A stretch of 64,000 bases of DNA from a virus: IMG/VR virus record IMGVR_UViG_3300022220_000003, positions 1-64,000 of that record, one strand, 5' to 3'. The notes beneath the pieces are model-generated. The model was not told where the DNA came from. It saw only the letters and a program-made list of their open reading frames with translations, and searched no databases. Shown piece after piece: positions 1 through 64,000 of the stretch (positions within the stretch are counted from its first letter, which is position 1; each line of letters begins with the position of its first letter). The position numbers and the translations under genes are program-made.

Positions 1-48
1 TGATGACGGTGGACTACTCCAATCGGACTTGACGGCGGGATTTGGTAC

Positions 49-3000
49 TTGCAAGAAAACCTTGCAGCGGGTGGCGATTTTTCGTCGACCAAAACGTGGA
101 TGAATATCGACACATCAACCGAATTGATCTCCCTCGGCCGGCATGTGCTACCAACAGGGGATGCTGCTTACAACCTTGGTAGTAGTACAAATCGATGGGC
201 CGATGTTTATGCTCTAAGACATTACGTTTGGAGCACGGCCCCCGATGTCTGGTTTCGTGAGTCTGATGTGGCCGTTGACGCGGGTGGTTTGTGGCGCCTA
301 CTTGGATCGAGTGGTGATATTCGTCTGCAAGAGAACACGGCAGCCGGGGGGGACTTTAGCACACAGGATACTTGGTGGAGGGCTAATCGGACGTTGAACG
401 CTTTGATGATTGGGCACCATACCTACCCAATTACTGACGACGCCTACGACCTCGGGTCTAGCAGCAAAGAATGGCGCAACCTGCACATCGATGGTTTTGC
501 TACCATCGACACGATCTATTTATCTAATGCTGCGGGAGAAGGATGCGCCACGGCTATTGTACCTATTGCCACCAACACCTATGACCTTGGCAGTGGCAGC
601 TATGTTTGGCGAACAGTGTATACCCAAAGCCTCAGTGTGGCATCCACGGCTGGGCACGGTGTCAGCAACCATCTGGTGCCATATCTTGATGACACCAGAG
701 ATCTAGGCAATGCTACCTACCAATGGAAAGACCTGTACATTGATGGTGTGGCGTACATTGACACCCTATCTCTGGACGCATCCGACGATCGAGGGATCGA
801 TTCAACGGTCAAACCAACCACGGATGATCTATACAACCTTGGCAGCTCAACGCGTCAATGGCGTAACCTGTACCTCGATGGTACCGCGTTCGTTGACGTC
901 CTATCGGTATCCACCACGGGAGGCGAGGGGGTTGGGACGAGTCTGATTCCGACAACAGGTATTACCTACAACCTAGGTAGCGGTCCCTATCGTTGGAATG
1001 ATATATATTGCGAATATGTAGACTCGTATACGTACACCGACACCACAACGGCGCAGGTCTTTTGGTGGTCGCACTACGCACCCACGGTTACAAACCAGCT
1101 CCTGAAGCTCGGCACGTATGAGGCTGCTACAGACGGCACGCCAGCGGACGGGCTCGGTTGGTATGTTGATTTTAACGTGCAGTACAACACAGTAGCAAAG
1201 ATGGTTGTGGAGCGATCTGACGCCGACACCACCGCGCACATGTACTGGCGGTTGTGGAGTGGTAGCGCGTTCGTTGACCAACTTGCGCTCTGGTACAACG
1301 GAGGTATTTCGACTCGCACGGTCTACCCTTGGGCCACCGCCACTTATGACCTCGGCAGCGCCAGCTATTGGTGGCAGGACGCCTACCTAGCGGATGGTGG
1401 CGCGCTCTACATAGGTGACACCGATTTTAGGGTTGGTAATGCAAGCAACCCCCGAATCGATTTCGATGCGGGCGATAATGATGCAATGTGGTATGATCGG
1501 ACGCTTGACGCGTACGTCTTTAGAGTTGCCAACACAACACGATTCTGGTTCGATGCGAACACAACTAAATTCCAAAATGATGTCGAGCCGTGGGCAGATA
1601 TCACCTACGCCCTAGGCACCCCGAGCTACCGGTGGGGTAGCGTGGCAACGCAGTACTTCAATGGCTACCGGTACATCGATACCGTTGACGCGGCGGTATT
1701 CACATTCCAGCACTACGCCCCCACCGTGACCGCAAGTGGCCTCCTAGTTGGCTCGTTCTTGGCCAACACCGACGGCACGCCAGCGGACGGGTTTGGTGGG
1801 ATCCTCCGATTTTACAACTCGGGCAACCATGTTGCGTTTTTCAAGTGGTCCAGGCAAGACGCCGACGATACGGCCAACCTGATTTGGTACATCGACAACG
1901 GCAGCGGATTTATCACGAGTACGGTCCAATACTACAGCGGCGATTTTGGGACTCGAAACCACATACCGTTGAGTGACGACGCCTACGATCTTGGCAGCTC
2001 TGGTTCGCAGTGGCGCAATCTCTACATCGATGGCACGGCTGATTTTGATACGATTAGGGTATCAAATATAGCTGGCGAGGGAGTTGACAACCACTTATCG
2101 CCAGCATCCAATGCGACCTATACCCTAGGCAACAGTAGTTATTATTGGAGCATTCTGTACGCAAATCGAATCTTTTCGACTTACACCAATAACGACACAG
2201 AAGACGCTTGGGCGGTGGTTGACCGGTGGACCACGACGGGGACCAACACGCGGTTTTTGGTGGCGGAGTATGACGTTCGGTCAACTCAAACCCTCGCCGA
2301 CGGGTTTGGAGGTAAAATATATTACAACATCAATAACGTGATAGTGGCCGATTTGGTGTGGGGTAGGCGAGACGCCAATGATCAGTGCGATCTTTGGTGG
2401 GCCTTGCGGGATACCGGCGACGTCTACACCACCCAGCTTAGAGTCAAGTATGACGGTGGGATCGATACTCGCACCATTTTGCCTATGGTCACCAACTCAT
2501 ACGACCTCGGCAGCTCAAGTTACTGGTGGCAAAATGCGTACATAGATGGCACCGCCTACATCGGTGATAGTGCGTTGTATCTCCAGATCAACGGAGGCAA
2601 CCCATTTTTGGCCCTAGACGCGAACGACGCATTTTGGTACAGCCGTAGCGGTAACAGGTTCTACTGGCGTATCGATAGTGATGACACGATCTTTAGCCTA
2701 GATGCCACCAACGCCGAGTTTGCCGTCAATGTGATTGATGATACCGGCAGCACCCACGACCTAGGCAACGGTACCACGGGACGCTGGCGGTACATTTACG
2801 GCACGTTGGTTAACACTCTCATGACATCCACGGCCGCTTCGTCATTGGCGTTCAAGTTTTCACACGACGGCGATACCACCGACGATGCTTTGCTCAAGGT
2901 CGGTGACTTCCGAATTGATTGCAGCGGCGGGACTCAGGCCGCCGGTTTCGGCGGTTATCTCAGCTATTATGCGGCTGCGACCCAGGTAGGGCAGTGGGTT

Positions 3001-4224
3001 TGGTCTAGGGACGGCGCCGACGATCAGTACGACTTCACCTTGTGGAGCCATGATGGTACATCCCTCACAGCGCGTATGAAGTTTTACTGGGATGATTGGA
3101 TCGGTCTTTATGACCATACCCAGTTTTTTGACACGGTGTATGTGTTCAAAGATACGATCAGCACAGGCGAGTTGGTGAAATTCCAAGTACCGTATTCTCC
3201 TGCCGCGGTTGATGGTGCACTAGAGGTATTATACGTTACCGGTGGCACGTCCTCCTTTCCGCAAAAAACGAGATATCTAACCGGCATTGAATCCGTGCTT
3301 TACGGCTGCGGACATACGTCACTGAGTTCTATTGTTTACGGTGTCAGATCGAGCGTTTTTCGGGATCTCGACGAAAATGACGATAATCTGTATGCAGGCT
3401 ATTTTTACGCTAAAAACCTAGGTACTGGTGGGACAGGCGTTGACATCTATGGCATACGGTCGGAAGCGGATGGCACTGACGCTGCTGAAGCGTACGGCAT
3501 ATACGCGTATGCTCATGAGGCGACGGTCAATTATGGTGTCTATGGCATCGCTCAAAACGGCGGAAGCACGTATGGGCTATTCGGCTCAGGCAGCGGCGGG
3601 TCAGGGAGTAACTACGGGCTATATGTGCCCACTGGCACCAAAACATGGGTCAACCCACACCCGACGGACCCCACTAAGGCGATCGTCTATTCCACGGTTG
3701 AGGCCGATCGAGACACCGCGTTACTTCGCGGCCGAGCACAGCTAGTCAACGGCCGGGTGACCGTGGTTTTCCCAGAACATTACGCAATGACCCTATCGGA
3801 CTTGCCCGAGGAGCCGGTCCACGTCATAGTGACACCCCGATCAGCAGATTCAAAGGGGCTTGCGGTGGTCAGCAGCAACAACGCCGAGTTTGAGGTGGTG
3901 GAGCTAGCTGACGGTATAGGTAACTACGAGTTTGACTACGTGGTGACGGGTGCTCGGCGAGGTTATGAGGAAAAAGAGATCATTATTGACAACGTTGACT
4001 ACATACCAGGCGAGGGCAACCTTGCCAGCTTTGAAGGGGAGGTGCAGGAGTATTATGACCGGATGTCTCCAGGTATCCGGCGGATCTTCAAATCGTCCGG
4101 TATCCTAAACGCCCAAGGTAAGATCAACGCGCCGTTGTTCGCCCGAAAAAACTGGCGTACAGGCAAGATCAAGAAACCAGGCAAACAACCTCAGGAGGAA
4201 CCAAATGGCGAAAGCTCTGGCTAA
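49..4224 (+). CDS. Long tail fibre / receptor-binding protein (N-terminus probably upstream of the window)
   Basis: 1391 aa, rich in G/T/D/Y/W, with many PxxDDxYDLGSSSxxWRNLYIDG-type repeats; sits directly before the lysis genes. Confidence 0.75.
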   Translation: MQENLAAGGDFSSTKTWMNIDTSTELISLGRHVLPTGDAAYNLGSSTNRWADVYALRHYVWSTAPDVWFRESDVAVDAGGLWRLLGSSGDIRLQENTAAGGDFSTQDTWWRANRTLNALMIGHHTYPITDDAYDLGSSSKEWRNLHIDGFATIDTIYLSNAAGEGCATAIVPIATNTYDLGSGSYVWRTVYTQSLSVASTAGHGVSNHLVPYLDDTRDLGNATYQWKDLYIDGVAYIDTLSLDASDDRGIDSTVKPTTDDLYNLGSSTRQWRNLYLDGTAFVDVLSVSTTGGEGVGTSLIPTTGITYNLGSGPYRWNDIYCEYVDSYTYTDTTTAQVFWWSHYAPTVTNQLLKLGTYEAATDGTPADGLGWYVDFNVQYNTVAKMVVERSDADTTAHMYWRLWSGSAFVDQLALWYNGGISTRTVYPWATATYDLGSASYWWQDAYLADGGALYIGDTDFRVGNASNPRIDFDAGDNDAMWYDRTLDAYVFRVANTTRFWFDANTTKFQNDVEPWADITYALGTPSYRWGSVATQYFNGYRYIDTVDAAVFTFQHYAPTVTASGLLVGSFLANTDGTPADGFGGILRFYNSGNHVAFFKWSRQDADDTANLIWYIDNGSGFITSTVQYYSGDFGTRNHIPLSDDAYDLGSSGSQWRNLYIDGTADFDTIRVSNIAGEGVDNHLSPASNATYTLGNSSYYWSILYANRIFSTYTNNDTEDAWAVVDRWTTTGTNTRFLVAEYDVRSTQTLADGFGGKIYYNINNVIVADLVWGRRDANDQCDLWWALRDTGDVYTTQLRVKYDGGIDTRTILPMVTNSYDLGSSSYWWQNAYIDGTAYIGDSALYLQINGGNPFLALDANDAFWYSRSGNRFYWRIDSDDTIFSLDATNAEFAVNVIDDTGSTHDLGNGTTGRWRYIYGTLVNTLMTSTAASSLAFKFSHDGDTTDDALLKVGDFRIDCSGGTQAAGFGGYLSYYAAATQVGQWVWSRDGADDQYDFTLWSHDGTSLTARMKFYWDDWIGLYDHTQFFDTVYVFKDTISTGELVKFQVPYSPAAVDGALEVLYVTGGTSSFPQKTRYLTGIESVLYGCGHTSLSSIVYGVRSSVFRDLDENDDNLYAGYFYAKNLGTGGTGVDIYGIRSEADGTDAAEAYGIYAYAHEATVNYGVYGIAQNGGSTYGLFGSGSGGSGSNYGLYVPTGTKTWVNPHPTDPTKAIVYSTVEADRDTALLRGRAQLVNGRVTVVFPEHYAMTLSDLPEEPVHVIVTPRSADSKGLAVVSSNNAEFEVVELADGIGNYEFDYVVTGARRGYEEKEIIIDNVDYIPGEGNLASFEGEVQEYYDRMSPGIRRIFKSSGILNAQGKINAPLFARKNWRTGKIKKPGKQPQEEPNGESSG

Positions 4225-4420
4225 TTTGGCAATGTTCTACAACGGCGACCCAAGCGAGGGGAGTCCCACAAACGCGTTTATGTCGTACGCCGTGGTGGAT
4301 GGCACGATGCGCAAGGATCATCAAACCTATCTCATCGATGGGCCCTCGTGGACGGATTCACCCAACACGATCTGGGATGCGGCGGTAACCCAGATCAAAA
4401 CCAATGAAGGGATCAGCTAG
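4205..4420 (+). CDS. Small tail-associated protein, paralogue 1
   Basis: AGGAGG RBS; shares MAKAL...YxVVDGxM...IWxxAV...ExIS pattern with the next ORF. Confidence 0.6.
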   Translation: MAKALANLAMFYNGDPSEGSPTNAFMSYAVVDGTMRKDHQTYLIDGPSWTDSPNTIWDAAVTQIKTNEGIS

Positions 4421-4422
4421 AC

Positions 4423-4638
4423 ATGGCAAAGGCACTAGACACCAACCGCACCCGCTTGGTTTTCACCGGCCCCGATACCGGGCCCACCGCCTTGGCGGTG
4501 GAATATTCGGTCGTGGACGGGGACATGGAAGACAAGGGCAAGCGGGCCGAAATGGATTCGCCGAATTTTGATTCGACCAGCTCGGCGATCTGGGCCTCTG
4601 CTGTCGGCACGGTAGAAACGGCCGAGGAGATATCGTAA
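4423..4638 (+). CDS. Small tail-associated protein, paralogue 2
   Basis: 71 aa tandem paralogue of 4205-4420. Confidence 0.6.
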   Translation: MAKALDTNRTRLVFTGPDTGPTALAVEYSVVDGDMEDKGKRAEMDSPNFDSTSSAIWASAVGTVETAEEIS

Positions 4639-4691
4639 ACCAACCCAAACCAAACCGATTGGCCGACAACGATCGGCTCAAGGAGACAGTT

Positions 4692-5093
4692 ATGGCAACC
4701 AAGAAGCCCGCGGCGGGCACGATCAAAGAAATTAAAGAACCTGAGGGCCCCGAGGGCCAAGCAATGGTTCCCGGCGGCGGAGGCAATGGCCAACAACAGC
4801 GGCCCAATGGCCTCCAAGTCATGTCCGAGAAAGATGTCAACGCCTACATGGAGACCTTGCTCGAGGTGCAACAACCGCCGGCCGATATGCCCCCGATCGA
4901 GCTCGGGGCGTTGGCTCAATTTCGAGGGATCAGCCAAGACCAAGGCAACATCGAAAGACAATTGACCCGAGCACAAAGCCAGGTGGAGGCTCTCAAAACG
5001 CAGATGGCGAGGCTCCAAGGGCAAAGCGAGGCCTATGTCAATCTGCTTGTTTTGGCCGAGGACTCGCGGAGGGTTGAGGCCGCCCGATCATGA
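4692..5093 (+). CDS. Hypothetical coiled-coil protein
   Basis: AAGGAG RBS before ATG 4692; heptad-like C-terminus; stop overlaps endolysin start. Confidence 0.55.
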   Translation: MATKKPAAGTIKEIKEPEGPEGQAMVPGGGGNGQQQRPNGLQVMSEKDVNAYMETLLEVQQPPADMPPIELGALAQFRGISQDQGNIERQLTRAQSQVEALKTQMARLQGQSEAYVNLLVLAEDSRRVEAARS

Positions 5094-5779
5094 CCTCAGG
5101 GTTTGGCGTGGGTGATCGGGGGGAACCGGTCACCGAGATCCAACAAAACCTCGAGGTGCTCGGACTAGACCCCGGCCCGATCGATGGTTTGTTCGGTTTC
5201 AAAACCCGGCAGGCGGTGGTCTCGTTCCAAGAACACCACCTCGTGACGGGGACCGTGGACGCCCACACCCGCGCCAAACTCATTCAAGCGGCCATCGCAG
5301 AAAGGGTGCGGCAAAAAATGGTGGTGGTTGTGCCAAGCGGCCTACACGAGATCGAAACAACCTTTGGCCAAATCGAATACGAGGAGGCCGAGGGTGGGTT
5401 TGTGGTGGTAACCAACGATTGGGCCAAGGAGCACATAATCACCACCCGTTTGCCAATCGTAGGCAAGGTGCAGGTCCATAAGCTCTTGGCGGGGGTGTTT
5501 CGTGACGTCTTGGGCGACCTAGATACCCAACGTGTAGGGGATCAAATCCGGCAATTTGGGGTGTGGTCGACACGCCACAAAATGCACAATCCCAACCGGG
5601 GACTCTCGAGCCACTCGTGGGCAATCGCATGTGATATCAATTGGGCCGAGAACCCTGTGGGCCGGGCGGGCGCAATGGACCCGCGGATCGTTGCAGAGTT
5701 TGAGGCTCGGGGGTTTCGCTGGGGAGGGAGGTGGAAAACTAGGGATGATATGCATTTTCAGTATTGCAGAAACTACTAG
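5090..5779 (+). CDS. Endolysin: peptidoglycan-binding domain plus M15-family Zn peptidase
   Basis: PG_binding_1-like IQQNL..LGLDPGPIDGLFG..TRQAV..FQ; M15 motifs SSHSWAIACDIN and DDMHFQ. Confidence 0.9.
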   Translation: MTSGFGVGDRGEPVTEIQQNLEVLGLDPGPIDGLFGFKTRQAVVSFQEHHLVTGTVDAHTRAKLIQAAIAERVRQKMVVVVPSGLHEIETTFGQIEYEEAEGGFVVVTNDWAKEHIITTRLPIVGKVQVHKLLAGVFRDVLGDLDTQRVGDQIRQFGVWSTRHKMHNPNRGLSSHSWAIACDINWAENPVGRAGAMDPRIVAEFEARGFRWGGRWKTRDDMHFQYCRNY

Positions 5780-5793
5780 CCAAGGGGCAGACC

Positions 5794-6291
5794 ATGAGAC
5801 CTCTAGTATTATCGATTTGCTTATTGCTTCCTACCACTGTCGAGGGACAGCCAACGCCGACACCAACCCCAACCACCGAGGGGGCCCCCGCACTACTTGC
5901 GGCGGAGCCGGCGGCCGAGACCGAGGCCAAGGCCGAGACGGAACCCGTTGACGCGGTGGAGCTCGTGACCTCGGTAGGCAAGGTGATCGACGATTGGAAA
6001 AACGTGGGGTGGCTCGCGGGGGTGATCGCGTTGATCAACCTGTTGCTCAACCTGTTGCGATTCAAACCGATCGATATGGCGCTCGAGAGGCTTGATTGGA
6101 AGTGGCTTAAACCACTGATCGCCACCGTGCTCGGGGCAACGCTCGGTGGGGTTTCAGTATTTTCTACCGGGGCGGGGATACTCAACTCGGTGGTGGCGGG
6201 GATGCTCGCGGGCCTTGGTTCGGTTGGGTTTCACGAGCTCGTGGATAACTTGCGCAAGCAAACTCGCAAACCCACCACACCCCTCGCCTAG
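5794..6291 (+). CDS. Holin-like membrane protein
   Basis: N-terminal signal-like segment plus about three hydrophobic segments, directly after the endolysin. Confidence 0.6.
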   Translation: MRPLVLSICLLLPTTVEGQPTPTPTPTTEGAPALLAAEPAAETEAKAETEPVDAVELVTSVGKVIDDWKNVGWLAGVIALINLLLNLLRFKPIDMALERLDWKWLKPLIATVLGATLGGVSVFSTGAGILNSVVAGMLAGLGSVGFHELVDNLRKQTRKPTTPLA

Positions 6292-6293
6292 CC

Positions 6294-6569
6294 ATGGATA
6301 TCGTTTGGATTCCTGTGGCGATCGTGATCTTGGCGCTTGGTGCCTATGCGGCCATGCATTTGTTTGGCGGCGGCAAACGGCAAAACCTCGCCAAAGATGC
6401 GGAGGCTCGAGCTCGTGACGTGCGGACGGCGGCCGAGGCGGCTCTCGCGGTGGAGCTCGAGAGCCTCGAGGTTGAGCGCCAAGACCTCGAGGGTATCAAA
6501 GGCATCAAAAACGACGCCGAGCGGCTCCGAGCTCTCGCCGATTTTGCTAATCGGAGGCGTAAGCGATGA
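6294..6569 (+). CDS. Membrane-anchored coiled-coil protein (i-spanin-like)
   Basis: N-terminal TM helix then an Ala/Glu/Arg-rich helix; lysis context. Confidence 0.45.
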   Translation: MDIVWIPVAIVILALGAYAAMHLFGGGKRQNLAKDAEARARDVRTAAEAALAVELESLEVERQDLEGIKGIKNDAERLRALADFANRRRKR

Positions 6570-6910
6570 TTTGGTATGTCATGGTGTTGGCCCTCGTGAC
6601 GGCTGACCCACCGGATCCGATGGTGGTACCTGTGGAGCAACACGAGCCGGCCCCGTTTGCGGGGCTCTTGGTGCCCGAGGCGCGGTTTGTGCAGCTCTTG
6701 GAGGCCGAGCAGCGGGCCGAGGAGCTCTTGGTGCGGCTGCGGGTGGCTGAGCATACCAGCTCGGCGATCGAGCAAGTCTATCAAGACGCGGTCACCGTAC
6801 CGTGGTACGACTCGCCGTCCTTCAACCGGTGGCTCGGGATCGTGGTCGGAGGTGCGATCGCAGGTGTGTCGGTGTGGGCCGTGGTGGAGCTCCAAGCGGC
6901 TCACCCTTGA
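6566..6910 (+). CDS. Membrane protein in lysis block
   Basis: Hydrophobic N- and C-terminal segments; ATGA overlap with the previous gene. Confidence 0.5.
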   Translation: MIWYVMVLALVTADPPDPMVVPVEQHEPAPFAGLLVPEARFVQLLEAEQRAEELLVRLRVAEHTSSAIEQVYQDAVTVPWYDSPSFNRWLGIVVGGAIAGVSVWAVVELQAAHP

Positions 6911-6929
6911 TCTGTGCTACACTAGGCGC

Positions 6930-7214
6930 ATGGATTCGTTGATTGAGCTAGCAGCGGAGATCGCCAAGACCAGCTCAACCCCGGGGCTCGTTTTGGTGCT
7001 GACGATCTTGCTAGGCCTAGCTTTGTGGGCATATTGGCAAGAAAGGCGGACAAACACCCAGGTGGCCGAGCAACGGCTCACCGAGGCGAGGGCAGATACT
7101 GAGGCCATGACCAGCGCTCTACATGAGGCAACCCACGCGGTGGAGGCTTTTCGCGCCTCCAACGAGGCCCTAAAGCACGCGATCGAGCTCATGCTCCAGA
7201 CACGGGGTATCTGA
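6930..7214 (+). CDS. Single-TM membrane protein (holin-like)
   Basis: TM segment GLVLVLTILLGLALWAYW followed by a coiled coil. Confidence 0.45.
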   Translation: MDSLIELAAEIAKTSSTPGLVLVLTILLGLALWAYWQERRTNTQVAEQRLTEARADTEAMTSALHEATHAVEAFRASNEALKHAIELMLQTRGI

Positions 7215-7615
7215 TGCGGCAACTCAAATTTAGGAACACTCCCACCGATCCATTTTCGAAGGCCTCGGCGGACCCGAGCTCGTTTGGCAACTTGGCGATC
7301 TCGCGGGGGTGGGTGACCCAAAAGGACCTCGAGCAAGCTCTCGAGGTACAGCGCGCAAAGATACCTAAGCTAGGTCAGATCATGATCGAGATCGGATTGC
7401 TATCTGAAGAACAACGGGACGAAATACTGATCGAACAACGCCAAGCTCGAGGTCAAAAAATCCCCACCGAGGAGCTCTTGGTGTTTGAGCGGCGCAAGAT
7501 GAGGCGACGGCTCGAGGGGCTCAAAAATGGGTTTCGGGAGGCCACGAAGCACGCCAAGACCTTCGCCGAGGAGGTGACGGGTTTAACAGGGGAGCCCCTC
7601 GACTCGGCGGACTAG
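7214..7615 (+). CDS. Stand-alone MshEN-like (c-di-GMP-binding fold) protein
   Basis: Two tandem 24-aa motifs, SFGNLAISRGWVTQKDLEQALEVQ and KLGQIMIEIGLLSEEQRDEILIEQ, joined by a 5-aa linker. Confidence 0.65.
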   Translation: MRQLKFRNTPTDPFSKASADPSSFGNLAISRGWVTQKDLEQALEVQRAKIPKLGQIMIEIGLLSEEQRDEILIEQRQARGQKIPTEELLVFERRKMRRRLEGLKNGFREATKHAKTFAEEVTGLTGEPLDSAD

Positions 7616-8197
7616 ATCTTCGTCCGATAGCTCGGTGTAGATCGACGTCGTAACCACGTTGTTGTGACGTGCAAACCGCTGTACGGCCTTGATACATCGA
7701 TCCTTACGGTACAGGTTGGTGCAAGCGGTGTGCCGCAACGCGTGGAAATTATACAGCCGTTCGAAGCCCGCCTTGGCTTGCCAATCCCGAAACATGGCCC
7801 GCATGCGGCGGGTGGATAACCGGCGGTGGTTGCGGCTGACAAACAAGGGAGCCGAGCTCTCGAGGCTCTCGCCGCGATCTTTTTTCCAAACCAGATACCG
7901 GTTGATCTTATGACGCAGTGTGCTATTTAAAACAACCTCTTGGCGGGCGGGGTTGTCGGTGCACGTTTTGAACACGCGGAGCTCTACCCGGCGGCGGGCG
8001 TTGCCGTTGCCGTTGGTGACGTCTCCCACGTCGAGGGCGGCGATCTCGGACTCACGCAAGCCCGTACCGAGGGCCAAGCTAAAAACCATGTGATCCCGGT
8101 AGCCTTTGGCGTGTTGACCGGTGACGTCGAGCAGGGCCACCTGCTCGGCCTCGGATAGCGTTTTCGGCGGGAGACCTCGGCGGGCGTAATGGGTCAT
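7583..8197 (-). CDS. Tyrosine recombinase, catalytic domain only (204 aa)
   Basis: GLRESE (R), HALRHT (HxxR), ARH (H) and TSIYT (Y); no N-terminal binding domain. Confidence 0.9.
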   Translation of the reverse strand: MTHYARRGLPPKTLSEAEQVALLDVTGQHAKGYRDHMVFSLALGTGLRESEIAALDVGDVTNGNGNARRRVELRVFKTCTDNPARQEVVLNSTLRHKINRYLVWKKDRGESLESSAPLFVSRNHRRLSTRRMRAMFRDWQAKAGFERLYNFHALRHTACTNLYRKDRCIKAVQRFARHNNVVTTSIYTELSDEDLVRRVEGLPC

Positions 8198-8563
8198 GAC
8201 GTTGACTCCTTTGGCGACATGATTACATAGTAGACATTGATCACCGGCCCGTCAACGAGAAAAAAACGACATACAGCCCCCTACTAGGGTGATTTTTTGT
8301 AGGTTTTACCATTGACCCCCGATCCGGTCTAAACTACAAAATTGCCATGACCTCGGGGGCGATGGTCCATATCCTGTACCAGGGATCTACGGCGTGCGGC
8401 TTGTGGTGGTCCAATACCCCCAAGGCTGATAAATGGCTGGCGCCGTGGGAGTGGCCCGATCTAGACAAGCTAATCAAAGACAAGAACGTGACCCCTTGCC
8501 CCCAATGCGCGGAGGCCTACCAAAACAAAACAAGCGAGTGGTGCAAAAATTGGGGGGATATCC

Positions 8564-9235
8564 TTGGCAATTGACCCCCCACCGTGCCTAGGCCTTTTCG
8601 AGCCGACAGACGGCGAGTGTAGCGGCTCCGAGGCCGATCCCTTGCCTTGCACGTGGCGAGATCGCTGTGGGGCCTTTAAAACGTATTTACGGCGCTCTAA
8701 ACAAAGGGCAGCTCGGTGGCTCGAGCTCGAGGGGTGGGAGATCCGGCGGTGGTGCGACCAATGGATCGAGGCCTACGAGATCGAAAACGGGTTACCCAAA
8801 AACGAGACGCCTCCCACATTGGCTGGGGACCTGCGCCAGGCCTTCGAGCAGGTGGTGGACTACCTTTCGAGCAACACCCACCAAATCGGCCGACAGTTTG
8901 CCAGAGACCGCCTAGCGCTCCCCGGGGAGCTCTACCTCGTGGATCGAATGGCGCAAGCCCGATACGTGGCAATTTATGCCCGGGCGCACCAAGGACACGA
9001 TCGGCCGGTGGTGCGGCTGAGGTACAAGCCACGGGCGGGAGTGGTCGAGCTCCGATTGCCTGTTGAGGCCACCGAGGCGGCCCGAGCTCTCGGGGTGGAC
9101 GCGGTGGCGATCAAATCGGGCCAGTTTCGGGCCCGGGCGGATCTCGGTCTCGAGACCCTCGAGGGGGTAGGCGCTCGGATCTTAGCGTTGGCTAAAACGG
9201 GGGCGATCAAATTGCCACCGGCGGGGGTTAAATGA
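8564..9235 (+). CDS. Hypothetical protein with Cys-rich N-terminus
   Basis: 223 aa ORF coupled to its neighbours. Confidence 0.55.
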   Translation: MAIDPPPCLGLFEPTDGECSGSEADPLPCTWRDRCGAFKTYLRRSKQRAARWLELEGWEIRRWCDQWIEAYEIENGLPKNETPPTLAGDLRQAFEQVVDYLSSNTHQIGRQFARDRLALPGELYLVDRMAQARYVAIYARAHQGHDRPVVRLRYKPRAGVVELRLPVEATEAARALGVDAVAIKSGQFRARADLGLETLEGVGARILALAKTGAIKLPPAGVK

Positions 9236-9473
9236 CACCAAAAGTCGCGTTGCACCGCGGGCCTGAGGCCCTGAATCGAGCTGACCTCGACGTGCTCGGC
9301 GATGGCGTGGACGTGATTTCGATCGCTCCTGTGTGTCATACAGGGGCGCCGGTGTTTGTTGGCTATTCGGCCCATGAGGGGGCCTTGGCTCTCGTGTGTG
9401 CGGTATGCCGCAAGCTCGTCACCAAGGTGCAAGTGGCAGACACCGGCCCCCAATCAAGCGAGGAGATCCACTA

Positions 9474-9746
9474 GTGGCCGCGCTCCCCGAGCTTGCCCGG
9501 GCGGTGGGGCTCGACCCCGTGCTTTGCCCACATTGTGGCCGGCGGGTGCACACTCTCGACGCGATCGATCTGTTGTTTCGTACTATCCTCGAGCGGGTTC
9601 GCAAGGGTGAGGCCGTGACAATTCGACGGTTTGGGACTTTTAGGGCAGCTCGGCGGGTGGGGCGAGGGATCGGTAAAGACGTTGGTGATTATGTGGTGAT
9701 CCGGTTTCGCGCCTCTCCCCGAGCCAAGGAGGTGATCCGTGGTTGA
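9474..9746 (+). CDS. HU/IHF-family DNA-bending protein
   Basis: GEAVTIRRFGTF and IRFRAS signatures; AGGAG RBS before GTG 9474; unusual CPHC insertion and short arm. Confidence 0.75.
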   Translation: MAALPELARAVGLDPVLCPHCGRRVHTLDAIDLLFRTILERVRKGEAVTIRRFGTFRAARRVGRGIGKDVGDYVVIRFRASPRAKEVIRG

Positions 9747-10263
9747 CTCCAAGGGGATCGGGATCTTGGGCTCACGTCGACCTAAAAAAGACCGGCCGGT
9801 GGCCAAGCCACGGCCCGAGGCCACGGTGGAGGCAGCCAAAAAGGCAGACCTCGGGCGGCCCCCAACCGAGCTCGAGTTTGCGTTACAGGCGGGTGAGATC
9901 TCCGAGCGGCTCAAAGCATTTGAGGAGGGTGAGGCCGAGCTCGAGCGTAGCTTGGCCGCGGCCGAGGTGCAGGTCAACGGGCGGCGGGTGGTACTGAGCC
10001 GGATCCGGACCCAAGAGCACGTGGGCTTACTGCTCGCCGAGGCCACCCGCGAACAAATGGACGCCGAGGCCCACTATCGAGCCTGGCGAGCTCGCCTTGG
10101 TCTCGAGATCGTGACTAGGGCGAAAAAGGAGGTGCCCGAGTGGCGCGTTAGGCAACTAATAGAGTCCGAGCCCAACTACCTCACCTACCAGCAAGGCCTG
10201 GCACGGGCGGCGGCGAACGTCCTGATCTTAAAGGCTGTGTGGGAGACGTGGGGCGATGAGTGA
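9739..10263 (+). CDS. Hypothetical helical protein
   Basis: 174 aa ORF within the operon, coiled-coil-like. Confidence 0.5.
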   Translation: MVDSKGIGILGSRRPKKDRPVAKPRPEATVEAAKKADLGRPPTELEFALQAGEISERLKAFEEGEAELERSLAAAEVQVNGRRVVLSRIRTQEHVGLLLAEATREQMDAEAHYRAWRARLGLEIVTRAKKEVPEWRVRQLIESEPNYLTYQQGLARAAANVLILKAVWETWGDE

Positions 10264-10439
10264 TTATACCAAGTGGCGCAACCGGCGAGGAGTGGTCCAT
10301 TACACCCGCGAGCGGTGGCCCGAGGGTCCAACAAATGCGCTTTGTGGTGTCGAGATAGATCCGCAATTCGATAGGCGCACAAATATCAATCTGAGGAGGT
10401 GCAAGCGATGTTTGGCTACTGTGGAGGAGACCACCAATT

Positions 10440-11027
10440 ATGCAATACGTGGCTATCGATACCGAGACCACCGGACTTGAGCCAGGGTGGGATCAAGTTT
10501 TACACATCGCCCTAGTCCACGAGGATACGGCGCGGGCGGAGGCGTGGGAGGTCAACGAGCTCCCCTATTTCGAGGCGTTGATCTATCACGAGCGGATCGA
10601 GGGCGCTGCCTTTGCGCTCAACATGAACCACGAGATCCTCGAGGCGTTCGCCGATTTTAAACCCACCGAGGCCACCGCGGAGCTGCGGGGGCGGGTGGTG
10701 CCTGTTTTCGGGGACCTCGAGAGCGTCTTGGATGAGGCCAAGATCTGGCTTGCCAATTGCCACGACCATGCGGGGCCTTATGTGGCGGCAGGCAAAAATG
10801 TAGCGGGGTTTGATCTCCAATTCTTGGGCCGAGACTGGCGGCGAGAGTTTCACCACCGGGCGATTGAGGCCGGATCGGTGGCGCTCGGTGGTCAACCATT
10901 CCGGTGGCAACATGACAAGGTGTCGGGGCTCGCCGAGCTCAACGAGGGCAATCCGTGCCCGCATGATGCCCTTTGGGATGCCCGCGGCGTGGTGGAGGTC
11001 TTGCGCAAGGTGGGGGGCTACCTATGA
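10440..11027 (+). CDS. DEDDh 3'-5' exonuclease
   Basis: IDTETTG, NVAGFD and HDALWD motifs. Confidence 0.85.
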   Translation: MQYVAIDTETTGLEPGWDQVLHIALVHEDTARAEAWEVNELPYFEALIYHERIEGAAFALNMNHEILEAFADFKPTEATAELRGRVVPVFGDLESVLDEAKIWLANCHDHAGPYVAAGKNVAGFDLQFLGRDWRREFHHRAIEAGSVALGGQPFRWQHDKVSGLAELNEGNPCPHDALWDARGVVEVLRKVGGYL

Positions 11028-11662
11028 CCGCCAAAGGTAGGGGCAAGCGGTCCAAGATCCCAGGGGATCGATATTACACTCCCGAGTGGGTTGTTGACGT
11101 ATGCCTTGAGATGGTGTTGCCCGTGATTTGCTTGCGGGCCCCCAAGTTGATCCTCGAACCCTCGGCGGGGACCGGGCGGTTTTTGGGGCCACTTCGCAAG
11201 CGATACCCCGAGGCGCATATCGTGGCCATTGACAACGATCCCGAGGTGGGGCCGTGGCCTGAGGCCGATGAGAGCTTGACCGAGGACTACCTCGACTTTC
11301 GTCCGGATCCGCGGGTCAAGTTTGACCTGACGATTGGTAACCCCCCGTTCAGTTTCACCAAGGACTTTTGCGAGCACGCCTTGACCATGTCCAAGGCGGT
11401 GGTTTTCCTCGCACGCTACGGGATCCTCAGTGCAGCCAGGCGGGCCAAGTTTTGGCGAGATCATAGGCCTTCCCACATTTTCAACTTGGCCAACCGGCCT
11501 AACTTCGATGTGCCGCCCGAGTTCCAAGAGGAATACGAGGACGCGGGCGGGGATTTTTGCGAGTATTGCTTTATATGCTGGGCTAAGCCCAAAAACGAGG
11601 CCACCCTCTTTGAGTGGTTGCCATCGGTACCCAAAGAGGTGCGACAGGGGGCAAGCGGGTGA
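11024..11662 (+). CDS. Orphan amino-DNA methyltransferase (N6A/N4C)
   Basis: YYTP, LEPSAGTG (SAM binding) and GNPPF (catalytic) motifs. Confidence 0.85.
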   Translation: MTAKGRGKRSKIPGDRYYTPEWVVDVCLEMVLPVICLRAPKLILEPSAGTGRFLGPLRKRYPEAHIVAIDNDPEVGPWPEADESLTEDYLDFRPDPRVKFDLTIGNPPFSFTKDFCEHALTMSKAVVFLARYGILSAARRAKFWRDHRPSHIFNLANRPNFDVPPEFQEEYEDAGGDFCEYCFICWAKPKNEATLFEWLPSVPKEVRQGASG

Positions 11663-13312
11663 AGCGGTGCCCACAATGCCTCGAGCCAATGCAGCTCGTG
11701 GGAGCGGTGCAGCTCGAGGGGGACTTGGTGGATGTGCACAACGATAAGGGCGAGCTTGTGGGCGAGGAGGTCAAGCTCAAGGCCAGCGGGTATCGCGAGT
11801 TTTGGCAGTGCTCGGGGTGTGGTGCAAAATGGCCAAAGTAAAACGTAAGCCCAAGCCCAAACGGGCGGCCAAGACCGATACGGCGTGCCAATGCCACCCG
11901 ATCAAAAAGCCTACGATCCCGATCATGTCCCATACGGTCAATTGCCCGGTGCGGCGGCGTTACACCGACAACGGGCGCATGATCGCCGAGCTCATGCACG
12001 CCAAGGGTGTCAAGGGGAGTCCAAAAGATTTTGTGATCGTGGTGGGCCGGCGGTTGATTGACTATCGCGGGACCTACGATATTAGAGGCCTCGAGGCTCC
12101 TCTCGGATTCGCAGGTGTCACCTTAGTGCACAAGCGGGAGCTCGAGCGGGTGGTGGGCGAAAAAGAGAGCCGGCGGTTTTGGCGTCGGGGATTGGGGCGG
12201 GTACATGCCAACAGCTAGTGATCCATGGAAATGGGATCTGAAATACATGACCAAGCCCGAGGCCGAGTTTTTTAGGTTGCGGCGAGAGTCGGGGGCGATC
12301 TCGTTTTTTCGCACCGGGGTTTGCCTCCGATGCGGCGGCGAGGTGATCAAGGGCAAACTTTACTGCTCAAAGGGGTGTTACATGGAAACGTGGGAGGCGA
12401 GAGCGATCGCCGAAAAAATCGTAGGGTCCGAGGCACAGCTCGAAACCAAGGCGGGGTCTATCCGTCAAGGGCGTGTCACTCAAGTGACGTGGCACACTGC
12501 CAAGATCTCAGGCCACGAGGTCAAATGGCCCAAGGGGTTGATCCTAGACGGGGACAAATCAGATGAGATCGAGTGGGTGCAGCTCGTTTGGCTCAATTCA
12601 AATGCTGTCTAGGAGGTGACCGTGGGGGCAACGCTTGTTTGGCAAACCGTTGAAACGGTCAAGGTCAACTCGGTCCTTGTCGAGGTCAACAAGGCTATGG
12701 GCCGGCGGGGCCCCCTGTATTCGTTTCGATTATACAGACAGGACAGAGGAAAAAATTCTAACTACTGTCGAGCCCCGTACGACGCACCGGACGCGGTCTC
12801 CGCGATCTTGCGAGCCAATGAATGGGCCGACAACGATAAAAGGGCAACAACATGAGCGTGATTGTTTTGGGGCCAACGGGTGAATTCCCCAATGGCAAAC
12901 TAAGGTCAACTGATGAGGGCGAGCTACAACTTGCCATCGGGACGGTGGAGGGGTTGGTTAGGGTGGAGTTTGGCACCCCTGTGGCTTGGCTCGCCATGAG
13001 TCCAAACGATGCTCGAAATCTGGCGAGGTCTTTGATTCAGATGGCCGAGCGAGCGGAGGGCGAGCAATCATGAGTGATCGCAAACACCAACTTGCAATAG
13101 AGGCGGCGCAACTGGCCAAGGTGATCGAGCTATTCGAGGGGCAGATGGCCGATTTTAAACAGAAGTATTGGGCCAAGGTGTGCGAGATCCACAGCCTCGA
13201 GAAGGACCTCGGGCGTTGTCCTACCATGACCGAGTTTGCCGTGAGAGCACCAAATCCTGAGGACATTTTGTCGGATAGCCAAGGAAGGGCGGTGACCAAT
13301 GATGGCACGTGA
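11659..13312 (+). other. Cluster of about six small coupled hypothetical genes
   Basis: ORFs near 11659-11841, 11829-12218, 12205-12612, 12616-12855, 12852-13073 and 13070-13312; several CxxC motifs. Confidence 0.55.
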
Positions 13313-13751
13313 CGCGTTTGACGATTTGCGACGGTTGAGCCGGGCGGTTGAACGAGGCGACGATCAGACGGTTGACGATCTTACCGATACCTTGCCCGAT
13401 CTCGTGGCCGCGCTCGAGCGGGTCTTTGGCCCCGAGGGCCCGCCGGTGGTGGCGATTGAAAGCCCCTACGCCGGGGACGTCGAGGCCAACACCCGGTTTG
13501 CTCGGGAATGCCTGCTCGACTCGTTAACCCGCGGGGAGGCCCCGTTTGCTGGTCACCTGCTTTATACTCAAGTCTTGGCCGATCTGAAACCAACCGAGCG
13601 GGAGCTCGGGATCCTGTCCCATTTGGCCTACGTGCGGAGGTCCGAGCGGGTGGTGGTGTATGAGGATCTCGGGATATCGAGCGGGATGCAACGGGCGATC
13701 GACTTCGTCACCAAGCTCGGTATCCCTATCGAAAGGCGGTGGTTGTATTGA
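13299..13751 (+). CDS. Conserved phage protein, nucleoside 2-deoxyribosyltransferase-like fold
   Basis: IESPYAGDVEAN...RGEAPFAGHLLYTQVL...DLGISSGM pattern. Confidence 0.6.
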   Translation: MMARDAFDDLRRLSRAVERGDDQTVDDLTDTLPDLVAALERVFGPEGPPVVAIESPYAGDVEANTRFARECLLDSLTRGEAPFAGHLLYTQVLADLKPTERELGILSHLAYVRRSERVVVYEDLGISSGMQRAIDFVTKLGIPIERRWLY

Positions 13752-15604
13752 TCACGTTACCCCTACTGCGGGCCAACACGGTGGACGCTAACGGCCACAT
13801 GTTCACCGTTGAGGCGTGCCAAAAAATGGTAGACCATTGGCACGCAAAGCGAGCGATCACCACCGTGGCGCGGGACTTCTCACCAACCCCCAAGGCGGTG
13901 GGGCGGGTGGTTGGCATGCATTTTGACGGGGTAACGGTTTGGGTCGAGCTTGATAATGATGCCAAAGCCCTTGTGGAGGCGGAGGGGTTGGAGGCGGTGG
14001 CGGGGGGCTATTTTCCAACAACGGATCCGGTTGACGGTGTGCAGGTGATCGACCAATTCGCCTTGACCCGGATCGCGTTAGTCAAGAACAAGGTTTAAAC
14101 AATGTGCCAAAACGAGACACGAGACATTAGGGCGTTGCTAACCGAGGTAACCGAGGCCCTCGAGGATATGGTCTGGCAACACTGCCAAACCGAGGACGGC
14201 GAGATCGATTCCATGGCGTTATCGGCCAACGTGGATGCTATCGAGCTCTTGATCCGGTTGGGGCGGCTCGAGCGCAAAGAGGATTCGCACGGGCGGCAAG
14301 TTTTTGCCACCGCTCGACCCCCGGACAAAAAGGGGGTGATTTGATGGATCCTCAAAAGTTGCGGGAGTTTTTGCTCGACATGGCGAAACAAATCGAGCAG
14401 ATCGCGGTTGATTTGCAGGCGGCCCTAAGCAACGCCGAGCGATGCGGGTGTACCACTTTGGCCATATCGCGGGACGGAATCTCGGGCGAGGCGATTTTTC
14501 GTTGCAACAAGGGACGCGAAACCAAGGTCAACGTCACCGAGCTATCAATGGCCATACCTAACCGCGAGCTAGTGCTCCGTGAAATAGTCGATCGTGTTGT
14601 GGCCGATCACCAGATTGACCGGACCGAGGCCGAGATCTCGGTTCGGTCATTGATGGGAGGTATGTAACATGGGCAAACCGTTACCAGAGCACAAGCGCCA
14701 TTTCTATCAAGCCACCCTAGTCAACCCCACCACCCAAAAGGCTTATACCGGGGTAGGGCCATCGGTCGGGGCAGCACGGGCGCAAGCTCAAGTGCTAGCA
14801 GTTCAAGAGGGCGGCGAGCACCCCCCGGACCTCGAGGAGCTCGAGGTCAAATCGTTGGTGGGAGCTCCGCCGCAAACGTTCAAAGGCAACCCCAATCTGC
14901 CCGATGATTAGCGAGGACGGCGGTACCCAATCCACAAAGGTGGTGTATCGTCAAGTATACAGGATCGGATCCGATAGGTTGGTGATCACATACGCCCCTA
15001 TTGATGCCACGATCTCGGCCACGTGTCCGGCGGGGTGGATCGAGCCTATCCTCGTGATCGATTCGGTGACCTTTACGAGCTCAAACGAGGTCGTGCTTTC
15101 GGATCCCGAGCCTGAGGACCCGGTGGTGATCCCACCGTGGCCGTGGCCGCCTTGGCCGGCGGGCCCGGCCCGGTGCGAGGGGCCTCGGCGGTGTTACCAC
15201 CGGCGGACCCCAACCCGGCGGCGGAGCTCCACCGGGGTGCGCAATTGGAGGCCGAGGTGGTGAGCTCGTGTTGCAGCCGATCCATGTGGGCCGTGCGGGC
15301 GGTCAAGGCGAGCCGGCGGGATATCAAGCGGGCTCGCAAGGCTCATGAGTGTTGCGAATGCCGGCGGGTGATCCCTCGGGGTGCGCCGTATCGCTACGAG
15401 ACCGCGCTAATCTCAGGCAGCTGGTATCAATATCATACCTGTATGATATGCGCATCAATCCGGGATGACTGTTTCGCTTGCGGCTGGACGTGGGGGGAGC
15501 TTTGGGAAGACCTGCAGGTTTGCTTCGAGGTAAGCCCCGAGGACGGTTGGAGCGATTCGGGGTGGCTCGACCCACCGACGCACCCGATTGAGATCAAGAC
15601 ATGA
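13739..15604 (+). other. Cluster of small hypothetical genes
   Basis: ORFs 13739-14098, 14102-14344, 14341-14667, 14669-14911, 14904-15263 and a Cys-rich ORF ending at 15604. Confidence 0.5.
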
Positions 15605-15840
15605 GACGTGACCGAGTCAACGTGCGACGGCTCTCGTTTGGGGAGGTGCTCGGAATTTTTCTGGTCAAACGACAGCTCACACCGTGGGAGCTCGCCGAGC
15701 TCGTGGGGTGGCCTGTAACTAGGATTTACGCTCTCGAGCGCAACGAGGAAACTGCACCCCCAACCAAGGCCGAGGCCGAGGAGCTCGCCGAGGCCCTCGA
15801 CATAAACCCAAAACTTTTGACTGTAGCGGTGCCGAAATGA
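15601..15840 (+). CDS. XRE/Cro-type HTH regulator
   Basis: LTPWELAELVGWPVTRIYALERNE...LAEALDI. Confidence 0.75.
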   Translation: MRRDRVNVRRLSFGEVLGIFLVKRQLTPWELAELVGWPVTRIYALERNEETAPPTKAEAEELAEALDINPKLLTVAVPK

Positions 15841-16196
15841 CCTTGTCAGACGATGATATCTTACAATACTTTGCAAACGACCACTTGCCTAAGGACCTCA
15901 AGAGGATATTGGAGTCAATCCGAGGGGTGGCGCTCTATATGGCGGGCATGTTGCCAGCCAACCCCGAGCGGCGCGAGGGGTTGCGGCGGCTGCTCGAGGC
16001 CAAAGATTGCTTTGTCCGTGCGCAGCTCACCGGGGCGGCGGCCCACGTCCTGATCTCCAAAGACACGTTTGACCGGTTGGAGGCGGCGGCCAATTGGCTG
16101 CAATGTCTCGAGGCGGCGGGGGTGGACAATTGGGACGGGTGCGCCCAAGCGGCCGAGATACGTCAAGAGCTCGAGGAGGCCAAACAACGTGAATAG
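15837..16196 (+). CDS. Conserved phage hypothetical protein
   Basis: ILQYFANDHLP...LRRLLEAKDCFVRA pattern, common in phages. Confidence 0.55.
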   Translation: MTLSDDDILQYFANDHLPKDLKRILESIRGVALYMAGMLPANPERREGLRRLLEAKDCFVRAQLTGAAAHVLISKDTFDRLEAAANWLQCLEAAGVDNWDGCAQAAEIRQELEEAKQRE

Positions 16197-16893
16197 GTGG
16201 ACGTGTACACACTGCCAGCACCGGTGGGCGAGTGATTCCCCGGCGGCGTATTGGTGCCCGAGTTGCGGGGCTCCAAAGGTCTACCCTCAACCCCCGTTTA
16301 TCGCGCTCGAGGGGATTGACGGGTGTGGCAAGGGCGTGCAGTCGAGGAGGCTCGCCGAGGACCTCCGCGGGGTGCGGTTTTCGTTTCCTGATTACAACAC
16401 CCCGATCGGGGGCCTAGTCGGTGCCCACTTGCGGCGGGAGTGGGCGGCCCATAGGTTGGATTGCGGCGACGATTCCAACGTTAAATACCACGATGAGGCC
16501 TTGATTTTCCAAGCCCTGCAATCGGCCAACCGGTTGGAGTGGGCCCACAAGATCGCCACCCACTTGGCCGAGGGATGCCCGGTGGTGGCGGATCGATACT
16601 ACGCCAGCGGCCTCGTTTACGGGTCGGCGGACGGGATCGCCTTCGAATACCTCGAGCGGCTCCACCGGTATCTACCGCAACCAACCCACTGGATCTTGAT
16701 CGATATCGACGTCGAGACCTCAATGGAGCGGCGGCCCGAGGGTCGAGACCGCTACGAGGCCGACGCCGAGTTTATGCGGGAGGTGTGCCTACGGTATCGG
16801 CAGCTCTGGATCCGCAACAAATGGCCGATCGTTGACGGCCGGGGCTCGGTGGATGACGTGGCGAGCCAGATCCATGAGGTGGTGATGGCATGA
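16189..16893 (+). CDS. tmk: Thymidylate kinase with N-terminal zinc ribbon
   Basis: FIALEGIDGCGKG P-loop, FPDY and VADRY motifs; CTHC/CPSC at the N-terminus. Confidence 0.85.
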   Translation: MNRWTCTHCQHRWASDSPAAYWCPSCGAPKVYPQPPFIALEGIDGCGKGVQSRRLAEDLRGVRFSFPDYNTPIGGLVGAHLRREWAAHRLDCGDDSNVKYHDEALIFQALQSANRLEWAHKIATHLAEGCPVVADRYYASGLVYGSADGIAFEYLERLHRYLPQPTHWILIDIDVETSMERRPEGRDRYEADAEFMREVCLRYRQLWIRNKWPIVDGRGSVDDVASQIHEVVMA

Positions 16894-17107
16894 CCGTTAA
16901 GCAGATCGTGGCTAACTATCTTGATCATTGGGGATTTGACGGCCTATGTTGCCCCGAGGGGGAGTGCTCTTGCGTCGCGGGCGACCTCATGCCGTGTGAA
17001 CCTAACGAATACCTGGGGGGGTGCCAGCCCGGTTACAAGGTGCCCTGTGACCCTGAGACTTGCGAGTTTGGTGGTGAGTGTGGGTGGCATGTTACCATGT
17101 CCAAATC

Positions 17108-17695
17108 ATGACTTCAAAGCAACGGTGGTATCGGTTTTGGCTGCGGGTGACGTATTGGCTACACCTACGCGGCCCTGCAACAATGTTGCAGCGGTGGATC
17201 AAGGGCGAAACCAAAGCACCGCGGCGGGAGGTGATGACCTTCGAGACGCCGCAACACCTCGTTGACTACGCCAAGGCGAGGTTTGTCTACCGCAAAGATG
17301 AGGGCCGGATCGGCGGGTGGGTGTTCCCGCTCGATTGGGTCACCGAGCCCGAGGTGTTCCAAGCGAGGCTCGAGCTATCGAGCGTGCAGCGGCACGGGGA
17401 TTGCGACGATTACCATTATTGGGCGGCCGAGGCCTTGGCCAAGATCCAGGGGGTCAGCCATATCCACCTGTTGCTCACCGGGTACAAGGGCGGTGGCCAT
17501 GCCACCGTGGTCTATTGCCACTTTGGGGCGTGGTACCACCTCGACTATCGGATCTATTCAATCTCGGATCCCAACAAGGCCCCCGAGCAGGTGGCCGACC
17601 GATACGGCGACGGTGAGATCCTGTTTTGGGTGTTTGAGAGTTTTCGTTGGCCTTGGCGGGCGGTGGCCATCTATCCCGATAGGCTCAAGGCCTAG
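17108..17695 (+). CDS. Transglutaminase-like cysteine protease fold protein
   Basis: GDCDDY...GHA...WYHLD, a putative Cys-His-Asp triad. Confidence 0.6.
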   Translation: MTSKQRWYRFWLRVTYWLHLRGPATMLQRWIKGETKAPRREVMTFETPQHLVDYAKARFVYRKDEGRIGGWVFPLDWVTEPEVFQARLELSSVQRHGDCDDYHYWAAEALAKIQGVSHIHLLLTGYKGGGHATVVYCHFGAWYHLDYRIYSISDPNKAPEQVADRYGDGEILFWVFESFRWPWRAVAIYPDRLKA

Positions 17696-17808
17696 GGTGA
17701 TTTGATGCCGGCCCCACGGATCGGGTAAGCTCGGCACGTGGTCAATTTTTGGTATCCCTCCCCCCCATTCACCATGACCACCGGCCCCCGCAAGGGGGCC
17801 GAATCAAT

Positions 17809-18066
17809 TCAGGCCGCCCGATAATCGTCGTATTCGATCCCTAGGCGCAACATTCGTTTGTACAACCCCCCGCGGTTGCAGCCGAGCTCGAAGGCGGCGG
17901 CCCGGATCGATCCGTCGTGACGTTTGAGCGAGGCCGTGATCAGCTTGGCCTCGAGATCCTCGAGCTTTTGGTCCAGGACACCCTTTTCGGCGGGCCGGGT
18001 GCCTTGGTGGTTGGGCGAGACCCCCTTTTTGCGCCTGGCCTTTGCTTTCTTGCGCTTGATTGCCAT
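17809..18066 (-). CDS. Stand-alone Fis-type HTH (HTH_8) protein 1
   Basis: LEAKLITASLKRHDGSIRAAAFELGCNRGGLYKRM; GAGGAGG RBS. Confidence 0.8.
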   Translation of the reverse strand: MAIKRKKAKARRKKGVSPNHQGTRPAEKGVLDQKLEDLEAKLITASLKRHDGSIRAAAFELGCNRGGLYKRMLRLGIEYDDYRAA

Positions 18067-18432
18067 GTTGGCCTCCTCTTGCGTCGCTGCTGATGTCTCT
18101 AATATAGCCATGTCCACACCTCGATCAACGGTTTTGGAGTCAGAGTTCCTTGCGCTATACTAAGCCCATGTGTAGTTGTATCGACATTGACGGGGACCGT
18201 GCGGCGGCCCTGGTCCTGTGGGATTTTGACCGGTACTTGGCCGAGCAGCTCGACGCGGGCGAGCTCACCGAGGCCGAGCTCCGGACCCTCGAGAGGATTC
18301 GCGAGCAGCTCCACCGGTTGGTGACGGATGCCAACGGGGCGGAGCTTGCGGCGTGACCTTTGGTGGTGCGTTTGGCACATGGTTATATTGTAACCATGTA
18401 CACTCAGTGCGCAACCCCTAAAAGGATCTTTT

Positions 18433-19314
18433 TTGCGGCGGTTTCCGGGGTCTGCTAGGTTGCGGGCCGTGTCGGACCGGGTGGGCGATTGCTTACTTTA
18501 CCACGCCAATTGCTTTGACGTGTTGCCACAGATCCCGGCCGAATCCGTGGATCTGGTGCTCGCCGATCCCCCCTACGGGATCACACAATGCCGGTGGGAT
18601 TCGGTTCTCGACCTCGAGCGGCTTTGGCCAGAGCTCTGGCGGGTGACCAAACCACGGGCGGCGGTGGTGATGACCGCGGCGCAGCCGTTTAGCTCGGTCC
18701 TCGTTCAATCGCAGATCAAGCGGTATCGCCACGAGTGGATTTGGAGCAAAAATCGCGGTTCGAATATCGGCGGGGTGCGCTATGGGCCGATGAGGGAACA
18801 CGAGGAGGTGATCGTGTTTGGCCGCAAGGCGGTGACCTACAAGCCGATCAAGGAGGCCCGTCGAGGGGACGGGCCTACCTGTATCGGCCGAGCTCAAAAC
18901 CGGCGGCGGGTGACCTCCGAGGTAATGAAGTTGCGACGCAAGGACAAGGACCCCCCGCTCGAGCGGCTCCGCCACCCCTCCACCGTGCAACGGTTCGTTT
19001 GTCAGGTTGGCCACCACCCCACCCAAAAGCCCGTGGCCCTAATGCAATACATGATCCGGACCTACACCGAGGGACCGGGGGCCGTGGTGCTCGATTTCTG
19101 CATGGGGAGCGGCACCACCGGGATTGCTGCAATCAACACCGGCCGTACCTTTATCGGGATCGAGCTTGACGCCGAGCACTATGCCACGGCCCACCGGCGG
19201 ATCGCCGAGCATTGGGCCAAGCCACCGAGTCAACGAATCAAACCACCACCCAAGCGACGGCGGAGGCGCAAGGGCCCACCGACGCACCAACTTGGGCTAT
19301 TTAGCAGCGGATGA
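18433..19314 (+). CDS. Orphan DNA methyltransferase, N6/N4 beta class
   Basis: DPPYG, HPTQKP and DFCMGSGTTG motifs; exact start uncertain. Confidence 0.9.
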   Translation: MRRFPGSARLRAVSDRVGDCLLYHANCFDVLPQIPAESVDLVLADPPYGITQCRWDSVLDLERLWPELWRVTKPRAAVVMTAAQPFSSVLVQSQIKRYRHEWIWSKNRGSNIGGVRYGPMREHEEVIVFGRKAVTYKPIKEARRGDGPTCIGRAQNRRRVTSEVMKLRRKDKDPPLERLRHPSTVQRFVCQVGHHPTQKPVALMQYMIRTYTEGPGAVVLDFCMGSGTTGIAAINTGRTFIGIELDAEHYATAHRRIAEHWAKPPSQRIKPPPKRRRRRKGPPTHQLGLFSSG

Positions 19315-19642
19315 CCTCGGTCCTCTCGAGGCGGACCTCACGGGACTCAAGGTCGAGGCGGATCCGGTTGATCCCCTCCTCACCCATCCAACCAAAAATC
19401 GAGTCAAGGCGGGTCTCGAGCTCGCCTTGGGGCTCGGCCACCGGGTGCATCATTACCACCTCGGAGCTGCTCTGCTCGGTGAGCTCTTGGCGGAGCTGCA
19501 CCATAACGTTGTGCCCTATCCCACTTTTAAATTTTTTCGTGACCGCGTTGGTGATCTCGGTGCCCGTTTTGCCCTCGCGGAGCATCTCGCGGGCCAGATT
19601 CTTTTTTTGTTCTGCTACTTTGAGGATCTTGTCTCGTGTCAT
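19301..19642 (-). CDS. Hypothetical protein with HTH-like N-terminus (candidate regulator)
   Basis: LAREMLREGKTGTEITNAV; start codon abuts the operator-like 15-mer at 19643-19657. Confidence 0.45.
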   Translation of the reverse strand: MTRDKILKVAEQKKNLAREMLREGKTGTEITNAVTKKFKSGIGHNVMVQLRQELTEQSSSEVVMMHPVAEPQGELETRLDSIFGWMGEEGINRIRLDLESREVRLERTEVIRC

Positions 19643-19739
19643 GCCTACTACGTATTCAATGATCCCACCGTATGCAATCAATAGTTGTCACGATCTGACA
19701 CCGCTGCTATAGGCTGGGTATGGCTTAGGCTACCGCGGC

Positions 19740-19953
19740 GGACCGGGCGTGTAATGGCGTGCGTCTCCGGACCAAAGTGGTGGTTGTGTGATCCGTTGGC
19801 CTTCGGGGGCGAAACGTTACCCCGAGGAGCCCTCGGGGGCCAACGGGGTTCGATATAGTAGCAGGAGGATTATTGGACGAATACGCACACTGATATACAC
19901 CCCCGAGGTGCCCGGTCCAAAAATTTTGTTTTTGGCCGGGCCCTTTTTTTTTT
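19740..19953 (+). ncRNA. Putative structured RNA (rod-like or attenuator) with terminator
   Basis: 19740-19748 pairs with 19910-19918; 18-bp inner stem 19793-19810/19829-19846 with G-U pairs; T10 run at 19944-19953; upstream TTGTCA-17-TATAGG. Confidence 0.4.
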
Positions 19954-20031
19954 ATGGCCCTTGCCTACCTACCCGCACACCTCTGATCATACTACCCCAC
20001 CACCCTACCGATATTGTGTTACTATCATAGT

Positions 20032-20333
20032 GGTATGATACCGGTATGGCTGTGGGGCGATGCAGGTGTGGAGGTGCCACCGGTATCATACCATTACCAT
20101 ACCGGTATGGCGGCGAGGTGGCCGCGGTATCATGCCGGGGTAGTGTTGGGGTGGTGTTGACGCCCCACCGGTATGGCGGCGAGGTGGCCGCGGTATCATG
20201 CCGGGGTGGTGTTGACGCCCCACCGGTATGGTGGCGGTATCATGCCGGGGTGGTGTTGACGCCCCACCGGTATGGCGGCGATATCATGCCGGGGTGGTGT
20301 TGGGGTGGTGTTGGAGCTCCACCGGTATGGTGG
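20032..20333. repeat. Centromere-like repeat array upstream of parA
   Basis: Six CCGGTATGG copies (20041, 20102, 20168, 20223, 20267, 20322) interleaved with GGTATCATRCC-type units. Confidence 0.65.
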
Positions 20334-20381
20334 AGATACGGTGTTGACTTTATAGCCATGTCGCACTAATACACAGCCACT

Positions 20382-21026
20382 ATGGCTACAATACTATTCG
20401 GCGGATACAAGGGTGGGACGGGCAAATCGACCCTCGCCACCAACTACGCGGTTTATTTGGCCCGGGCGGGGCGGGACGTCCTACTCGTGGACACAGACAA
20501 ACAAGGCTCGGCTGACGGGTGGGCGGCGATGCGGGGGGCCGAGGCCGAGCTACCCCGGGTCCACTGTGTACAAAAATTTGCGGACGTGGCCGGGGCGGTG
20601 CGAGACCTCGTTGGCCGCTACGATGAGATCGTGATCGATGCGGGTGGGCGTGACTCCCGCGAGCTCCGATCGGCAATGCTCGTGGCCAACGCTCTATACG
20701 TGCCCCTCAAGGCCTCGCAATTCGACCTGTGGACAATGGACCAGGTTGATCAAATGGTGAACGATGCCCGCGGATTCAACCCCGAGCTCGAGGCGTGGGC
20801 GGTGGTATCGATGGCGCCAACCAACCCGCAGATCCGAGAGACCGCGGAGGCCCGCGAGCTCTTGGCCGAGTTTGGCAACGTGCGGCTGATGTCTGCCACG
20901 ATCTGTGAGCGCAAGGCCTACCGGGAGGCCACCGCCACCGGCCGGGGGGTGCTCGAGCTCAATAACACCAAGGCCGCGGCCGAGCTCGAGGCGTTTGGCG
21001 AGGAGGTGGCCCGTGGCTTACAGTAG
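20382..21026 (+). CDS. parA: ParA family partition ATPase (type Ib, short)
   Basis: Deviant Walker A KGGTGKST, DTDKQGS and IVIDAGG. Confidence 0.92.
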   Translation: MATILFGGYKGGTGKSTLATNYAVYLARAGRDVLLVDTDKQGSADGWAAMRGAEAELPRVHCVQKFADVAGAVRDLVGRYDEIVIDAGGRDSRELRSAMLVANALYVPLKASQFDLWTMDQVDQMVNDARGFNPELEAWAVVSMAPTNPQIRETAEARELLAEFGNVRLMSATICERKAYREATATGRGVLELNNTKAAAELEAFGEEVARGLQ

Positions 21027-21273
21027 AAGGCCAACATCGGCCGAGGATTTTTTGGCGGAGGCCGAGGCCCCGGTGGTGGAGCTCTCGGCGGTGCGCATGC
21101 CGTGGGCCGAGCTCGACCCAAACGAGCGAGGCCACAATGTGTTTAACCTCAGGCTAAACGACCATGACCTCGCGATACTCCGCCACCTCGCCAGCGAAAA
21201 CGAGGACCTCAGTATGCAAAAGGTCGCCAAACGGATCCTTGTGCCAGAGCTGCGGCGGCGGGTAGGGTTATAG
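21013..21273 (+). CDS. Ribbon-helix-helix centromere-binding partner (ParG-like)
   Basis: AGGAGG RBS, overlaps the end of parA; FNLRLNDHDLAILRHLA RHH-like motif. Confidence 0.65.
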   Translation: MAYSRRPTSAEDFLAEAEAPVVELSAVRMPWAELDPNERGHNVFNLRLNDHDLAILRHLASENEDLSMQKVAKRILVPELRRRVGL

Positions 21274-21427
21274 ACGGGCACCCCCGCGGATCTCCGAAGG
21301 ATACGCATGGGACCGGACATGGCCGGTCCGCGGTGGGTGCCTTTTGTTTTGTTGTTGGGGCGGTGCGTGGGGGAAGGGAGGCCCCACGCACCTTACTACG
21401 AACGCAGAACTTGGACAGGTCAATTGT

Positions 21428-21775
21428 ATGCCAAAGGTCACGAGCGAGCAATGGGAGGCCATGGGCCGGGAGCTCTACGGCGAGGACAAACAAAACTGGC
21501 AGTTTCAATGCCCGATGTGTGGCAACGTGCAGTCAATTGCGATCGCTAAGAAAAGATGGCCCGAGCTCGAGGGGGTGGGGTGGCAGCCGTGGGGCGAATG
21601 TGTGGGTCGATACCTTGAGGAGCCGGGGTGCGATTGGGCGGCGTATGGGCTTTTTCGCGGCCCGGTCATAATTGAGCGGGGCGAGGACTCCAAGCCGATC
21701 GCGGCGTTTGATTTTGATCGGCAGACCTACGAGGCCAAGGAGATCGAGCCGCTCCACAAGGGGGCGGGGTTGTGA
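21428..21775 (+). CDS. VVA0879-like phage protein
   Basis: WQFQCPMCGNVQS...ECVGRY...CDWAAYGLF. Confidence 0.55.
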   Translation: MPKVTSEQWEAMGRELYGEDKQNWQFQCPMCGNVQSIAIAKKRWPELEGVGWQPWGECVGRYLEEPGCDWAAYGLFRGPVIIERGEDSKPIAAFDFDRQTYEAKEIEPLHKGAGL

Positions 21776-22041
21776 GCGGCTCGCGGTGGTGCGTGCGGCT
21801 CGTGGTTGATGGGGTGGCGGCCCGTACGCCGGGTTTCACCCACCGGCGGGTCACCGGGGTTTGGGAGCCGGTGGCCCTCGAGGACATCAAAAAGGGGGAT
21901 ATCTTTCGAGTATATGAGCACGATGGCAGCCCCGATTGTGTGATTGACGGGGTGCACCATACCGCGGTGGCCCTCACCGATGCGGAGTCCTCCGAACCTG
22001 GGGGGTTGCGAGCCATGCCCGTGCGGGGGTTTTCGGCGTGA
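21772..22041 (+). CDS. Hypothetical protein, paralogue of 22300-22590
   Basis: Shared GDIFR...HT..AL.DA pattern. Confidence 0.5.
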   Translation: MSGSRWCVRLVVDGVAARTPGFTHRRVTGVWEPVALEDIKKGDIFRVYEHDGSPDCVIDGVHHTAVALTDAESSEPGGLRAMPVRGFSA

Positions 22042-22299
22042 AAAAATGGATCTTGGCCCTGCTCGAGGGCGTGCGGTTCTATTGCTGCATTGTGCGGCGG
22101 GGGTGGTGGCGGCGGTGGCCGTTCCTCCCCTTGACCACGCGGCGGTTTATCCGGTTTCGACTTGATACGGCCTATGGCATGACCGAGCACGGTTGGCCGC
22201 GGCCCCATTGGACCGAGATCGCGCTAGACGTCAAGCGGTTCCTATTGTGGCGCCGAGCGTTGCGGCTCGAGATCAAACGACGCAAACGAAGGGGGACTT

Positions 22300-22590
22300 A
22301 TGTCTCGGATCTGTGAGCGGCTGATTATCGATGGCGAGGCGCAAGATCCACCACCGAATCACACCCGGGTGACCGGATATTGGGTCAAACACCTTTTTTG
22401 TGAGCTTCAACACGGGGACATATTTAGGTTGTGGGATGCGCCAGGTACCCCTGAGGCAATTACGCCTGTAGGGCAACACACGGTATACATAGCCCTTTGT
22501 GACGCTCACACCGAAGGTAATGATTGGGGCGTGGAAATGACACAAGTGCGGGGTATTGTGCCTAGACGGCGACTAGCCTCGAGCCTCTAA
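22300..22590 (+). CDS. Hypothetical protein, paralogue of 21772-22041
   Basis: Shared GDIFR...HT..AL.DA pattern. Confidence 0.5.
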   Translation: MSRICERLIIDGEAQDPPPNHTRVTGYWVKHLFCELQHGDIFRLWDAPGTPEAITPVGQHTVYIALCDAHTEGNDWGVEMTQVRGIVPRRRLASSL

Positions 22591-23312
22591 AAAGCCCTCC
22601 GCGAGGCTAAAGCCCACCTCGTTTTTAAAAGTTGGGGGGGTAACCGGTCGTGCAGCCCGCACCGGTCGCAATCATGTGATAGGGTGGCCTCGGTGAGCTC
22701 GCGATCGGTGCTCCACATGGTACCAAGGGCAAAACAATCGGGGGATTCACCCGCTCGGATCGTCCCGTCAATGTCAATCGAGGGGGTGCAGAGCTTGCGC
22801 AACGATCGCAAAAACTCGACCCCAAGCACAAACGAGCCATACCAGTGGACGGCCGAGCGGAGGTTGTAGCACGCGGGGCCTATGCGGTTGCTCTCACCTT
22901 GCCACCGGCCGAGGCGGACCAGGGTAGGGATCTTGTAAACGTAGGCGACCTTGAGATCTTCGAGCTCCACCTCGGGGATCCGGCGGGGATAAAACCGGGG
23001 GTCATTGGTGATCTGCCACATGGCGGGAGCGGTGAGGAGCTCGGCGGTGCGGGCGGGGTCATGCAAAAACATTCCGTTAGACAACACCAACACCAACGGG
23101 GACCGATCGCAGGCCTCGGCGATTAGCTCGAGGATCAACGGGTGCTCGGTGGGTTCGCCACCGGAGATCATGACCACCGAATCACCAAGCTCGGTTGAGA
23201 CGTCAAGAGCTCGGCGGTAGGTCTCAAGGGTGATATGGGCGCCTTGGGGGGAGCTGCGGGCCAGGCAATGGCTGCAACTCATGGCGCATTGGGTGGTTAC
23301 CCTAACCAACAT
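22587..23312 (-). CDS. Radical SAM protein with Cys-rich C-terminus
   Basis: CAMSCSHC (CxxxCxxC), SGGEPT and SNG motifs; extra C-terminal cysteines. Confidence 0.85.
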   Translation of the reverse strand: MLVRVTTQCAMSCSHCLARSSPQGAHITLETYRRALDVSTELGDSVVMISGGEPTEHPLILELIAEACDRSPLVLVLSNGMFLHDPARTAELLTAPAMWQITNDPRFYPRRIPEVELEDLKVAYVYKIPTLVRLGRWQGESNRIGPACYNLRSAVHWYGSFVLGVEFLRSLRKLCTPSIDIDGTIRAGESPDCFALGTMWSTDRELTEATLSHDCDRCGLHDRLPPQLLKTRWALASRRAF

Positions 23313-23857
23313 GTACACCCTATAGACATGCCACCACGGTGTACGCAAGGGTTGACGGGATCTAGTTGTTGCGGTAGGGGGTGCGTGAAACTTCACCGAA
23401 TGGGGTTTTGGTGGCCTCGGCGGAGCACCGACGGCAACGCCGGGGCCACTTCCACAACAAAACTTGCTCGCGTTTCGAGAGCTCCCTCGAGGGATGCGGC
23501 CCGGCGGTTGCGGTTGGCTCGGCGGAGGGTACGCAATTGTTTAGGACTGAGGATCTCCTAGCCCTGGCGCTCGAAGCGGCGATCCCGCTACACGTGGCCG
23601 AGCTCGAGCGGCTCCCCGAGGATACCCGGATCCGGATCGCAAGGCTCGCGGGCGAGGTGTTGGCGTGCCACGGGGATGTTTTGCAGTTTCGCAGCCCCGC
23701 CAAACGCAAGCGCAAACCGGGGAGCGAGAGCAAATCAACGGCCGAGGTGTTCAACACCGTGGCCCGAGGTCTCGCCGCGGCTCAGACCCTTGGCCACGAT
23801 ATCGAGCACGTGTTGCGGGAGTTGCGCAAAGGCGCGCGAGCGCCTATATAATAAGGT

Positions 23858-23873
23858 TGCAAGTTACGTGCCT
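23858..23873 (-). promoter_or_regulatory. sigma54-type promoter, class II
   Basis: AGGCACGTAACTTGCA followed by ACCTTATTAT; near-identical copy at 26409-26424. Confidence 0.55.
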
Positions 23874-24388
23874 ACTGAGTAGACAACACTAAGAGGTTAG
23901 AATGCGTGATCAATTCCCAACAGTCAAAGACGTGGCGAAAGCCGACCACGTTACCCTTGCGCGGTGGTCTCGGTTCCTACCGAGCCCGCGAGACTCCGAG
24001 GAGGTGGCGGCGATCAACCTCATGGCGGAGCGATTCGCCGAGCTTGGAGGGATGACCTCCGAGGTCTCAAAAAAGATCGGGTGGAGCGAAAAAGGGGGTT
24101 GACTACTAAGTGGGCATGGTTATAATATAATCAAGAGGAGGCCAACACACAAACAAAGCACGGCAGCTAGGGGGGCGCCCCCGAGGAGAAGGGGGGGATC
24201 TGCGCCTAAAATTGGTCTAACCAATACAAGGGGGCAGCCTTCGGCGGGGTGGGCCGGGGGCGGGAGCTCGCCGCGGGCAAGGTAAAAAGCGGCTCGCCGC
24301 ACCGGTGCCCTAGGCGCTCGAAGGTGCCACCAATAGCGGCGGAGCCACGCGACCATTCTATTGAGCCTCATGGCGGGGCTCTAACCTA

Positions 24389-24982
24389 TCACATGGACGT
24401 ATACAAGCCCGTGGCCTCCTCGATCAGTGGGCGGAGCTGATCCCAATAGATCCCCTTGTGATCGGCGACCTCGGTGATCCGGTAGCCCGGGGCTCGGCCG
24501 ATTTTGAGGATCCGCAGATTGTACAGGTCCGCGCCTTGATCGAGCTCGATCATGATGGTGTTGGCTTTGGCCGAGCCTCGGATCCGAAACTGCAAGCCGT
24601 TGCCGAGGTCCAAGAGGTCCTTGGCCCCGAGCATAAACAAGGCGCCCTTGCCGAGCTGCGCAATGATGGTTTGGGCGATCTGAGGGTCGTTGGTCTTGGT
24701 GGTGATCATGGCGTTGTCCTTACCCGAGCGGGGGCAATTCGAGCTCGGCCTCGAGATTGAATACGTAGTAGGCATGACACGAGACAAGATCCTCAAAGTA
24801 GCAGAACAAAACTTGTGTAGTTTTCGGTTGAGCTCGTTGATCTCGGCCCAAATCTCGGACTTGCGGGGGTTACCAGGGCCACACAAGGGCGTACGGGGTA
24901 GGCGGTCCCACTCTTCAAAAAGCTCCTCGAGCCGGGCGTTGATTTCGTCGCGTGTCATGTCTTTGTCCTTGTTCGTGGTCAT
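24389..24982 (-). CDS. Leaderless ORF from cassette A-left; probably two genes in frame (second start at 24709)
   Basis: ATG abuts the promoter palindrome; internal AAGGA RBS plus ATG at 24709; a 56-bp inverted duplicate lies in the junction. Confidence 0.55.
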   Translation of the reverse strand: MTTNKDKDMTRDEINARLEELFEEWDRLPRTPLCGPGNPRKSEIWAEINELNRKLHKFCSATLRILSRVMPTTYSISRPSSNCPRSGKDNAMITTKTNDPQIAQTIIAQLGKGALFMLGAKDLLDLGNGLQFRIRGSAKANTIMIELDQGADLYNLRILKIGRAPGYRITEVADHKGIYWDQLRPLIEEATGLYTSM

Positions 24983-25332
24983 GCATACTTAGTATGCAAC
25001 ACCGATGCCAGCTTGCCCCCACCGCAAAACCGCGTTAGACTAGGGATCCGAGCGATGGCTCGGGTTTAAATTATGACATCAATGTCATAGCAAACTGGTA
25101 AAAAGCACTTGAACCTAAGCAAACCAAGCACTTACGCTATGACATTGATGTCATATTAAATACATCAAATCACAGGTTTTGCTAACGATTGCAGACGCTT
25201 AGAACTATGACACAAATGTCATAGGTAATCGGTGTTTTTCGGGTTTGACCCCTACAGTTGAGAGCTAACCCCTTGATCTTTGGTTGCGGCGGGGTCTAAA
25301 AACCTGGCATTGGTGTTGCATACTAAGTATGC
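24983..25332. promoter_or_regulatory. Bidirectional sigma54 enhancer cassette A (inverted relative to B-D)
   Basis: Boxes TGGCATCGGTGTTGCA (-, 24995-25010) and TGGCATTGGTGTTGCA (+, 25305-25320); palindromes at 25071, 25137, 25205; IHF-like site 25266-25278. Confidence 0.8.
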
Positions 25333-25359
25333 ATAACCCAAACACGAGAGGCTGAGGCC

Positions 25360-25614
25360 ATGTCACAACAACGTTTCAATCCCTTGCACTTCGGATTCAA
25401 TTGGACCTCGGACGGTTGGTATGATTTTGATCATACCTCGGCCCACAAGGCAGCTCGGGCAGCTCGTGACACCGAGGCCCGCCGCTTGCGCAAGGCTGGC
25501 CACAAGGTTCGTTGTTGGACCACCAGCGGCCAGTTGGTGAGCCAGGGCGGGATCGGCTCAGGCAAGCCCCACATTGAGTTGATCGTTAGCGTTTACGGGT
25601 TGACCGTGAGCTAA
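25360..25614 (+). CDS. Hypothetical early protein
   Basis: First gene after A-right, GAGG RBS. Confidence 0.6.
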   Translation: MSQQRFNPLHFGFNWTSDGWYDFDHTSAHKAARAARDTEARRLRKAGHKVRCWTTSGQLVSQGGIGSGKPHIELIVSVYGLTVS

Positions 25615-25696
25615 GCCACGAGCTCGCCAAGCTCGGCCCCCGAGAGGGGGCCAGGGGCCCGCCTAGTGCGGGCCTTTGGCGTTAGGAGGCCCGATC

Positions 25697-26287
25697 ATGG
25701 CAACAGTTACAATCAACACCGAGGGCGTTCTGATCACCGTATCGAGCCCGTATCACCCAGACTTTCCGGCCCGAGCTCGCAAGCTCGGCGGGAGTTGGGA
25801 CGATGCCCGCAAGCTCTGGTCTTTTGACCCTCGAGACCTCGAGCGGGTGCGGGAGCTCTGCCGGGATATTTTTGGCACCGATGGCACCGAGGGCGAGGGC
25901 GAGCTCGTGACGCTGCGGGTGGTGTTCGCCGAGACTGCGGACACCTACGATCGGACCTGCTACGTGGCCGGGCGCCAAGTGGCCCGATCCTGGGGTCGGG
26001 ATGGCGGGGCGGTGCTTGGCGAGGGCGTGGTGGTGCTCGAGGGTGGGTTTGGGTCCGGTGGCAGCCGCAAGAACCCAACCTTGACCGTGCGAGCCGGTAC
26101 CGTGATCGAGGTGCGAGACGTGCCCGCGGGCGCCAAACGCGAGGCCGATCTCGGTGGCGAGGTGGAGCTCCTCGGCGATGCCACGGCGTCAACCGATTTT
26201 CGGTTGCTCACGGCCGAGCGGGCCCGGTTGCTCGAGAGGCTCGCCGAGGTCGAGGAGGCCCTTGCCCAATGGGCGGGCACCGAGTAG
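25697..26287 (+). CDS. Conserved phage hypothetical protein
   Basis: AGGAGG RBS; SPYHPDF..ARKLGGSWD pattern. Confidence 0.65.
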   Translation: MATVTINTEGVLITVSSPYHPDFPARARKLGGSWDDARKLWSFDPRDLERVRELCRDIFGTDGTEGEGELVTLRVVFAETADTYDRTCYVAGRQVARSWGRDGGAVLGEGVVVLEGGFGSGGSRKNPTLTVRAGTVIEVRDVPAGAKREADLGGEVELLGDATASTDFRLLTAERARLLERLAEVEEALAQWAGTE

Positions 26288-26298
26288 GGTGACCCCAT

Positions 26299-26367
26299 GA
26301 GGCGGGGGCCCGTGGGGGCCGGCGGTTTCGCAACCGCGCCGAGCGGGTTCGAATCCCGCCTGCCTCT
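26299..26367 (+). tRNA. Non-canonical tRNA-like element
   Basis: 7-bp acceptor stem GAGGCGG/CTGCCTC; perfect T arm GCGGG-TTCGAAT-CCCGC; 5-bp D stem; 6-nt anticodon loop; no encoded CCA. Confidence 0.55.
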
Positions 26368-26408
26368 CAACGCGTCGCATTATCCACACAAGACACATAT
26401 AATAAGGT

Positions 26409-26424
26409 TGCAAGTTGCGTGCCT
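26409..26424 (-). promoter_or_regulatory. sigma54-type promoter, class II
   Basis: AGGCACGCAACTTGCA followed by ACCTTATTAT. Confidence 0.55.
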
Positions 26425-26477
26425 ACTAAGTGAACATGTCTATTGACAGTGGACCGGCGGCGGGGTAGGGCGGTGGG

Positions 26478-26657
26478 ATGTCAACCGAGGCCGAGCTCCT
26501 ACAGACGTACAAAAACCTAATCACCGAGATCGCCGAGCTCCAACAGGCGTACCAGATCCTAGGAGTACAGATCGCCGAGGTCACCGATCGGTTTCACGAG
26601 GCCTTGGCCCTCCAACGGGTGGTGCTTGAAAAGAAGGCGGGTGACGACCATGAGTGA
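26478..26657 (+). CDS. Small coiled-coil protein, 59 aa (not in the ORF track)
   Basis: MSTEAELLQTYKNLITEIAELQQ...; follows TTGACA-17-TAGGGC. Confidence 0.5.
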   Translation: MSTEAELLQTYKNLITEIAELQQAYQILGVQIAEVTDRFHEALALQRVVLEKKAGDDHE

Positions 26658-26948
26658 CCACGCGAGCCAACGGATCGCCGAGCTCCGAGACAAGCTAGAC
26701 AAGATCGAGGTGGGCCTCGCGGGGATCCGGGGAGACGTGGCTAGGCTCGAGCGGTCCAAGCGGACACCACCCCGGGCGGTGATGGATCGAATAGCGGATC
26801 TTTGCCTCAGGGTGACGGTGGGAGCTCTCGAGGTGCGCCGAGACGTGGTCAAATCCGATCGTTTCGAGGCCACCTCCAAGGAACAAAAAAAGCGGACCGA
26901 GCCCCACCGCGGCCGGGCCCCGTAGGGCCCGAGCCGCTCGGCGGTGGG

Positions 26949-27383
26949 TCACGCGGCCACCTTGCCAGCACAGACCGGCCCGAGCCCGGACTCGATTGAG
27001 TTGGGATCGGTGAGCTCGCGGCCACAGCGGCCACACTCGCCAGCATGCCAAAACTCGACGCGGTGGGCCTGCTCGGAGGCCTCGGCGAGCTTGGCCAGGT
27101 ACCACGCGAAGGCCTTGGCGCTCGGGGCCTCGGCGGTGACGCGGCTCTTGGCGGTGTGCCTGAGGGTGTGCGGCTTGTCCGGAAAGATGCAACCCATATA
27201 GCTATAGTCGTGTTCATTGTCGGAGCCCGTCAGCACCGAAACGAACCAAGGGGCCGTTGTTTTGTTCCCGCGTGCCTTGGTTACCTGGTAGGTGTACCGG
27301 GTGCCCGTGGCCGTGCTCACCAGGGTGAATTTTGCGCGGCCGGCAAACAAAAACGCTACGATGGCAGTGATAGCAGTGATCAT
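26949..27383 (-). CDS. DUF6011-like zinc-finger protein
   Basis: C-terminal CGRCGRELTDPNSIESGLGPVC. Confidence 0.7.
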   Translation of the reverse strand: MITAITAIVAFLFAGRAKFTLVSTATGTRYTYQVTKARGNKTTAPWFVSVLTGSDNEHDYSYMGCIFPDKPHTLRHTAKSRVTAEAPSAKAFAWYLAKLAEASEQAHRVEFWHAGECGRCGRELTDPNSIESGLGPVCAGKVAA

Positions 27384-27485
27384 GTTGGTGTCCTGTGGGT
27401 TGGGGTTTTTGTTCTCGATCCGGCCACCCTCTCGGCCCGTGTGGTTTGCCCTCGCCGCCCCGTGTGCTGCCTGGCTGCGTTGACT

Positions 27486-27857
27486 GCATACTAAGTATGC
27501 ACGTTGGGTGCCAAGTTTTTGGGGTCGTTTGGGGCGGGCGGGGAGCTCTCGCCACGAGAAAACAAGGGGTTAGACGCGGCCGGCGGCCTTGGTGGAGTGT
27601 GGGCCCAATACCTCTATGACTTAGCTGTCATAGTTGTACTTGGTTGATATTGCTAGAGAAACCGCTGATTTTGCGTATTTACTATGACAGATATGTCATA
27701 GGCTACTTGCTTGTTTTTGTTGAGCAAAGGCCGTTTTGAGTGGTTTGCTATGACTTAGATGTCATAGGTACCGGTTGGGGGTTTGGGGCTCGGGCCCGTT
27801 CTATCGCGGGTTTGCGGGCGGTGCAAGGTTGGCACGGTGGGTGCATACTAAGTATAC
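27486..27857. promoter_or_regulatory. Bidirectional sigma54 enhancer cassette B
   Basis: Boxes TGGCACCCAACGTGCA (-, 27498-27513) and TGGCACGGTGGGTGCA (+, 27830-27845); palindromes at 27614, 27682, 27748; IHF-like site 27560-27572. Confidence 0.8.
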
Positions 27858-27962
27858 AGTTGCGGCGGCCGGGGAGCACACGAGGACGCACCAACAACCG
27901 ACACGGGCCGAGAGCGGGGCCGGATCGAGACGCAAAACCAACCCCAACCCAAGGACACCAAC

Positions 27963-28250
27963 ATGACCAACAACAACACCAACACCGTAGCCCTTCACGT
28001 TGCCACCGAGGCCGAGCTCGATTCTCGGACGGTCGAGACGCGTTGGAGCGACCCAAGGACAGCCCGATGGCTAGGAGCTAGCCAAAAATGGCGGTTTGAG
28101 GGTGGTGACGCGATAGTGGTTTGCGGCCACTATCCCGAGGCGTGGGCCGTGGTTAGAGTCGAAGACCGGATCAAGGTCTGTGACATCAGCCGCGGCGGTG
28201 GTGTGGTCGGAGCGTTTGGTTATTTCGACCTCAGGGCCGAGGTAGCCTAG
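27963..28250 (+). CDS. Hypothetical early protein
   Basis: Follows B-right and the conserved leader; AAGGA RBS. Confidence 0.6.
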   Translation: MTNNNTNTVALHVATEAELDSRTVETRWSDPRTARWLGASQKWRFEGGDAIVVCGHYPEAWAVVRVEDRIKVCDISRGGGVVGAFGYFDLRAEVA

Positions 28251-28314
28251 CCTCAACCACCGCGGAGCTCGGCCCCACTTCGGGGCCGGGCGGCGGCGGG
28301 GCTCGGTCCGGTTT

Positions 28315-28767
28315 TTTGTTGCCCGGTGGGTGTATGCGGGGGTAGGGGGAAGCATGCAATACAGTGATCAAGCAATCGAGCGGGCGGCCAAGGCTGCTCA
28401 CGAGATCCACACCATCTATTGCGCGGCCCTCGGCGATCATTCGCATCTACCTTGGGAGGGCACGCCCACCGAGATCCGTGATTCGGTAAAGGCGGGGGTG
28501 CGAGCAGCTCTCGAGGGATTATCCCCCGAGGTGCTACACCAGCGGTGGGTTGACTACAAATTTGCTCAAGGGTGGACGTGGGGCCCTCGCAAATCCCTCG
28601 AGGATAAGACACACCCCAACCTTGTGCCATGGTCACAGCTCCCGCAATGGGATCAGGCCAAGGACGTCATTTTTGACGCGGTGGTACGGGGTGTGTTTGA
28701 TCACCATTGCTTGATCACTGTATCGCATGCTTCCTCCTACCCCCGCATACACCCACCGGGCAACAAA
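28315..28767. repeat. 62-bp inverted repeat pair (28315-28376 / 28706-28767)
   Basis: 60 of 62 positions match as reverse complement; the arms bracket the RyR-like coding region. Confidence 0.9.
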
Positions 28768-28788
28768 GGAAATTGCGGTGGAGCCTGA
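28354..28788 (+). CDS. RyR-domain-like protein
   Basis: HQRWVDYKFAQGWTWGPRKSLEDKTHPNLVPWSQLP..DQAKD. Confidence 0.75.
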   Translation: MQYSDQAIERAAKAAHEIHTIYCAALGDHSHLPWEGTPTEIRDSVKAGVRAALEGLSPEVLHQRWVDYKFAQGWTWGPRKSLEDKTHPNLVPWSQLPQWDQAKDVIFDAVVRGVFDHHCLITVSHASSYPRIHPPGNKGNCGGA

Positions 28789-29026
28789 CCTGCAAATGGG
28801 CCTAGCAATGCTGATCTCGCGGCTCGAGGCTATCCGCGAGGAGCTCGCGGCCCACACGATCGCCATGCTCACCCGCGACGCCGCACACGAGGGGGTGGTG
28901 GCTCAGGATCTACACAAACGAGTAGCCAACCGCTACCTCGATCACGTCAAACGTGCCACCGAGCTCCACAAGTCCAAACCCTCAACCAAGGCCATACCAC
29001 CGGTGATCCATCGTCGAAAGCCATAG
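28778..29026 (+). CDS. Hypothetical protein, paralogue of 30681-30959
   Basis: Shared PDL...IRE.LA..T.A.L...YL..V pattern. Confidence 0.5.
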   Translation: MEPDLQMGLAMLISRLEAIREELAAHTIAMLTRDAAHEGVVAQDLHKRVANRYLDHVKRATELHKSKPSTKAIPPVIHRRKP

Positions 29027-29235
29027 GGCCCGTTTATGGCGCTGCGGGGTTGGGGTTGGGGTGCATACTAGGGCGACAATCAACGAGGGGCGTTTTGGGG
29101 GCCCTATGGGCCCCTAGGGGGCTCTTGAGCAGCTCACACCCAGAAACGAACCTAACAAACCACCTCGTTTGTGGCTTCAAGGCGGTATGTCGGGGTGCTT
29201 ACTCGGCGCATTGTTTGCTCCTTGTTGCGTGTTAT

Positions 29236-29605
29236 GCATACTTAGTATGCAACACCGATGCTTAGTTTTGAGGTCATGCCGGTATCATACCGGTATAGTA
29301 TCAACCTGATATCAATAGGTTAGAGCCCGGCGGCGAGCTCGGAGGCGTGTAGGCCCAATACCTCTATGACTTAGCTGTCATAGTTGTACTTGCCTGATAT
29401 TGCTTAGGAAACCGCTGATTTTACGTATTTACTATGACATGGCTGTCATAGCGTAAGGGTTTGTTTTTGTTTGTGAACGAGGATATTTGTCGATACGCTA
29501 TGACAACCGAGTCATAGTCCACGGACCACCCGCAGGCTATAACCTTATTTTATCGCGGGTTTGCGGCGGCGGCAAGTTGGCATTGGTGTTGCATACTAAG
29601 TATGC
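29236..29605. promoter_or_regulatory. Bidirectional sigma54 enhancer cassette C (left -24 box mutated)
   Basis: Left AAGCATCGGTGTTGCA (-, 29248-29263); right TGGCATTGGTGTTGCA (+, 29578-29593); palindromes at 29364, 29432, 29498; perfect IHF site TATCAATAGGTTA at 29310-29322. Confidence 0.8.
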
Positions 29606-29707
29606 AGTTAACGCAGTCGAGCAGCACATGGGACGGCGTTGGCAACCGACACGGGCCGAGAGCGGGGCCGGACTGAGACAACCAACCCAAACCCAAAGGA
29701 CACCACC

Positions 29708-30058
29708 ATGTTGACTGCTACCATCACCCGAAAAGCCGAAGTCGCCTACTTGTTCACCCTGTTGGACGGCTGTCGAGCCTCGGATCCTGCGTTGTTTCGG
29801 CGTTTGCGGCGAGCCTATCGAGTACTCAAGGAGATCGACCTCGCTAACAACGCCGTGCTTTGCGAGGTGGAATATGAGAGCGAGGACGTGCCGCAAACCG
29901 TGATTCGGTTTCGGGGCACCTACTTTGCGGCCAACGGAGTCGGGAAGTTTTCAAAGCAGACCGTAATCCATGCGGGCGGCGACCACTTCGCGATCTACCT
30001 CTCGGACCGGCCGGGGCGTTACTGTGGCCTCGAAGGCTACACGCTACCCCTGTACTAG
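29708..30058 (+). CDS. Hypothetical early protein, paralogue of 36763-37134
   Basis: Shared LRR...LKE.D and VEYESEDVP.T. Confidence 0.65.
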   Translation: MLTATITRKAEVAYLFTLLDGCRASDPALFRRLRRAYRVLKEIDLANNAVLCEVEYESEDVPQTVIRFRGTYFAANGVGKFSKQTVIHAGGDHFAIYLSDRPGRYCGLEGYTLPLY

Positions 30059-30216
30059 GCACCGCGGGTTGCTCGGCCCCACCTCGGGGCCGGGCGGCGG
30101 GGGTGCCACGAGGCGCAGCGGGGCTCGGTCCTGTTTTTTGTTCCTTGCGGGGCTTGCCTACCTTGGGATCATGTTTACCACGTTGACACCTTGAGGGCGC
30201 TAGGGTAGGGGGTGGT

Positions 30217-30959
30217 ATGAGCGACCTGGAAAAGTTGATAACCGCCAAGGAAACCTACGATTCGACACCTACAAATCTCGACCTCGAGGACGCGTTGGAA
30301 TCCGTACTAGGCACCCTCGAGCTGGTGGCCCGGGCTCAGGTCGCGGCGGCGTTGATCCAAGCCAACCCGAGTTTTGTCGAGGCTCCTAAACTGTTGGCCA
30401 ACACCGTCAACAAGATCACGCTAGCGCTGGCGTTCAACCAAGGGGAGCAAACGGAGCAAACGAACAATGTCGACCCTTGATAGTTCGGTGTGGGCCGTGA
30501 GCCGGGCCCTCGAGAAGCGCAACGAAATCGAGCTGCGTCGGGTCAAGGCCCTCGAGTTTCGAAACCAGATCGAGATCTTGCGGGCGGTGGTGGAGTATTC
30601 CAACGGCGCGGGTGGCCTTGGGTCAAAAGACCTCGCCGATCGGGCGTTCGAGATCCACCAAATGCTCAAGGAGCGGCCCTATGCCAGATCCTAAAGCCCC
30701 CTCGGTGGCCCTGCTCGAGGAACAACGCCGCCTAAACCCCGATCTCGCGGCCATCTATCGCCACCTCCTTGGGATCCGTGAGGACCTCGCCGTGATCACC
30801 ATGGCGATTCTATCCGAGCGGGTGATCGCCGCCGGCGTACCCCTCGAGGACGTGCCCGTGAGGACCGCTAAGCTCTATTCGACCTACCTCCACAATGTGC
30901 ACACCATCCGAGAGCGCCCCGAGCCCCCCACCGGGGGCCGGGGGCCCGCCGGGCCCTAG
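30217..30959 (+). other. Three small coupled hypothetical genes
   Basis: 30217-30480, 30467-30694 and 30681-30959, after TTGACA-17-TAGGGG. Confidence 0.55.
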
Positions 30960-31231
30960 CGGTAGGGTAGGCCGCGGGCCTTATTGATGGCCCGAGTTGC
31001 GAGCCTACGCAATTGGGATCCTAGGTGATAATAGTTGTTGACCGATCCGGCCTCGCGATACCGCTGGCCCCGATCGGAGATCCGCAACACGAGGGCGCCG
31101 GTGGTGTGCACATAAATGTGCCCGTCAAAGGCCTCAACAACGCGATATTCTTGGCCCCTCGCGTTGAACGTGGCCGAGGCGGTAAAGAGGGGAAGTTGAG
31201 CAAAGTTGGTGTCTGTGTTCGTTGTGGTCAT
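30956..31231 (-). CDS. Leaderless hypothetical early protein (D-left)
   Basis: ATG directly follows GCATACTAAGTATGC. Confidence 0.65.
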   Translation of the reverse strand: MTTTNTDTNFAQLPLFTASATFNARGQEYRVVEAFDGHIYVHTTGALVLRISDRGQRYREAGSVNNYYHLGSQLRRLATRAINKARGLPYR

Positions 31232-31612
31232 GCATACTTAGTATGCAACACCGGTGCCAGGTTTTCTGAGGTATTGGGGCCGTATTGGGGTGATACCGGT
31301 ATGATACCACGCCTAAAATCAAGCACTTGCGGCCGGCGGGAGAGCTCGGAGGTGTGTGGGTGCAATACCTCTATGACTTAGGTGTCATAGTTGTACTTGG
31401 TTGATATTACTAGGGAAACCGGTGATTTTACGTATTTACTATGACATTAAAGTCATAGGCTACTTGGTTGTTTTTGTTGAGCAAAGGGCGTTTTCGGTGG
31501 TTTGCTATGACATAAATGTCAGGGTTGGTTATTGGGCCGTTGGCTTCGAGCCTAGTTTATCGGGTGTTTGCGGGCCTGGCAAGTTGGCACCGGTGTTGCA
31601 TACTAAGTATGC
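31232..31612. promoter_or_regulatory. Bidirectional sigma54 enhancer cassette D
   Basis: TGGCACCGGTGTTGCA at both ends (31244-31259 -, 31585-31600 +); palindromes at 31371, 31439 and 31505 (last imperfect); perfect IHF site AATCAAGCACTTG at 31317-31329. Confidence 0.85.
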
Positions 31613-32263
31613 ATGACCAACACGAACAAAACCACCGCCACCTACGAGAGCGCCCGGCAACTAGTCGCCACCCTCCGCGGGGAGCTCGAGCAGCTCACCT
31701 TGTTGCCCTCCGACACCCTCGAGATCTGCGATCAGTTGGTTGCTCGTGTCGAGCTCGCCAAGGCGCGGGCGGATAGCGCGCCTAGCGATATCGTGAAGTT
31801 TTCGCGGCCCGAGCCCGAGAGCGTGCTCGAGCGTGAAAAGGCGGCGGCCCGCCGGGCGGGTGCGGCGGCGGTGGTTGAGGACGCCAAGGCCAAGGCCGAG
31901 TTTCTGGCCAAGACTGCAGTCAAGGGCCCTCGCAACCCCGTGCACTTGGTTGAGGTCGAGGAGGGCCACCACGTTGACGTGATCCCCCGCAAGTCGATTC
32001 GTCTGCACGGCTTGGACCGCAACCGCCGCAACGGCCCGGTGGCCTACGATCGGACCTTCGAGATCGGCGACTCGGCCGAATACGACAGCTATAACACCTC
32101 ATTTATCGGCCGGATCGTGGCCATCGGCGCCAAGACCGTGACGATTGACACCAAGATGGGTGAGCGGCGGCGATTGAAGCTCGAGCAGTTCTCGTGGCGC
32201 AACCGCCACTTTGACCTTGAGACCGTGGCCCGCCGCAACGCCGAGGAAAGTTATTACATCTAA
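31613..32263 (+). CDS. Leaderless hypothetical early protein (D-right)
   Basis: 216 aa; ATG abuts the palindrome. Confidence 0.7.
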   Translation: MTNTNKTTATYESARQLVATLRGELEQLTLLPSDTLEICDQLVARVELAKARADSAPSDIVKFSRPEPESVLEREKAAARRAGAAAVVEDAKAKAEFLAKTAVKGPRNPVHLVEVEEGHHVDVIPRKSIRLHGLDRNRRNGPVAYDRTFEIGDSAEYDSYNTSFIGRIVAIGAKTVTIDTKMGERRRLKLEQFSWRNRHFDLETVARRNAEESYYI

Positions 32264-32279
32264 CCAAGGAGCCAACACC

Positions 32280-33103
32280 ATGACCACCAACGTACGCACC
32301 GAGCGCAAGTTTGAGACCTACTCCCGCGGGGCCGAGCTCGTGAGAGCTATCAAGGCCATGTGGGAGTGCAACGAAGGTGACCGCGGGCGGCCCGATGGTA
32401 ACACTCGGATCAACACTCGTATTGAGGCCCTAGCGGCCGAATACGATTTGACCTCGGTTGAGTGGATCTATTGGGCCCGCATCGCCATGGGGTTAACGAA
32501 ACCCAATCAACTTTACCTTTGCCGCGGCCTCCCAACACACTGGGTTGCCACCGACGCCAACAATCAGCCTTGGCTGTTTCCGGCGGTGGCGGGTGGGTGG
32601 AAGCACCGAACGCGGTTCGTTAGCCACCTCGAGGCCTTGATCGAGACCGACAACCTTTACGCCACCGGTACGGGGTGGTGCAAGTCTGAGGAGGGTTCAC
32701 CATGACCACCAAAACCACAATGTGGGAAGTCTACAACCCGAGCTCGGGGCACAGTCTAGGCCATTACAAGGCCGAGAGCTCCGAGGAGGCGATCGAGGCG
32801 TGCTGCCGGGCGGCGGGGTACGGGTCGGAGGCGGAGGCCTCCGCGGCCACCGGCGGGCGGGGGGTGCTCCGAGCTCTCGAGGTTGAGGAGGTCGATCTCA
32901 ACACCGACAACGGATCCAAAACGCGGGCATACCTAGACGAATCAGGGTTTGCGACCTTCGAACATGCCAACGCCGCGGGCGATCGGATGATCGTCAAGGC
33001 CAAGGGCAACTGCCTCGAGATTGTGCCCGCGTCCGGTTGTTGTCTCAAATCCAATGTGGAGCACGCCGGCCGGGCCGTCTATATTTGGGTGCAACCATGT
33101 TGA
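32280..33103 (+). other. Two hypothetical genes (32280-32705, 32702-33103)
   Basis: AAGGAG and GGAGG RBS; ATGA coupling. Confidence 0.55.
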
Positions 33104-33372
33104 CCATGTTCGTTGTTGGGTGGCGCTGCGGGTGCGGTTGCGAGACCTTGCACCGCATGTATCTGAAAACCTCACAGGAGGCCTTGGCGCTAACGGTGCA
33201 GCTCCGCGATAGCACCGCCACCGAGACCTGGGTGTGGCGAATGCGACTCCCGCGGCGCAAGGAGGCGATCCTAGTGGCGCTCAACTACTGCTGTGGGGCT
33301 CGATATCGAGCTCGAGGGGGAGCTCGAGCAGCTCGCGCACCTAGTGCGATCCGATTGGGAGGCCGAGGCGGA

Positions 33373-33486
33373 GGCCGAGGAGCCGACGCACGGCGAGGGC
33401 CCGCCCGGTGGCCGAGGAGCCGACGCACGGCGAGGGCCCGCCCGGAGGCCGAGGAGCCGACGCACGGCGAGGGCCCGCCCGGTGGC
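33373..33486. repeat. 3 x 37-bp tandem repeat
   Basis: GGCCGAGGAGCCGACGCACGGCGAGGGCCCGCCCGGW starting at 33373, 33410 and 33447. Confidence 0.9.
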
Positions 33487-33505
33487 GAGTTTCATTGAGT
33501 GGCCT

Positions 33506-33521
33506 TGGCCCGCGGATTGCA
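33506..33521 (+). promoter_or_regulatory. sigma54-type promoter of the Fis-type HTH gene
   Basis: TGGCCCGCGGATTGCA; same box-to-ATG distance as the leaderless cassette genes. Confidence 0.55.
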
Positions 33522-33533
33522 AGGAGATCGGAT

Positions 33534-33776
33534 ATGACGAAAAAGGTATCCAAAACCACCCGAAATGGCCATTTACTTGGACGGTTAGTCCGTGACGCGG
33601 AAAAGGCCATTATTATCCAATACATAGCCAAGCATCGCGGAAACAAGACCCACGCGGCCGAGGCCCTCGGGGTGACGCACCGGCATTTGCAGCGGCGGTG
33701 CGTGGCGCTCGGTATCGAGGGGGCGGACCTCGAGGGCGGCAACGTGGGTGTTGTAATCGTGGGCGGGCTTGTGTAG
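33534..33776 (+). CDS. Stand-alone Fis-type HTH (HTH_8) protein 2
   Basis: AEKAIIIQYIAKHRGNKTHAAEALGVTHRHLQRR. Confidence 0.8.
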   Translation: MTKKVSKTTRNGHLLGRLVRDAEKAIIIQYIAKHRGNKTHAAEALGVTHRHLQRRCVALGIEGADLEGGNVGVVIVGGLV

Positions 33777-34411
33777 GCTCGGGCCTACTCCGGATTTTCG
33801 GTTTTCGCGCAAAGCCCCCGGCTCTAGCAGGCCGGGGGCGCCTATGCTAGGGTGGAGCCGGCCCCCGCGTCTCAATTCATGGTGATCAACCGCCCGCGGT
33901 AGCCTAAGCCATTGCCAACGAACGTTGATCGGGGTGTGGGGGCCACCAAATAGGTCAGGCATTTTCTCTTGTGAAAGTCCATTGATTTCGGTGTAGTGTG
34001 GCGCGCTATGTCGATAGACGATCAGCAATTCATACGGATTCCTGAGCCCCATATCGGCTGGGATACGGGGCTACTGCTGCGGGTGGTGGCTGGGGAGCTC
34101 CGCGGGGCGGAGCTCCGCCGCGAGGTGGATTATATCCACGCGGTGGAGCGGGTCTCGGTGGACATTTCGCAGCAACTAGTGAGGACGGCGCAAGGGTCGG
34201 TGAGGTGGGCGTTGATCGATCTCGTGGTCTCGGGCCTACGACGGCGTTTGCTCGAGCTCTCGAGCCGGCCGGCGGGGCCGTTGCCTCCTCGGGGTTGGCC
34301 TTGCGCTTAAATGAAAAAGTCCAATGATTCCAAGAGGTAACGCCATTTGGGGGTGCTGGTGGGGGTTTGGGCTTAAATAATGTGGGCGGTCTAGTTTGGC
34401 GCGGAGCCCGG

Positions 34412-34792
34412 TTAATCCTGTTGGTTGCGGTCGCGGTCTCGGTCTAGGTCGCGGTCGCGGTCGCGGTCGTTTGGTCTCGATTTGTTCCGTATCCGGGCCA
34501 GGAGTGGTCCGGTCTCGTTTTCGGGCGGGGTTTCGAGCGGTGGGAGGTGGTCTCGTATGCCCGGGCGCCTTGGGCCACTGTAGCGGCCGGTATTCATGCG
34601 TTCAAATGGCCAAATCGAGTAGGCCTGGCCCGTGTCGGACTCGGCGAGGTCTGGGGTTACTTTCTCGAGGGTGTGGGGCCTCGTTTTGCACTGGCATACC
34701 GGGCAACGGATCTTGGTGGTCACGAGGTGGCACCGGTGGCACGTAGGGGCCGTGAAATAGGATCCGATCGTGGTGTTGACGGGGCTCGGCAT
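34412..34792 (-). CDS. Hypothetical zinc-ribbon protein with RD-repeat tail
   Basis: CHRC..CPVC motifs; DRDRDRDLDRDRDR tail. Confidence 0.4.
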   Translation of the reverse strand: MPSPVNTTIGSYFTAPTCHRCHLVTTKIRCPVCQCKTRPHTLEKVTPDLAESDTGQAYSIWPFERMNTGRYSGPRRPGIRDHLPPLETPPENETGPLLARIRNKSRPNDRDRDRDLDRDRDRNQQD

Positions 34793-35469
34793 ACTGCACC
34801 TCGAGGGGTTGATTGGGGGCAGCTTATCACGGGCTCGGGTGGAGGTTTACTGGCATGGTGTGACGTCACGATGTGTCAGGTTGTTGTGTATGCATACACG
34901 ATGCCAAAAAATAATGTTCTGGGTTATTGGGGGGTTAGGTGGAGGGTATGGCGGGCTTTGTCAGGCTGTTTGGATGATGTGGTGCGTCATTGAGGTGGGG
35001 TTGGCGGTTTGGGGTTATTTAGGTGGGTTGTTGTCGATTTGGTTGATTGAAAAAGTGGTGTGTTTGTAGGGGTTTACAAGGGGGGCTTGACGTGACTTGT
35101 CAACGTTTTTCGAGGCGTAACGATTACAGGTAGTTAGCTACTTATGTAAGTGGTTATGGAAGTGGTGGGATGTGTCGAGTTGTGACAGGTGGCGGTGTAA
35201 GTCGGTGTAATCGTTGCGGTATTGGTATGGGAGGGCGTGGGGGGTGATTGGGTGTCTCGATTTGTGGACAGTGTTGCGGTTCCGAGTGTCTTGATTTGTG
35301 GACAGGGGTGGCGAAATTTCGCCAGGGGGGTTTTGGGGGTTTTGAGGGGGTGGGGTGAGGGATTGAGTTAGGGGGTGGGTTTGCGGCGGTTTTTGGGGCC
35401 TTAGGGGGCTTGTCACGTGGTGGTGTAGGGTGGTGGGGAGGTGTTTCGGTTGGTGGGCACGGCGGGAGA

Positions 35470-35551
35470 TGTGCACCATTTTGGAGCAGTTGGTGAGGGG
35501 TGTGCACCATTTTGGAGCAGGTGGGGTGAAATGTGCACCATTTTGGAGCAG
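35470..35551. promoter_or_regulatory. Triple NtrC-type enhancer box array
   Basis: TGTGCACCATTTTGGAGCAG at 35470, 35501 and 35532 (31-bp period); core is one mismatch from TGCACCA-N3-TGGTGCA. Confidence 0.6.
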
Positions 35552-35843
35552 TTACAGGTTGGTGAGGTTGAGGGTATAAGGTTTTGTTATAGGTGGGTAG
35601 TGTTTTTGGGCGGTTTACTTATGGGTTTTGGGGGGTTGGGGGTTGTTTGTGGGCGGCCCGCGGCGGGGTGGACGCGACCGGCCTCGGGCCGGGCCTGGTG
35701 CTGCGGTGTAGGCCCCGCCCGCACCTCCGCACCGCTCCGCCCCTAAGCCCCGTCCTGTGCAGCTCTCGAAGAGCTCCCCGGCCTCGATCTCGGTTCCCAG
35801 TGGTTCGTCCCTATGGGAGCTCGAGCTCGGCGAGCCGTGCGAC

Positions 35844-36191
35844 CTAACGAGGGCCAACACCGTACACACGGCGGTCGAGGGCGATCCGCAGCTCGGCATG
35901 GACGCGTTTGGCAACCTCAAACTTGGTGGCCGCGTCGTTGAGCTCGGCGTTAGTCTCGCCGCCCATGAACATGGCCCACAAGCTACCAACGCCCCCGGTG
36001 GCGTCTGCGATAGCTCGCTTACGCTCGGCCGCCTCCTCAACCTCGGCCGCGGCCTCGGCGATGGCCTTGGCGAGCTCGGCACGATAGATAAGCTCGGCGC
36101 TACGGTCGGTGCCCGCGGCGGCCCGGTAGGCGGCCTGGGTGTTCTCGACGACGGTGGCGAGGGCGGCGGCGGTGGTAATAGTCTTGGTCAT
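35844..36191 (-). CDS. Ala-rich helical hypothetical protein
   Basis: GAGGA RBS; MTKTITTAAALAT... Confidence 0.55.
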   Translation of the reverse strand: MTKTITTAAALATVVENTQAAYRAAAGTDRSAELIYRAELAKAIAEAAAEVEEAAERKRAIADATGGVGSLWAMFMGGETNAELNDAATKFEVAKRVHAELRIALDRRVYGVGPR

Positions 36192-36202
36192 GGTCTCGAT
36201 CC

Positions 36203-36334
36203 TCAGAGCACCACCGCGGCGGCGGCCTCGTTGCGGGCGGCGAGCTTGGGGCGGCGGGTGCCCTCGCCACCGACAACCAAGACCACAATCGCGACCACCG
36301 CGATAACTGCCTTGATTGTCTTGTTGCGTGTCAT
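36203..36334 (-). CDS. Leaderless 43-aa single-TM peptide (E-left; not in the ORF track)
   Basis: MTRNKTIKAVIAVVAIVVLVVGGEG...; ATG abuts the palindrome. Confidence 0.55.
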   Translation of the reverse strand: MTRNKTIKAVIAVVAIVVLVVGGEGTRRPKLAARNEAAAAVVL

Positions 36335-36762
36335 GCATACTTAGTATACAACAACCGTGCCAGAGCTCGGGGGTGGCACGGCGGGTGCAACTCGAGGAGG
36401 GCGACACAATATCAAGGGGTTACGGGCCGAGAGCTCCCCGCCGAGCTCCCCGAGGGCCGTGTTTAGCGTGTAGGGCCAATACCTCTATGACTTAGGTGTC
36501 ATAGTTGAGATTAGGGGCTAACTACTCGTAATGAGGGCGAAAATGCCAATTGGTACTAGACTACTATGGCAATCATGTCATAGTTGAGGATTGGGCTAAC
36601 TGCACGTAATAGCGAAAGAATCCTAGGTTAGACCGATTTACTATGGCATCTATGTCATAGCTATGATGCTCTGCGTTATCAAGGTGATTGGCCTAAGTGC
36701 TTGATATTGTGTTGAGAGCTCCTCGCCACGGTATTGGCATCAGGGTTGCATACTAAGTATGC
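36335..36762. promoter_or_regulatory. Bidirectional sigma54 enhancer cassette E
   Basis: TGGCACGGTTGTTGTA (-, 36347-36362) and TGGCATCAGGGTTGCA (+, 36735-36750); extra inward box at 36374-36389; palindromes at 36485, 36564, 36641; perfect IHF sites at 36410-36422 and 36694-36706. Confidence 0.8.
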
Positions 36763-37134
36763 ATGAGCACAACGAGAGGAAACGAGACAATGAACGCAAT
36801 CACCACCGAGATCAAGTTTGCCAAGGCTGAGATGGCCGCGATTAACTTCCAAGGTGCAGGCCCCGAGCTTGGACGACGTTTTTGTCACCTCCGCCGGTTG
36901 GTTAAGCTGCTCAAGGAGCTCGATCGGCTCAACGGGTTGGGACTCGCCGAGCTCGTCACGGTTGAATACGAGTCCGAGGACGTCCCTAGCACATGTGTTG
37001 TTTTTTGGGCGAACACTGATGCCACGGCCGATATCGTGGGCAAACGCTCGGGCCAAGAAGTTGCGCGGCTTTCATCGCGTGAATTCTTTATCGAGCTCTC
37101 GTTGGCCCCCGGGCGTATGCCTGGTTTCTTTTAG
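36763..37134 (+). CDS. Hypothetical early protein (E-right), paralogue of 29708-30058
   Basis: VEYESEDVP motif; leaderless ATG, with an alternative RBS-led ATG at 36790. Confidence 0.65.
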   Translation: MSTTRGNETMNAITTEIKFAKAEMAAINFQGAGPELGRRFCHLRRLVKLLKELDRLNGLGLAELVTVEYESEDVPSTCVVFWANTDATADIVGKRSGQEVARLSSREFFIELSLAPGRMPGFF

Positions 37135-37450
37135 GCCAGCCAAACCCCAACGGCCGAGACTGCACAAAAGTGGCCGTTGGCCTCGGAGGGGCTCGAGGGA
37201 TCTCCAGGGGTTGCGGCGAGAGCTGCGGGCCGATCACAGGACGTCAACAGCCACTTTCCTCGAGCTCTGGCGCGGGAGCTGAGCTCGGCGAGCTCTGGGG
37301 AGGTAAGCGCGGGGGATCTTTTGTCCCACACCCCCCACTGGCAAAAAAACTGCGAAAATAGTTTTTTCCGAGGTACTGGCTCCCCCACCCACAAAACGCG
37401 ACCAAAACCCACCCCCACTTATGTATACTTAGTGTACACACCATAGGGCC

Positions 37451-37596
37451 ACCACCTGGTCACCTGGCACACCACCTGGTCGCCTGGCACACCACCTGGT
37501 CACCTGGCACACCACCTGGTCGCCTGGCACACCACCTGGTCACCTGGCACACCACCTGGTCGCCTGGCACACCACCTGGTCGCCTGGCACACCACC
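37451..37596. repeat. 7 x 20-bp tandem repeat (iteron-like)
   Basis: ACCACCTGGTCRCCTGGCAC x7 plus a partial copy. Confidence 0.9.
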
Positions 37597-37712
37597 GCCG
37601 CCACCGCCGCCTAGTCAACCTCACCGGACGATCGTGGGGCGGGCAAAAACAACAACTTTTGAAGGGAGGTCGCCAAGGGGGGCAAAAACAAGGTGCAGCG
37701 GTAAACCTAGTG

Positions 37713-38120
37713 TCAGGCGGCCGACTGCTCGAGGCCCACCGCGTCCACAAACGCGGCAAGGTTGGCCTCGGTGGTGTTGGACGGCTGCCAAGTATGCCCG
37801 AGCAGGTCCACCAAGGCTCGGAGGGATGCGGCGATGTTAGGTTCACCTCGCCGAGCTCCCCACAACCAAAGGGCCCGCGTCCGAGGTGAGGCCTTAAACG
37901 TTGGAATCCTTACATATTTTGAGTACACCCGAACGCCGTTCCAAGTCTTGGCCCGCGGGTCGGACGGTTTGGACACCGCATCGGCTGTTTTGGGGTCACC
38001 GCAACACTCTAAAATCATTGATAAAAGCAGGTGGCACGCGTCGTCACAGCTCTCGATACCGTGCGCGTGCCCCCATTGTGCCAAGGTTTTAAATTGCTGG
38101 TCTGTCAATCTCATAATCAT
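37713..38120 (-). CDS. Hypothetical protein divergent from the primase gene (possible DNA binder)
   Basis: MRLTDQQFKTLAQW, an RHH-like start. Confidence 0.4.
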   Translation of the reverse strand: MIMRLTDQQFKTLAQWGHAHGIESCDDACHLLLSMILECCGDPKTADAVSKPSDPRAKTWNGVRVYSKYVRIPTFKASPRTRALWLWGARRGEPNIAASLRALVDLLGHTWQPSNTTEANLAAFVDAVGLEQSAA

Positions 38121-38159
38121 ATCAAGTAATTAGCTCATTTCTGGAGACCAAGTCAAGGG

Positions 38160-38370
38160 TGGCACGCTGTCACACGATCTACTCCTTTATGGAACAACAT
38201 ATATATGCACCGGTGAACCTACAGTTGGTAAGTCAACCACATGAGCTTCACCGGTGCATATATCTGTTATAAGTAAAAGTATAGAACAATAGGCCACGCG
38301 TGCCAGGTGTGACACAACATTTATTCAAAACGTAAAATAAAACAGGCTGTCACGCGGTGTCACGCGTGTT
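38160..38370. other. Putative replication origin
   Basis: AT-rich; 17-bp inverted repeat 38201-38217/38247-38263; four TGTCAC copies; directly upstream of the primase-helicase. Confidence 0.45.
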
Positions 38371-38450
38371 TTGGTCCTGTGGATCCGTATTGCGTTATTC
38401 CCAACAGTTGGCCTAGTGTCCTTGCAGCTCAAAACCTCGGGGGTGATTGA

Positions 38451-40931
38451 GTGCCAAGGGACCTAACCCTGCTCGTGTGGGGTGACATCAAATCGGGTGA
38501 TCCCAACCAAGGTAACCTGGTGACTGCACCTTGGGTTGACTGGGTTAGCGTGCTATCCACCCACGTACGCAGGTCAACCAAAGGGGGTCCGTGCGTTGTC
38601 TGCGGTCACATCCCCAAAGGTAAACCCCGTTTGCAAATCCACGTCGAGGCCACCGACACGGTGTGCCTTGATATCGATAAGGGTACCACCGAGGAGATCG
38701 GCGAGATCCTCGAGGCCTTTGCCCCGTATGAATACGTGGCCTATACGAGCTTTAGCCATGCTCGATATCAGCTCGGTACCAAGGACACCCCACCGGCCCC
38801 CGGTGAGCCGACACAAACCAAGCTGCGGGTGTTGCTACCCCTAGCCCGTCGAGTAAGTGCCAAAGAATATGAGGGGGTTTGGCCGGTGATCCAGCAGTTG
38901 GCCAAGCACCCAATCGACAAGGCAATCAAGGCTCTCAACCAAGGGTACTATTTACCGAGCGCCAGGGTCGGGGCCCCGACCCTGGCCCACCACAACAAAA
39001 CCGGCCGGTGGCTCGACCCTGACAACCTCTTGCAGCTCTCGGACACCCCCGCCGAGACCTCCACCGAGCTCCCCACCGTCGAGGTTTTGGGCCGGGTCGA
39101 GACAATTATCCGCAAGCTCGCCAAAATGATACGCTCGCACCCCCTCAAGGCGGCGGCCAATGCCTTGATCAACGGCGAGCCCCTGGACTTCGGTGATGGT
39201 CGCCACGATACGATTATCCGGTTGACGGGTTGGATCGCGTTCAAAACCGAGAACAAACCTCTGCACCCAAGCGTAATCGAGGCCTTGTTCCAACGGTCGA
39301 TTGACGCAATGCGTCTTGATCGACCTCATGACATGGCATCGGTGACCATCGACGCCGCCACCGCAGCCTACGAAACCGCAATCGCCAAGGCGATTGAGAT
39401 CAAGGAGGCCGAGCGTAAGGAGGCCCAAAGTCATTACGCCGGCCCGGAGTCACCCGAGTGGCCCAAAGAAACCCTCGAGCGGTGCGCCGAGGCTCAAGAA
39501 TCCACCGTCGAGCAACTCGCGTTTGTTGTGGTGCGAGACCGGGCGCACTACATCCTACAACCGGACACCTATTTTTGCGGTCCGTTCACTGAAAAGGACG
39601 CGTTTATTGAAATCATTCAAGCTTTGGGGCGATCCCCGGTGGAGCTTTACGAGGTCACCAACTCAGGCAACTATAAACCAAGGCCATTTTTTGAGCTGAT
39701 ACGCCGATATGGCAGGGTAGCTCAACAAGTGGTCGCAAACCTCGCAACCCAACGGACCTATTACGATCGCGAGCACCGCACGATCCATGAGGCCGTTTGC
39801 CCTCGCCGCACCTTCGAGCCGGTTCACAACCCAAAAATAGACCATTGGTTGCGCCTATTCGCGGGCACGCCTGCCAATTACGAGAAGCTCCTCGATTGGA
39901 TGGCCTGTTGCCCCGATCTTAACAAGTTACTTTGCGCCCTCACCTTGGCGGGAGCTCCTGGCACCGGTAAAACCTTGTTTGCCCAAGGCATGGCCAGCCT
40001 ATGGGCCGAGGGTGGAGCGGCGGCGAGCCCCGAGGTGATCCTCGGTAACTTTAACGAGGACCTAACCCGATGCCCCCTCGTATTCGCCGATGAGACCCTG
40101 CCGAAAACCTACCGGTGGGAGTCGGTGACAACCAAGCTACGGGCCGAGATTGCCTCCTTGGTGCGCACCCTCAACCGCAAGTATTACGCCCCCTTAACCC
40201 TACAAGGGAGCCTCCGTTTTATCCTGGCGACCAACAACCCGATGATTCTCGCCAGCAACATCAGCACCGCGGCGGATCTCAACGCGGTGGCGGTGCGATT
40301 TCTCTACCTCGAGACCGGGGCCGAGGCCGAACAGTACTTGCTCACCCTGGACCACGAGACAAAGGACGGCTGGCGTATACACCAAATCGCGGCTCACGCC
40401 CTTTGGCTCCAACAAAACCGAGCGGTGACCCCCGCGGGCCGTTTTTGGGTCACCGGCGATCTCGAAAAAATGCACCGCCTACTCGTGACCTCATCGGATT
40501 GGAATAGTTGGGTTTGCGAGTGGATCGTCAAGGGGCTGCTAGACGGCTATCGCAAGGCGGAGCAAAACCAAGACACGGTGGGCCGGGTGATAGTCCAGGA
40601 GGGCCACCTCTTTGTCAATATCAGTGCAGTCGCAGATGGTTGGCCCATATACACCAACTATCCCAATATCCCCCCCGACCCGCGCAAGATCGCCACGGCC
40701 CTCCGCTCGATCTCCCTGCAACCCAAGGCCGTCCAAGTTCGCACCCCCGGCGGGACGCGGCACCGCTACTTTGACATTGACCTAAACCACCTCGTGGCGT
40801 GGGCGGATGAGAAGGGGATCTGCGGAGCACCCGAGATCGAGCTCGCAATCCACCAAGGAATCACCGAGCGGCCCAAGATCGTCAATCTGAACGAGCACCG
40901 GAACAAAGGAAAGGATCAGCCACAGCAATGA
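38451..40931 (+). CDS. Primase-helicase (AEP-like N-terminus plus P-loop NTPase)
   Basis: CLDID, YTSFSH and KLRVLLPL primase motifs; GAPGTGKT Walker A; FADE Walker B; ATNN. Confidence 0.8.
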   Translation: MPRDLTLLVWGDIKSGDPNQGNLVTAPWVDWVSVLSTHVRRSTKGGPCVVCGHIPKGKPRLQIHVEATDTVCLDIDKGTTEEIGEILEAFAPYEYVAYTSFSHARYQLGTKDTPPAPGEPTQTKLRVLLPLARRVSAKEYEGVWPVIQQLAKHPIDKAIKALNQGYYLPSARVGAPTLAHHNKTGRWLDPDNLLQLSDTPAETSTELPTVEVLGRVETIIRKLAKMIRSHPLKAAANALINGEPLDFGDGRHDTIIRLTGWIAFKTENKPLHPSVIEALFQRSIDAMRLDRPHDMASVTIDAATAAYETAIAKAIEIKEAERKEAQSHYAGPESPEWPKETLERCAEAQESTVEQLAFVVVRDRAHYILQPDTYFCGPFTEKDAFIEIIQALGRSPVELYEVTNSGNYKPRPFFELIRRYGRVAQQVVANLATQRTYYDREHRTIHEAVCPRRTFEPVHNPKIDHWLRLFAGTPANYEKLLDWMACCPDLNKLLCALTLAGAPGTGKTLFAQGMASLWAEGGAAASPEVILGNFNEDLTRCPLVFADETLPKTYRWESVTTKLRAEIASLVRTLNRKYYAPLTLQGSLRFILATNNPMILASNISTAADLNAVAVRFLYLETGAEAEQYLLTLDHETKDGWRIHQIAAHALWLQQNRAVTPAGRFWVTGDLEKMHRLLVTSSDWNSWVCEWIVKGLLDGYRKAEQNQDTVGRVIVQEGHLFVNISAVADGWPIYTNYPNIPPDPRKIATALRSISLQPKAVQVRTPGGTRHRYFDIDLNHLVAWADEKGICGAPEIELAIHQGITERPKIVNLNEHRNKGKDQPQQ

Positions 40932-40971
40932 CAACGCAAACAACGGGGCCCGTCCCTACGGGGCGGATCGA

Positions 40972-41574
40972 ATGAATCAATCCATAAACCAATGGCTTCG
41001 CCTATTGGCGGGCAATGACGACAATCACCAAAAACTCCTCGATTGGTTGGCTTGTGCCCCCAATCTGGACACGCCTTTATGTGGCCTGATTTTTGCGGGC
41101 CCACCGAAAACGAGCAAGGGTCTGTTTTTGGCGTTTGTGGCGGGGTTGCGGGAAATTTGGAACGGCTGGCGCAGTATGCCCAATAATGACACCCCTATCC
41201 TGGTCTACCGAGACGATCCCAAGGCCCTGAGCACTATCGACCCCATAACCCTAGATGCCTACCCCCGGCGGCGTTTCGTGGTCGCCACCAACACCCCCGA
41301 GATCATGTTGGCCCATGTTCACGAGCGGACACCGTTAGAACAGCTCGAGCGGTGGTTTTTGTACATGGAACCCACCGAGGAGGCGGCCGAGCTCCTCGAG
41401 GGATTCGAAGATTATCACCCGGTGTGGGGTGTGCGCCATATCACGACAGCTATCGAGACCTTGCACCAGTATCACAAGGTGGAGCGGGCCGGGCATCTAT
41501 GGGTTGAGGGTACCCCGGGCGCCATGCGCCACCTCACAACCCAACCACCTAAAGCCGTAGGGGTGACCCCATGA
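40972..41574 (+). CDS. Truncated, degenerate paralogue of the helicase domain
   Basis: Collinear with the previous gene: WLRL.AG, KLLDW.AC.P.L, ATN, FLY.E, WV.G; Walker A altered to GPPKTSKG. Confidence 0.7.
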   Translation: MNQSINQWLRLLAGNDDNHQKLLDWLACAPNLDTPLCGLIFAGPPKTSKGLFLAFVAGLREIWNGWRSMPNNDTPILVYRDDPKALSTIDPITLDAYPRRRFVVATNTPEIMLAHVHERTPLEQLERWFLYMEPTEEAAELLEGFEDYHPVWGVRHITTAIETLHQYHKVERAGHLWVEGTPGAMRHLTTQPPKAVGVTP

Positions 41575-42194
41575 GAATCATCGGACCGACCTACACGATA
41601 TTGACCCCGATCAAAGGGGAACGGATCCTAGCGGCAATCGAGGCCGCGGGGCGTACGTGTTACAAATCGCAAGAAAAGATCACACCCACGTCCTCCCAGA
41701 GGTTTGTCCAAATGATCCTCGAGCGGGGCCACGAATCGGTGATCGAGCACGAATCCGTTTCGGTGCGGATCACTTGTGACCGAGGGGTGTCTCACGAGAT
41801 CGTACGCCATCGCCTAGCGTCTTACTCCCAAGAGTCGACTCGCTATTGCAACTACGCAAGCGCCAAATTTGGTCAGGAGATCTCGGTGATTGAGCCCCCT
41901 GGACTCGGGGAGCTAGCGCGGGCGCATTGGGTCCAGGCCGTCAAAATGTGCGAGGGGCAATATTTGGAGTTGTTGGCCCTCGGGACACCACCGGAGATCG
42001 CTCGGTCGGTGTTGCCTAACGCCCTTGCCACCGAGATTGTGATGACCGCAAACCTCCGCGAATGGCGCCACTTTTTCAGGCTGCGGACGGCCAAGGCCGC
42101 ACACCCTCAGATGAGGGAGATCGCGCGGCCGATGCTCGCCGAGTTTCGTCAGCGTATACCTGTGATTTTTGACACCGTGGGGGTGACCCAATGA
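41571..42194 (+). CDS. thyX: FAD-dependent thymidylate synthase
   Basis: GHESVIEH, RHRLASYSQESTRY and NLREWRHFFRLR. Confidence 0.95.
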   Translation: MRIIGPTYTILTPIKGERILAAIEAAGRTCYKSQEKITPTSSQRFVQMILERGHESVIEHESVSVRITCDRGVSHEIVRHRLASYSQESTRYCNYASAKFGQEISVIEPPGLGELARAHWVQAVKMCEGQYLELLALGTPPEIARSVLPNALATEIVMTANLREWRHFFRLRTAKAAHPQMREIARPMLAEFRQRIPVIFDTVGVTQ

Positions 42195-42585
42195 AAACCT
42201 CAATCCCAAATCCACCCCACGGAGCGGGCCCAAAGGATCCACCACAATGAAAGGTTTAGCCATGGGTTTGCTCACGGTCGTGGGCCTCGTGACCTCGTTT
42301 ATCAATCCGCCGGTGGGGCTCATGCTCTTGACGATCGCGGGTTGTTGGTTTTGGTGGGAGCACGGATAATGAAAGTGAAGATCGGAAACACGGTTTATGA
42401 CTCCAACGATCAGCCTATCTTGTTGGTCCTAGACAACCACGAAAAGAGCATGATCTCGAATATGCTCCCCCAGTGTTACAAATATTGTGCTTGTCCGCAC
42501 GGTACCCCGGTGGCCGAGATCGAGCGGTTTATGGGTATCGATCACCTGAGCAAGCCCACCCCTGCGGGGCGGGCGGGGTAAATAG

Positions 42586-43065
42586 ATGCCTAGAAAACAC
42601 GATCGCTGCACCGGACATTGCTGCGAAAAATTCACCCTCCGCCTATCCCCCGAGGAGCTCGCGGCGAGCTATCGGCATTGGCTCAATCGAGACGCCGAGC
42701 CGCTCGAAATGAACGGGACTAGGACTCCACCAATATACCGCGATATACATCTGATTGCGCCCATGGTGCGGTATCTCGGGTTCACCTACGATCACCCACC
42801 GCAGATCAATCCGTCCGATAACAGGCTACTAGGCAAGCCAAAAACCAAACAACATTACTACACGTGTAAGCACTTCAACCCCAAAACGCGGGATTGCACG
42901 ATTTACGAGATCCGGCCGGCGATGTGTCGGAGCTATCCGGACTCGGGGTTGTGCAACTACGCCAAGTGTACCTGGAAGGCCAAGCGGGCCAAAAAGCAGA
43001 CCGCGGCGGAGCTGCGCCGACGCAAAAAGGCAATCATGGCCAAGGTCAAGGAGCCCACCGAATGA
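42586..43065 (+). CDS. YkgJ-family cysteine cluster protein
   Basis: CTGHCC...CKHF...CTIYEIRPAMCRSYP. Confidence 0.75.
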   Translation: MPRKHDRCTGHCCEKFTLRLSPEELAASYRHWLNRDAEPLEMNGTRTPPIYRDIHLIAPMVRYLGFTYDHPPQINPSDNRLLGKPKTKQHYYTCKHFNPKTRDCTIYEIRPAMCRSYPDSGLCNYAKCTWKAKRAKKQTAAELRRRKKAIMAKVKEPTE

Positions 43066-43472
43066 CCGCCAACAAGTGGGAGGCCAAGCGCAAGGCCCAG
43101 TTTCTAAACCGGTGTATCCATTATCCGAGGTCATGGGAGGATACCCATTGCGCGGTAGGTGTGGATCTTGACGCCATATGGGACAAATCCGAGCGGCCCT
43201 ACCGGCGGATCTGCTACTCCCCCAAGGCCGCGATTCCCTGTGATAAACGAGAGCTCCCCACCGAGGCCGATTATGAGGCCTACCGTCAAGAGCTAGAAAA
43301 CAGTCTCACCCGCATGGTCAAAATTGCCGAGGCTATTGGGGCCACCGGACAGAAGCAAGGCCGCATCGATTGCCCTTGTTGTAACGGCGTAGTTGGGTTT
43401 TCAATCGCTAGCAATGGCCACATGGCCGCGGCATGCTCAACGGATGGGTGTGCCAAGTGGAGTGAATAAGCC

Positions 43473-44663
43473 ATGGCAACTGAACCTGAGATCATTGCAT
43501 CATTAACCGCGGGCATGTCTAGTGCCTACGGCGAGCCCGAGGCCACCTATGAGGAGTTTGCAGGCGCGATCGCCCCTGCCATTGTATTGGGTGGCAGTGG
43601 TGCCGCTGGCGGCGACGTAACCGGGCCCGCGAGCTCGACTACCAACGGGGTGGTGGTTTTTGATGGTACATCGGGCAAGGTGATCAAAGGAGCCACCGCG
43701 GCGGTGGATTTCGGTGGTCAGAATATCACCAACGTGGGATCGATCGCTGGTCTCGTTCCAACGAGCCGCCAAATCAACAACGGCACCGGTATCAGTGGAG
43801 GTGGAGATCTCACAGCCGATCGGACCCTATCTGTCAACCAAGGAGCCCTAGATCCTTCCAATATGGACAGCACGGGCGCCACCGATGGCCAATTGGCCAC
43901 GGCCGATGGCCTCGGTGGTATAGCCTGGGAGGACGCCGCCGCTGGCGGCGGCGGCGACGTGTCCGGGCCCGGGTCAAGTACTGACCATGGCTTGGCGCGC
44001 TATCACGGAGCGACCGGCAAAATTATACAGAATAGCGGTGTTACGCTTAGCGACGGCAACGCCATGGTGTTCCCGTCGTCAGGGTCCATTAGCTGCCGTG
44101 GGTCCGGCAGTTACTCGGAAAAATTCGGCGTTGGCGCAGTCGCGAATGGAACTTCAGCAACCGCAATCGGTAGGCTTGCCGAGGCGACGCATAATGATAC
44201 GACAGTGGTTGGCGCACAAGCTGACGGCAAGGCGGCAAAGGCCTGCGCGTTCGGCAAGGGTGCATTGGTCAATACCGGCGCAATCAATTCGATTGCCATT
44301 GGTTACGGCACAGAAGCGAAAGGAAGTGCAACCAACTGCGTTGCGGTTGGTTATTATGCCGAAGCGTCGACCAACGTCGATCACAGTGGTGCGCTTGGTA
44401 CCAATGCAAAAGCTGCCCATGACCAGTCTTGGGCCTTCGGTCGCGCGGCGATCACGACTGCAACAAATCGCGTCACGTTCGGGCAAATCGGTACCGGTTA
44501 CTTGCTCGAGCTGCAGTGCGGCGACGGCTTTGGCTGCTTCGGCGTAACACCCCCTGGATCACAGCCGGCCAAGATCAGCGACCCCACCGATTTGGCGTCA
44601 TGCGTCACAGCCATTACCGCGATAATTGACGTTTTGGAGGGTGCGGGGCTCTCAAGTACATAA
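43473..44663 (+). CDS. Fibre/adhesin-like structural protein with YadA-head-like repeats
   Basis: GDVTGPASST repeats; 14-aa A.A.G..A.A beta-roll repeats. Confidence 0.65.
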   Translation: MATEPEIIASLTAGMSSAYGEPEATYEEFAGAIAPAIVLGGSGAAGGDVTGPASSTTNGVVVFDGTSGKVIKGATAAVDFGGQNITNVGSIAGLVPTSRQINNGTGISGGGDLTADRTLSVNQGALDPSNMDSTGATDGQLATADGLGGIAWEDAAAGGGGDVSGPGSSTDHGLARYHGATGKIIQNSGVTLSDGNAMVFPSSGSISCRGSGSYSEKFGVGAVANGTSATAIGRLAEATHNDTTVVGAQADGKAAKACAFGKGALVNTGAINSIAIGYGTEAKGSATNCVAVGYYAEASTNVDHSGALGTNAKAAHDQSWAFGRAAITTATNRVTFGQIGTGYLLELQCGDGFGCFGVTPPGSQPAKISDPTDLASCVTAITAIIDVLEGAGLSST

Positions 44664-44941
44664 AGGCGTAAAGGGTGCCAATTACATTCGAGTAATAATC
44701 GAGGAGATACCATGATCAAGGCAATCGAAGATCCGTCGAGTTTGCGCAAGCTCTACAGTGACTTGCAGGTGACCGGGGCCGAGGCCGCTTTGGCCAAAGC
44801 GCAATTAGACCTATACATCACGCGAGTCTACAAGGAGCACGACATGAGCCCCGAGACCCACGCGGTATGCTTGTGGTGTGGCAAGTTTGTGCCCCGTGAG
44901 GCGGGTTGCGGTTGTCTCAAAAAGGATAAACCAAAGTGAGT

Positions 44942-44957
44942 TGGCACGTGCATTGCA
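44942..44957 (+). promoter_or_regulatory. sigma54-type promoter heading the replication operon (class II)
   Basis: TGGCACGTGCATTGCA, a full consensus match, followed by ACCTTATAAT as in the other class II copies. Confidence 0.65.
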
Positions 44958-45018
44958 ACCTTATAATAATCTCGCGCCGCGGTTTCCCCGCAACGCTCGA
45001 AACTGCGGGGGTGGGACC

Positions 45019-46989
45019 ATGACCTATAAACCAACCTTCCCCACCAACTCACACTGCGACCTGTGCGGCCACAAGGTGAGCTCCGAGGATCTCGCCGTAT
45101 GCGAGAGGTGCAACCGGTGGGTTTGTCGGTTGTGTTGGAGTTTCGCTCTTTGTGATGAATGCTCGGCCATGACCGCCACCGGCGACGGGCCGTTTGGAGA
45201 TTTAGATGATTAAGAACGGTGCAACCATGGCCGAGCAAATGACCCAATGGCGCAAGGCCCACCCCGAGCACGATCCCCCACCACTCCCTCGAGGGCCATA
45301 CCAGCCCAAGACCAGCCCCAAGGATCGGGCGGAATTCCAACGGCTCGCAAACGTGACCCTACGCCAGGAATGGGCGGAGCTCGTGGTCGATATCCTGGCA
45401 GACCTAGACCGGGCCGAGGCGGCCCTCAAACGGGGCGGTCAATGAACACCAAAGATCGAGATCTGATTAGGCGATTACAAGCTTGGTTGGTAACCTCGCC
45501 ACCCGAGCGAGCATTGGCAATCCCATGGAAGGACGTGGCCCGTATTCTAGCTATGTTCATAACAGAGCCAAAAAGGCCAGTATACGAGCCCGAGACCACC
45601 TCCGAGCAGCGGGCGGCCATACGAGACGTCTTGGCAAACAACCCACTATTGGACCGCGGTATGGTTGCGGTCATCAAGGATCTTGACCGGGCCGAGGCAT
45701 CTCTCGGTATCGAAAATACCCCACCGTGGCAGAGTCTGGATCAGACCGAGGAAAAACCATGATCCCACACCCAAAAACCATCCTTCGAGCTGAGGTTTGT
45801 ATAGGGATAGGGCCAAGCCAGTGATCCAATACGTACTATACAAGAATCCCCTAGACTTCCCCGGCCGGTTTGTGGTGCGGCGGTGGCACATTGACGGGAC
45901 GGCGCCAGGGGGATTCAGACCGGATCAACATGTGATGGCCAACTGCAAAACCTTGGAGGGTGCTCGGATGGCGATCCGCAAAGCAAGTCTGAACGCGGTG
46001 TGCATACCCCGCCACCCCACCGACGATCCCACGATCCGAGAGGTGTGGATATAATGTTAAGACGCCCACCCACCAACGTCGAGCGGCTCGAGAGCTGCAA
46101 GGCTCCCCATAATTTCCAGGCCTACACTGGCAACCCCTACCGGTGGCATTGCATCAAATGTGGCGGGAAGGTCTCGGAGGGCGAGGCGGTATGGTACGCC
46201 ATGGGAGTCAAGCACGGTCGCGGCGAGGTGCACAGCAAATGAACCAGCCACAACGAGACCAGTGGGTCTATTTTGCGATCCTCGCGTTGTTAGCTGCAAT
46301 CACTATAATTATTCTAGTTTTGGTGTTGCATCAGGAAAAAAGCAAGGATCGAAACCTCGAGGGGTGTTTGGAGTGGTGCTTTGCCCATGGGGCCTACGAG
46401 ACCCCCGAGGAGCACCTCGATTGCACCGAGAGGTGCCAAACCAAACTGTTGGAGATCGCCCGTGATGAGTGACCTCAAAACCTATTGGTGGCTGGCGCTG
46501 GCCGTGGCGACCGCGATCGCAATGCCGCTGATCTTGGTGCACCGATGTTAGCCAAGGTAAAAGAGTGGTGGCCGTGGGCGGTGATGACCGCGGCGGCGAT
46601 CGTCCTATCCCTGGCGTTTTGGTATTTCGACAGGATCTGGCTGGCCCACCAAGACGAGCTCGAGGGGTGTCGCCACTGGTGTCATTCCCACCGAGACTAC
46701 GACACCCCCGATAAATACGTGGGGTGTGTGCGAAAATGCAAGGAGGCTATCAATGGCTCACAAAGTACACCTCCACCACAATGACGGGGCAGCATGTGGG
46801 GCGATTTCGCTCAACACACATTGGCCCCGGACCGTGGGCCGGGTAGTATGGCCCGCGGTGGTCAAGGAATACAAGTGCAAAGCGTGCGATCGGTTGTATC
46901 GTCTGGACAAGTTGGGGACAACTCAGGCCGATAATAGACCAGACCCGCACCCACTAACGGTTTGCCTAGATCGCGAGTTATCCACATGA
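45019..46989 (+). other. Cluster of small genes including two paralogue pairs
   Basis: 45206/45442 share DLDRAEA.L; 46239/46545 share a TM helix plus LEGC..WC..H..Y.TP....C...C. Confidence 0.55.
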
Positions 46990-48776
46990 TCCACGTATCG
47001 CCGAGCCAACTGGCCACGTTTAGGGATTGCAAGCGCAAGTGGGCCTACGGGTACATTGACGGGATCAAGCTCCCGCCGAAAAAAGAGCAGGCCTTTGGCC
47101 TCGAAGGCCACAAACGCAACGAAATTTACCTCCGCCGAGCTAAGTTTGTGGGCGAGGACGATGTGGGCAAGGTATGCCAACAGGGAATCAAGCCCGGGTA
47201 TATGCCCACACCAGCCCCGGACCTTTTGATTGAGGCCAAGCTTAAAATCCCGATCCTCAATAACCAAGCCAACATGATCGGGTATATCGATTGCGTGTTG
47301 CCACCGAGACAAGCGGGCGCCACCTCCACCTTGGCCGTGGTACACGATTGGAAGTTTACCAAGGATCTTCGGTGGGCCATGACCCCCGCCGAGCTCTACA
47401 AGGACGATCAAGCGGCGGTCTATTCGTATTGGGCGCACAAAAAATACAATGCCCGCAAGGTGGTGGTGCGGTGGGTCTATTTTTGCGGCCGGATCAACGC
47501 CAAGTCTGAGGACGGCCGGCCCCGTACACCGCGGGGTGTCAAAAAGGTGGAGCTCACGTTTACCGCGGCCGAGATTGAGGCCAATTGGCAACGCGAGCTC
47601 GAGGTGGCCAAGCAAATCCTCGAGGTCAGAAACACCTACAAAAAGGCCGATGAGGTGCCCGGTAACGAGCTCGTCTGTGATAAATACGGCGGGTGCGGGC
47701 ACCGAGAGCGCTGCCCCCTAGGCAACGAGGTGAGCCTCGAAGGCCTGTTTAACCAGTGGGATCGAACCCACACCCCTGAAAATTCGGAGGTAGAAAAAAT
47801 GAGTCAAGAGGATGTGATGGCCAAGCTAAAGGCCCATACCGCAAGCCTACGCCAGCAACAACAGACCGCCACCGAGACCGCGGCGGCCGAGACCGCGGGG
47901 CCGGCCCCCGAGGTTGCCCCAGCGGCCGAGGAGGCCCCGCCGGTGGCAAGTGAAGAAGAAGAAGGCATCAAAAATTCGCCACCCCCGGCGGAGCCTCCCC
48001 CACAGAATACAGGGATCGAGCACGTGGCGCAGCTCCAAAAACAATCGGGTCAGGTCGACCCCGATCCCCCACCGGCGGAGCCGGCGGCCGAACAACAACC
48101 GGCCGAGGGCCCAAACCTATTGGCCTCCCTTCAAGCCCAAACCGGGGCCACCGGTATCAATCCTCCCGAGGCGGCCAAGGTGGTGGTGCCCAAGGCGGAG
48201 GTGGCCCTCGCCCCCACCGAGATCATCGAGCAACCCCCCGCCACCGAATTGGCCAAGATACCCCCCGCGGTCACCAAGGAAGACCTGGAAAAGCTCACCA
48301 ACGGGGCACCGGAGGAGGTGACACAACTATTGTGTGCGGGATCAAAACTTGAGGAGGTCACCAAGGCCCCACCTGCGGTGATGGGTGAGGAGGCCAAGCC
48401 CGCCAAGGATAAGAAGTCCAAGACCACCAAACCCAAGGCGGTCAAGGTGCCATTTGTGGTCTGTATCGATGCGGTGCCCTCCAAGCTCACCAACGGGGCC
48501 CTCGGGGAGGTGATCCACCTATCCGAGTTTGTGGAGCCGTTCACCAAGGCGATCGCGAAGGGCCACCGCTGTGATGAGCACCCGCAAGGGGTGGACCATT
48601 GGAACCTGATTGAATTCAACAAGGGGATCTCGATCCTTGCCCACCACGTTGGATCCCACCTCGACAACAAAGGGTTTTCGGGGGTGCTCGTGGTGGATTC
48701 CTACACCGCCGAGGGCCGGGCCCTCACCGATGTTCTGATCCGGCGGGCCGACGCCGTGTTTAGGGGGGTGCGATGA
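46986..48776 (+). CDS. PD-(D/E)XK (RecB/Cas4-like) exonuclease with long Pro/Ala/Glu-rich extension
   Basis: SPSQL...C.RKW, GYID, HDWKF, Q...Y motifs and a C-terminal C...C...C cluster. Confidence 0.8.
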   Translation: MIHVSPSQLATFRDCKRKWAYGYIDGIKLPPKKEQAFGLEGHKRNEIYLRRAKFVGEDDVGKVCQQGIKPGYMPTPAPDLLIEAKLKIPILNNQANMIGYIDCVLPPRQAGATSTLAVVHDWKFTKDLRWAMTPAELYKDDQAAVYSYWAHKKYNARKVVVRWVYFCGRINAKSEDGRPRTPRGVKKVELTFTAAEIEANWQRELEVAKQILEVRNTYKKADEVPGNELVCDKYGGCGHRERCPLGNEVSLEGLFNQWDRTHTPENSEVEKMSQEDVMAKLKAHTASLRQQQQTATETAAAETAGPAPEVAPAAEEAPPVASEEEEGIKNSPPPAEPPPQNTGIEHVAQLQKQSGQVDPDPPPAEPAAEQQPAEGPNLLASLQAQTGATGINPPEAAKVVVPKAEVALAPTEIIEQPPATELAKIPPAVTKEDLEKLTNGAPEEVTQLLCAGSKLEEVTKAPPAVMGEEAKPAKDKKSKTTKPKAVKVPFVVCIDAVPSKLTNGALGEVIHLSEFVEPFTKAIAKGHRCDEHPQGVDHWNLIEFNKGISILAHHVGSHLDNKGFSGVLVVDSYTAEGRALTDVLIRRADAVFRGVR

Positions 48777-48860
48777 ATTGGGCGAATATGGGGCGAGAAT
48801 TGATCGCAAGCCTGCAATCAATTGAGCGGGCGATCCGCGAATTGACGGCCGAGGTGCGCA

Positions 48861-50579
48861 ATGGGCGAGGCCTTCAACAAAGCATTGGGACTCCTTGGAG
48901 TGGACAGGGTGATCCCACAATCAACCCTCGGGCGCCTTTTGCGGGAGTCGGGACCGCAGAAAACAACCGAGTTCCGGCGGATCCACAACCTACCGCGGCG
49001 GGAGTGGGAGACCGATCCGACGGTCGCGGAGCTAACACGGTTGTTGACGATCCACCTAAGGACCGCCAATGGAAGCATGGAATTGTGGGCCATACAAGCG
49101 GCCGGTTTGCGTGAGATCTACGAGGTGGGGGGCCTATTTGGCCCCATGGCTGTATCGGCCGGCAAAACCCTGATCACGCTATTAGCCCCGGTGTTGCTCG
49201 AGGCCGAGCGCCCCCTGCTCGTGGTGCCCGCGGCCTTGCGCGAACAGACGAACCGGTTTGTGATCCCCGCCATGGCCGAGCATTGGCGGTTGCACCCAAG
49301 CCTGACGATCGTTGGTTATACCGAGCTATCCTTGGAGAAAAACGCCATGTTTCTCGTGAAACACCGGCCGGATCTCATCATTGCTGACGAGTGCCACCGC
49401 CTCAAAAACAAGCAGGCGGGCCGTACCAAGCGGTTTATCCGGTACATGCGGGAATACCCCGAGACCCGGTTCGTTGCCCTCTCGGGTACGGTAACCAACC
49501 GATCGATCAAAGACTACGCCCACATATTGCGGTGGTGCCTCGGTGAGCGCACCCCCTTGCCCGAGTCATGGCGGGAGCTCTCACAATGGGCCGATGCCCT
49601 AGACGTGCTCAAACCCGGGGAGGAACCGAGCCCGGCGGGAGCTCTCGAGGCGTGGGCGGTGGAGGGCAACGTACGCCACGGTTATCGGGATCGGTTGGTC
49701 CAGACCCCCGGGGTGATCGCCACCAAGGAGGGCGAGCTCGGGGTTAGCCTGCAAATCCTCAACCGGCGGCCGGCGGTGCCCGATCACGTGGCCGGGTTAA
49801 TCAACACCATGCGCAACAAATGGGTGACGCCCTACGGGGAGGAGATCACCGAGGCGGTGGAGCTCTGGCGCCACGTGCGAGAGCTCGCGTGTGGATTCTA
49901 CTATAGGTGGGAGCCACCGCCCCCGATCGAGTGGCTCTTGGCCCGCAAGGGGTGGAAAACCTACGTTCGCAACACCCTCCTACACAACCGCCGAAACCTA
50001 GACACCGAATTGCAGGTTTGGAACGAGGCGGCCGGGGCCAAGCGTCCCCCCGAGGAGTGGGTTAAGTGGGAGGCTATCAAGCATACCTACGAGCCCAACA
50101 CCGTGGCCGAGTGGGTGAGCGATTACGCCATTGCAGACGCAACCGAGTGGTTCGAGGAGGTGGGCGGGATCGTTTGGACCGAGCACCGGGTTTTTGGGAC
50201 CGAGCTCGCCATGGTCTCGGGGTATCCCTACTTCGGAGCCGGCCCAAAGGCCAACGTGGGGATCCTCGAGCACAAGGGCCCGTGCATAGCCTCGATCCGG
50301 GCCCATTCCGAGGGAAAAAACTTGCAACACCACCACCATGCCAATTTAATAGTCGCACCACCGAGCTCTGGAAAGACGTGGGAACAGCTCCTCGGCCGTA
50401 CCCACCGCCATGGCCAACAGGCTGAGGAGGTGACCGCCGAGGTATATACCCAAGTGCCCGAGCTCGTGGCTAGTTTTCGCCAAGCCGTGCGGGATGCTCG
50501 GTATCTCGAGCACACCCTCGGCAGCCGACAAAAATTACTATACGCGGACATTGCGTTTGACTACTCGGGGGCCATATGA
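48861..50579 (+). CDS. SF2 helicase
   Basis: SAGKT, ADECH, LSGT and QLLGRTHRHGQ motifs. Confidence 0.85.
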   Translation: MGEAFNKALGLLGVDRVIPQSTLGRLLRESGPQKTTEFRRIHNLPRREWETDPTVAELTRLLTIHLRTANGSMELWAIQAAGLREIYEVGGLFGPMAVSAGKTLITLLAPVLLEAERPLLVVPAALREQTNRFVIPAMAEHWRLHPSLTIVGYTELSLEKNAMFLVKHRPDLIIADECHRLKNKQAGRTKRFIRYMREYPETRFVALSGTVTNRSIKDYAHILRWCLGERTPLPESWRELSQWADALDVLKPGEEPSPAGALEAWAVEGNVRHGYRDRLVQTPGVIATKEGELGVSLQILNRRPAVPDHVAGLINTMRNKWVTPYGEEITEAVELWRHVRELACGFYYRWEPPPPIEWLLARKGWKTYVRNTLLHNRRNLDTELQVWNEAAGAKRPPEEWVKWEAIKHTYEPNTVAEWVSDYAIADATEWFEEVGGIVWTEHRVFGTELAMVSGYPYFGAGPKANVGILEHKGPCIASIRAHSEGKNLQHHHHANLIVAPPSSGKTWEQLLGRTHRHGQQAEEVTAEVYTQVPELVASFRQAVRDARYLEHTLGSRQKLLYADIAFDYSGAI

Positions 50580-50845
50580 CGGGTTTTGACAGCCACTGTT
50601 TAGATTGTGATAAACGGATCAAAGATGATTACGAACGCTGTTTTGACTGTGCACAGGAGTACCGCAACGAGCCATTGAGAATAGAGGGCAAGCTATCCAC
50701 GGAAACGGCCAAGGGACTCGGAGGAATCCTCGAGGGGTACGAGGACCGGATCAATTGGTTTCCCAAATCGGTGGTGACTTACGAGGATGGGGCGTTTTGG
50801 GTTCCGAGGTGGCTCGCCGAGGAAAAAGGAATCGTCGCAATCTAG

Positions 50846-50880
50846 CAACAGGCAACAGACAACAGACAACAGACAACAGG
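50846..50880 (+). repeat. 5 x CAACAGR heptamer leader
   Basis: Unstructured repeat ending at the RBS of 50891. Confidence 0.8.
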
Positions 50881-50890
50881 AGCCTAGGCC

Positions 50891-51373
50891 ATGTCAGATT
50901 TCGATGGAATTGAGGACGCCGAATCAACCCGGCGATCTAACTACGTTTTACCGGGGCAATACCCGGTCCTATTTGTCAACGCCCTCAAAAAGATCCGCTC
51001 TCAAAAAACCGGGGATACCTTGTTTATCGCCGAGTTCGATATCCTCGAGAGCAAGGTGGATGAGCGCCCTCCGGGTATGGATATGTCATCAATATTCAAT
51101 ATATCCAAACACGGCAAAACCGCGCTCGGTAATATCAAGGGTTTGATCGCGGCGTGCCTCGATATTGAGGAGGCCAAGGTGGACTCGAAAACCGCGGATC
51201 TCGCGGTGAGCATTGAGAATCCGTTTCACGGTCGGTTGGTCCGATGTGAAGCGGTGGAGGTGACCACCACCGCGGGGGCCCCGTTTACCAAGCCGAATTT
51301 TTACCCATTGCCCGAGGGGCTCCAAAGCCAATCTCTCGAGCTGCACGAAAAAGCCGGATTTGCGCCCTTTTAA
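50891..51373 (+). CDS. Probable single-stranded DNA-binding protein
   Basis: Lies between helicase and polymerase; beta-rich; C-terminal APF; unstructured repeat leader. Confidence 0.5.
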   Translation: MSDFDGIEDAESTRRSNYVLPGQYPVLFVNALKKIRSQKTGDTLFIAEFDILESKVDERPPGMDMSSIFNISKHGKTALGNIKGLIAACLDIEEAKVDSKTADLAVSIENPFHGRLVRCEAVEVTTTAGAPFTKPNFYPLPEGLQSQSLELHEKAGFAPF

Positions 51374-51411
51374 ATAAGGGTCCTGCACCGGCCCCCCAAT
51401 TCAACAGGGCA

Positions 51412-53349
51412 ATGGTGTGCGGGGGGCCGGTGTTTGGCTTGGAGGGCCCGCGAGTGGTTGGGATTGCTTTTGATCTCGAAACTGAGAAGTTTCGGCCGGG
51501 CCTAATGGCTCCGCCACCGGTGTGCCTATCGTACGCCCACGAGTCGACCAAAGGTCTCAAGGTGGGCGGCGATATCGCCACCTATGCGGCCTCGATTTTC
51601 CAATACGCTCTCGAAGGCCATGCTTACATTGTGGGCCACAGTGTTGCGTTTGATATGGCTGTTTTGCTGGCCCACCGGCCCGAGCTCGCCGATCTGATCT
51701 GGCTGCTCTATACAACCGGGCGGGTGCGGTGCACCCGGGTGCGGGAAAAGTTGCTCGATATTGCTGAGGGGACCCACGGCGGCGAGTGGGATGCCAAGGG
51801 CGAGAAAAAGATCAAGAAGACCTATGATCTCGCCGATATCGTGGCACGCAAGTTTGGCCGCAAGCGCGACAAGAAGACTTGGCGGACGGGTTACGCCGAG
51901 CTGCTCGAGACGCCTCTCGATCAATGGCCGCAAGGCGCCATCGATTACGCGGTGGACGACGCAACCGACACCCTCGAGCTCTATAACCACCAAGAGGATC
52001 GGGCGTACAACATGCGCTATCTGCTGCCTGATCAAGACAGCCAAACGCGGGCTGATCTCGGATTGCGCCTAATGTCGGTGTGGGGTGTGCGGACCGATGG
52101 CGCAAGCGTCGAGGCCCTCAAGGCGGCCACCGATAAACGATTCGAGGAGCTCAAGTTTGAGCTTCAAGCGGCGGGGTTGGTTCGCACTAAGCGGACCCCC
52201 AAGGGTAAAGAATCCAAAAATTTAGCCCAGACCCGGGAGCTTGTGGAGCGATCGTTTTCAGGGCCAACGGTGCCAAGGACCGATAAAGGGGCGATCAAAA
52301 CCGATGCGGACACCCTCGAGCTCTGTAATGATCCATTGGCCTCGGTGTTGCATGAATACGTGGGCCTCGAAAAATCGGCCGGGGCCTTTGTCAACAAGCT
52401 GCGGGAGGGGGCCGAGCTCCCGATCCATCCCTCGTTTAACGTGCTAGTCAACTCGGGGCGGACCTCGAGCTCTAGCCCCAACATTCAACAGCAACCACGG
52501 GTGCCCGGGGTGCGGGAGTGTTTCACACCGAGGCCCGGGTGGTTGTATCTCGCATGTGATTACGACAGCCAAGAGCTCCGAGCGTGGGCCCAAGTGTGCC
52601 TCGATCTCGTTGGTCAAAGCACCCTCGCCGAAAAATACCAGGCCGATCCGGACTTCGATCCACACCTCGATTTTGCCGCGAGCAAAATGTTGGGGATCTC
52701 ATACGAGGAGGCCCAAGTCCGCAAAAGGGCGGGCGATAAGGTCGTTAAAGAGTATAGACAACAGGCCAAACCCGCGAATTTTGGGTTTCCTGTCGGCATG
52801 AGTTACAAAACCTTTCGCACGTATGTGCGAGGTTACGGCCTCAAGATATCGGAGGATGAGGCCGAGGAGCGGCGTAGCCAATGGTACGCCCAATGGCCCG
52901 AGAGCCAAAAATACTTCGAGGAGATCAATCGCCAAGTGGGCCAGGCCGGGGAGGGTGATATTATCCAGCTCCGATCCGGCCGCAAGCGGGGCTTTTGCCG
53001 CTACACGGTGGCGGCCAATACCTATTTCCAAGGCCTCGCGGCTGACGCCTCCAAGCTCGCCCTGTGGTGGGTGACGCGGGCGTGTCACATCGATCAGAGC
53101 TCACCGTTGTACGGTTGCAGGCCGGTGATCTTTTTGCACGATGAGATCATAATGGAGGCCCCCGAGGCCTACGCCCACCTAGCAGCCCCCGAGCTCGAGC
53201 GGCTCATGGTCAAGGCCATGCAATTGTATGTGCCTGATGTGCCCTGCCGTGCCACCGCGGCATTGATGCGGCGGTGGGCCAAGGGGGCCGAGCCCGCCTA
53301 TATTGATGGCAAGTTGGTGCCGTTTGAGGACGTGAGGACCGCGGCATGA
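51412..53349 (+). CDS. polA: Family A DNA polymerase with 3'-5' exonuclease domain
   Basis: FDLET, AFD and YAVDD exonuclease motifs; GRTSS, DYDSQELR, RQQAKPANFG and LHDEI; start uncertain. Confidence 0.92.
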   Translation: MVCGGPVFGLEGPRVVGIAFDLETEKFRPGLMAPPPVCLSYAHESTKGLKVGGDIATYAASIFQYALEGHAYIVGHSVAFDMAVLLAHRPELADLIWLLYTTGRVRCTRVREKLLDIAEGTHGGEWDAKGEKKIKKTYDLADIVARKFGRKRDKKTWRTGYAELLETPLDQWPQGAIDYAVDDATDTLELYNHQEDRAYNMRYLLPDQDSQTRADLGLRLMSVWGVRTDGASVEALKAATDKRFEELKFELQAAGLVRTKRTPKGKESKNLAQTRELVERSFSGPTVPRTDKGAIKTDADTLELCNDPLASVLHEYVGLEKSAGAFVNKLREGAELPIHPSFNVLVNSGRTSSSSPNIQQQPRVPGVRECFTPRPGWLYLACDYDSQELRAWAQVCLDLVGQSTLAEKYQADPDFDPHLDFAASKMLGISYEEAQVRKRAGDKVVKEYRQQAKPANFGFPVGMSYKTFRTYVRGYGLKISEDEAEERRSQWYAQWPESQKYFEEINRQVGQAGEGDIIQLRSGRKRGFCRYTVAANTYFQGLAADASKLALWWVTRACHIDQSSPLYGCRPVIFLHDEIIMEAPEAYAHLAAPELERLMVKAMQLYVPDVPCRATAALMRRWAKGAEPAYIDGKLVPFEDVRTAA

Positions 53350-53789
53350 TGGTGGCGATCGACCCCGGCAAACACGCCAGCGGGTGGGCGGTGTTTTCGC
53401 GGCGGCGGTTGTGGGCTTGTGGGTTTGGCAATGATCACCACGCGATCCTCGAGGCCGCGGTGGGCCGGGTGGATCTCGTGGTGCTCGAAGTGCCTAGGGT
53501 TTATGACCGGCGGCGGTGGAAAGGTGACCCCAACGATCTGATCGATATCTCGATCGCGGGTGGAATTTTGGCCGGGGCCTTGCGGGCCGAGCAGGTCAAG
53601 CCGATCCGGCCCCAAGACTGGAAAGGGCAGACCCCCAAGGCGGTGCAGACCGAGCGGACCGTTGCCAAGCTCACCAAGGCCGAGCTCGAAAAGCTCGAGG
53701 GGGTGACCACAAAAAGCAAGCTACACAACGTGATTGACGCGGTGGGGATCGGCTTGTGGGAGCTGAAACGATGCCAAAACGCGAGGTAA
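53346..53789 (+). CDS. RuvC-like Holliday junction resolvase
   Basis: AIDPG, VLEVP, PQDWKG and DAVGIG motifs. Confidence 0.75.
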   Translation: MMVAIDPGKHASGWAVFSRRRLWACGFGNDHHAILEAAVGRVDLVVLEVPRVYDRRRWKGDPNDLIDISIAGGILAGALRAEQVKPIRPQDWKGQTPKAVQTERTVAKLTKAELEKLEGVTTKSKLHNVIDAVGIGLWELKRCQNAR

Positions 53790-54001
53790 AAGCGTTCGAT
53801 CAGCAGAATTACGAGGACTTGATCGTCTTGCTCCAAGAGGTGCAGCTCTCGATTGATGCAATCGCGGATCGGTATGAGATATCCCAACGGACGGCGTATC
53901 GGTGGCTAAGATACGCGAAATCTGACGGGTGGGACGTGATTAAACGGGGTTGTAACCCAACCCGCTACCAATTGGCGGTGCCAACATGTCAAGCAGTCTA
54001 G
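53771..54001 (+). CDS. HTH DNA-binding protein
   Basis: SIDAIADRYEISQRTAYRWL. Confidence 0.7.
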   Translation: MPKREVKAFDQQNYEDLIVLLQEVQLSIDAIADRYEISQRTAYRWLRYAKSDGWDVIKRGCNPTRYQLAVPTCQAV

Positions 54002-54612
54002 CAGTGGCCGAGCAGGCCGAGGTGATTCAAGCGGCGGGGCCTCAGACCAAAGACGCGGAGGCGAGCCTCGATTTTATCAAGCGGCTCGAAATAACCACCG
54101 GGGCCGATTTCGCGGGCGCGGTGCGTATGGCGGCCCAAGTCAAAACCAAGTTTGGTGAGGTGGACGCGAAGCGCAAAGAGTACACCTCCAAGCTCGCCGA
54201 GATCGTGGACCAATTCAACGGCGAATTCAAACCGGGGCTCGAGGCCCTCAAGGAGGCCGAGAAAACCCTCAAGGATAAGCTTGCGGGGTTTGCCAAGGCC
54301 CAAGCCTATACGCGGGCCCAAATGCTTCGCAAGGCCTCGGAGGCGGCGGAGGCCGGGAAGCAAGCCAAAGCAGACGCCATGATCGCCGAGGCGGCCGGGT
54401 ACGGGGTGCCCGAGGTCAAAGGGTGCTCGATCCGGGACGTGTGGACCGGTGAGGTGGTGGACGCCGAGGCGATCCCCCGCGAGTATTTGATCGCCGATGA
54501 GAAGGCCCTCAAGGCGGTTACCAAGGCGAGAAAATGCGACCCACAGATCCCCGGGTGGCGGGCTTATCCTCAACCCTCGGTGACGATCACGGTGTCACGG
54601 GTGCGGGTATGA
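53986..54612 (+). CDS. Coiled-coil phage protein (Gp157/Gam-like)
   Basis: Long helix plus VVD..AIPREYL...IPG tail. Confidence 0.5.
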   Translation: MSSSLAVAEQAEVIQAAGPQTKDAEASLDFIKRLEITTGADFAGAVRMAAQVKTKFGEVDAKRKEYTSKLAEIVDQFNGEFKPGLEALKEAEKTLKDKLAGFAKAQAYTRAQMLRKASEAAEAGKQAKADAMIAEAAGYGVPEVKGCSIRDVWTGEVVDAEAIPREYLIADEKALKAVTKARKCDPQIPGWRAYPQPSVTITVSRVRV

Positions 54613-54792
54613 TCGTTGAGGTGGACGCGGATAGGTTAGAGGTTGCAGGAAAAGAGGCCCGCAAGGCCCTCGCGGCCCTACGGTCCCAAGGCCACCCCGA
54701 TGGGTGCTCGTGTAAACTTTGCACTGCGGGGCGTTATCTCGACTCGGCCTATAGGCGACTTGAGGTGAGCCTCAAGGATTCGAGCAACGGGC

Positions 54793-55590
54793 ATGTCAGA
54801 GGATAGACGACGCACAAGGCGAGAGCAGCTCGATCGTTACCTTGAGGGGGTGCAAAAAGGTGAGGCGGATCTGGCCCTCCAAGCCGATCTCGAGCTCACC
54901 AACGCGGCCTTTTCCCACCTCAAAGAAAACGCCCTCGCAAACGAGATCGAGCGGATAAAGAGCACTACCACCGAGCAGACTTATGTTGAATATTGCCTAG
55001 CGCAACGGGGTTGTATTGATGATTTAAACACCCTGCTCGACCAGTACCGCGAGGCCAAAAACGCCAGCGCCATCGTTGGGGCGGTCAAGGCGAGGTCGGA
55101 CATTATCGACAAAATGATCAAGCTCGGTCAAGATTTTGGGATCATTGAAAAGAAGCCCGAGGAAAAACGGATTGTGGCGGGGGTGGTGGTCACCCAGTTG
55201 AGCAACGAGGATCTAAAGGCGGCGATCGCCGAGCAGATCTCGAACCTAAACACGTTGGTGACGCAATACGGCAACAAAAAGTTGGTGGACGTCGAGCCGG
55301 GCGATCTCTACCGCGAATTGCCCGAGCCTAGCAATGTGATCGAGGCCAAGCTCGAGCCGGAACCGGAACCGGCCCCACCGGCGGAGCCGGAACCGGACCC
55401 TGCCCCTGAGCAACCACCACCGGAACCACTTTCCGAGACCATATCCCAACGAGCCAGGCGAATATTGACGACACCACCGCCACCACCCAAACAACGAGCT
55501 TCAAAACGGGCGGAGTCCGATAAACGAAATCGAGCCAAGGCCAATAAAGTGCACCGAGGGCGCCGAGTTGTGAAGCCCCCGGTGCGGTGA
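54793..55590 (+). CDS. Possible terminase small subunit
   Basis: Helical protein with a Pro-rich, basic tail upstream of TerL; assignment rests on position only. Confidence 0.35.
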   Translation: MSEDRRRTRREQLDRYLEGVQKGEADLALQADLELTNAAFSHLKENALANEIERIKSTTTEQTYVEYCLAQRGCIDDLNTLLDQYREAKNASAIVGAVKARSDIIDKMIKLGQDFGIIEKKPEEKRIVAGVVVTQLSNEDLKAAIAEQISNLNTLVTQYGNKKLVDVEPGDLYRELPEPSNVIEAKLEPEPEPAPPAEPEPDPAPEQPPPEPLSETISQRARRILTTPPPPPKQRASKRAESDKRNRAKANKVHRGRRVVKPPVR

Positions 55591-55653
55591 TATTTGGATT
55601 AAAACCGGCCCCAACGTTGCAGATCAGAAGGGGTCTATCACGAGGAGTGAGAC

Positions 55654-56392
55654 ATGGGCAGCAGCACAAGCAGAGTTATGCGGGGCGCGTTCGTTGGGAC
55701 GGGCGCTGATATCGACATTGAAACCGTAGGTTTTAGGCCGCGATCGGTTCACCTGATCAATCAAGACTCGGCCGACGAAATGTGGTGGCATAGCCACATG
55801 GCCGACGCCTCCGCGTTCAAACGGGTGACGGCGGGCACGGGATCAATTATCACGACGTTGGGGATCACGCCCTTGGCGGCCGGTTTCACATTGGGCGCCG
55901 ATACCGATCTGAATGTGGACGGTGAGACCGTGCTTTGGGAGGCCACCGAATAGGGTGGTTTCTCGGCCGGGCGGGTCGGCTGATCCCCGCTCGGCCACTC
56001 ATATTTTGAGGAGGTGACCTATGGCCGAGACCTCAGGCAACCCCTTTGGGGCCCCAAGGTACGCTCGCCACCGATCCGGGGCAACCGGGGTGGACGCGGC
56101 GACGATCACCGATCGCAAGGTCGGGATCAATATGACCGAGTACACCCACGCCCATATACAGGTGATCCCGTCCGGTGGTGCCAACCCCACGGTGGAGATC
56201 CTTTGGTGGAGTGAGGCGGCGGGCCGTTTTATTGAGGATCACACCCTAAACAGCAAAGGCGCCAAAGGCATCAACGTGCCGTTTGAGCTAACAGTGGATT
56301 GTCGTGGCCGTATCATGTTTGTGCGGTTTGACGCCTTGGCGGCGGGTAGTTGCGAGGTAATGGTTTCGGGATTCCACAGCAGCGCGATCTAG
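55654..56392 (+). other. Two small beta-rich, probably virion proteins (55654-55953, 56021-56392)
   Basis: Strong RBSs (GAGGAG, GGAGGT); packaging gene context. Confidence 0.5.
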
Positions 56393-56395
56393 CCA

Positions 56396-57862
56396 ATGCC
56401 CGAGCCGATCCCAATGCTCCCCAGCGGTGACGCCTTGGCCGACGCCGGGCGGGATGCATTGATCGACTATTACGACCATTGCAAATCGATGGCCGGCGAG
56501 TGGGTCTATCGCCAGGTGGTGGATAACTGCCGGGCGGATATCTTGGCGGCGATCCTCGGGTATGAGGTGCAGCCGTTTCATTTGGCCCTGATGGTGTTTC
56601 AAATGCTGCACCCCGACAATTTGCAGCTCTGTTTTCGGGGTGCAGGCAAAACCACCGTTTGCACGGTGACCCGGGCGATCTTTATGCTGATCCGCAACCG
56701 GGACTTGCGGATCCTCATAGCCTCGAAAACCAAGGGCAACGCCGAGAGCATGCTCAAGGAGATCAAGGGACACCTCGAGGAAAACCAGCGACTGATCGAG
56801 GTCTTTGGGTTGTTTTACGATCCGGCGGTGGTGACCAAATGGGATAACACCGAGATCGAGATCCTCGGGCGCAGCCGCAAGACCAAAGAGAGCTCGATCA
56901 TAGCAATCGGTGTTTCGGGTGCCTTGGCCTCCAAACACGTTGACGTGATCTTGGCCGATGACTTGGTGGACGAAGAAAACGCCCGTACCAAGTATATGCG
57001 AGACCGCGTCAAGCAGTGGTATTATCAGATCTTGGATCCGGTCCTCGAGCCACCCGAGCCCGGGTTTTTGCACCGCGGTGAGTTTCACCGGTTGGGGACC
57101 AGATATCATTTTGATGACCTATACGGGCATCTGATGTCGAATGAGCTCAAGGAGCACCACCAAGTGATCCCCGCGCTCGACTCAAACGAGCGCAGCCCGT
57201 GGCCCGAAAAATTTCCGCCCGATTGGTTCAAAGCCAAAAAGGAAAAATCAGGTACGATTATATTCAACGCTCAATACCAGTGCGATACCGAGGCAATGAA
57301 GGGCGAGATCTTCCAATATGACGATTGCCAACAGGTTTCGGCTGACGACGTGCCCGCGGGTCTCAAGGTCTACATGGGTGTTGACTTGGCGATCACCGAG
57401 CAGGAACAAAACGACATGTTTTGCATAGTGGTGGGAGGTCTAGACCAGGCCGAAAACTGGTATGTGATTGACTATTTCGAGGGCCACCTCCGATTTGCAG
57501 CCCAAACCGCGGCGATCAAGCGCTACTACAAAAAACACGATCCTATCCGGGCGGCCATTGAGACCAATAGCTACCAGGCGGCCCAATACCAGACCCTCAA
57601 AGATGAGGATCAGAGCTTGCGGCTTATGCCGGTGCACACCGAGAAAGACAAGATCACCAGAGCTTGGAAGGTCTCACCGAGGTTTGAAAATAAGCAGATG
57701 TTTTTCGTCAAGGGGGGCAATATCCACAAGCTGATCGAGGCGATCGTTTTATTCCCCTCGCATCGATACAAGGACCCGTTTGACGCCTTGGACATGATGC
57801 TCAGGGCCAGCAAAGTGCGTCGACGCCGCAAGCGGCGACAACGTGAACCGGGGATCATCTGA
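56396..57862 (+). CDS. terL: Terminase large subunit
   Basis: FRGAGKTT Walker A; ILADDLVD Walker B; GTRYH..DLYG; GVDLA nuclease motif; D..DA. Confidence 0.9.
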   Translation: MPEPIPMLPSGDALADAGRDALIDYYDHCKSMAGEWVYRQVVDNCRADILAAILGYEVQPFHLALMVFQMLHPDNLQLCFRGAGKTTVCTVTRAIFMLIRNRDLRILIASKTKGNAESMLKEIKGHLEENQRLIEVFGLFYDPAVVTKWDNTEIEILGRSRKTKESSIIAIGVSGALASKHVDVILADDLVDEENARTKYMRDRVKQWYYQILDPVLEPPEPGFLHRGEFHRLGTRYHFDDLYGHLMSNELKEHHQVIPALDSNERSPWPEKFPPDWFKAKKEKSGTIIFNAQYQCDTEAMKGEIFQYDDCQQVSADDVPAGLKVYMGVDLAITEQEQNDMFCIVVGGLDQAENWYVIDYFEGHLRFAAQTAAIKRYYKKHDPIRAAIETNSYQAAQYQTLKDEDQSLRLMPVHTEKDKITRAWKVSPRFENKQMFFVKGGNIHKLIEAIVLFPSHRYKDPFDALDMMLRASKVRRRRKRRQREPGII

Positions 57863-59652
57863 TGACAGACAGCACCACCACCGCCACCCGAGTGAGCAAC
57901 GCCACCAACAAGCGGGCCCTGCGGGCCGTTGTGATCGGCATGCGCAAGCGTGCGGCCGAGGTGCCGCACCCTAAAAACCTCGAGGAGGGGCGGCCCGAGC
58001 CGGGGCAATCCAAGGCCCTCACCGAGGACCCGTTCGAGGCTTTGACGGCCGAGGGTCGGTTGATTGAACCACCGTTTGACCTGCTCACCTTGGCCATGTT
58101 GCCCGAGCATTCGAGCGAGCTCGGCCAATGCGTCGAGGCCTACGAGGTTAATATCGAGGGGTTTGGGTTTCGGTTTGTGCCGCGGATCCGATCCAATGTA
58201 GATATGGCCAAGCTCGATCCGGTGTTGCGTGACGCAGTGCAGCTCGAAAAAACCGAGCTCGAAAATTTTTTTGCCTACTGCTCTGGAAGGCTCTCGTGGG
58301 TTGAGACGCGGCGGCGGGTGCGAAAGGACCTCGAAACTACAGGCAACGGGTATCTAGAGGTGGTCCGCAACGCGGCGGGCAAGATCCAAGGGCTCAACCA
58401 CCTACCAAGTTATCAAATGCGCCTTGGTGGCCTCGATCAAGAGGCGGTCAAGGTGGCATTGCCGATTCACGAGCTCCAAACCGATGGGTCTATCAGGATT
58501 GTGCGGGTGCCCTCGTGGGAGCGGTTTCGGCGGTTTGCGCAATCACGATCTTTGTTGCTACGCCATGCCACCCATGTGGGCCGATACGCGATCCGGTGGT
58601 TCAAGGAATTTGGGGATCCACGGGTGTATGACTACGAATCGGGCGAGGAGGCCAAGGGCGAGGATATCGCCAAGCTCCCACCCGAGCGGCGGGCCAACGA
58701 GTTGATCCATTTCAAGCTTTACAGCCCCCGCAGCCCGTACGGCCTACCTCGGACGATTGGCAATCTATTGAGTATCTTTGGCGCGAGAGCGGCCGAGGAG
58801 ATCAACTACACCACGTTTCGCAACAACAACATACCATCAATGTTGCTCTTGGTATCCAATGGCCAGCTCACCGAGGGATCAATTGATCGGATCGAGAGCT
58901 TTGTCGAATCCCAGATCCAGGGGTCGGACAACTACAGCAAATTTTTACTCGTTGAGGCCGAGGGGCTCGGCGAGGAGGGCGAGGACACGGGCCACGTCAA
59001 GGTCGAGGTTGAGCGGCTTGTTGAGCAACAACACAAAGACGCCCTGTTCCAAAACTACTCGGGCAACGCAGACAGCCGGATCCGGCGGGCCTTCCGATTG
59101 CCACCGATCCTTGTGGGCCGGGCCGATGATTACACCCGGGCCACGGCGGACACCTCGAGGCGATTGGCAGACGAGCAGATCTTTGCTCCCGAGCGCAATA
59201 TCCACGACGATACGGTCAACCGGTTGTTATTTCCCGACATGGGGATCGTGTACCACAAGTACAAGAGCAACACCCCCAACACCACTGACAACGCCGAGCT
59301 AGTCAAGATCCTCGGCGGGGCTGAGAAAACCGGTGGCATGACCCCAAGGATCGCCCGGTTGTTGCTCGAGGATATTCTTGGCCAAGACTTGCCAGGGTTC
59401 CCGGCCGAGTTTGCAGACAAGGCCGATATGCCGTTTAGCCTGCTCATGGCCGAGGCGGTGCAAAACAAGGCAGACCCGGCGGAGCCGGGGCAACAGGTAA
59501 CGGCGATCAAGGCCTTGGACTTTATCGAAAAACTGACCGGTGGGGAGCTCGGCGAAATCGAGGAGGCCGAGCTCGCCAAAACCGCGGTGCAAATCAATCG
59601 GCACTTCGAGAAACGATGGCGCCGAGAGGTCAAGGCTAGTCTAGCGGGATAA
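57862..59652 (+). CDS. Portal protein
   Basis: GNGYLEVVRN, NELIHF..YSP.S.YGLP, AFRLPPILVG; follows TerL. Confidence 0.88.
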   Translation: MTDSTTTATRVSNATNKRALRAVVIGMRKRAAEVPHPKNLEEGRPEPGQSKALTEDPFEALTAEGRLIEPPFDLLTLAMLPEHSSELGQCVEAYEVNIEGFGFRFVPRIRSNVDMAKLDPVLRDAVQLEKTELENFFAYCSGRLSWVETRRRVRKDLETTGNGYLEVVRNAAGKIQGLNHLPSYQMRLGGLDQEAVKVALPIHELQTDGSIRIVRVPSWERFRRFAQSRSLLLRHATHVGRYAIRWFKEFGDPRVYDYESGEEAKGEDIAKLPPERRANELIHFKLYSPRSPYGLPRTIGNLLSIFGARAAEEINYTTFRNNNIPSMLLLVSNGQLTEGSIDRIESFVESQIQGSDNYSKFLLVEAEGLGEEGEDTGHVKVEVERLVEQQHKDALFQNYSGNADSRIRRAFRLPPILVGRADDYTRATADTSRRLADEQIFAPERNIHDDTVNRLLFPDMGIVYHKYKSNTPNTTDNAELVKILGGAEKTGGMTPRIARLLLEDILGQDLPGFPAEFADKADMPFSLLMAEAVQNKADPAEPGQQVTAIKALDFIEKLTGGELGEIEEAELAKTAVQINRHFEKRWRREVKASLAG

Positions 59653-60672
59653 ATGAACATCGGGGCCCTGTTTGATCAGGTCCGAGCCACCGATCAAGCC
59701 GTGGCCAAGGCTCTCGGGATCTCGGAGGTGGCGCAAATTGCCCGGACCGAGACGCGCCTCCGTGAATACCTCTTGGCCGAGTGGCAGACCCGAGCCAACA
59801 AGGCGGCGGCCCAAGCCGCAACATTGACCCGCAAGGGGGCTACAGCTCGCCAAGTCAACGCAGCGGTGGCCATGGGTCTCAAACCGTGGGCCGAGGTGGT
59901 GGCCCCCCGTATGGATCGGGAGCTCGCCAAGGTCTACCGGTTGGCCAAGATCGCGGGATGGCGCAAAGCAACAGGCCAAACCAAGGCCCCGTTGACCTAC
60001 GATACCCCGAATTTTGAGCAGATGGCCAAGGCCGCACCCCGTGAGGGATTTGCGGTTTTGCCTACGTTTGACAAGCTTGACATTGACACGGTTGACGCCC
60101 TCACCGAGCAACAGATGTTTTGGCTCGGGGCTCACTACGAGGAAAACGTGGGGGCCACGATAGCTAGCACCGTGTCGGAGGTGATGGCCCAAGAGGGGCG
60201 AAATCGCCAAGTGGCCGCGGTTACGATGCGAGAGCGGCTCGCCGAGACCTTGGGCCAGGTGGTGACCCCGGCCGGGTGGCATGGGTCGGTGCGTCAATAC
60301 ATGGAAGGGGTGGCAGCCAATGCCGCCACCGTGGGCCGGGCCTATGGGCAAGTGGCCGCGTTCAACGAGGCCGGTGTAACACGCTACGAGATCGCAAATC
60401 CCACCGATGAGAGGACTTGTCCGGTTTGCTCGCATATGGACGGTAAAAACTTCACCGTCGAGCAGGCCAACCAACAGATCGCGGCGGAGCTCAAGGCCGA
60501 GAGCAGAGACGATATCAAGTCAACACACCCATGGTACAACTATAAAGAGCTAACGAGTATCAGCCTCAAGGCCGGCAATGTGAGCCCGCAAGACTCCGCG
60601 GCCCTCGCCAAGGCCGGTTTTCCCTTGCCGCCATTCCATTTCAGATGACGTTGCGCCGTTGACGTCAGTTGA
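59653..60672 (+). CDS. Head morphogenesis protein (Mu gpF / SPP1 gp7-like) with an in-frame TGA at 60646 in a conserved Cys position
   Basis: DERTCPVC and PPFHFR-TGA-RC; the family motif is PPxHxxCRC. Confidence 0.75.
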
Positions 60673-60687
60673 CGTCTAGGAGGCCCC

Positions 60688-63243
60688 ATGCAATTGAGCA
60701 CGACCCCAACCCGCAGGCGAGCTCGCCGAGCTCGTGTTGTCAAAACCGTGACCTCGCAAGACCTCGCCACAAGCGGCAAGCTCAAGGATGCGGGTTTGCC
60801 CGGTGGGAGTGGGATCACCGAGTTGTGGGGTCTAGCGGTGAGCAAAACGGCGGCGGCCGAGCTCTTGGTGGGCAAGATCAACACTGTCGCCAAAACGACC
60901 GATTTGGACCTATCAAAACGCACGATGGTGGTGCTCGCCGAGGGCCGGGCCCTCGGGGAGGTGCAGCTCGGCAAAAAGGTTGAGGCGAGGACGTGGGCAA
61001 TCAAATCGGCCAAGGTTTTTGACCGGCCCAAGCCCACCAACATACCGGCGGTGGCCAATGGTGTGGTTAAAGGGGTGCGCCTGCTCGAGCGGCTCAAGGC
61101 TACAGCAATAGAGGAACCGGTAACCAAGAGCCAGGCCAAAACCTACAATCCGCGGCCAGTGGTCGATTCGGTGCTCTTGGCGGACGTGCGGGCCTTAAAA
61201 GAGTGGGGCGAGGAGGTGGCTTTCAAAAAGGCGCTCACCGAGGTGGAGCGGCGGGGCTTGCAGCTCCCCCAGCTCGAGCTTGCCCCCGATACCGATCCCG
61301 AGATCTTGACGTCCACCGAGCTCTTGGAGGCCCACCGAGCGCTACATGTGGCCAAGGGGTGGAGCTCCGAGGACGCGATCAACGTGCATGCCCAGATAGT
61401 GGCCGAGCTCGCCGATCGCGGCATGCCTCACCCCGAGCCACCTCCGGGCCTTGATCAACGCTCCGAGCCGTTGGAGCCGGGCGAGGTCCAGATCACAAAA
61501 GCAGCGGCCGAGGTGGCCTTGGCCGAGCTCGTGGCCTCGGTCGAGCAATATCCGGTTTTGGTCCATAAACGTGTTGAGGGCCGGGCGGTGGTGGTGGCCA
61601 AGACCGGGGATCAAGTCAAAGTGGTCGGTGAGGATGGGACCGATCATACCGCGGAGGTGCCCGAGGTGGCCCGAGCGGTGGCAGCTCTCAAGGCCGAGGC
61701 GGTGGAGCTCGAGGGGGTGCTCGAGCCGTGGCACGGTGGCGAGGTGTTGCAGGTCCAAGATCTCGTTTATGCCGGCCGGGATCTTCGAGATTGGCCGGTA
61801 TCCAAGCGGCTCGAGCGATTGGCCGAGCTCGGTATCGAGCAGGCCACCGCGTCAACGCCGAGCCGGCGGATACCTGTTAACGAGCTCCCCACAATCGAGG
61901 CCACAGACGGCGAGGCTCTCGAGCGGGCGATCCGTGTCGTCAAATCCTTACCCGGGGCGGCGGGCGTGGTGGTGAAGCCCGCAACTTCTATTGACCCGGG
62001 CGAGTGGCTCGAGCTCGAGGCCGAGCCGGTGGCCAAGGTTGCGCTCTCGGGGCCGGTGCCTTTTGTGTGGCGTGGGTCCGAGATCTTGATCGGTACCCCC
62101 GGCGGGCGGAGGGTCGAGCGGTGGCAGCTCGAAGGGGAAGCGGCCGAGGCACAGATCGCCAAACGCCGGGCGCCAATGTCGTGGGGTGCACTGCGGGCCG
62201 AGTCCACCGAGCGAGGGGAGGCGGAGCTCGGGGCGGTCAAGCCGTGGTGCCGCGAGTATTTTTTGCGAGGTGAGCAGGCGGCCCACCGGTTGGTGGTCCG
62301 CAAAATGCAGATCGGCGAGCTACAAAAGGCGGTCCATTCGTACACCCAATGCATGGTTTGCCGAGCGGCCCCTGTAATTGACGTGTTGTGGGCCGATGGC
62401 CGCGGCCGAGCTTGGTTTTGCAAGGGGTGTTATCCCAAATGGATCCACAAGGGCGGAGGCGCCAAGACTCTCGAAGTGATTGGCACCAAGGCAATTATCG
62501 GTGGCCGAGCTCCCGCCAAGTATTCAGACCGCCACAACCGTGTCACAACCACCAAGGCCGCGAGCCCCCACGAGCTCGGCGAGTGGATTGTAATCCGTTC
62601 AAACGACCCCACGCCCATGGTGTTGCAGGCCGAATCAGTAACCAAGCGATGGATCCCACCGCTTGGTGTGTCAGCCTTGCCGCGATCTGTGGCCGAGCAA
62701 GTACCGCTTGATCTCGCCTATTGGCAAGCAGGTACTTTGGTGGAGGCCCGCGAGCTCCGTGATCAACTTGTGTCAAAGATTGACAAGGGGGAGGTTGAGA
62801 TCGATTACTCCGCGGCGTACACACCCAAGCCCGCGTCAGAACCTGTCACACAACCAACTACCGAGCCGGCGGAATTGTTTGTTTCCATTGCCAAAATTGA
62901 CACCGACCGGCAAATCGTGACAGGTATAGTCTTAGAACCGGGCGAGGTCGATGCTCAAAACGATACTATCACTGCCGAGGTTATCGAAAAAGCATCGATC
63001 AATTTTCTGTCCCGGTATAATTCCGAGACTCAACTAGGGTTTATGCACAAAATTTTTGGCGAGATCGGATTGCAGCTCGCCGCCAGTTGGGTAGCACTGA
63101 GTAACCAGACGCTTGGCGGCAAAAAGGTCAAGCGAGGCTCGTGGCTTATGAGCGTCAAGGTTGTGGACCCCAAGTTGTGGGCTCGCGTCAAAAAGGGCGA
63201 GTTTGCGGGGTTCTCGATCGGCGGTGTTGCAAAGGTGCGATAA
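60688..63243 (+). CDS. Multidomain protein: degenerate ATP-dependent ligase-like domain plus C-terminal XkdF-like prohead protease
   Basis: HKRVEG, LEG, QDLVY and GVVVK ligase-like motifs; GIVLEP..VDAQ.D, MH, GSW and GFSIGG protease motifs. Confidence 0.65.
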   Translation: MQLSTTPTRRRARRARVVKTVTSQDLATSGKLKDAGLPGGSGITELWGLAVSKTAAAELLVGKINTVAKTTDLDLSKRTMVVLAEGRALGEVQLGKKVEARTWAIKSAKVFDRPKPTNIPAVANGVVKGVRLLERLKATAIEEPVTKSQAKTYNPRPVVDSVLLADVRALKEWGEEVAFKKALTEVERRGLQLPQLELAPDTDPEILTSTELLEAHRALHVAKGWSSEDAINVHAQIVAELADRGMPHPEPPPGLDQRSEPLEPGEVQITKAAAEVALAELVASVEQYPVLVHKRVEGRAVVVAKTGDQVKVVGEDGTDHTAEVPEVARAVAALKAEAVELEGVLEPWHGGEVLQVQDLVYAGRDLRDWPVSKRLERLAELGIEQATASTPSRRIPVNELPTIEATDGEALERAIRVVKSLPGAAGVVVKPATSIDPGEWLELEAEPVAKVALSGPVPFVWRGSEILIGTPGGRRVERWQLEGEAAEAQIAKRRAPMSWGALRAESTERGEAELGAVKPWCREYFLRGEQAAHRLVVRKMQIGELQKAVHSYTQCMVCRAAPVIDVLWADGRGRAWFCKGCYPKWIHKGGGAKTLEVIGTKAIIGGRAPAKYSDRHNRVTTTKAASPHELGEWIVIRSNDPTPMVLQAESVTKRWIPPLGVSALPRSVAEQVPLDLAYWQAGTLVEARELRDQLVSKIDKGEVEIDYSAAYTPKPASEPVTQPTTEPAELFVSIAKIDTDRQIVTGIVLEPGEVDAQNDTITAEVIEKASINFLSRYNSETQLGFMHKIFGEIGLQLAASWVALSNQTLGGKKVKRGSWLMSVKVVDPKLWARVKKGEFAGFSIGGVAKVR

Positions 63244-64000
63244 ATGGCAACCAAAGAGCAACTGAAGAACGCGCGAGAGTTACTTGATCTAGATGTCAAG
63301 GAAGTCTCGTTGGTGGATAAGCCCGCAAACCTGCGGGAATTTTTGATCGTGAAACGTCGAGCCGAGAGCAATCTCGGTGAGTTTGAGGTTGAGCCCTCGG
63401 TGGTCGAGTGGCTCGACAAAATGGCGGGCACCCCCGGGGCCCCCACTGAGTCAATCCAAGCCCTTGCGGCGGCATTAACAGGAGGCACCCCGATGGAAAC
63501 TGTGGAAATGATCAAGGCTCGCCACGTTTACGAGGTTGAGGTCCAAAAGGCCGGGCAGACCGAGGAGACCCCAGAGCAGCTCGAGCAACGGCACGCGGCG
63601 GAGCTCGAGCAGGTCCAAAAGGCCGACGCCGACAACCCGGCCGAGCCCGAGGCCAAACCGGCGGAGCCGGCGGCCGAGCCAGAGACCAAACCGGCGGAGC
63701 CCGAGGCCAAACCCGAAACCGAGCCCGTGACCAAAAGCGAGCCGGCGGCCGAGCCCGATCTGGATGAGGAGCCGGCGGTCGTGATCAAACGGGATGGTTC
63801 GATCCACGTGGCGGGCCAGACCGTGCAAAAAGCCAAGACGTTTGGCAAAGCCAAAACCGCCACCCTGCAAAACGCGGTGCAGGCCTTGGCCAAGCTTTTG
63901 GGCGATGTGTCCGAGGACGCGCTCAAGTCCGCCATGGCTCCCTACATGGACCCATCCAAAAAGGTGGAGACCACCAAGGCGGCCGATACCGAGCCGGCGG
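63244..64000 (+). CDS. Scaffold / protease-associated protein, cut by the window end
   Basis: ATG follows the previous TAA; EVSLVDKPAN motif then Pro/Glu/Ala-rich repeats; frame open to the end. Confidence 0.65.
   Translation, partial: MATKEQLKNARELLDLDVKEVSLVDKPANLREFLIVKRRAESNLGEFEVEPSVVEWLDKMAGTPGAPTESIQALAAALTGGTPMETVEMIKARHVYEVEVQKAGQTEETPEQLEQRHAAELEQVQKADADNPAEPEAKPAEPAAEPETKPAEPEAKPETEPVTKSEPAAEPDLDEEPAVVIKRDGSIHVAGQTVQKAKTFGKAKTATLQNAVQALAKLLGDVSEDALKSAMAPYMDPSKKVETTKAADTEPA

Follow-up and report, generated by a model that had tools for sequence, protein, structure and literature searches.

Which transcription machinery reads the five homologous intergenic cassettes that lie in blocks of small early genes in an uncultured 93-kb sediment phage? 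Each cassette is 350-430 bp long, carries three TATGAC-N6-GTCATA palindromes centrally and ends in TGGCAY-N5-KTGCA boxes that face outward. Sigma-54 is regarded as a purely cellular, signal-gated transcription system, and phages are not known to build whole early regulons on it. The cassettes are likely to be genuine sigma-54-type enhancer-dependent promoters. Their activator is unidentified and probably comes from the host, and a second palindrome, TGCATACTWAGTATGCA, probably serves to turn them off; this reading is inferred from sequence alone, with the host unknown. For the phage, blastn against cultured phages returned no match, and protein searches found no close cultured relative.

Architecture of the cassettes

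The original prediction described five homologous units with outward boxes at both ends, two of the ten deviating, three central palindromes each, and WATCAA-N4-TTR sites that are perfect at four positions and carry one mismatch at 25266 and 27560. All of these claims held within the window, by which we mean the whole 64,000-nt stretch of DNA that was analysed. The prediction had not mentioned TGCATACTWAGTATGCA, the leaderless starts, a leader of ~105 nt, the decay of C-left, the inversion of cassette A or the inward box of cassette E. The features are as follows.

24983..25332, cassette A, inverted relative to B-D: left box 24995-25010 (-), right box 25305-25320 (+); enhancer palindromes at 25072, 25138 and 25206; IHF-like site at 25266 (-, one mismatch)
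27486..27857, cassette B: left box 27498-27513 (-), right box 27830-27845 (+); enhancer palindromes at 27615, 27683 and 27749; IHF-like site at 27560 (one mismatch)
29236..29605, cassette C: left promoter decayed, right box 29578-29593 (+); enhancer palindromes at 29365, 29433 and 29499; IHF-like site at 29310
31232..31612, cassette D: left box 31244-31259 (-) and right box 31585-31600 (+), both perfect TGGCACCGGTGTTGCA; enhancer palindromes at 31372, 31440 and 31506 (the last with two mismatches); IHF-like site at 31317
36335..36762, cassette E: left box 36347-36362 (-) with TTGTA as its -12 element, right box 36735-36750 (+), additional inward-facing box 36374-36389 (+); enhancer palindromes at 36486, 36565 and 36642, spaced by 79 and 77 bp; IHF-like sites at 36410 (+) and 36694 (-)

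Motif counts in the window were compared with dinucleotide shuffles of the window. Allowing at most one mismatch, TGGCAY-N5-KTGCA has 19 matches against 4.6 expected, a count reached by none of 100 shuffles. This list includes nine of the ten cassette ends, all nine facing outward, C-left being too decayed to match; eight ends are perfect, two of them with the full consensus, and the deviant boxes are C-left and E-left. When the five cassettes are aligned, TGGCA and TGCA do not vary, unlike the N5 spacer and the flanks. The spacing expected of a sigma-54 promoter is met, with exactly 10 nt from GG to GC in the TGGCAC-N5-TTGCA-like boxes.

The palindrome TATGAC-N6-GTCATA, with at most two mismatches, occurs 15 times against 1.0 expected, and all 15 copies fall within cassettes, three in each. 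The copies are 66-79 bp apart, typically ~67 bp, so that a triplet covers ~150 bp, and the proximal one lies 72-134 bp from the GG; the dyad-symmetric upstream sites looked for in an enhancer, which are expected at ~50-150 bp and on a preferred face of the helix at short range, are present, three per cassette. Perfect IHF-like WATCAA-N4-TTR sites number six in the window (0.8 expected) and eight in the whole genome, four of which (29310, 31317, 36410 and 36694) are inside the 1.9 kb of cassettes, against 0.16 expected there. Perfect or with one mismatch, the site is found on six arms, all longer than 85 bp, although this is a pattern match only. IHF-like sites are missing from the short arms and, as judged by eye, also from the short spacers of several other lineages. 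Since the five cassettes are paralogous, motif counts taken within this phage are not independent observations.

Two ends have departed from the common plan. At C-left the -24 element reads TAAGCA, the GG being gone, the ATG is gone and no gene lies behind, which makes it the sole promoter without a gene; cassette C is inferred to be effectively one-way. E-left lacks the C of its -12 element, yet retains its leaderless gene.

Promoter palindrome and leaders

The 17-bp palindrome TGCATACTWAGTATGCA overlies positions -14 to +3 of all ten promoters and overlaps every -12 box. Ten copies are present at zero or one mismatch, whereas 0.07 would be expected by chance even at up to three mismatches.

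31597..31613, example copy of TGCATACTWAGTATGCA, spanning ~-14 to +3, its last A being the A of the ATG
24982, 25317, 27485, 27842, 29235, 29590, 31231, 36334 and 36747, starts of the remaining copies

When TGCATACTWAGTATGCA alone was searched in viral contigs, only single chance-like matches were obtained. The palindrome appears to be specific to this phage lineage and is proposed to be a phage-specific operator, a role inferred from sequence.

Five promoters are leaderless, with the last A of TGCATACTWAGTATGCA serving as the A of the ATG, or have a leader of 2 nt. Three others (B-left, B-right and C-right) carry a common, conserved leader of ~105 nt. An Rfam search returned nothing. The first genes are the following.

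24389..24982 (-), A-left: leaderless, 197 aa, phrog_9437, function unknown
25360..25614 (+), A-right: 27-nt leader with a Shine-Dalgarno sequence
26949..27383 (-), B-left: DUF6011, conserved leader 27384-27487
27963..28250 (+), B-right: conserved leader 27856-27962
29708..30058 (+), C-right: start moved to the ATG at 29708, conserved leader 29604-29707
30956..31231 (-), D-left: leaderless, 91 aa
31613..32263 (+), D-right: leaderless, 216 aa, heading a + strand block to ~34310
35844..36334 (-), E-left operon: leaderless 43-aa ORF (36203-36334), then 115-aa ORF (35844-36191)
36763..37134 (+), E-right: leaderless, 123 aa

The possibility that the B-left and C-right genes are paralogues was rejected, as their homology is confined to the leaders. 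In L056, a homologue of the phrog_9437 gene lies next to a cassette that resembles these.

Recurrence in other phage contigs

The original prediction knew of no such arrangement in a phage. This held for the literature searched, in which neither phage sigma-54 enhancer cassettes nor an activator with this motif is described; yet the arrangement is widespread in metagenomes. A scan for paired palindromes recovered 87 metagenome loci, where a back-of-envelope estimate puts the chance expectation well below one. They range in GC content from 34 to 73% and accompany several gene sets that are unrelated to each other and look like early or replication genes of phages. At 21 of the 87 loci a strict sigma-54 box points outward within 400 bp; in all, 23 strict boxes face outward and five inward, and a reversed-pattern control gave none in 298 kb. 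The enhancer-plus-promoter design is seen in at least 12 unrelated uncultured phage lineages, so that expression of genes by way of the host's sigma-54 may be common among phages.

The boxes are coupled to start codons. In 21 of 66 distinct boxes (32%), an ORF of 50 aa or more begins with an ATG at C+13 to C+17, with a peak at 14, against 2.5% for random positions; in 16 of the 66 the ATG is 14-15 nt past the -12 C. For a sigma-54 promoter the start is expected ~12 nt past the -12 GC, on which these ATG positions are indirect evidence only, there being no RNA data. No -10 hexamer is conserved across lineages between the -12 element and the ATG, unlike GG-N10-GC. In the sigma-54 consensus of Barrios et al. 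(1999), TGGCAC is reportedly preceded by Y and followed by R, with T at -15 and W after the GC. In 50 distinct boxes from other contigs, T precedes the box in 26 and a purine follows it in 41, T stands at -15 in 22 and W at -10 in 44; these positions, which the search did not impose, agree with that consensus. Between the proximal enhancer site and the GG, the distances form classes of 52-53, 61-64, 72-74, 92, 112-113, 123, 134 and 144 bp, and are helically phased (Rayleigh R 0.73 at 10.2 bp, p ~2e-4, maximised over periods).

The viral contig G002, whose PolA and helicase are ~34% identical to those of this phage, and the complete 43-kb G003 have the same cassette layout. The relative G001 (78.8 kb) is collinear on both sides and lacks exactly 19.6-37.4 kb of the window; hence, it is silent on conservation of the cassettes. 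Marinobacter phage PS3, which among cultured phages is closest to one of the contigs with cassettes, has no such sites, and a 31-nt probe of the commonest palindrome made only chance matches in cultured phages. The palindrome also occurs in unrelated contexts, namely as TetR operators of Firmicutes, within 36-bp tandem arrays and in a repeated element; among four matches in bacterial genomes, two are TetR operators and one consists of iteron-like repeats inside an ORF. A related element, TATWATAAGGTTGCAA-N4-CGTGCC, holds a sigma-54-like box, the orientation of which makes no sense at two of three sites.

The missing activator

That no activator gene is present had been predicted for the window; this held and extends to the whole 93-kb record, in which a search for Sigma54_activat (PF00158, the AAA+ domain of enhancer-binding proteins) found none. 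The same search was negative in G001, G002 and G003, and Sigma54_DBD had no match in the phage record. Two stand-alone HTH_8 proteins are encoded.

33534..33776 (+), HTH_8 (Fis/NtrC-type) stand-alone protein, 80 aa, inside the D-right block
17809..18066 (-), a further stand-alone HTH_8 protein, encoded away from the cassettes and conserved in G001

The former gene is preceded by a box with one mismatch at 33506-33521, with its ATG at C+14, and its product is a possible, no more than possible, binder of the operator or the enhancer site. The HTH_8 proteins were seen only in the lineage of this phage and G001. A search for longer homologues found no fused AAA+ relatives of them, which is weak evidence, and querying viral contigs with a cassette gene and the HTH_8 family revealed no related loci.

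An enhancer-binding protein for TGACA-N4-TGTCA was not found in the literature searched, and none is known to us; the text of a Desulfovibrio regulome paper does not mention the palindrome motif. In the MAG that holds L013 and in 400 genomes of that phylum, the genomes of which are ~1 Mb, only chance single copies of the palindrome were seen. Nor do the metagenome loci have a protein family common to all at the BLAST or Pfam level, although the contigs are short and a shared gene could lie beyond their ends. That a single palindrome is conserved in phages with GC contents of 34-73% is hard to square with a host factor, and just as hard to square with a phage factor that evolves fast.

Proposed mechanism and alternatives

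The sigma-54 enhancer interpretation of the original prediction is supported computationally; RpoN dependence, IHF binding, the nature and identity of the activator and operator function remain inferred, with no experimental data. Points against it are the lack of a known protein for the palindrome, the odd conservation of that palindrome and its use in unrelated contexts, the -12 C missing at E-left, and the misoriented box in the TATWATAAGGTTGCAA element. In the proposed model, the central TATGACA-N4-TGTCATA sites of a cassette would be occupied by three activator dimers. The DNA would loop, aided on the longer arms by an IHF-like bend, and the bound activator would open the sigma-54 holoenzyme of the host RNA polymerase parked on a TGGCAY-N5-KTGCA box at one or both ends. 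Transcription is predicted to start ~12-14 nt past the -12 GC; therefore, five promoters would give mRNAs that are leaderless or have a 2-nt leader, and three would give mRNAs with the conserved ~105-nt leader. Since the phage encodes no AAA+ activator, a host enhancer-binding protein most likely supplies the ATPase. Finally, a phage protein, possibly a stand-alone HTH_8 protein, may close the whole regulon via the TGCATACTWAGTATGCA operator.

It is unlikely, although conceivable, that the promoters are read by something other than host sigma-54 with a host AAA+ activator. A phage factor on the palindromes might open the sigma-54 holoenzyme without ATP hydrolysis, or might redirect core polymerase to a -24/-12-like element. 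In favor of such a factor are the lack of an activator gene in this phage, G001, G002 and the complete G003, the fixed geometry with ~67 bp between sites, and the constancy of the palindrome over the whole GC range, which suits a factor travelling with phages better than many host proteins. Against it, the loci share no protein family, the HTH_8 proteins are limited to one lineage, and no natural factor is known to open the sigma-54 holoenzyme independently of an activator. A bolder version, in which these are widespread, undescribed phage early-gene modules with a phased three-site enhancer, leaderless mRNAs and an activator that is not a recognisable AAA+ protein, is likewise doubtful.

Two further alternatives are less likely still. 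The cassettes could be chiefly recombination or mobility modules, PeSL-like or repeated linkers, that shuffle gene blocks, with promoter function secondary. Five dispersed homologous copies, the inversion of A, the same leader at three promoters before unrelated genes and the break of G001 at both borders of the region speak for this, as does one contig of run X7 (depth 2) that joins 27482 to 29238, omitting exactly the B-to-C module. However, that joint is weak evidence, and mobility leaves the invariant GG and GC, the ATG coupling and the phasing in unrelated single-copy loci unexplained; it is compatible with the sigma-54 reading rather than a true alternative to it. It is more improbable again that the palindromes are repressor operators or replication/partition iterons and the boxes incidental, or sigma-70 -35-like TTGGCA elements. 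TTGGCA does look like a -35 hexamer, just as CATACT within TGCATACTWAGTATGCA looks like a -10 hexamer; the phage has a sigma-70-like leaderless promoter, TATACTAAG, at 18146; and elsewhere the same palindrome is a TetR operator and probably an iteron. Nevertheless, the palindromes lie 50-140 bp upstream of the boxes without overlap, and the element conserved across lineages is GG-N10-GC rather than any -10-like hexamer. The TTGGCA-to-CATACT spacing is too short for sigma-70, and an alternative -10 element would place the start inside the gene. The sigma-70 reading was rejected because of this spacing and the lack of a conserved -10 hexamer.

Comparison with known systems

In bacteria, divergent sigma-54 promoter pairs can share one enhancer, as in zraP/zraSR (ZraR) and nifH/nifJ (NifA). 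The phage cassettes resemble such pairs in having two outward -24/-12 promoters around common activator sites, with looping from a shared enhancer (proposed for the phage), but differ in being present five times, in their three sites ~67 bp apart, in the -14 to +3 palindrome, in their leaderless starts and in the absence of a nearby activator gene. At norVW of E. coli, NorR has three dyad-symmetric sites, on which three dimers are proposed to form one hexamer, and an IHF site lies between the NorR enhancer and the sigma-54 promoter (PMC2831303). The cassettes likewise have a three-site enhancer upstream of a sigma-54-type promoter, with a putative IHF site, by pattern match only, on the longer arms, whereas the NorR sites are GTCA-N3-TGAC within 66 bp and the phage sites TGAC-N6-GTCA over ~150 bp. 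A NorR-type enhancer, defined by GT-N7-AC sites, is not matched, given this opposite polarity and different spacing.

The original prediction took the PeSL elements of T4-type phages as the closest analogy, for which the low-depth contig joining cassettes B and C gives only weak support. Both are repeated promoter-bearing intergenic modules among small early genes, with possible module shuffling. PeSLs, however, consist of sigma-70 early promoters and stem-loops, and the 350-430-bp cassettes of sigma-54-type boxes, enhancer and proposed operator; with -24/-12 boxes and no conserved -10 element, they do not qualify as PeSLs. Lambda OR/OL also places three palindromic sites between two divergent promoters, but those operators are adjacent and overlap the -35/-10 elements, whereas the phage sites are 66-79 bp apart and well upstream, at activator positions, and a separate palindrome covers the promoter.

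Implications

If the sigma-54 reading is true, a clear search opens for the unknown protein that reads TATGACA-N4-TGTCATA; should phages themselves carry that activator, this would be the first case of a natural factor opening the sigma-54 holoenzyme without a canonical AAA+ enhancer-binding protein. The cassettes would also be a natural source of promoter parts that are orthogonal and tightly off/on. Because a host must have rpoN and the right activator, they would offer a new handle on phage-host matching. For the phages themselves, the finding would mean that they use a compact, portable two-way enhancer together with a leaderless translation start, and that many uncultured phages place early or accessory genes under an ATP-dependent activator, which couples those genes to a host signal.

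Organization of the Cassettes

The five intergenic units treated here, cassettes A to E, lie at the following positions.

24983-25332, both directions, cassette A
27486-27857, both directions, cassette B
29236-29605, both directions, cassette C
31232-31612, both directions, cassette D
36335-36762, both directions, cassette E

Alignment of the five confirmed the original prediction of real, homologous units, each with three central palindromes, outward-facing boxes at both ends (two of the ten deviating) and IHF-like sites between array and promoter; the last held as pattern matches only, without binding data, and only in the longer arms. The enhancer palindrome TATGAC-N6-GTCATA, at up to two mismatches, occurs 15 times in the window against 1.0 expected, and all 15 copies are inside cassettes, three in each, 66-68 bp apart in the first four cassettes and 77-79 bp apart in E. 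The sigma-54-type box, TGGCAY-N5-KTGCA, occurs 19 times at up to one mismatch (4.6 expected), including nine of the ten cassette ends, every one facing outward. The two deviants are C-left, in which the -24 element is TAAGCA, and E-left, in which the -12 element is TTGTA. Perfect matches to the IHF-like WATCAA-N4-TTR number eight in the whole genome, four of them inside the cassettes, which total 1.9 kb (0.16 expected), and one-mismatch sites are present at 25266 and 27560; such sites are restricted to arms of more than 85 bp from the nearest palindrome to the GG. Cassette A has the opposite orientation to B-D; its 72-bp arm faces left.

Start Codons, Leaders and the 17-bp Palindrome

A separate 17-bp palindrome, TGCATACTWAGTATGCA, overlies the -12 box in every cassette promoter, in ten copies with 0-1 mismatch; the chance expectation at up to three mismatches is 0.07 matches. 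Its central base matches the direction of transcription in nine copies. At A-left, D-left, D-right, E-left and E-right, the palindrome ends in the A of an ATG that begins a coding ORF, 14 nt downstream of the C of the -12 GC. A sigma-54-type start at these five promoters would therefore yield an mRNA that is leaderless or has a 2-nt leader. Three other ends have a common leader of about 105 nt.

27384-27487, minus strand, leader of B-left
27856-27962, plus strand, leader of B-right
29604-29707, plus strand, leader of C-right

Mean column identity is 83% in an alignment spanning promoter, leader and gene start. Two hairpins are predicted in the leader, supported by a small number of compensatory changes, its 3′ end is AAGGACACCAACATG, and no Rfam match was found. 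Because the leader is conserved before the C-right gene, the start of that gene moves to 29708. The genes behind the three leaders are unrelated to one another. C-left is the only end without a gene behind it, and its GG and ATG are both gone, as would be expected under relaxed selection on a promoter no longer in use.

The 17-bp palindrome was found only in this phage lineage, and related half-sites, ATACTAAG and CCTACTNAGT, are carried by further promoter-like elements (18146, 23869, 26420 and 37422). It is possible, by inference only, that the palindrome is an operator through which a phage repressor turns off the regulon.

Regularities Supporting Function

Three independent regularities, inferred from sequence alone, support a function of the boxes: coupling to start codons, agreement with the consensus at free positions, and helical phasing. 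In 21 of 66 distinct boxes, an ATG that begins an ORF of 50 aa or more lies 13-17 nt past the -12 C, with a peak at 14, compared with 2.5% at random positions, and no conserved -10 hexamer was found between the -12 element and the ATG when distinct boxes were compared. The positions not imposed by the search follow the published sigma-54 consensus, with T ahead of TGGCA, purines behind it, T at -15 and W at -10. Distances between the GG and the proximal palindrome fall into classes of 52-53, 61-64, 72-74, 92, 112-113, 123, 134 and 144 bp and are phased at 10.2 bp, with a Rayleigh R of 0.73 (p about 2e-4, after de-duplication of lineages and maximisation across the 9-12 bp range of periods). 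A spacing of about 67 bp between sites is likewise repeated from lineage to lineage.

Recurrence in Other Contigs

The sole viral relative, G001, is collinear with the phage on both flanks and is missing exactly the cassette region, and for that reason it is uninformative on the cassettes. Sequence collections were scanned for pairs of perfect palindromes separated by 45-65 bp, for which chance expectation, on our own rough estimate, is well under one match. Among viral contigs there were three matches, two of which (G002 and G003) have sigma-54-type boxes directly downstream; G002 and this phage have distant replication genes in common. Among metagenome contigs there were 87 heterogeneous loci, 21 of which, with GC contents of 34-73%, have a strict box (TGGCA[CT]-N5-NTGC[ATC]) within 400 bp and pointing away from the array. 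Outward boxes numbered 23 and inward ones 5, and a reversed-pattern control gave 0 in 298 kb. The 21 loci belong to a dozen or more unrelated sequence groups and adjoin early or replication genes of phages (e.g., VapE, DUF932, Prim-Pol, GP88 and L5 gp82), with no enhancer-binding or HTH_8 protein among the neighbours.

Some of the 87 loci (L036, L095, L029, L032 and others) are 36-bp-period tandem arrays of TATGAC-N6-GTCATA in marine contigs of about 65% GC, and in others (L025, L028, L058, L104) the palindrome lies at the core of an intergenic repeat, TATGACAGGGTTGTCATA, that is present on many contigs from a single sample; sigma-54 boxes are absent from the arrays and from the repeat alike. 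Locus L013, a 33-kb contig of 74% GC labelled as a Gammaproteobacteria MAG, has a similar enhancer and a TGCATACTA-type leaderless start; its label or binning is doubtful, because its GTDB phylum consists entirely of genomes of about 1 Mb.

Genomic Setting and Modularity

The IMG/VR record (93,466 bp, GC 58.5%, estimated 92% complete), of which the window is the initial 64 kb, has a tailed phage gene set of terminase, portal, MuF-like and protease-fusion head genes and tail spike, together with a family A DNA polymerase, a helicase, a PD-(D/E)XK nuclease and a DUF5906 primase-helicase. Nucleotide and protein searches found no close cultured relative. Near-identical DNA is contained in three 2018 sediment runs, and parts of the phage or of relatives in four runs (two 2018 sediment, one 2023 estuary, one 2025 sediment); the sequencing-run search found none in RNA runs.

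The cassettes lie in a 17-kb region whose small genes have no known function, with an iteron-like repeat and the replication module directly downstream. They are dispersed paralogues, one of them inverted, and common leaders precede unrelated genes. In run X7, from another sediment, one contig at depth 2 joins 27482 to 29238 and is missing exactly the 1755-bp module between B and C. Cassette-mediated module exchange fits the paralogy, the inversion, the leaders and this joint, and is possible on what is thin evidence. The likeness originally drawn to the PeSLs of T4-type phages is only weakly supported, in this aspect of module exchange and on the same slender basis.

Other sequence features were observed in this phage. 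About nine copies of CACCACCTGGTCRCCTGGCA form a 20-nt tandem array at 37430-37616 (L009 1-190), upstream of the primase-helicase, and are likely to be origin iterons; a degenerate 17-bp palindrome at 37422 directly precedes them, and G001 has a 30-nt array at the equivalent position, where its contig ends. A tRNA-like gene at 26299-26368, for which ARAGORN gave a two-base, undetermined anticodon, is followed by a perfect DnaA box, TTATCCACA, at 26381-26389. Three 37-nt direct repeats, 95-100% identical, are located at 33369-33486 within the D-right block, the genes following cassette D.

A second conserved element, TATWATAAGGTTGCAA-N4-CGTGCC(T/A), is present at 23846-23885, 26397-26436 and 44942-44970. 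Within it is a near-perfect sigma-54 box, and at two sites a degenerate copy of the 17-bp palindrome comes after the element. The box is antisense at two sites, at one of them into a terminator-like hairpin, and the plus strand offers TATAAT; at 44942 it is in sense orientation and conserved in G001. The apparently non-coding, G/T-rich stretch of about 850 bp at 34800-35650 (GC skew +0.31) contains three 31-bp-phased TGCACC-N5-GGAGCA boxes at 35470-35551, one base from the NtrC consensus, a TTGAC-N7-GTCAA palindrome at 35088 and a duplicated GATTTGTGGACAG motif; a sigma-54-type box at 34891-34906 (minus strand) has its own TGTATGCATACA palindrome.

Trans-acting Factors

A six-frame search of the whole record found neither a Sigma54_activat domain nor a sigma-54 DNA-binding domain, so that the predicted absence of a GAFTGA AAA+ activator from the window held and extends to the whole record. 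The search did find two stand-alone HTH_8 (Fis/NtrC-type) proteins, which are candidates for the possible repressor.

33534-33776, HTH_8 protein 1, inside the D-right block, one-mismatch box upstream with ATG at C+14
17809-18066, HTH_8 protein 2, conserved in G001

The box of the first gene could just as well be read as a Shine-Dalgarno sequence. Six homologues of its product, of equal length and 66-90% identical, are found in other metagenome contigs. Divergent from the second gene, at 18120-18170, is a sigma-70-like TATACT -10 placed 6 nt before an ATG (leaderless), with the same ATACTAAG core as the 17-bp palindrome. The complete 43-kb genome of G003 lacks any gene recognisable as encoding a transcription factor, a sigma factor or an AAA+ activator.

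Possible Mechanism and Significance

The simplest account, inferred from sequence alone and favored with moderate confidence, is that the cassettes are genuine enhancer-dependent sigma-54-type promoters. An activator bound to the palindromes would touch the holoenzyme at one or both flanking boxes, by direct, phase-dependent looping in the short arms (about 72 bp) and by looping via an IHF-like bend in the long arms.

An AAA+ activator gene is missing from all four phage genomes examined, which leaves a host enhancer-binding protein as the default candidate; the predicted gating by a host activator is kept in this sense, with no specific protein identified. NorR, the best-known three-site case, differs in that it binds GTCA-N3-TGAC, the polarity of which is opposite to that of the cassette palindromes, and no activator with the TATGAC-N6-GTCATA motif was described in the literature searched. 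We found no explanation for why phages that differ so widely in GC content retain a single palindrome, and a phage-borne, non-canonical activator therefore remains a possibility.

The components of the cassettes are textbook sigma-54 biology, and the literature searched contains no description of phage sigma-54 enhancer cassettes. What would be new is their recurrence, without a recognisable activator gene, in many uncultured phage lineages, and the use by a phage of a repeated, two-way, leaderless and putatively operator-capped design of the sigma-54 type.

What the first reader, a model, noticed from the sequence alone, without database searches (positions are those of the whole stretch)
60628..60676. 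Possible selenocysteine in the gpF-like head morphogenesis protein
The ORF stops at PPFHFR-TGA, but the frame continues CGT TGC GCC GTT GAC GTC AGT TGA, giving PPFHFR-U-RCAVDVS. The family motif is PPxHxxCRC, so TGA sits exactly at a conserved Cys. A hairpin GACGTC-AGTT-GACGTC (60661-60676) begins 12 nt after the TGA, with its loop 18 nt away and G as second loop base, which fits bacterial SECIS geometry. A phage head-assembly selenoprotein would tie virion production to host selenium machinery.
Basis: partly seen in the sequence, partly recalled or inferred. Interest (0 to 1): 0.76.

Follow-up and report, generated by a model that had tools for sequence, protein, structure and literature searches.

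The report
Probable selenocysteine in phage head protein
An uncultured 93-kb phage, like at least nine other phage lineages, writes a UGA "stop" where its MuF/gp7 head protein has an otherwise invariant cysteine and follows it with a selenocysteine-insertion-type RNA hairpin, so the gene most likely encodes a selenium-containing virion protein, a kind that no paper I could search describes for phages.

Summary
The MuF/SPP1-gp7-like ORF (59653-60648) stops at TGA 60646-60648. The frame continues RCAVDVS to a second TGA (60670-60672). A 6-bp hairpin with loop AGUU lies at 60661-60676.

The TGA aligns with the first Cys of the family motif PPxHxxCRC. It is not a one-off. Nine distinct relatives' proteins end at exactly this residue, and a tree needs at least 4-5 stop/Cys changes. 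By DNA, six further IMG/VR phages (L027, L209, L210, L301, L340, L345) carry TGA at this Cys. In L210 and L301 about 105 in-frame codons follow the TGA, and these two tails are homologous (E 2e-14).

All 7 TGA forms meet the published bacterial SECIS model, with the loop 17-21 nt after the UGA. Only 32 of 149 Cys forms do (p 4e-5).

TGA is this phage's commonest ordinary stop, so the genome is not recoded.

Gaps:
- The host is unknown, so its selABCD genes could not be checked.
- The phage carries no Sec machinery.
- Reads could not be inspected.
- The closest Cys relative keeps a similar stem.

My best reading is host-dependent selenocysteine insertion (about 0.6). The rivals are leaky read-through and tolerated truncation. 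This scan reported the same phenomenon earlier on at least seven other genomes. I found no published description.

The parts
59653..60672 (+). MuF / SPP1 gp7-like minor head (head morphogenesis) gene. It gives 331 codons to the in-frame TGA and 339 residues if that TGA is decoded, ending at the second TGA.
   Evidence: ORF list and read-through translation. Pfam PF04233 17.4 rising to 27.4 bits. NCBIfam TIGR01641 41.5 bits against a cut-off of 39.65. PHROG minor head protein families. It lies directly after the portal gene.
60646..60648 (+). In-frame TGA (codon 332), the candidate selenocysteine codon, at the first Cys of PPxHxxCRC.
   Evidence: The same codon is TGC or TGT in about 58 related loci and TGA in L027. 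TGA occurs at the equivalent Cys in L209, L210, L301, L340 and L345.
60661..60676 (+). Hairpin GACGUC-AGUU-GACGUC, the candidate bacterial SECIS. It has a 6-bp stem and a 4-nt loop that starts 18 nt after the UGA, with G then U at loop positions 2-3.
   Evidence: -7.5 kcal/mol bare; -13.4 with a lower GCC/GGC extension. It meets the model in PMC13188914 Fig 2A.
60670..60672 (+). True stop codon (TGA) of the read-through frame. It lies at the junction of the loop and the 3' arm of the hairpin.
60418..60429 (+). CPVC (C256, C259), the partner Cys pair. Together with H329 (60637-60639) and codon 332 it forms the conserved C-x2-C ... H-x2-C constellation.
   Evidence: Invariant or nearly invariant columns. 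The AF2 secondary structure puts C256 and C259 at the start of helix 257-262 and H329/C332 just before strand 335-338. Metal binding is inferred, not shown.
60679..60690 (+). Shine-Dalgarno GGAGG and the ATG (60688) of the next head gene, 3 nt after the hairpin.
   Evidence: The extended fold pairs GCC 60655-57 with GGC in the SD region.
57862..59652 (+). Portal protein gene (context).
   Evidence: PF04860, 58.4 bits.
56396..57862 (+). Large terminase gene (context).
   Evidence: PF17289, 54.6 bits.
60688..63243 (+). 851-aa head protein with a C-terminal XkdF-type S78 protease domain (context).
   Evidence: PF14550, 91.8 bits.

Best explanation
Codon 332 (UGA, 60646-60648) of the MuF/gp7-like minor head protein is most likely decoded as selenocysteine by the host's SelB and tRNA-Sec. 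The guide would be the small hairpin at 60661-60676, acting as a bacterial SECIS. It starts 12 nt after the UGA, which puts it at the mRNA entrance of a ribosome holding the UGA in its A site. The product would be a 339-residue protein with Sec in place of the last member of the conserved C256-x2-C259 ... H329-x2-C332 constellation. I infer that constellation to be a CCHC metal knuckle or a redox/nucleophilic centre. Ribosomes that terminate instead would make a 331-residue protein lacking that residue and the final beta-strand. The phage has no Sec machinery of its own, so the yield of full-length head protein would depend on the host's selenium status and sel genes. Shown here: the UGA; the Cys/UGA alternation; coding conservation after the UGA in relatives; and the association with a hairpin that fits the SECIS model. 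Inferred: SelB recognition, selenium incorporation, the role of the residue, and any regulatory meaning.
For: (1) Cys/UGA pair. The UGA aligns with the first Cys of PPxHxxCRC in 30 aligned relatives. Reading through it adds 10 bits to the Pfam match and carries the match to the end of the profile.
(2) Recurrence without search bias. Among homologues found by protein search, all nine distinct truncated sequences end exactly at ...H-F-R (P0002, 3, 5, 21, 30, 56-59). I saw no premature C-terminal end at any other in-frame position. P0002 is on record from three sources (JGI/IMG, Logan, ENA) on three contigs. A maximum-likelihood tree of 59 subfamily proteins needs 5 stop/Cys changes, of which 4 are forced by well-supported branches.
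(3) DNA-verified TGA at the same Cys in six other IMG/VR phages with 33-66% GC (L027, L209, L210, L301, L340, L345). All match PF04233 across the TGA.
(4) The sequence after the UGA is coding. L027 keeps 15 family-like codons (RCTVDVSVEAGSWEI). L210 and L301 keep 105 and 104 in-frame codons, and these tails are homologous to each other (30% identity, E 2e-14).
(5) SECIS. The published model (PMC13188914 Fig 2A) asks for a 3-9 nt loop, a stem of at least 4 bp, G in the first two loop bases, 16-37 nt spacing and MFE of -7.5 or lower. All 7 TGA forms meet it, with loops at +17 to +21 (AGUU, GGUC, GAAGUU, GUAAA, GUUU, GGUCUA, GGU) built from unrelated sequences. Among Cys forms 9 of 40 plus 23 of 109 meet it (Fisher p 4e-5). 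For spacing 16-22 nt the count is 7/7 against 18/149 (p 1.2e-6). With controls matched for a gene end within 16 codons it is 5/5 against 4/49 (p 4e-5). Shuffles of each TGA sequence pass in only 2-21% of trials. Windows off the target position show no enrichment.
(6) The closest Cys relatives fail the model. L001 keeps the stem but has loop CACU; L002 has no hairpin.
(7) TGA is the most frequent ordinary stop in this phage (46 of 105 long ORFs), so any recoding is local.
Against: - The host is unknown: there are no cultured relatives, and an exact-pattern scan of 185,579 species genomes found no prophage with this TGA form. Whether selA, selB, selC and selD are available is therefore untested.
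- The phage has no tRNA-Sec, SelA, SelB or SelD. Five other TGA-phage records have no tRNA-Sec.
- In this window only 7 codons follow the UGA, and the hairpin is minimal (6 bp, -7.5 kcal/mol). It overlaps the real stop and sits 3 nt before the next gene's ribosome-binding site, so it could be a coupling or stability element.
- The nearest Cys relative (L001) has the same stem.
- About a fifth of Cys forms pass the loose SECIS model by chance.
- I chose the narrower spacing window after seeing the TGA set.
- Known bacterial selenoproteins are mostly oxidoreductases; a structural virion protein with Sec at a probable metal site has no precedent.
- One relative (L216) has its TGA at the second Cys, with a hairpin outside the SECIS spacing.
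- Reads at 60648 could not be inspected.
- DNA of the Logan-only truncated relatives could not be fetched, so their stop codon is inferred, not seen.
Confidence: 0.6

Rival explanations
1. Programmed leaky termination without selenium. The UGA is a weak stop, read at some frequency by a near-cognate tRNA (Trp, or Cys, which would restore the family residue). This would give a fixed ratio of truncated to full-length MuF. The downstream hairpin would stimulate read-through or pausing.
For: It accounts for the recurrence and for coding conservation after the UGA as well as Sec does. The base after the UGA is C in six of the seven cases and A in one. From my memory of E. coli stop-context studies, UGA-C is the weakest stop context. 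No Sec machinery was found in any of the phages. L216 reads through a TGA at the second Cys with a hairpin that does not fit SECIS spacing.
Against: It does not predict why the UGA sits on a Cys codon in every case. It does not predict a hairpin at a fixed 17-21 nt with G at the start of its loop in 7 of 7 cases. Those features are specific to SelB-type recoding. I know of no hairpin-stimulated UGA read-through in bacteria (from memory). The C after the UGA simply reflects the conserved Arg codon, which Cys forms also have.
Confidence: 0.17
2. Genuine termination. The 331-residue protein, lacking the last 8 residues, is the functional product, or the gene is a tolerated or decaying variant. 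The downstream RCAVDVS frame and the hairpin are leftovers, or the hairpin serves the next gene's translation.
For: Only 8 residues are lost here. The hairpin overlaps the stop codon and ribosome-binding region and also exists in the Cys relative L001. TGY to TGA is a single-base change. TGA is a normal stop in this phage.
Against: The stop recurs at the same codon in at least 4-5 independent events, and no truncation was seen elsewhere. The lost Cys is invariant but for one Gly (P0148), and inteins home to exactly this position, which marks it as functionally central. In L210 and L301 more than 100 homologous codons stay open after the TGA. The window's post-TGA frame and stop position match those of its Cys relatives.
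Confidence: 0.18
3. Sequencing or assembly error, or a genome-wide reassignment of TGA.
For: Reads could not be checked.
Against: The identical 331-residue product is recorded from three sources on three contigs, and eight further distinct relatives end at the same residue. TGA ends 46 of 105 long ORFs here, and the terminase, portal and protease genes are open under table 11.
Confidence: 0.03

Closest known systems
Bacterial selenoprotein genes with an in-ORF SECIS read by SelB (prototype E. coli fdhF; consensus bSECIS model of Zhang and Gladyshev as summarised in PMC13188914)
   Same: An in-frame UGA aligns with Cys in homologues. A small hairpin follows, with G then U or G at the start of a 3-9 nt loop, 16-37 nt after the UGA; here the spacing is 18 nt, which from memory is the same as in fdhF. 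Coding continues after the UGA. Cys and Sec forms alternate among close relatives.
   Different: The gene belongs to a phage that has no sel genes or tRNA-Sec. The protein is a virion or assembly protein, not an oxidoreductase. In this window the real stop lies inside the hairpin, so part of the SECIS is untranslated. Selenium incorporation and the host machinery are unverified.
Phage Mu F (gp30) / Bacillus phage SPP1 gp7 minor head proteins (Pfam PF04233, NCBIfam TIGR01641)
   Same: The domain matches. The gene sits directly after the portal gene in the head module. The C-terminal motif is PPxHxxCRC. Relatives often carry C-terminal effector extensions, as described for MuF fusions in PMC9503650.
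   Different: The first Cys of the motif is written as UGA. The Pfam score is just under the gathering cut-off even when the UGA is read through. This subfamily has a roughly 50-residue insert between the CxxC and the HxxC.
Viral selenoproteins of eukaryotic viruses (glutathione peroxidase homologues of molluscum contagiosum and fowlpox viruses; from memory and the reviews listed)
   Same: A virus gene relies on the host's Sec machinery.
   Different: Those are captured host redox enzymes with eukaryotic 3'-UTR SECIS elements. This is a phage structural protein with a bacterial-type SECIS.
Programmed UGA read-through in phage Q-beta (A1 protein; from memory)
   Same: A phage virion protein is made by decoding a UGA.
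   Different: Q-beta's UGA is read as Trp without a SECIS-like hairpin and extends the coat protein. Here the UGA sits on a conserved Cys and is followed by a SECIS-type hairpin.

Membership tests
Phage Mu F / SPP1 gp7 minor head protein | Match to the family profile above the curated cut-off | tested here: met
   NCBIfam TIGR01641 scores 41.5 bits against a cut-off of 39.65. Pfam PF04233 scores 27.4 bits against 29.6, just below, and 17.4 if truncated. PHROG minor head and head morphogenesis families score E 2e-10 to 6e-8.
Phage Mu F / SPP1 gp7 minor head protein | Gene placed next to the portal gene in the head-morphogenesis module | tested here: met
   The order is terminase (56396-57862), portal (57862-59652), this gene, then the protease-containing head protein.
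Phage Mu F / SPP1 gp7 minor head protein | Conserved C-terminal P-P-x-H-x-x-C-R-C motif with an upstream C-x2-C | tested here: met
   CPVC lies at residues 256-259 and PPFHFR-[UGA]-RC at 326-334. The first Cys is written as UGA.
Phage Mu F / SPP1 gp7 minor head protein | Presence in the virion and binding to the portal | not testable with these tools
   This needs virion proteomics or biochemistry.
Bacterial selenoprotein gene (Sec-UGA plus bSECIS) | In-frame UGA aligned with Cys in homologues (Sec/Cys pair) | tested here: met
   There are at least 4-5 independent alternations in the subfamily and five more lineages elsewhere in the family.
Bacterial selenoprotein gene (Sec-UGA plus bSECIS) | Protein-coding conservation on both sides of the UGA | tested here: met
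   In this window 7 codons identical or near-identical to those of Cys relatives follow, with the same stop position. L027 keeps 15 codons. The L210 and L301 tails of about 105 codons are homologous, E 2e-14. The test is weak for this window alone because the tail is short.
Bacterial selenoprotein gene (Sec-UGA plus bSECIS) | Hairpin meeting the bSECIS model (loop 3-9 nt, stem of at least 4 bp, G in the first two loop bases, 16-37 nt from the UGA, MFE -7.5 kcal/mol or lower) | tested here: met
   The window has a 6-bp stem and loop AGUU at +18, with -7.5 kcal/mol bare and -13.4 extended. The model is taken from PMC13188914. All 7 TGA forms pass against 32 of 149 Cys forms.
Bacterial selenoprotein gene (Sec-UGA plus bSECIS) | Sec machinery (selA, selB, selC, selD) present in the decoding organism | not testable with these tools
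   The host is unknown. The phage itself has none of these genes.
Bacterial selenoprotein gene (Sec-UGA plus bSECIS) | Selenium in the protein | not testable with these tools
   This needs 75Se labelling or mass spectrometry.
Stop-codon-reassigned phage (TGA read as a standard amino acid genome-wide) | Many in-frame TGAs in conserved genes and TGA avoided as a terminator | tested here: not met
   TGA ends 46 of 105 long ORFs. The terminase, portal and protease genes are open under table 11. For contrast, the truly recoded phages L212-L215 and L221-L225 show many in-frame stops.

The most novel reading that the evidence does not exclude
MuF/gp7 minor head proteins form a selenoprotein family of bacteriophages. 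Many unrelated phages switch an essential Cys of a virion protein to host-decoded selenocysteine. This would make assembly or infectivity depend on host selenium metabolism and SelB, and would place Sec in a probable CCHC metal or redox centre of a protein that is packaged and injected.
Probability: 0.55. Interest if true: 0.85.

Novelty: new variant of a known kind. Interest (0 to 1): 0.74.

Why it matters
If this is right, it is bacterial-type selenocysteine recoding used by viruses of bacteria, in a structural or injected protein rather than a redox enzyme, and with no viral Sec machinery.

It would extend the known selenoproteome to phages. It would mean gene callers systematically truncate these head proteins, and in some lineages cut off their C-terminal effector domains. 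It would tie phage production to host selenium status. It would also supply a natural set of very short SECIS elements from many hosts for studying or engineering SelB recognition.

A 2026 review of prokaryotic selenoproteomes does not contain the words phage or virus. Three literature searches found no description.

Within this scan the same phenomenon has already been reported on at least seven other genomes. This window is therefore one more instance, not the first sighting.

Tried and rejected
The DNA of the Logan-only truncated relatives (P0003, P0005, P0021, P0030 and their cluster mates) could not be read.
- The genome search does not draw relatives for a virus record.

Searches that found nothing useful:
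- Exact-pattern scans for P-x-[FY]-H-x-R-TGA-R-C-x-x-D in metagenome contigs (68 loci) and in 185,579 species genomes (53 loci) gave only chance matches. None was MuF, so no prophage and no host link emerged.
- Two further viral scans for the subfamily pattern found only L027's contig again. A third variant found no MuF.
- Rfam found nothing at the hairpin and nothing in the window at gathering thresholds.
- There is no tRNA-Sec in five other TGA-phage records, and no selA, selB or selD here.
- Cultured-phage searches gave no close relative and no host.

Structure:
- The AlphaFold model was confident (pLDDT 87.7).
- Foldseek and VIA-align found only generic helical bundles.
- No PDB sequence relative exists.

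Other:
- The 50%-identity representative search listed only full-length or intein-bearing forms, so it gave no extra count of truncations.
- The tRNA-like gene at 26298-26367 was considered as a phage tRNA-Sec or suppressor and rejected. It has no UCA anticodon and no long variable arm, and it scores 26.8 bits against a gathering score of 47.
- The post-TGA tails of L210, L301 and L216 had no relatives among the loci held locally.

Full report
**Observation.**
The window belongs to an IMG/VR virus record of 93,466 bp, about 92% complete, with 58.5% GC. The head module reads large terminase (56396-57862), portal (57862-59652), a 331-codon ORF (59653-60648), and an 851-residue protein with an XkdF-type protease domain (60688-63243).

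The 331-codon ORF ends PPFHFR-TGA, with the TGA at 60646-60648. The same frame continues RCAVDVS to a second TGA at 60670-60672. The hairpin GACGTC-AGTT-GACGTC occupies 60661-60676. It starts 12 nt after the first TGA and its loop starts 18 nt after.

**What the gene is.**
The protein matches Phage_Mu_F (PF04233), NCBIfam phageSPP1_gp7 (TIGR01641, 41.5 bits against a cut-off of 39.65) and PHROG minor head and head morphogenesis families. Reading the TGA as Cys raises the Pfam score from 17.4 to 27.4 bits and carries the match to profile position 111 of 112.

In an alignment of 30 relatives the TGA falls on the first Cys of ...LPPFHFRCRC.VD... P326, H329 and C259 are invariant, and C256 is nearly so. 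The second Cys of CRC varies (C, T, S or D).

The conserved constellation is therefore C256-x2-C259 ... H329-x2-C332. An AlphaFold model (pLDDT 87.7) puts the CxxC at the start of a helix and the HxxC just before the last strand. I read this as a CCHC metal knuckle or a redox centre. I could not measure distances, and no solved structure is related.

**Is the TGA a one-off?**
It is not. A search of 5.8 billion proteins returned 54 homologues. Five of them, plus four cluster mates, end exactly at ...H-F-R: P0002 (this protein), P0003/56, P0005/57/58, P0021/59 and P0030. I saw no premature C-terminal end at any other in-frame position.

P0002 itself is on record from JGI/IMG, Logan and ENA on three contigs. 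That argues against a single sequencing error.

A maximum-likelihood tree of 59 subfamily proteins needs five changes between the stop and Cys states, four of them forced by well-supported branches. Cys forms P0004 and P0006 (81-84% identical) are interleaved with the window's clade.

By DNA, the codon is TGC or TGT in about 58 IMG/VR relatives. It is TGA in L027, an 83-kb phage, where 15 family-like codons follow (RCTVDVSVEAGSWEI).

Pattern scans of IMG/VR for other MuF motif variants found five more phages with TGA at this Cys: L209, L210, L301, L340 and L345, with 33-66% GC. All match PF04233 across the TGA.

In L210 and L301, 105 and 104 in-frame codons follow the TGA. The two tails are homologous (30% identity over 103 residues, E 2e-14). 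At least there, the UGA must be read through.

**Is the genome recoded?**
It is not. TGA terminates 46 of 105 long ORFs, and the neighbouring head genes are open under table 11. Truly recoded phages turned up in a control scan and look quite different, with many in-frame stops.

**The hairpin.**
Taken alone, the window's hairpin is weak evidence:
- It has 6 bp and -7.5 kcal/mol.
- It overlaps the true stop.
- It lies 3 nt before the next gene's Shine-Dalgarno sequence.
- The nearest Cys relative, L001, has the same stem with a CACU loop. L002 has no hairpin.

The comparative picture is much stronger. I took the published bacterial SECIS model from PMC13188914, Fig 2A. It requires a loop of 3-9 nt, a stem of at least 4 bp, G in the first two loop bases, 16-37 nt between the UGA and the loop, and an MFE of -7.5 kcal/mol or lower.

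| Test | TGA forms | Cys forms | Fisher p |
|---|---|---|---|
| Published model, spacing 16-37 nt | 7/7 | 9/40 subfamily + 23/109 HPNCRC-type | 4e-5 |
| Spacing restricted to 16-22 nt | 7/7 | 18/149 | 1.2e-6 |
| Controls limited to genes ending within 16 codons | 5/5 | 4/49 | 4e-5 |

All seven TGA forms have their loops at +17 to +21 (AGUU, GGUC, GAAGUU, GUAAA, GUUU, GGUCUA, GGU), and the stems are built from unrelated sequences. Simpler perfect-stem criteria give 5/7 against 4/149. Windows before or after the target position show no enrichment. Shuffles of each TGA sequence pass in 2-21% of trials. L001 and L002 both fail the model.

Two caveats apply. I chose the narrower window after seeing the data. 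The published model alone passes a fifth of the controls.

**Host and machinery.**
The phage has no tRNA-Sec, SelA, SelB or SelD. Five other TGA-phage records have no tRNA-Sec. Decoding would therefore rest on the host, which I could not identify:
- There are no cultured relatives.
- A scan of 185,579 species genomes found no prophage with this TGA form.

Following a lead from earlier notes on this genome, I confirmed ten copies of a sigma-54-type promoter, TGGCAY-N5-KTGCA, against 0.18 expected. From general knowledge, this points to a host with RpoN and so not to Actinomycetota. It says nothing about sel genes. The host is the main gap.

**Explanations.**
- Selenocysteine insertion (about 0.6). 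It accounts for all four shown facts: UGA always on a Cys codon, recurrence, coding continuity, and a SECIS-type hairpin at a fixed distance.
- Leaky read-through by a near-cognate tRNA (about 0.17). It explains recurrence and continuity, but not the Cys position or the hairpin geometry.
- Genuine termination or decay (about 0.18 for this window, where only 8 residues are at stake). This is hard to square with the recurrence, with the long conserved tails in L210 and L301, and with the evident importance of this Cys.
- Error or genome-wide recoding (about 0.03).

**Comparison with the known.**
In mechanism this is the bacterial fdhF-type arrangement. It differs in the owner (a phage without sel genes), in the kind of protein (a minor head protein that is often a carrier of injected effectors, PMC9503650), and here in the SECIS straddling the real stop.

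Literature searches found no phage selenoprotein. A 2026 review of prokaryotic selenoproteomes mentions neither phage nor virus. The scan's own notes show the same MuF UGA-at-Cys pattern reported on at least seven other genomes. I treated these as leads and re-derived the evidence here.

**Verdict.**
It is a new variant of a known kind. Interest 0.74.

Noticed in passing
L038:3001-5880 (+); L025:3001-4254; proteins P0087, P0110, P0142, P0188, P0200; also P0061, P0065, P0086, P0127, P0192 and L042/L043: Inteins are inserted in MuF relatives at two sites, each exactly before a Cys of the conserved constellation. One site is before the first Cys of CRC (HFR|C...ISN|CRTTVDI in L038). The other is before C256 of CPVC (DERT|CF...). 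This marks both cysteines as functionally central.
   Followed up: partly
window 26298-26367 (+): A tRNA-like gene that ARAGORN cannot assign (two-base 'anticodon'). Its best Rfam match is tRNA-Sec (RF01852) at 26.8 bits, below the gathering score of 47. It has a 7-bp acceptor stem, a 5-bp D stem with a 4-nt loop, a 6-nt anticodon loop UUCGCA and a short variable loop. It has no UCA anticodon and no long extra arm, so it is not a tRNA-Sec. Its role is unknown (aberrant tRNA or attachment-site remnant).
   Followed up: partly
L216:3-1535 (-): A MuF gene with TGA at the second Cys of CRC (PRHPNCR-TGA-TWIPYE). At least 226 in-frame codons follow, and a 10-bp hairpin has its loop only 12 nt after the TGA, outside the SECIS spacing. 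TGA is otherwise a normal stop in that locus. It is unexplained by the simple SECIS reading.
   Followed up: partly
window 24995-44957 (ten sites, e.g. 25305-25320, 29578-29593, 31585-31600): Ten exact copies of a sigma-54-type promoter box, TGGCAY-N5-KTGCA, against 0.18 expected by chance. They imply a host with RpoN.
   Followed up: partly
L212, L213, L215, L221-L225: Low-GC phages whose MuF genes contain many in-frame stop codons, apparently through genome-wide stop-codon reassignment, including one at the second-Cys position. This is a different phenomenon from the single UGA studied here.
   Followed up: no
L001:1803-1870 (+): The closest Cys-form relative (84% identical protein) keeps an 8-bp version of the window's hairpin, but with loop CACU and no G. 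It could be a decaying SECIS, or a pre-existing stem from which a SECIS could arise.
   Followed up: partly
proteins P0009, P0026, P0028, P0040, P0041, P0051 and many of P0060-P0200: Many members of this MuF subfamily carry long C-terminal extensions, reaching 1279 residues in total, after the CRC motif. This fits MuF as a carrier of packaged effector domains. P0148 has Gly at the first-Cys position.
   Followed up: no
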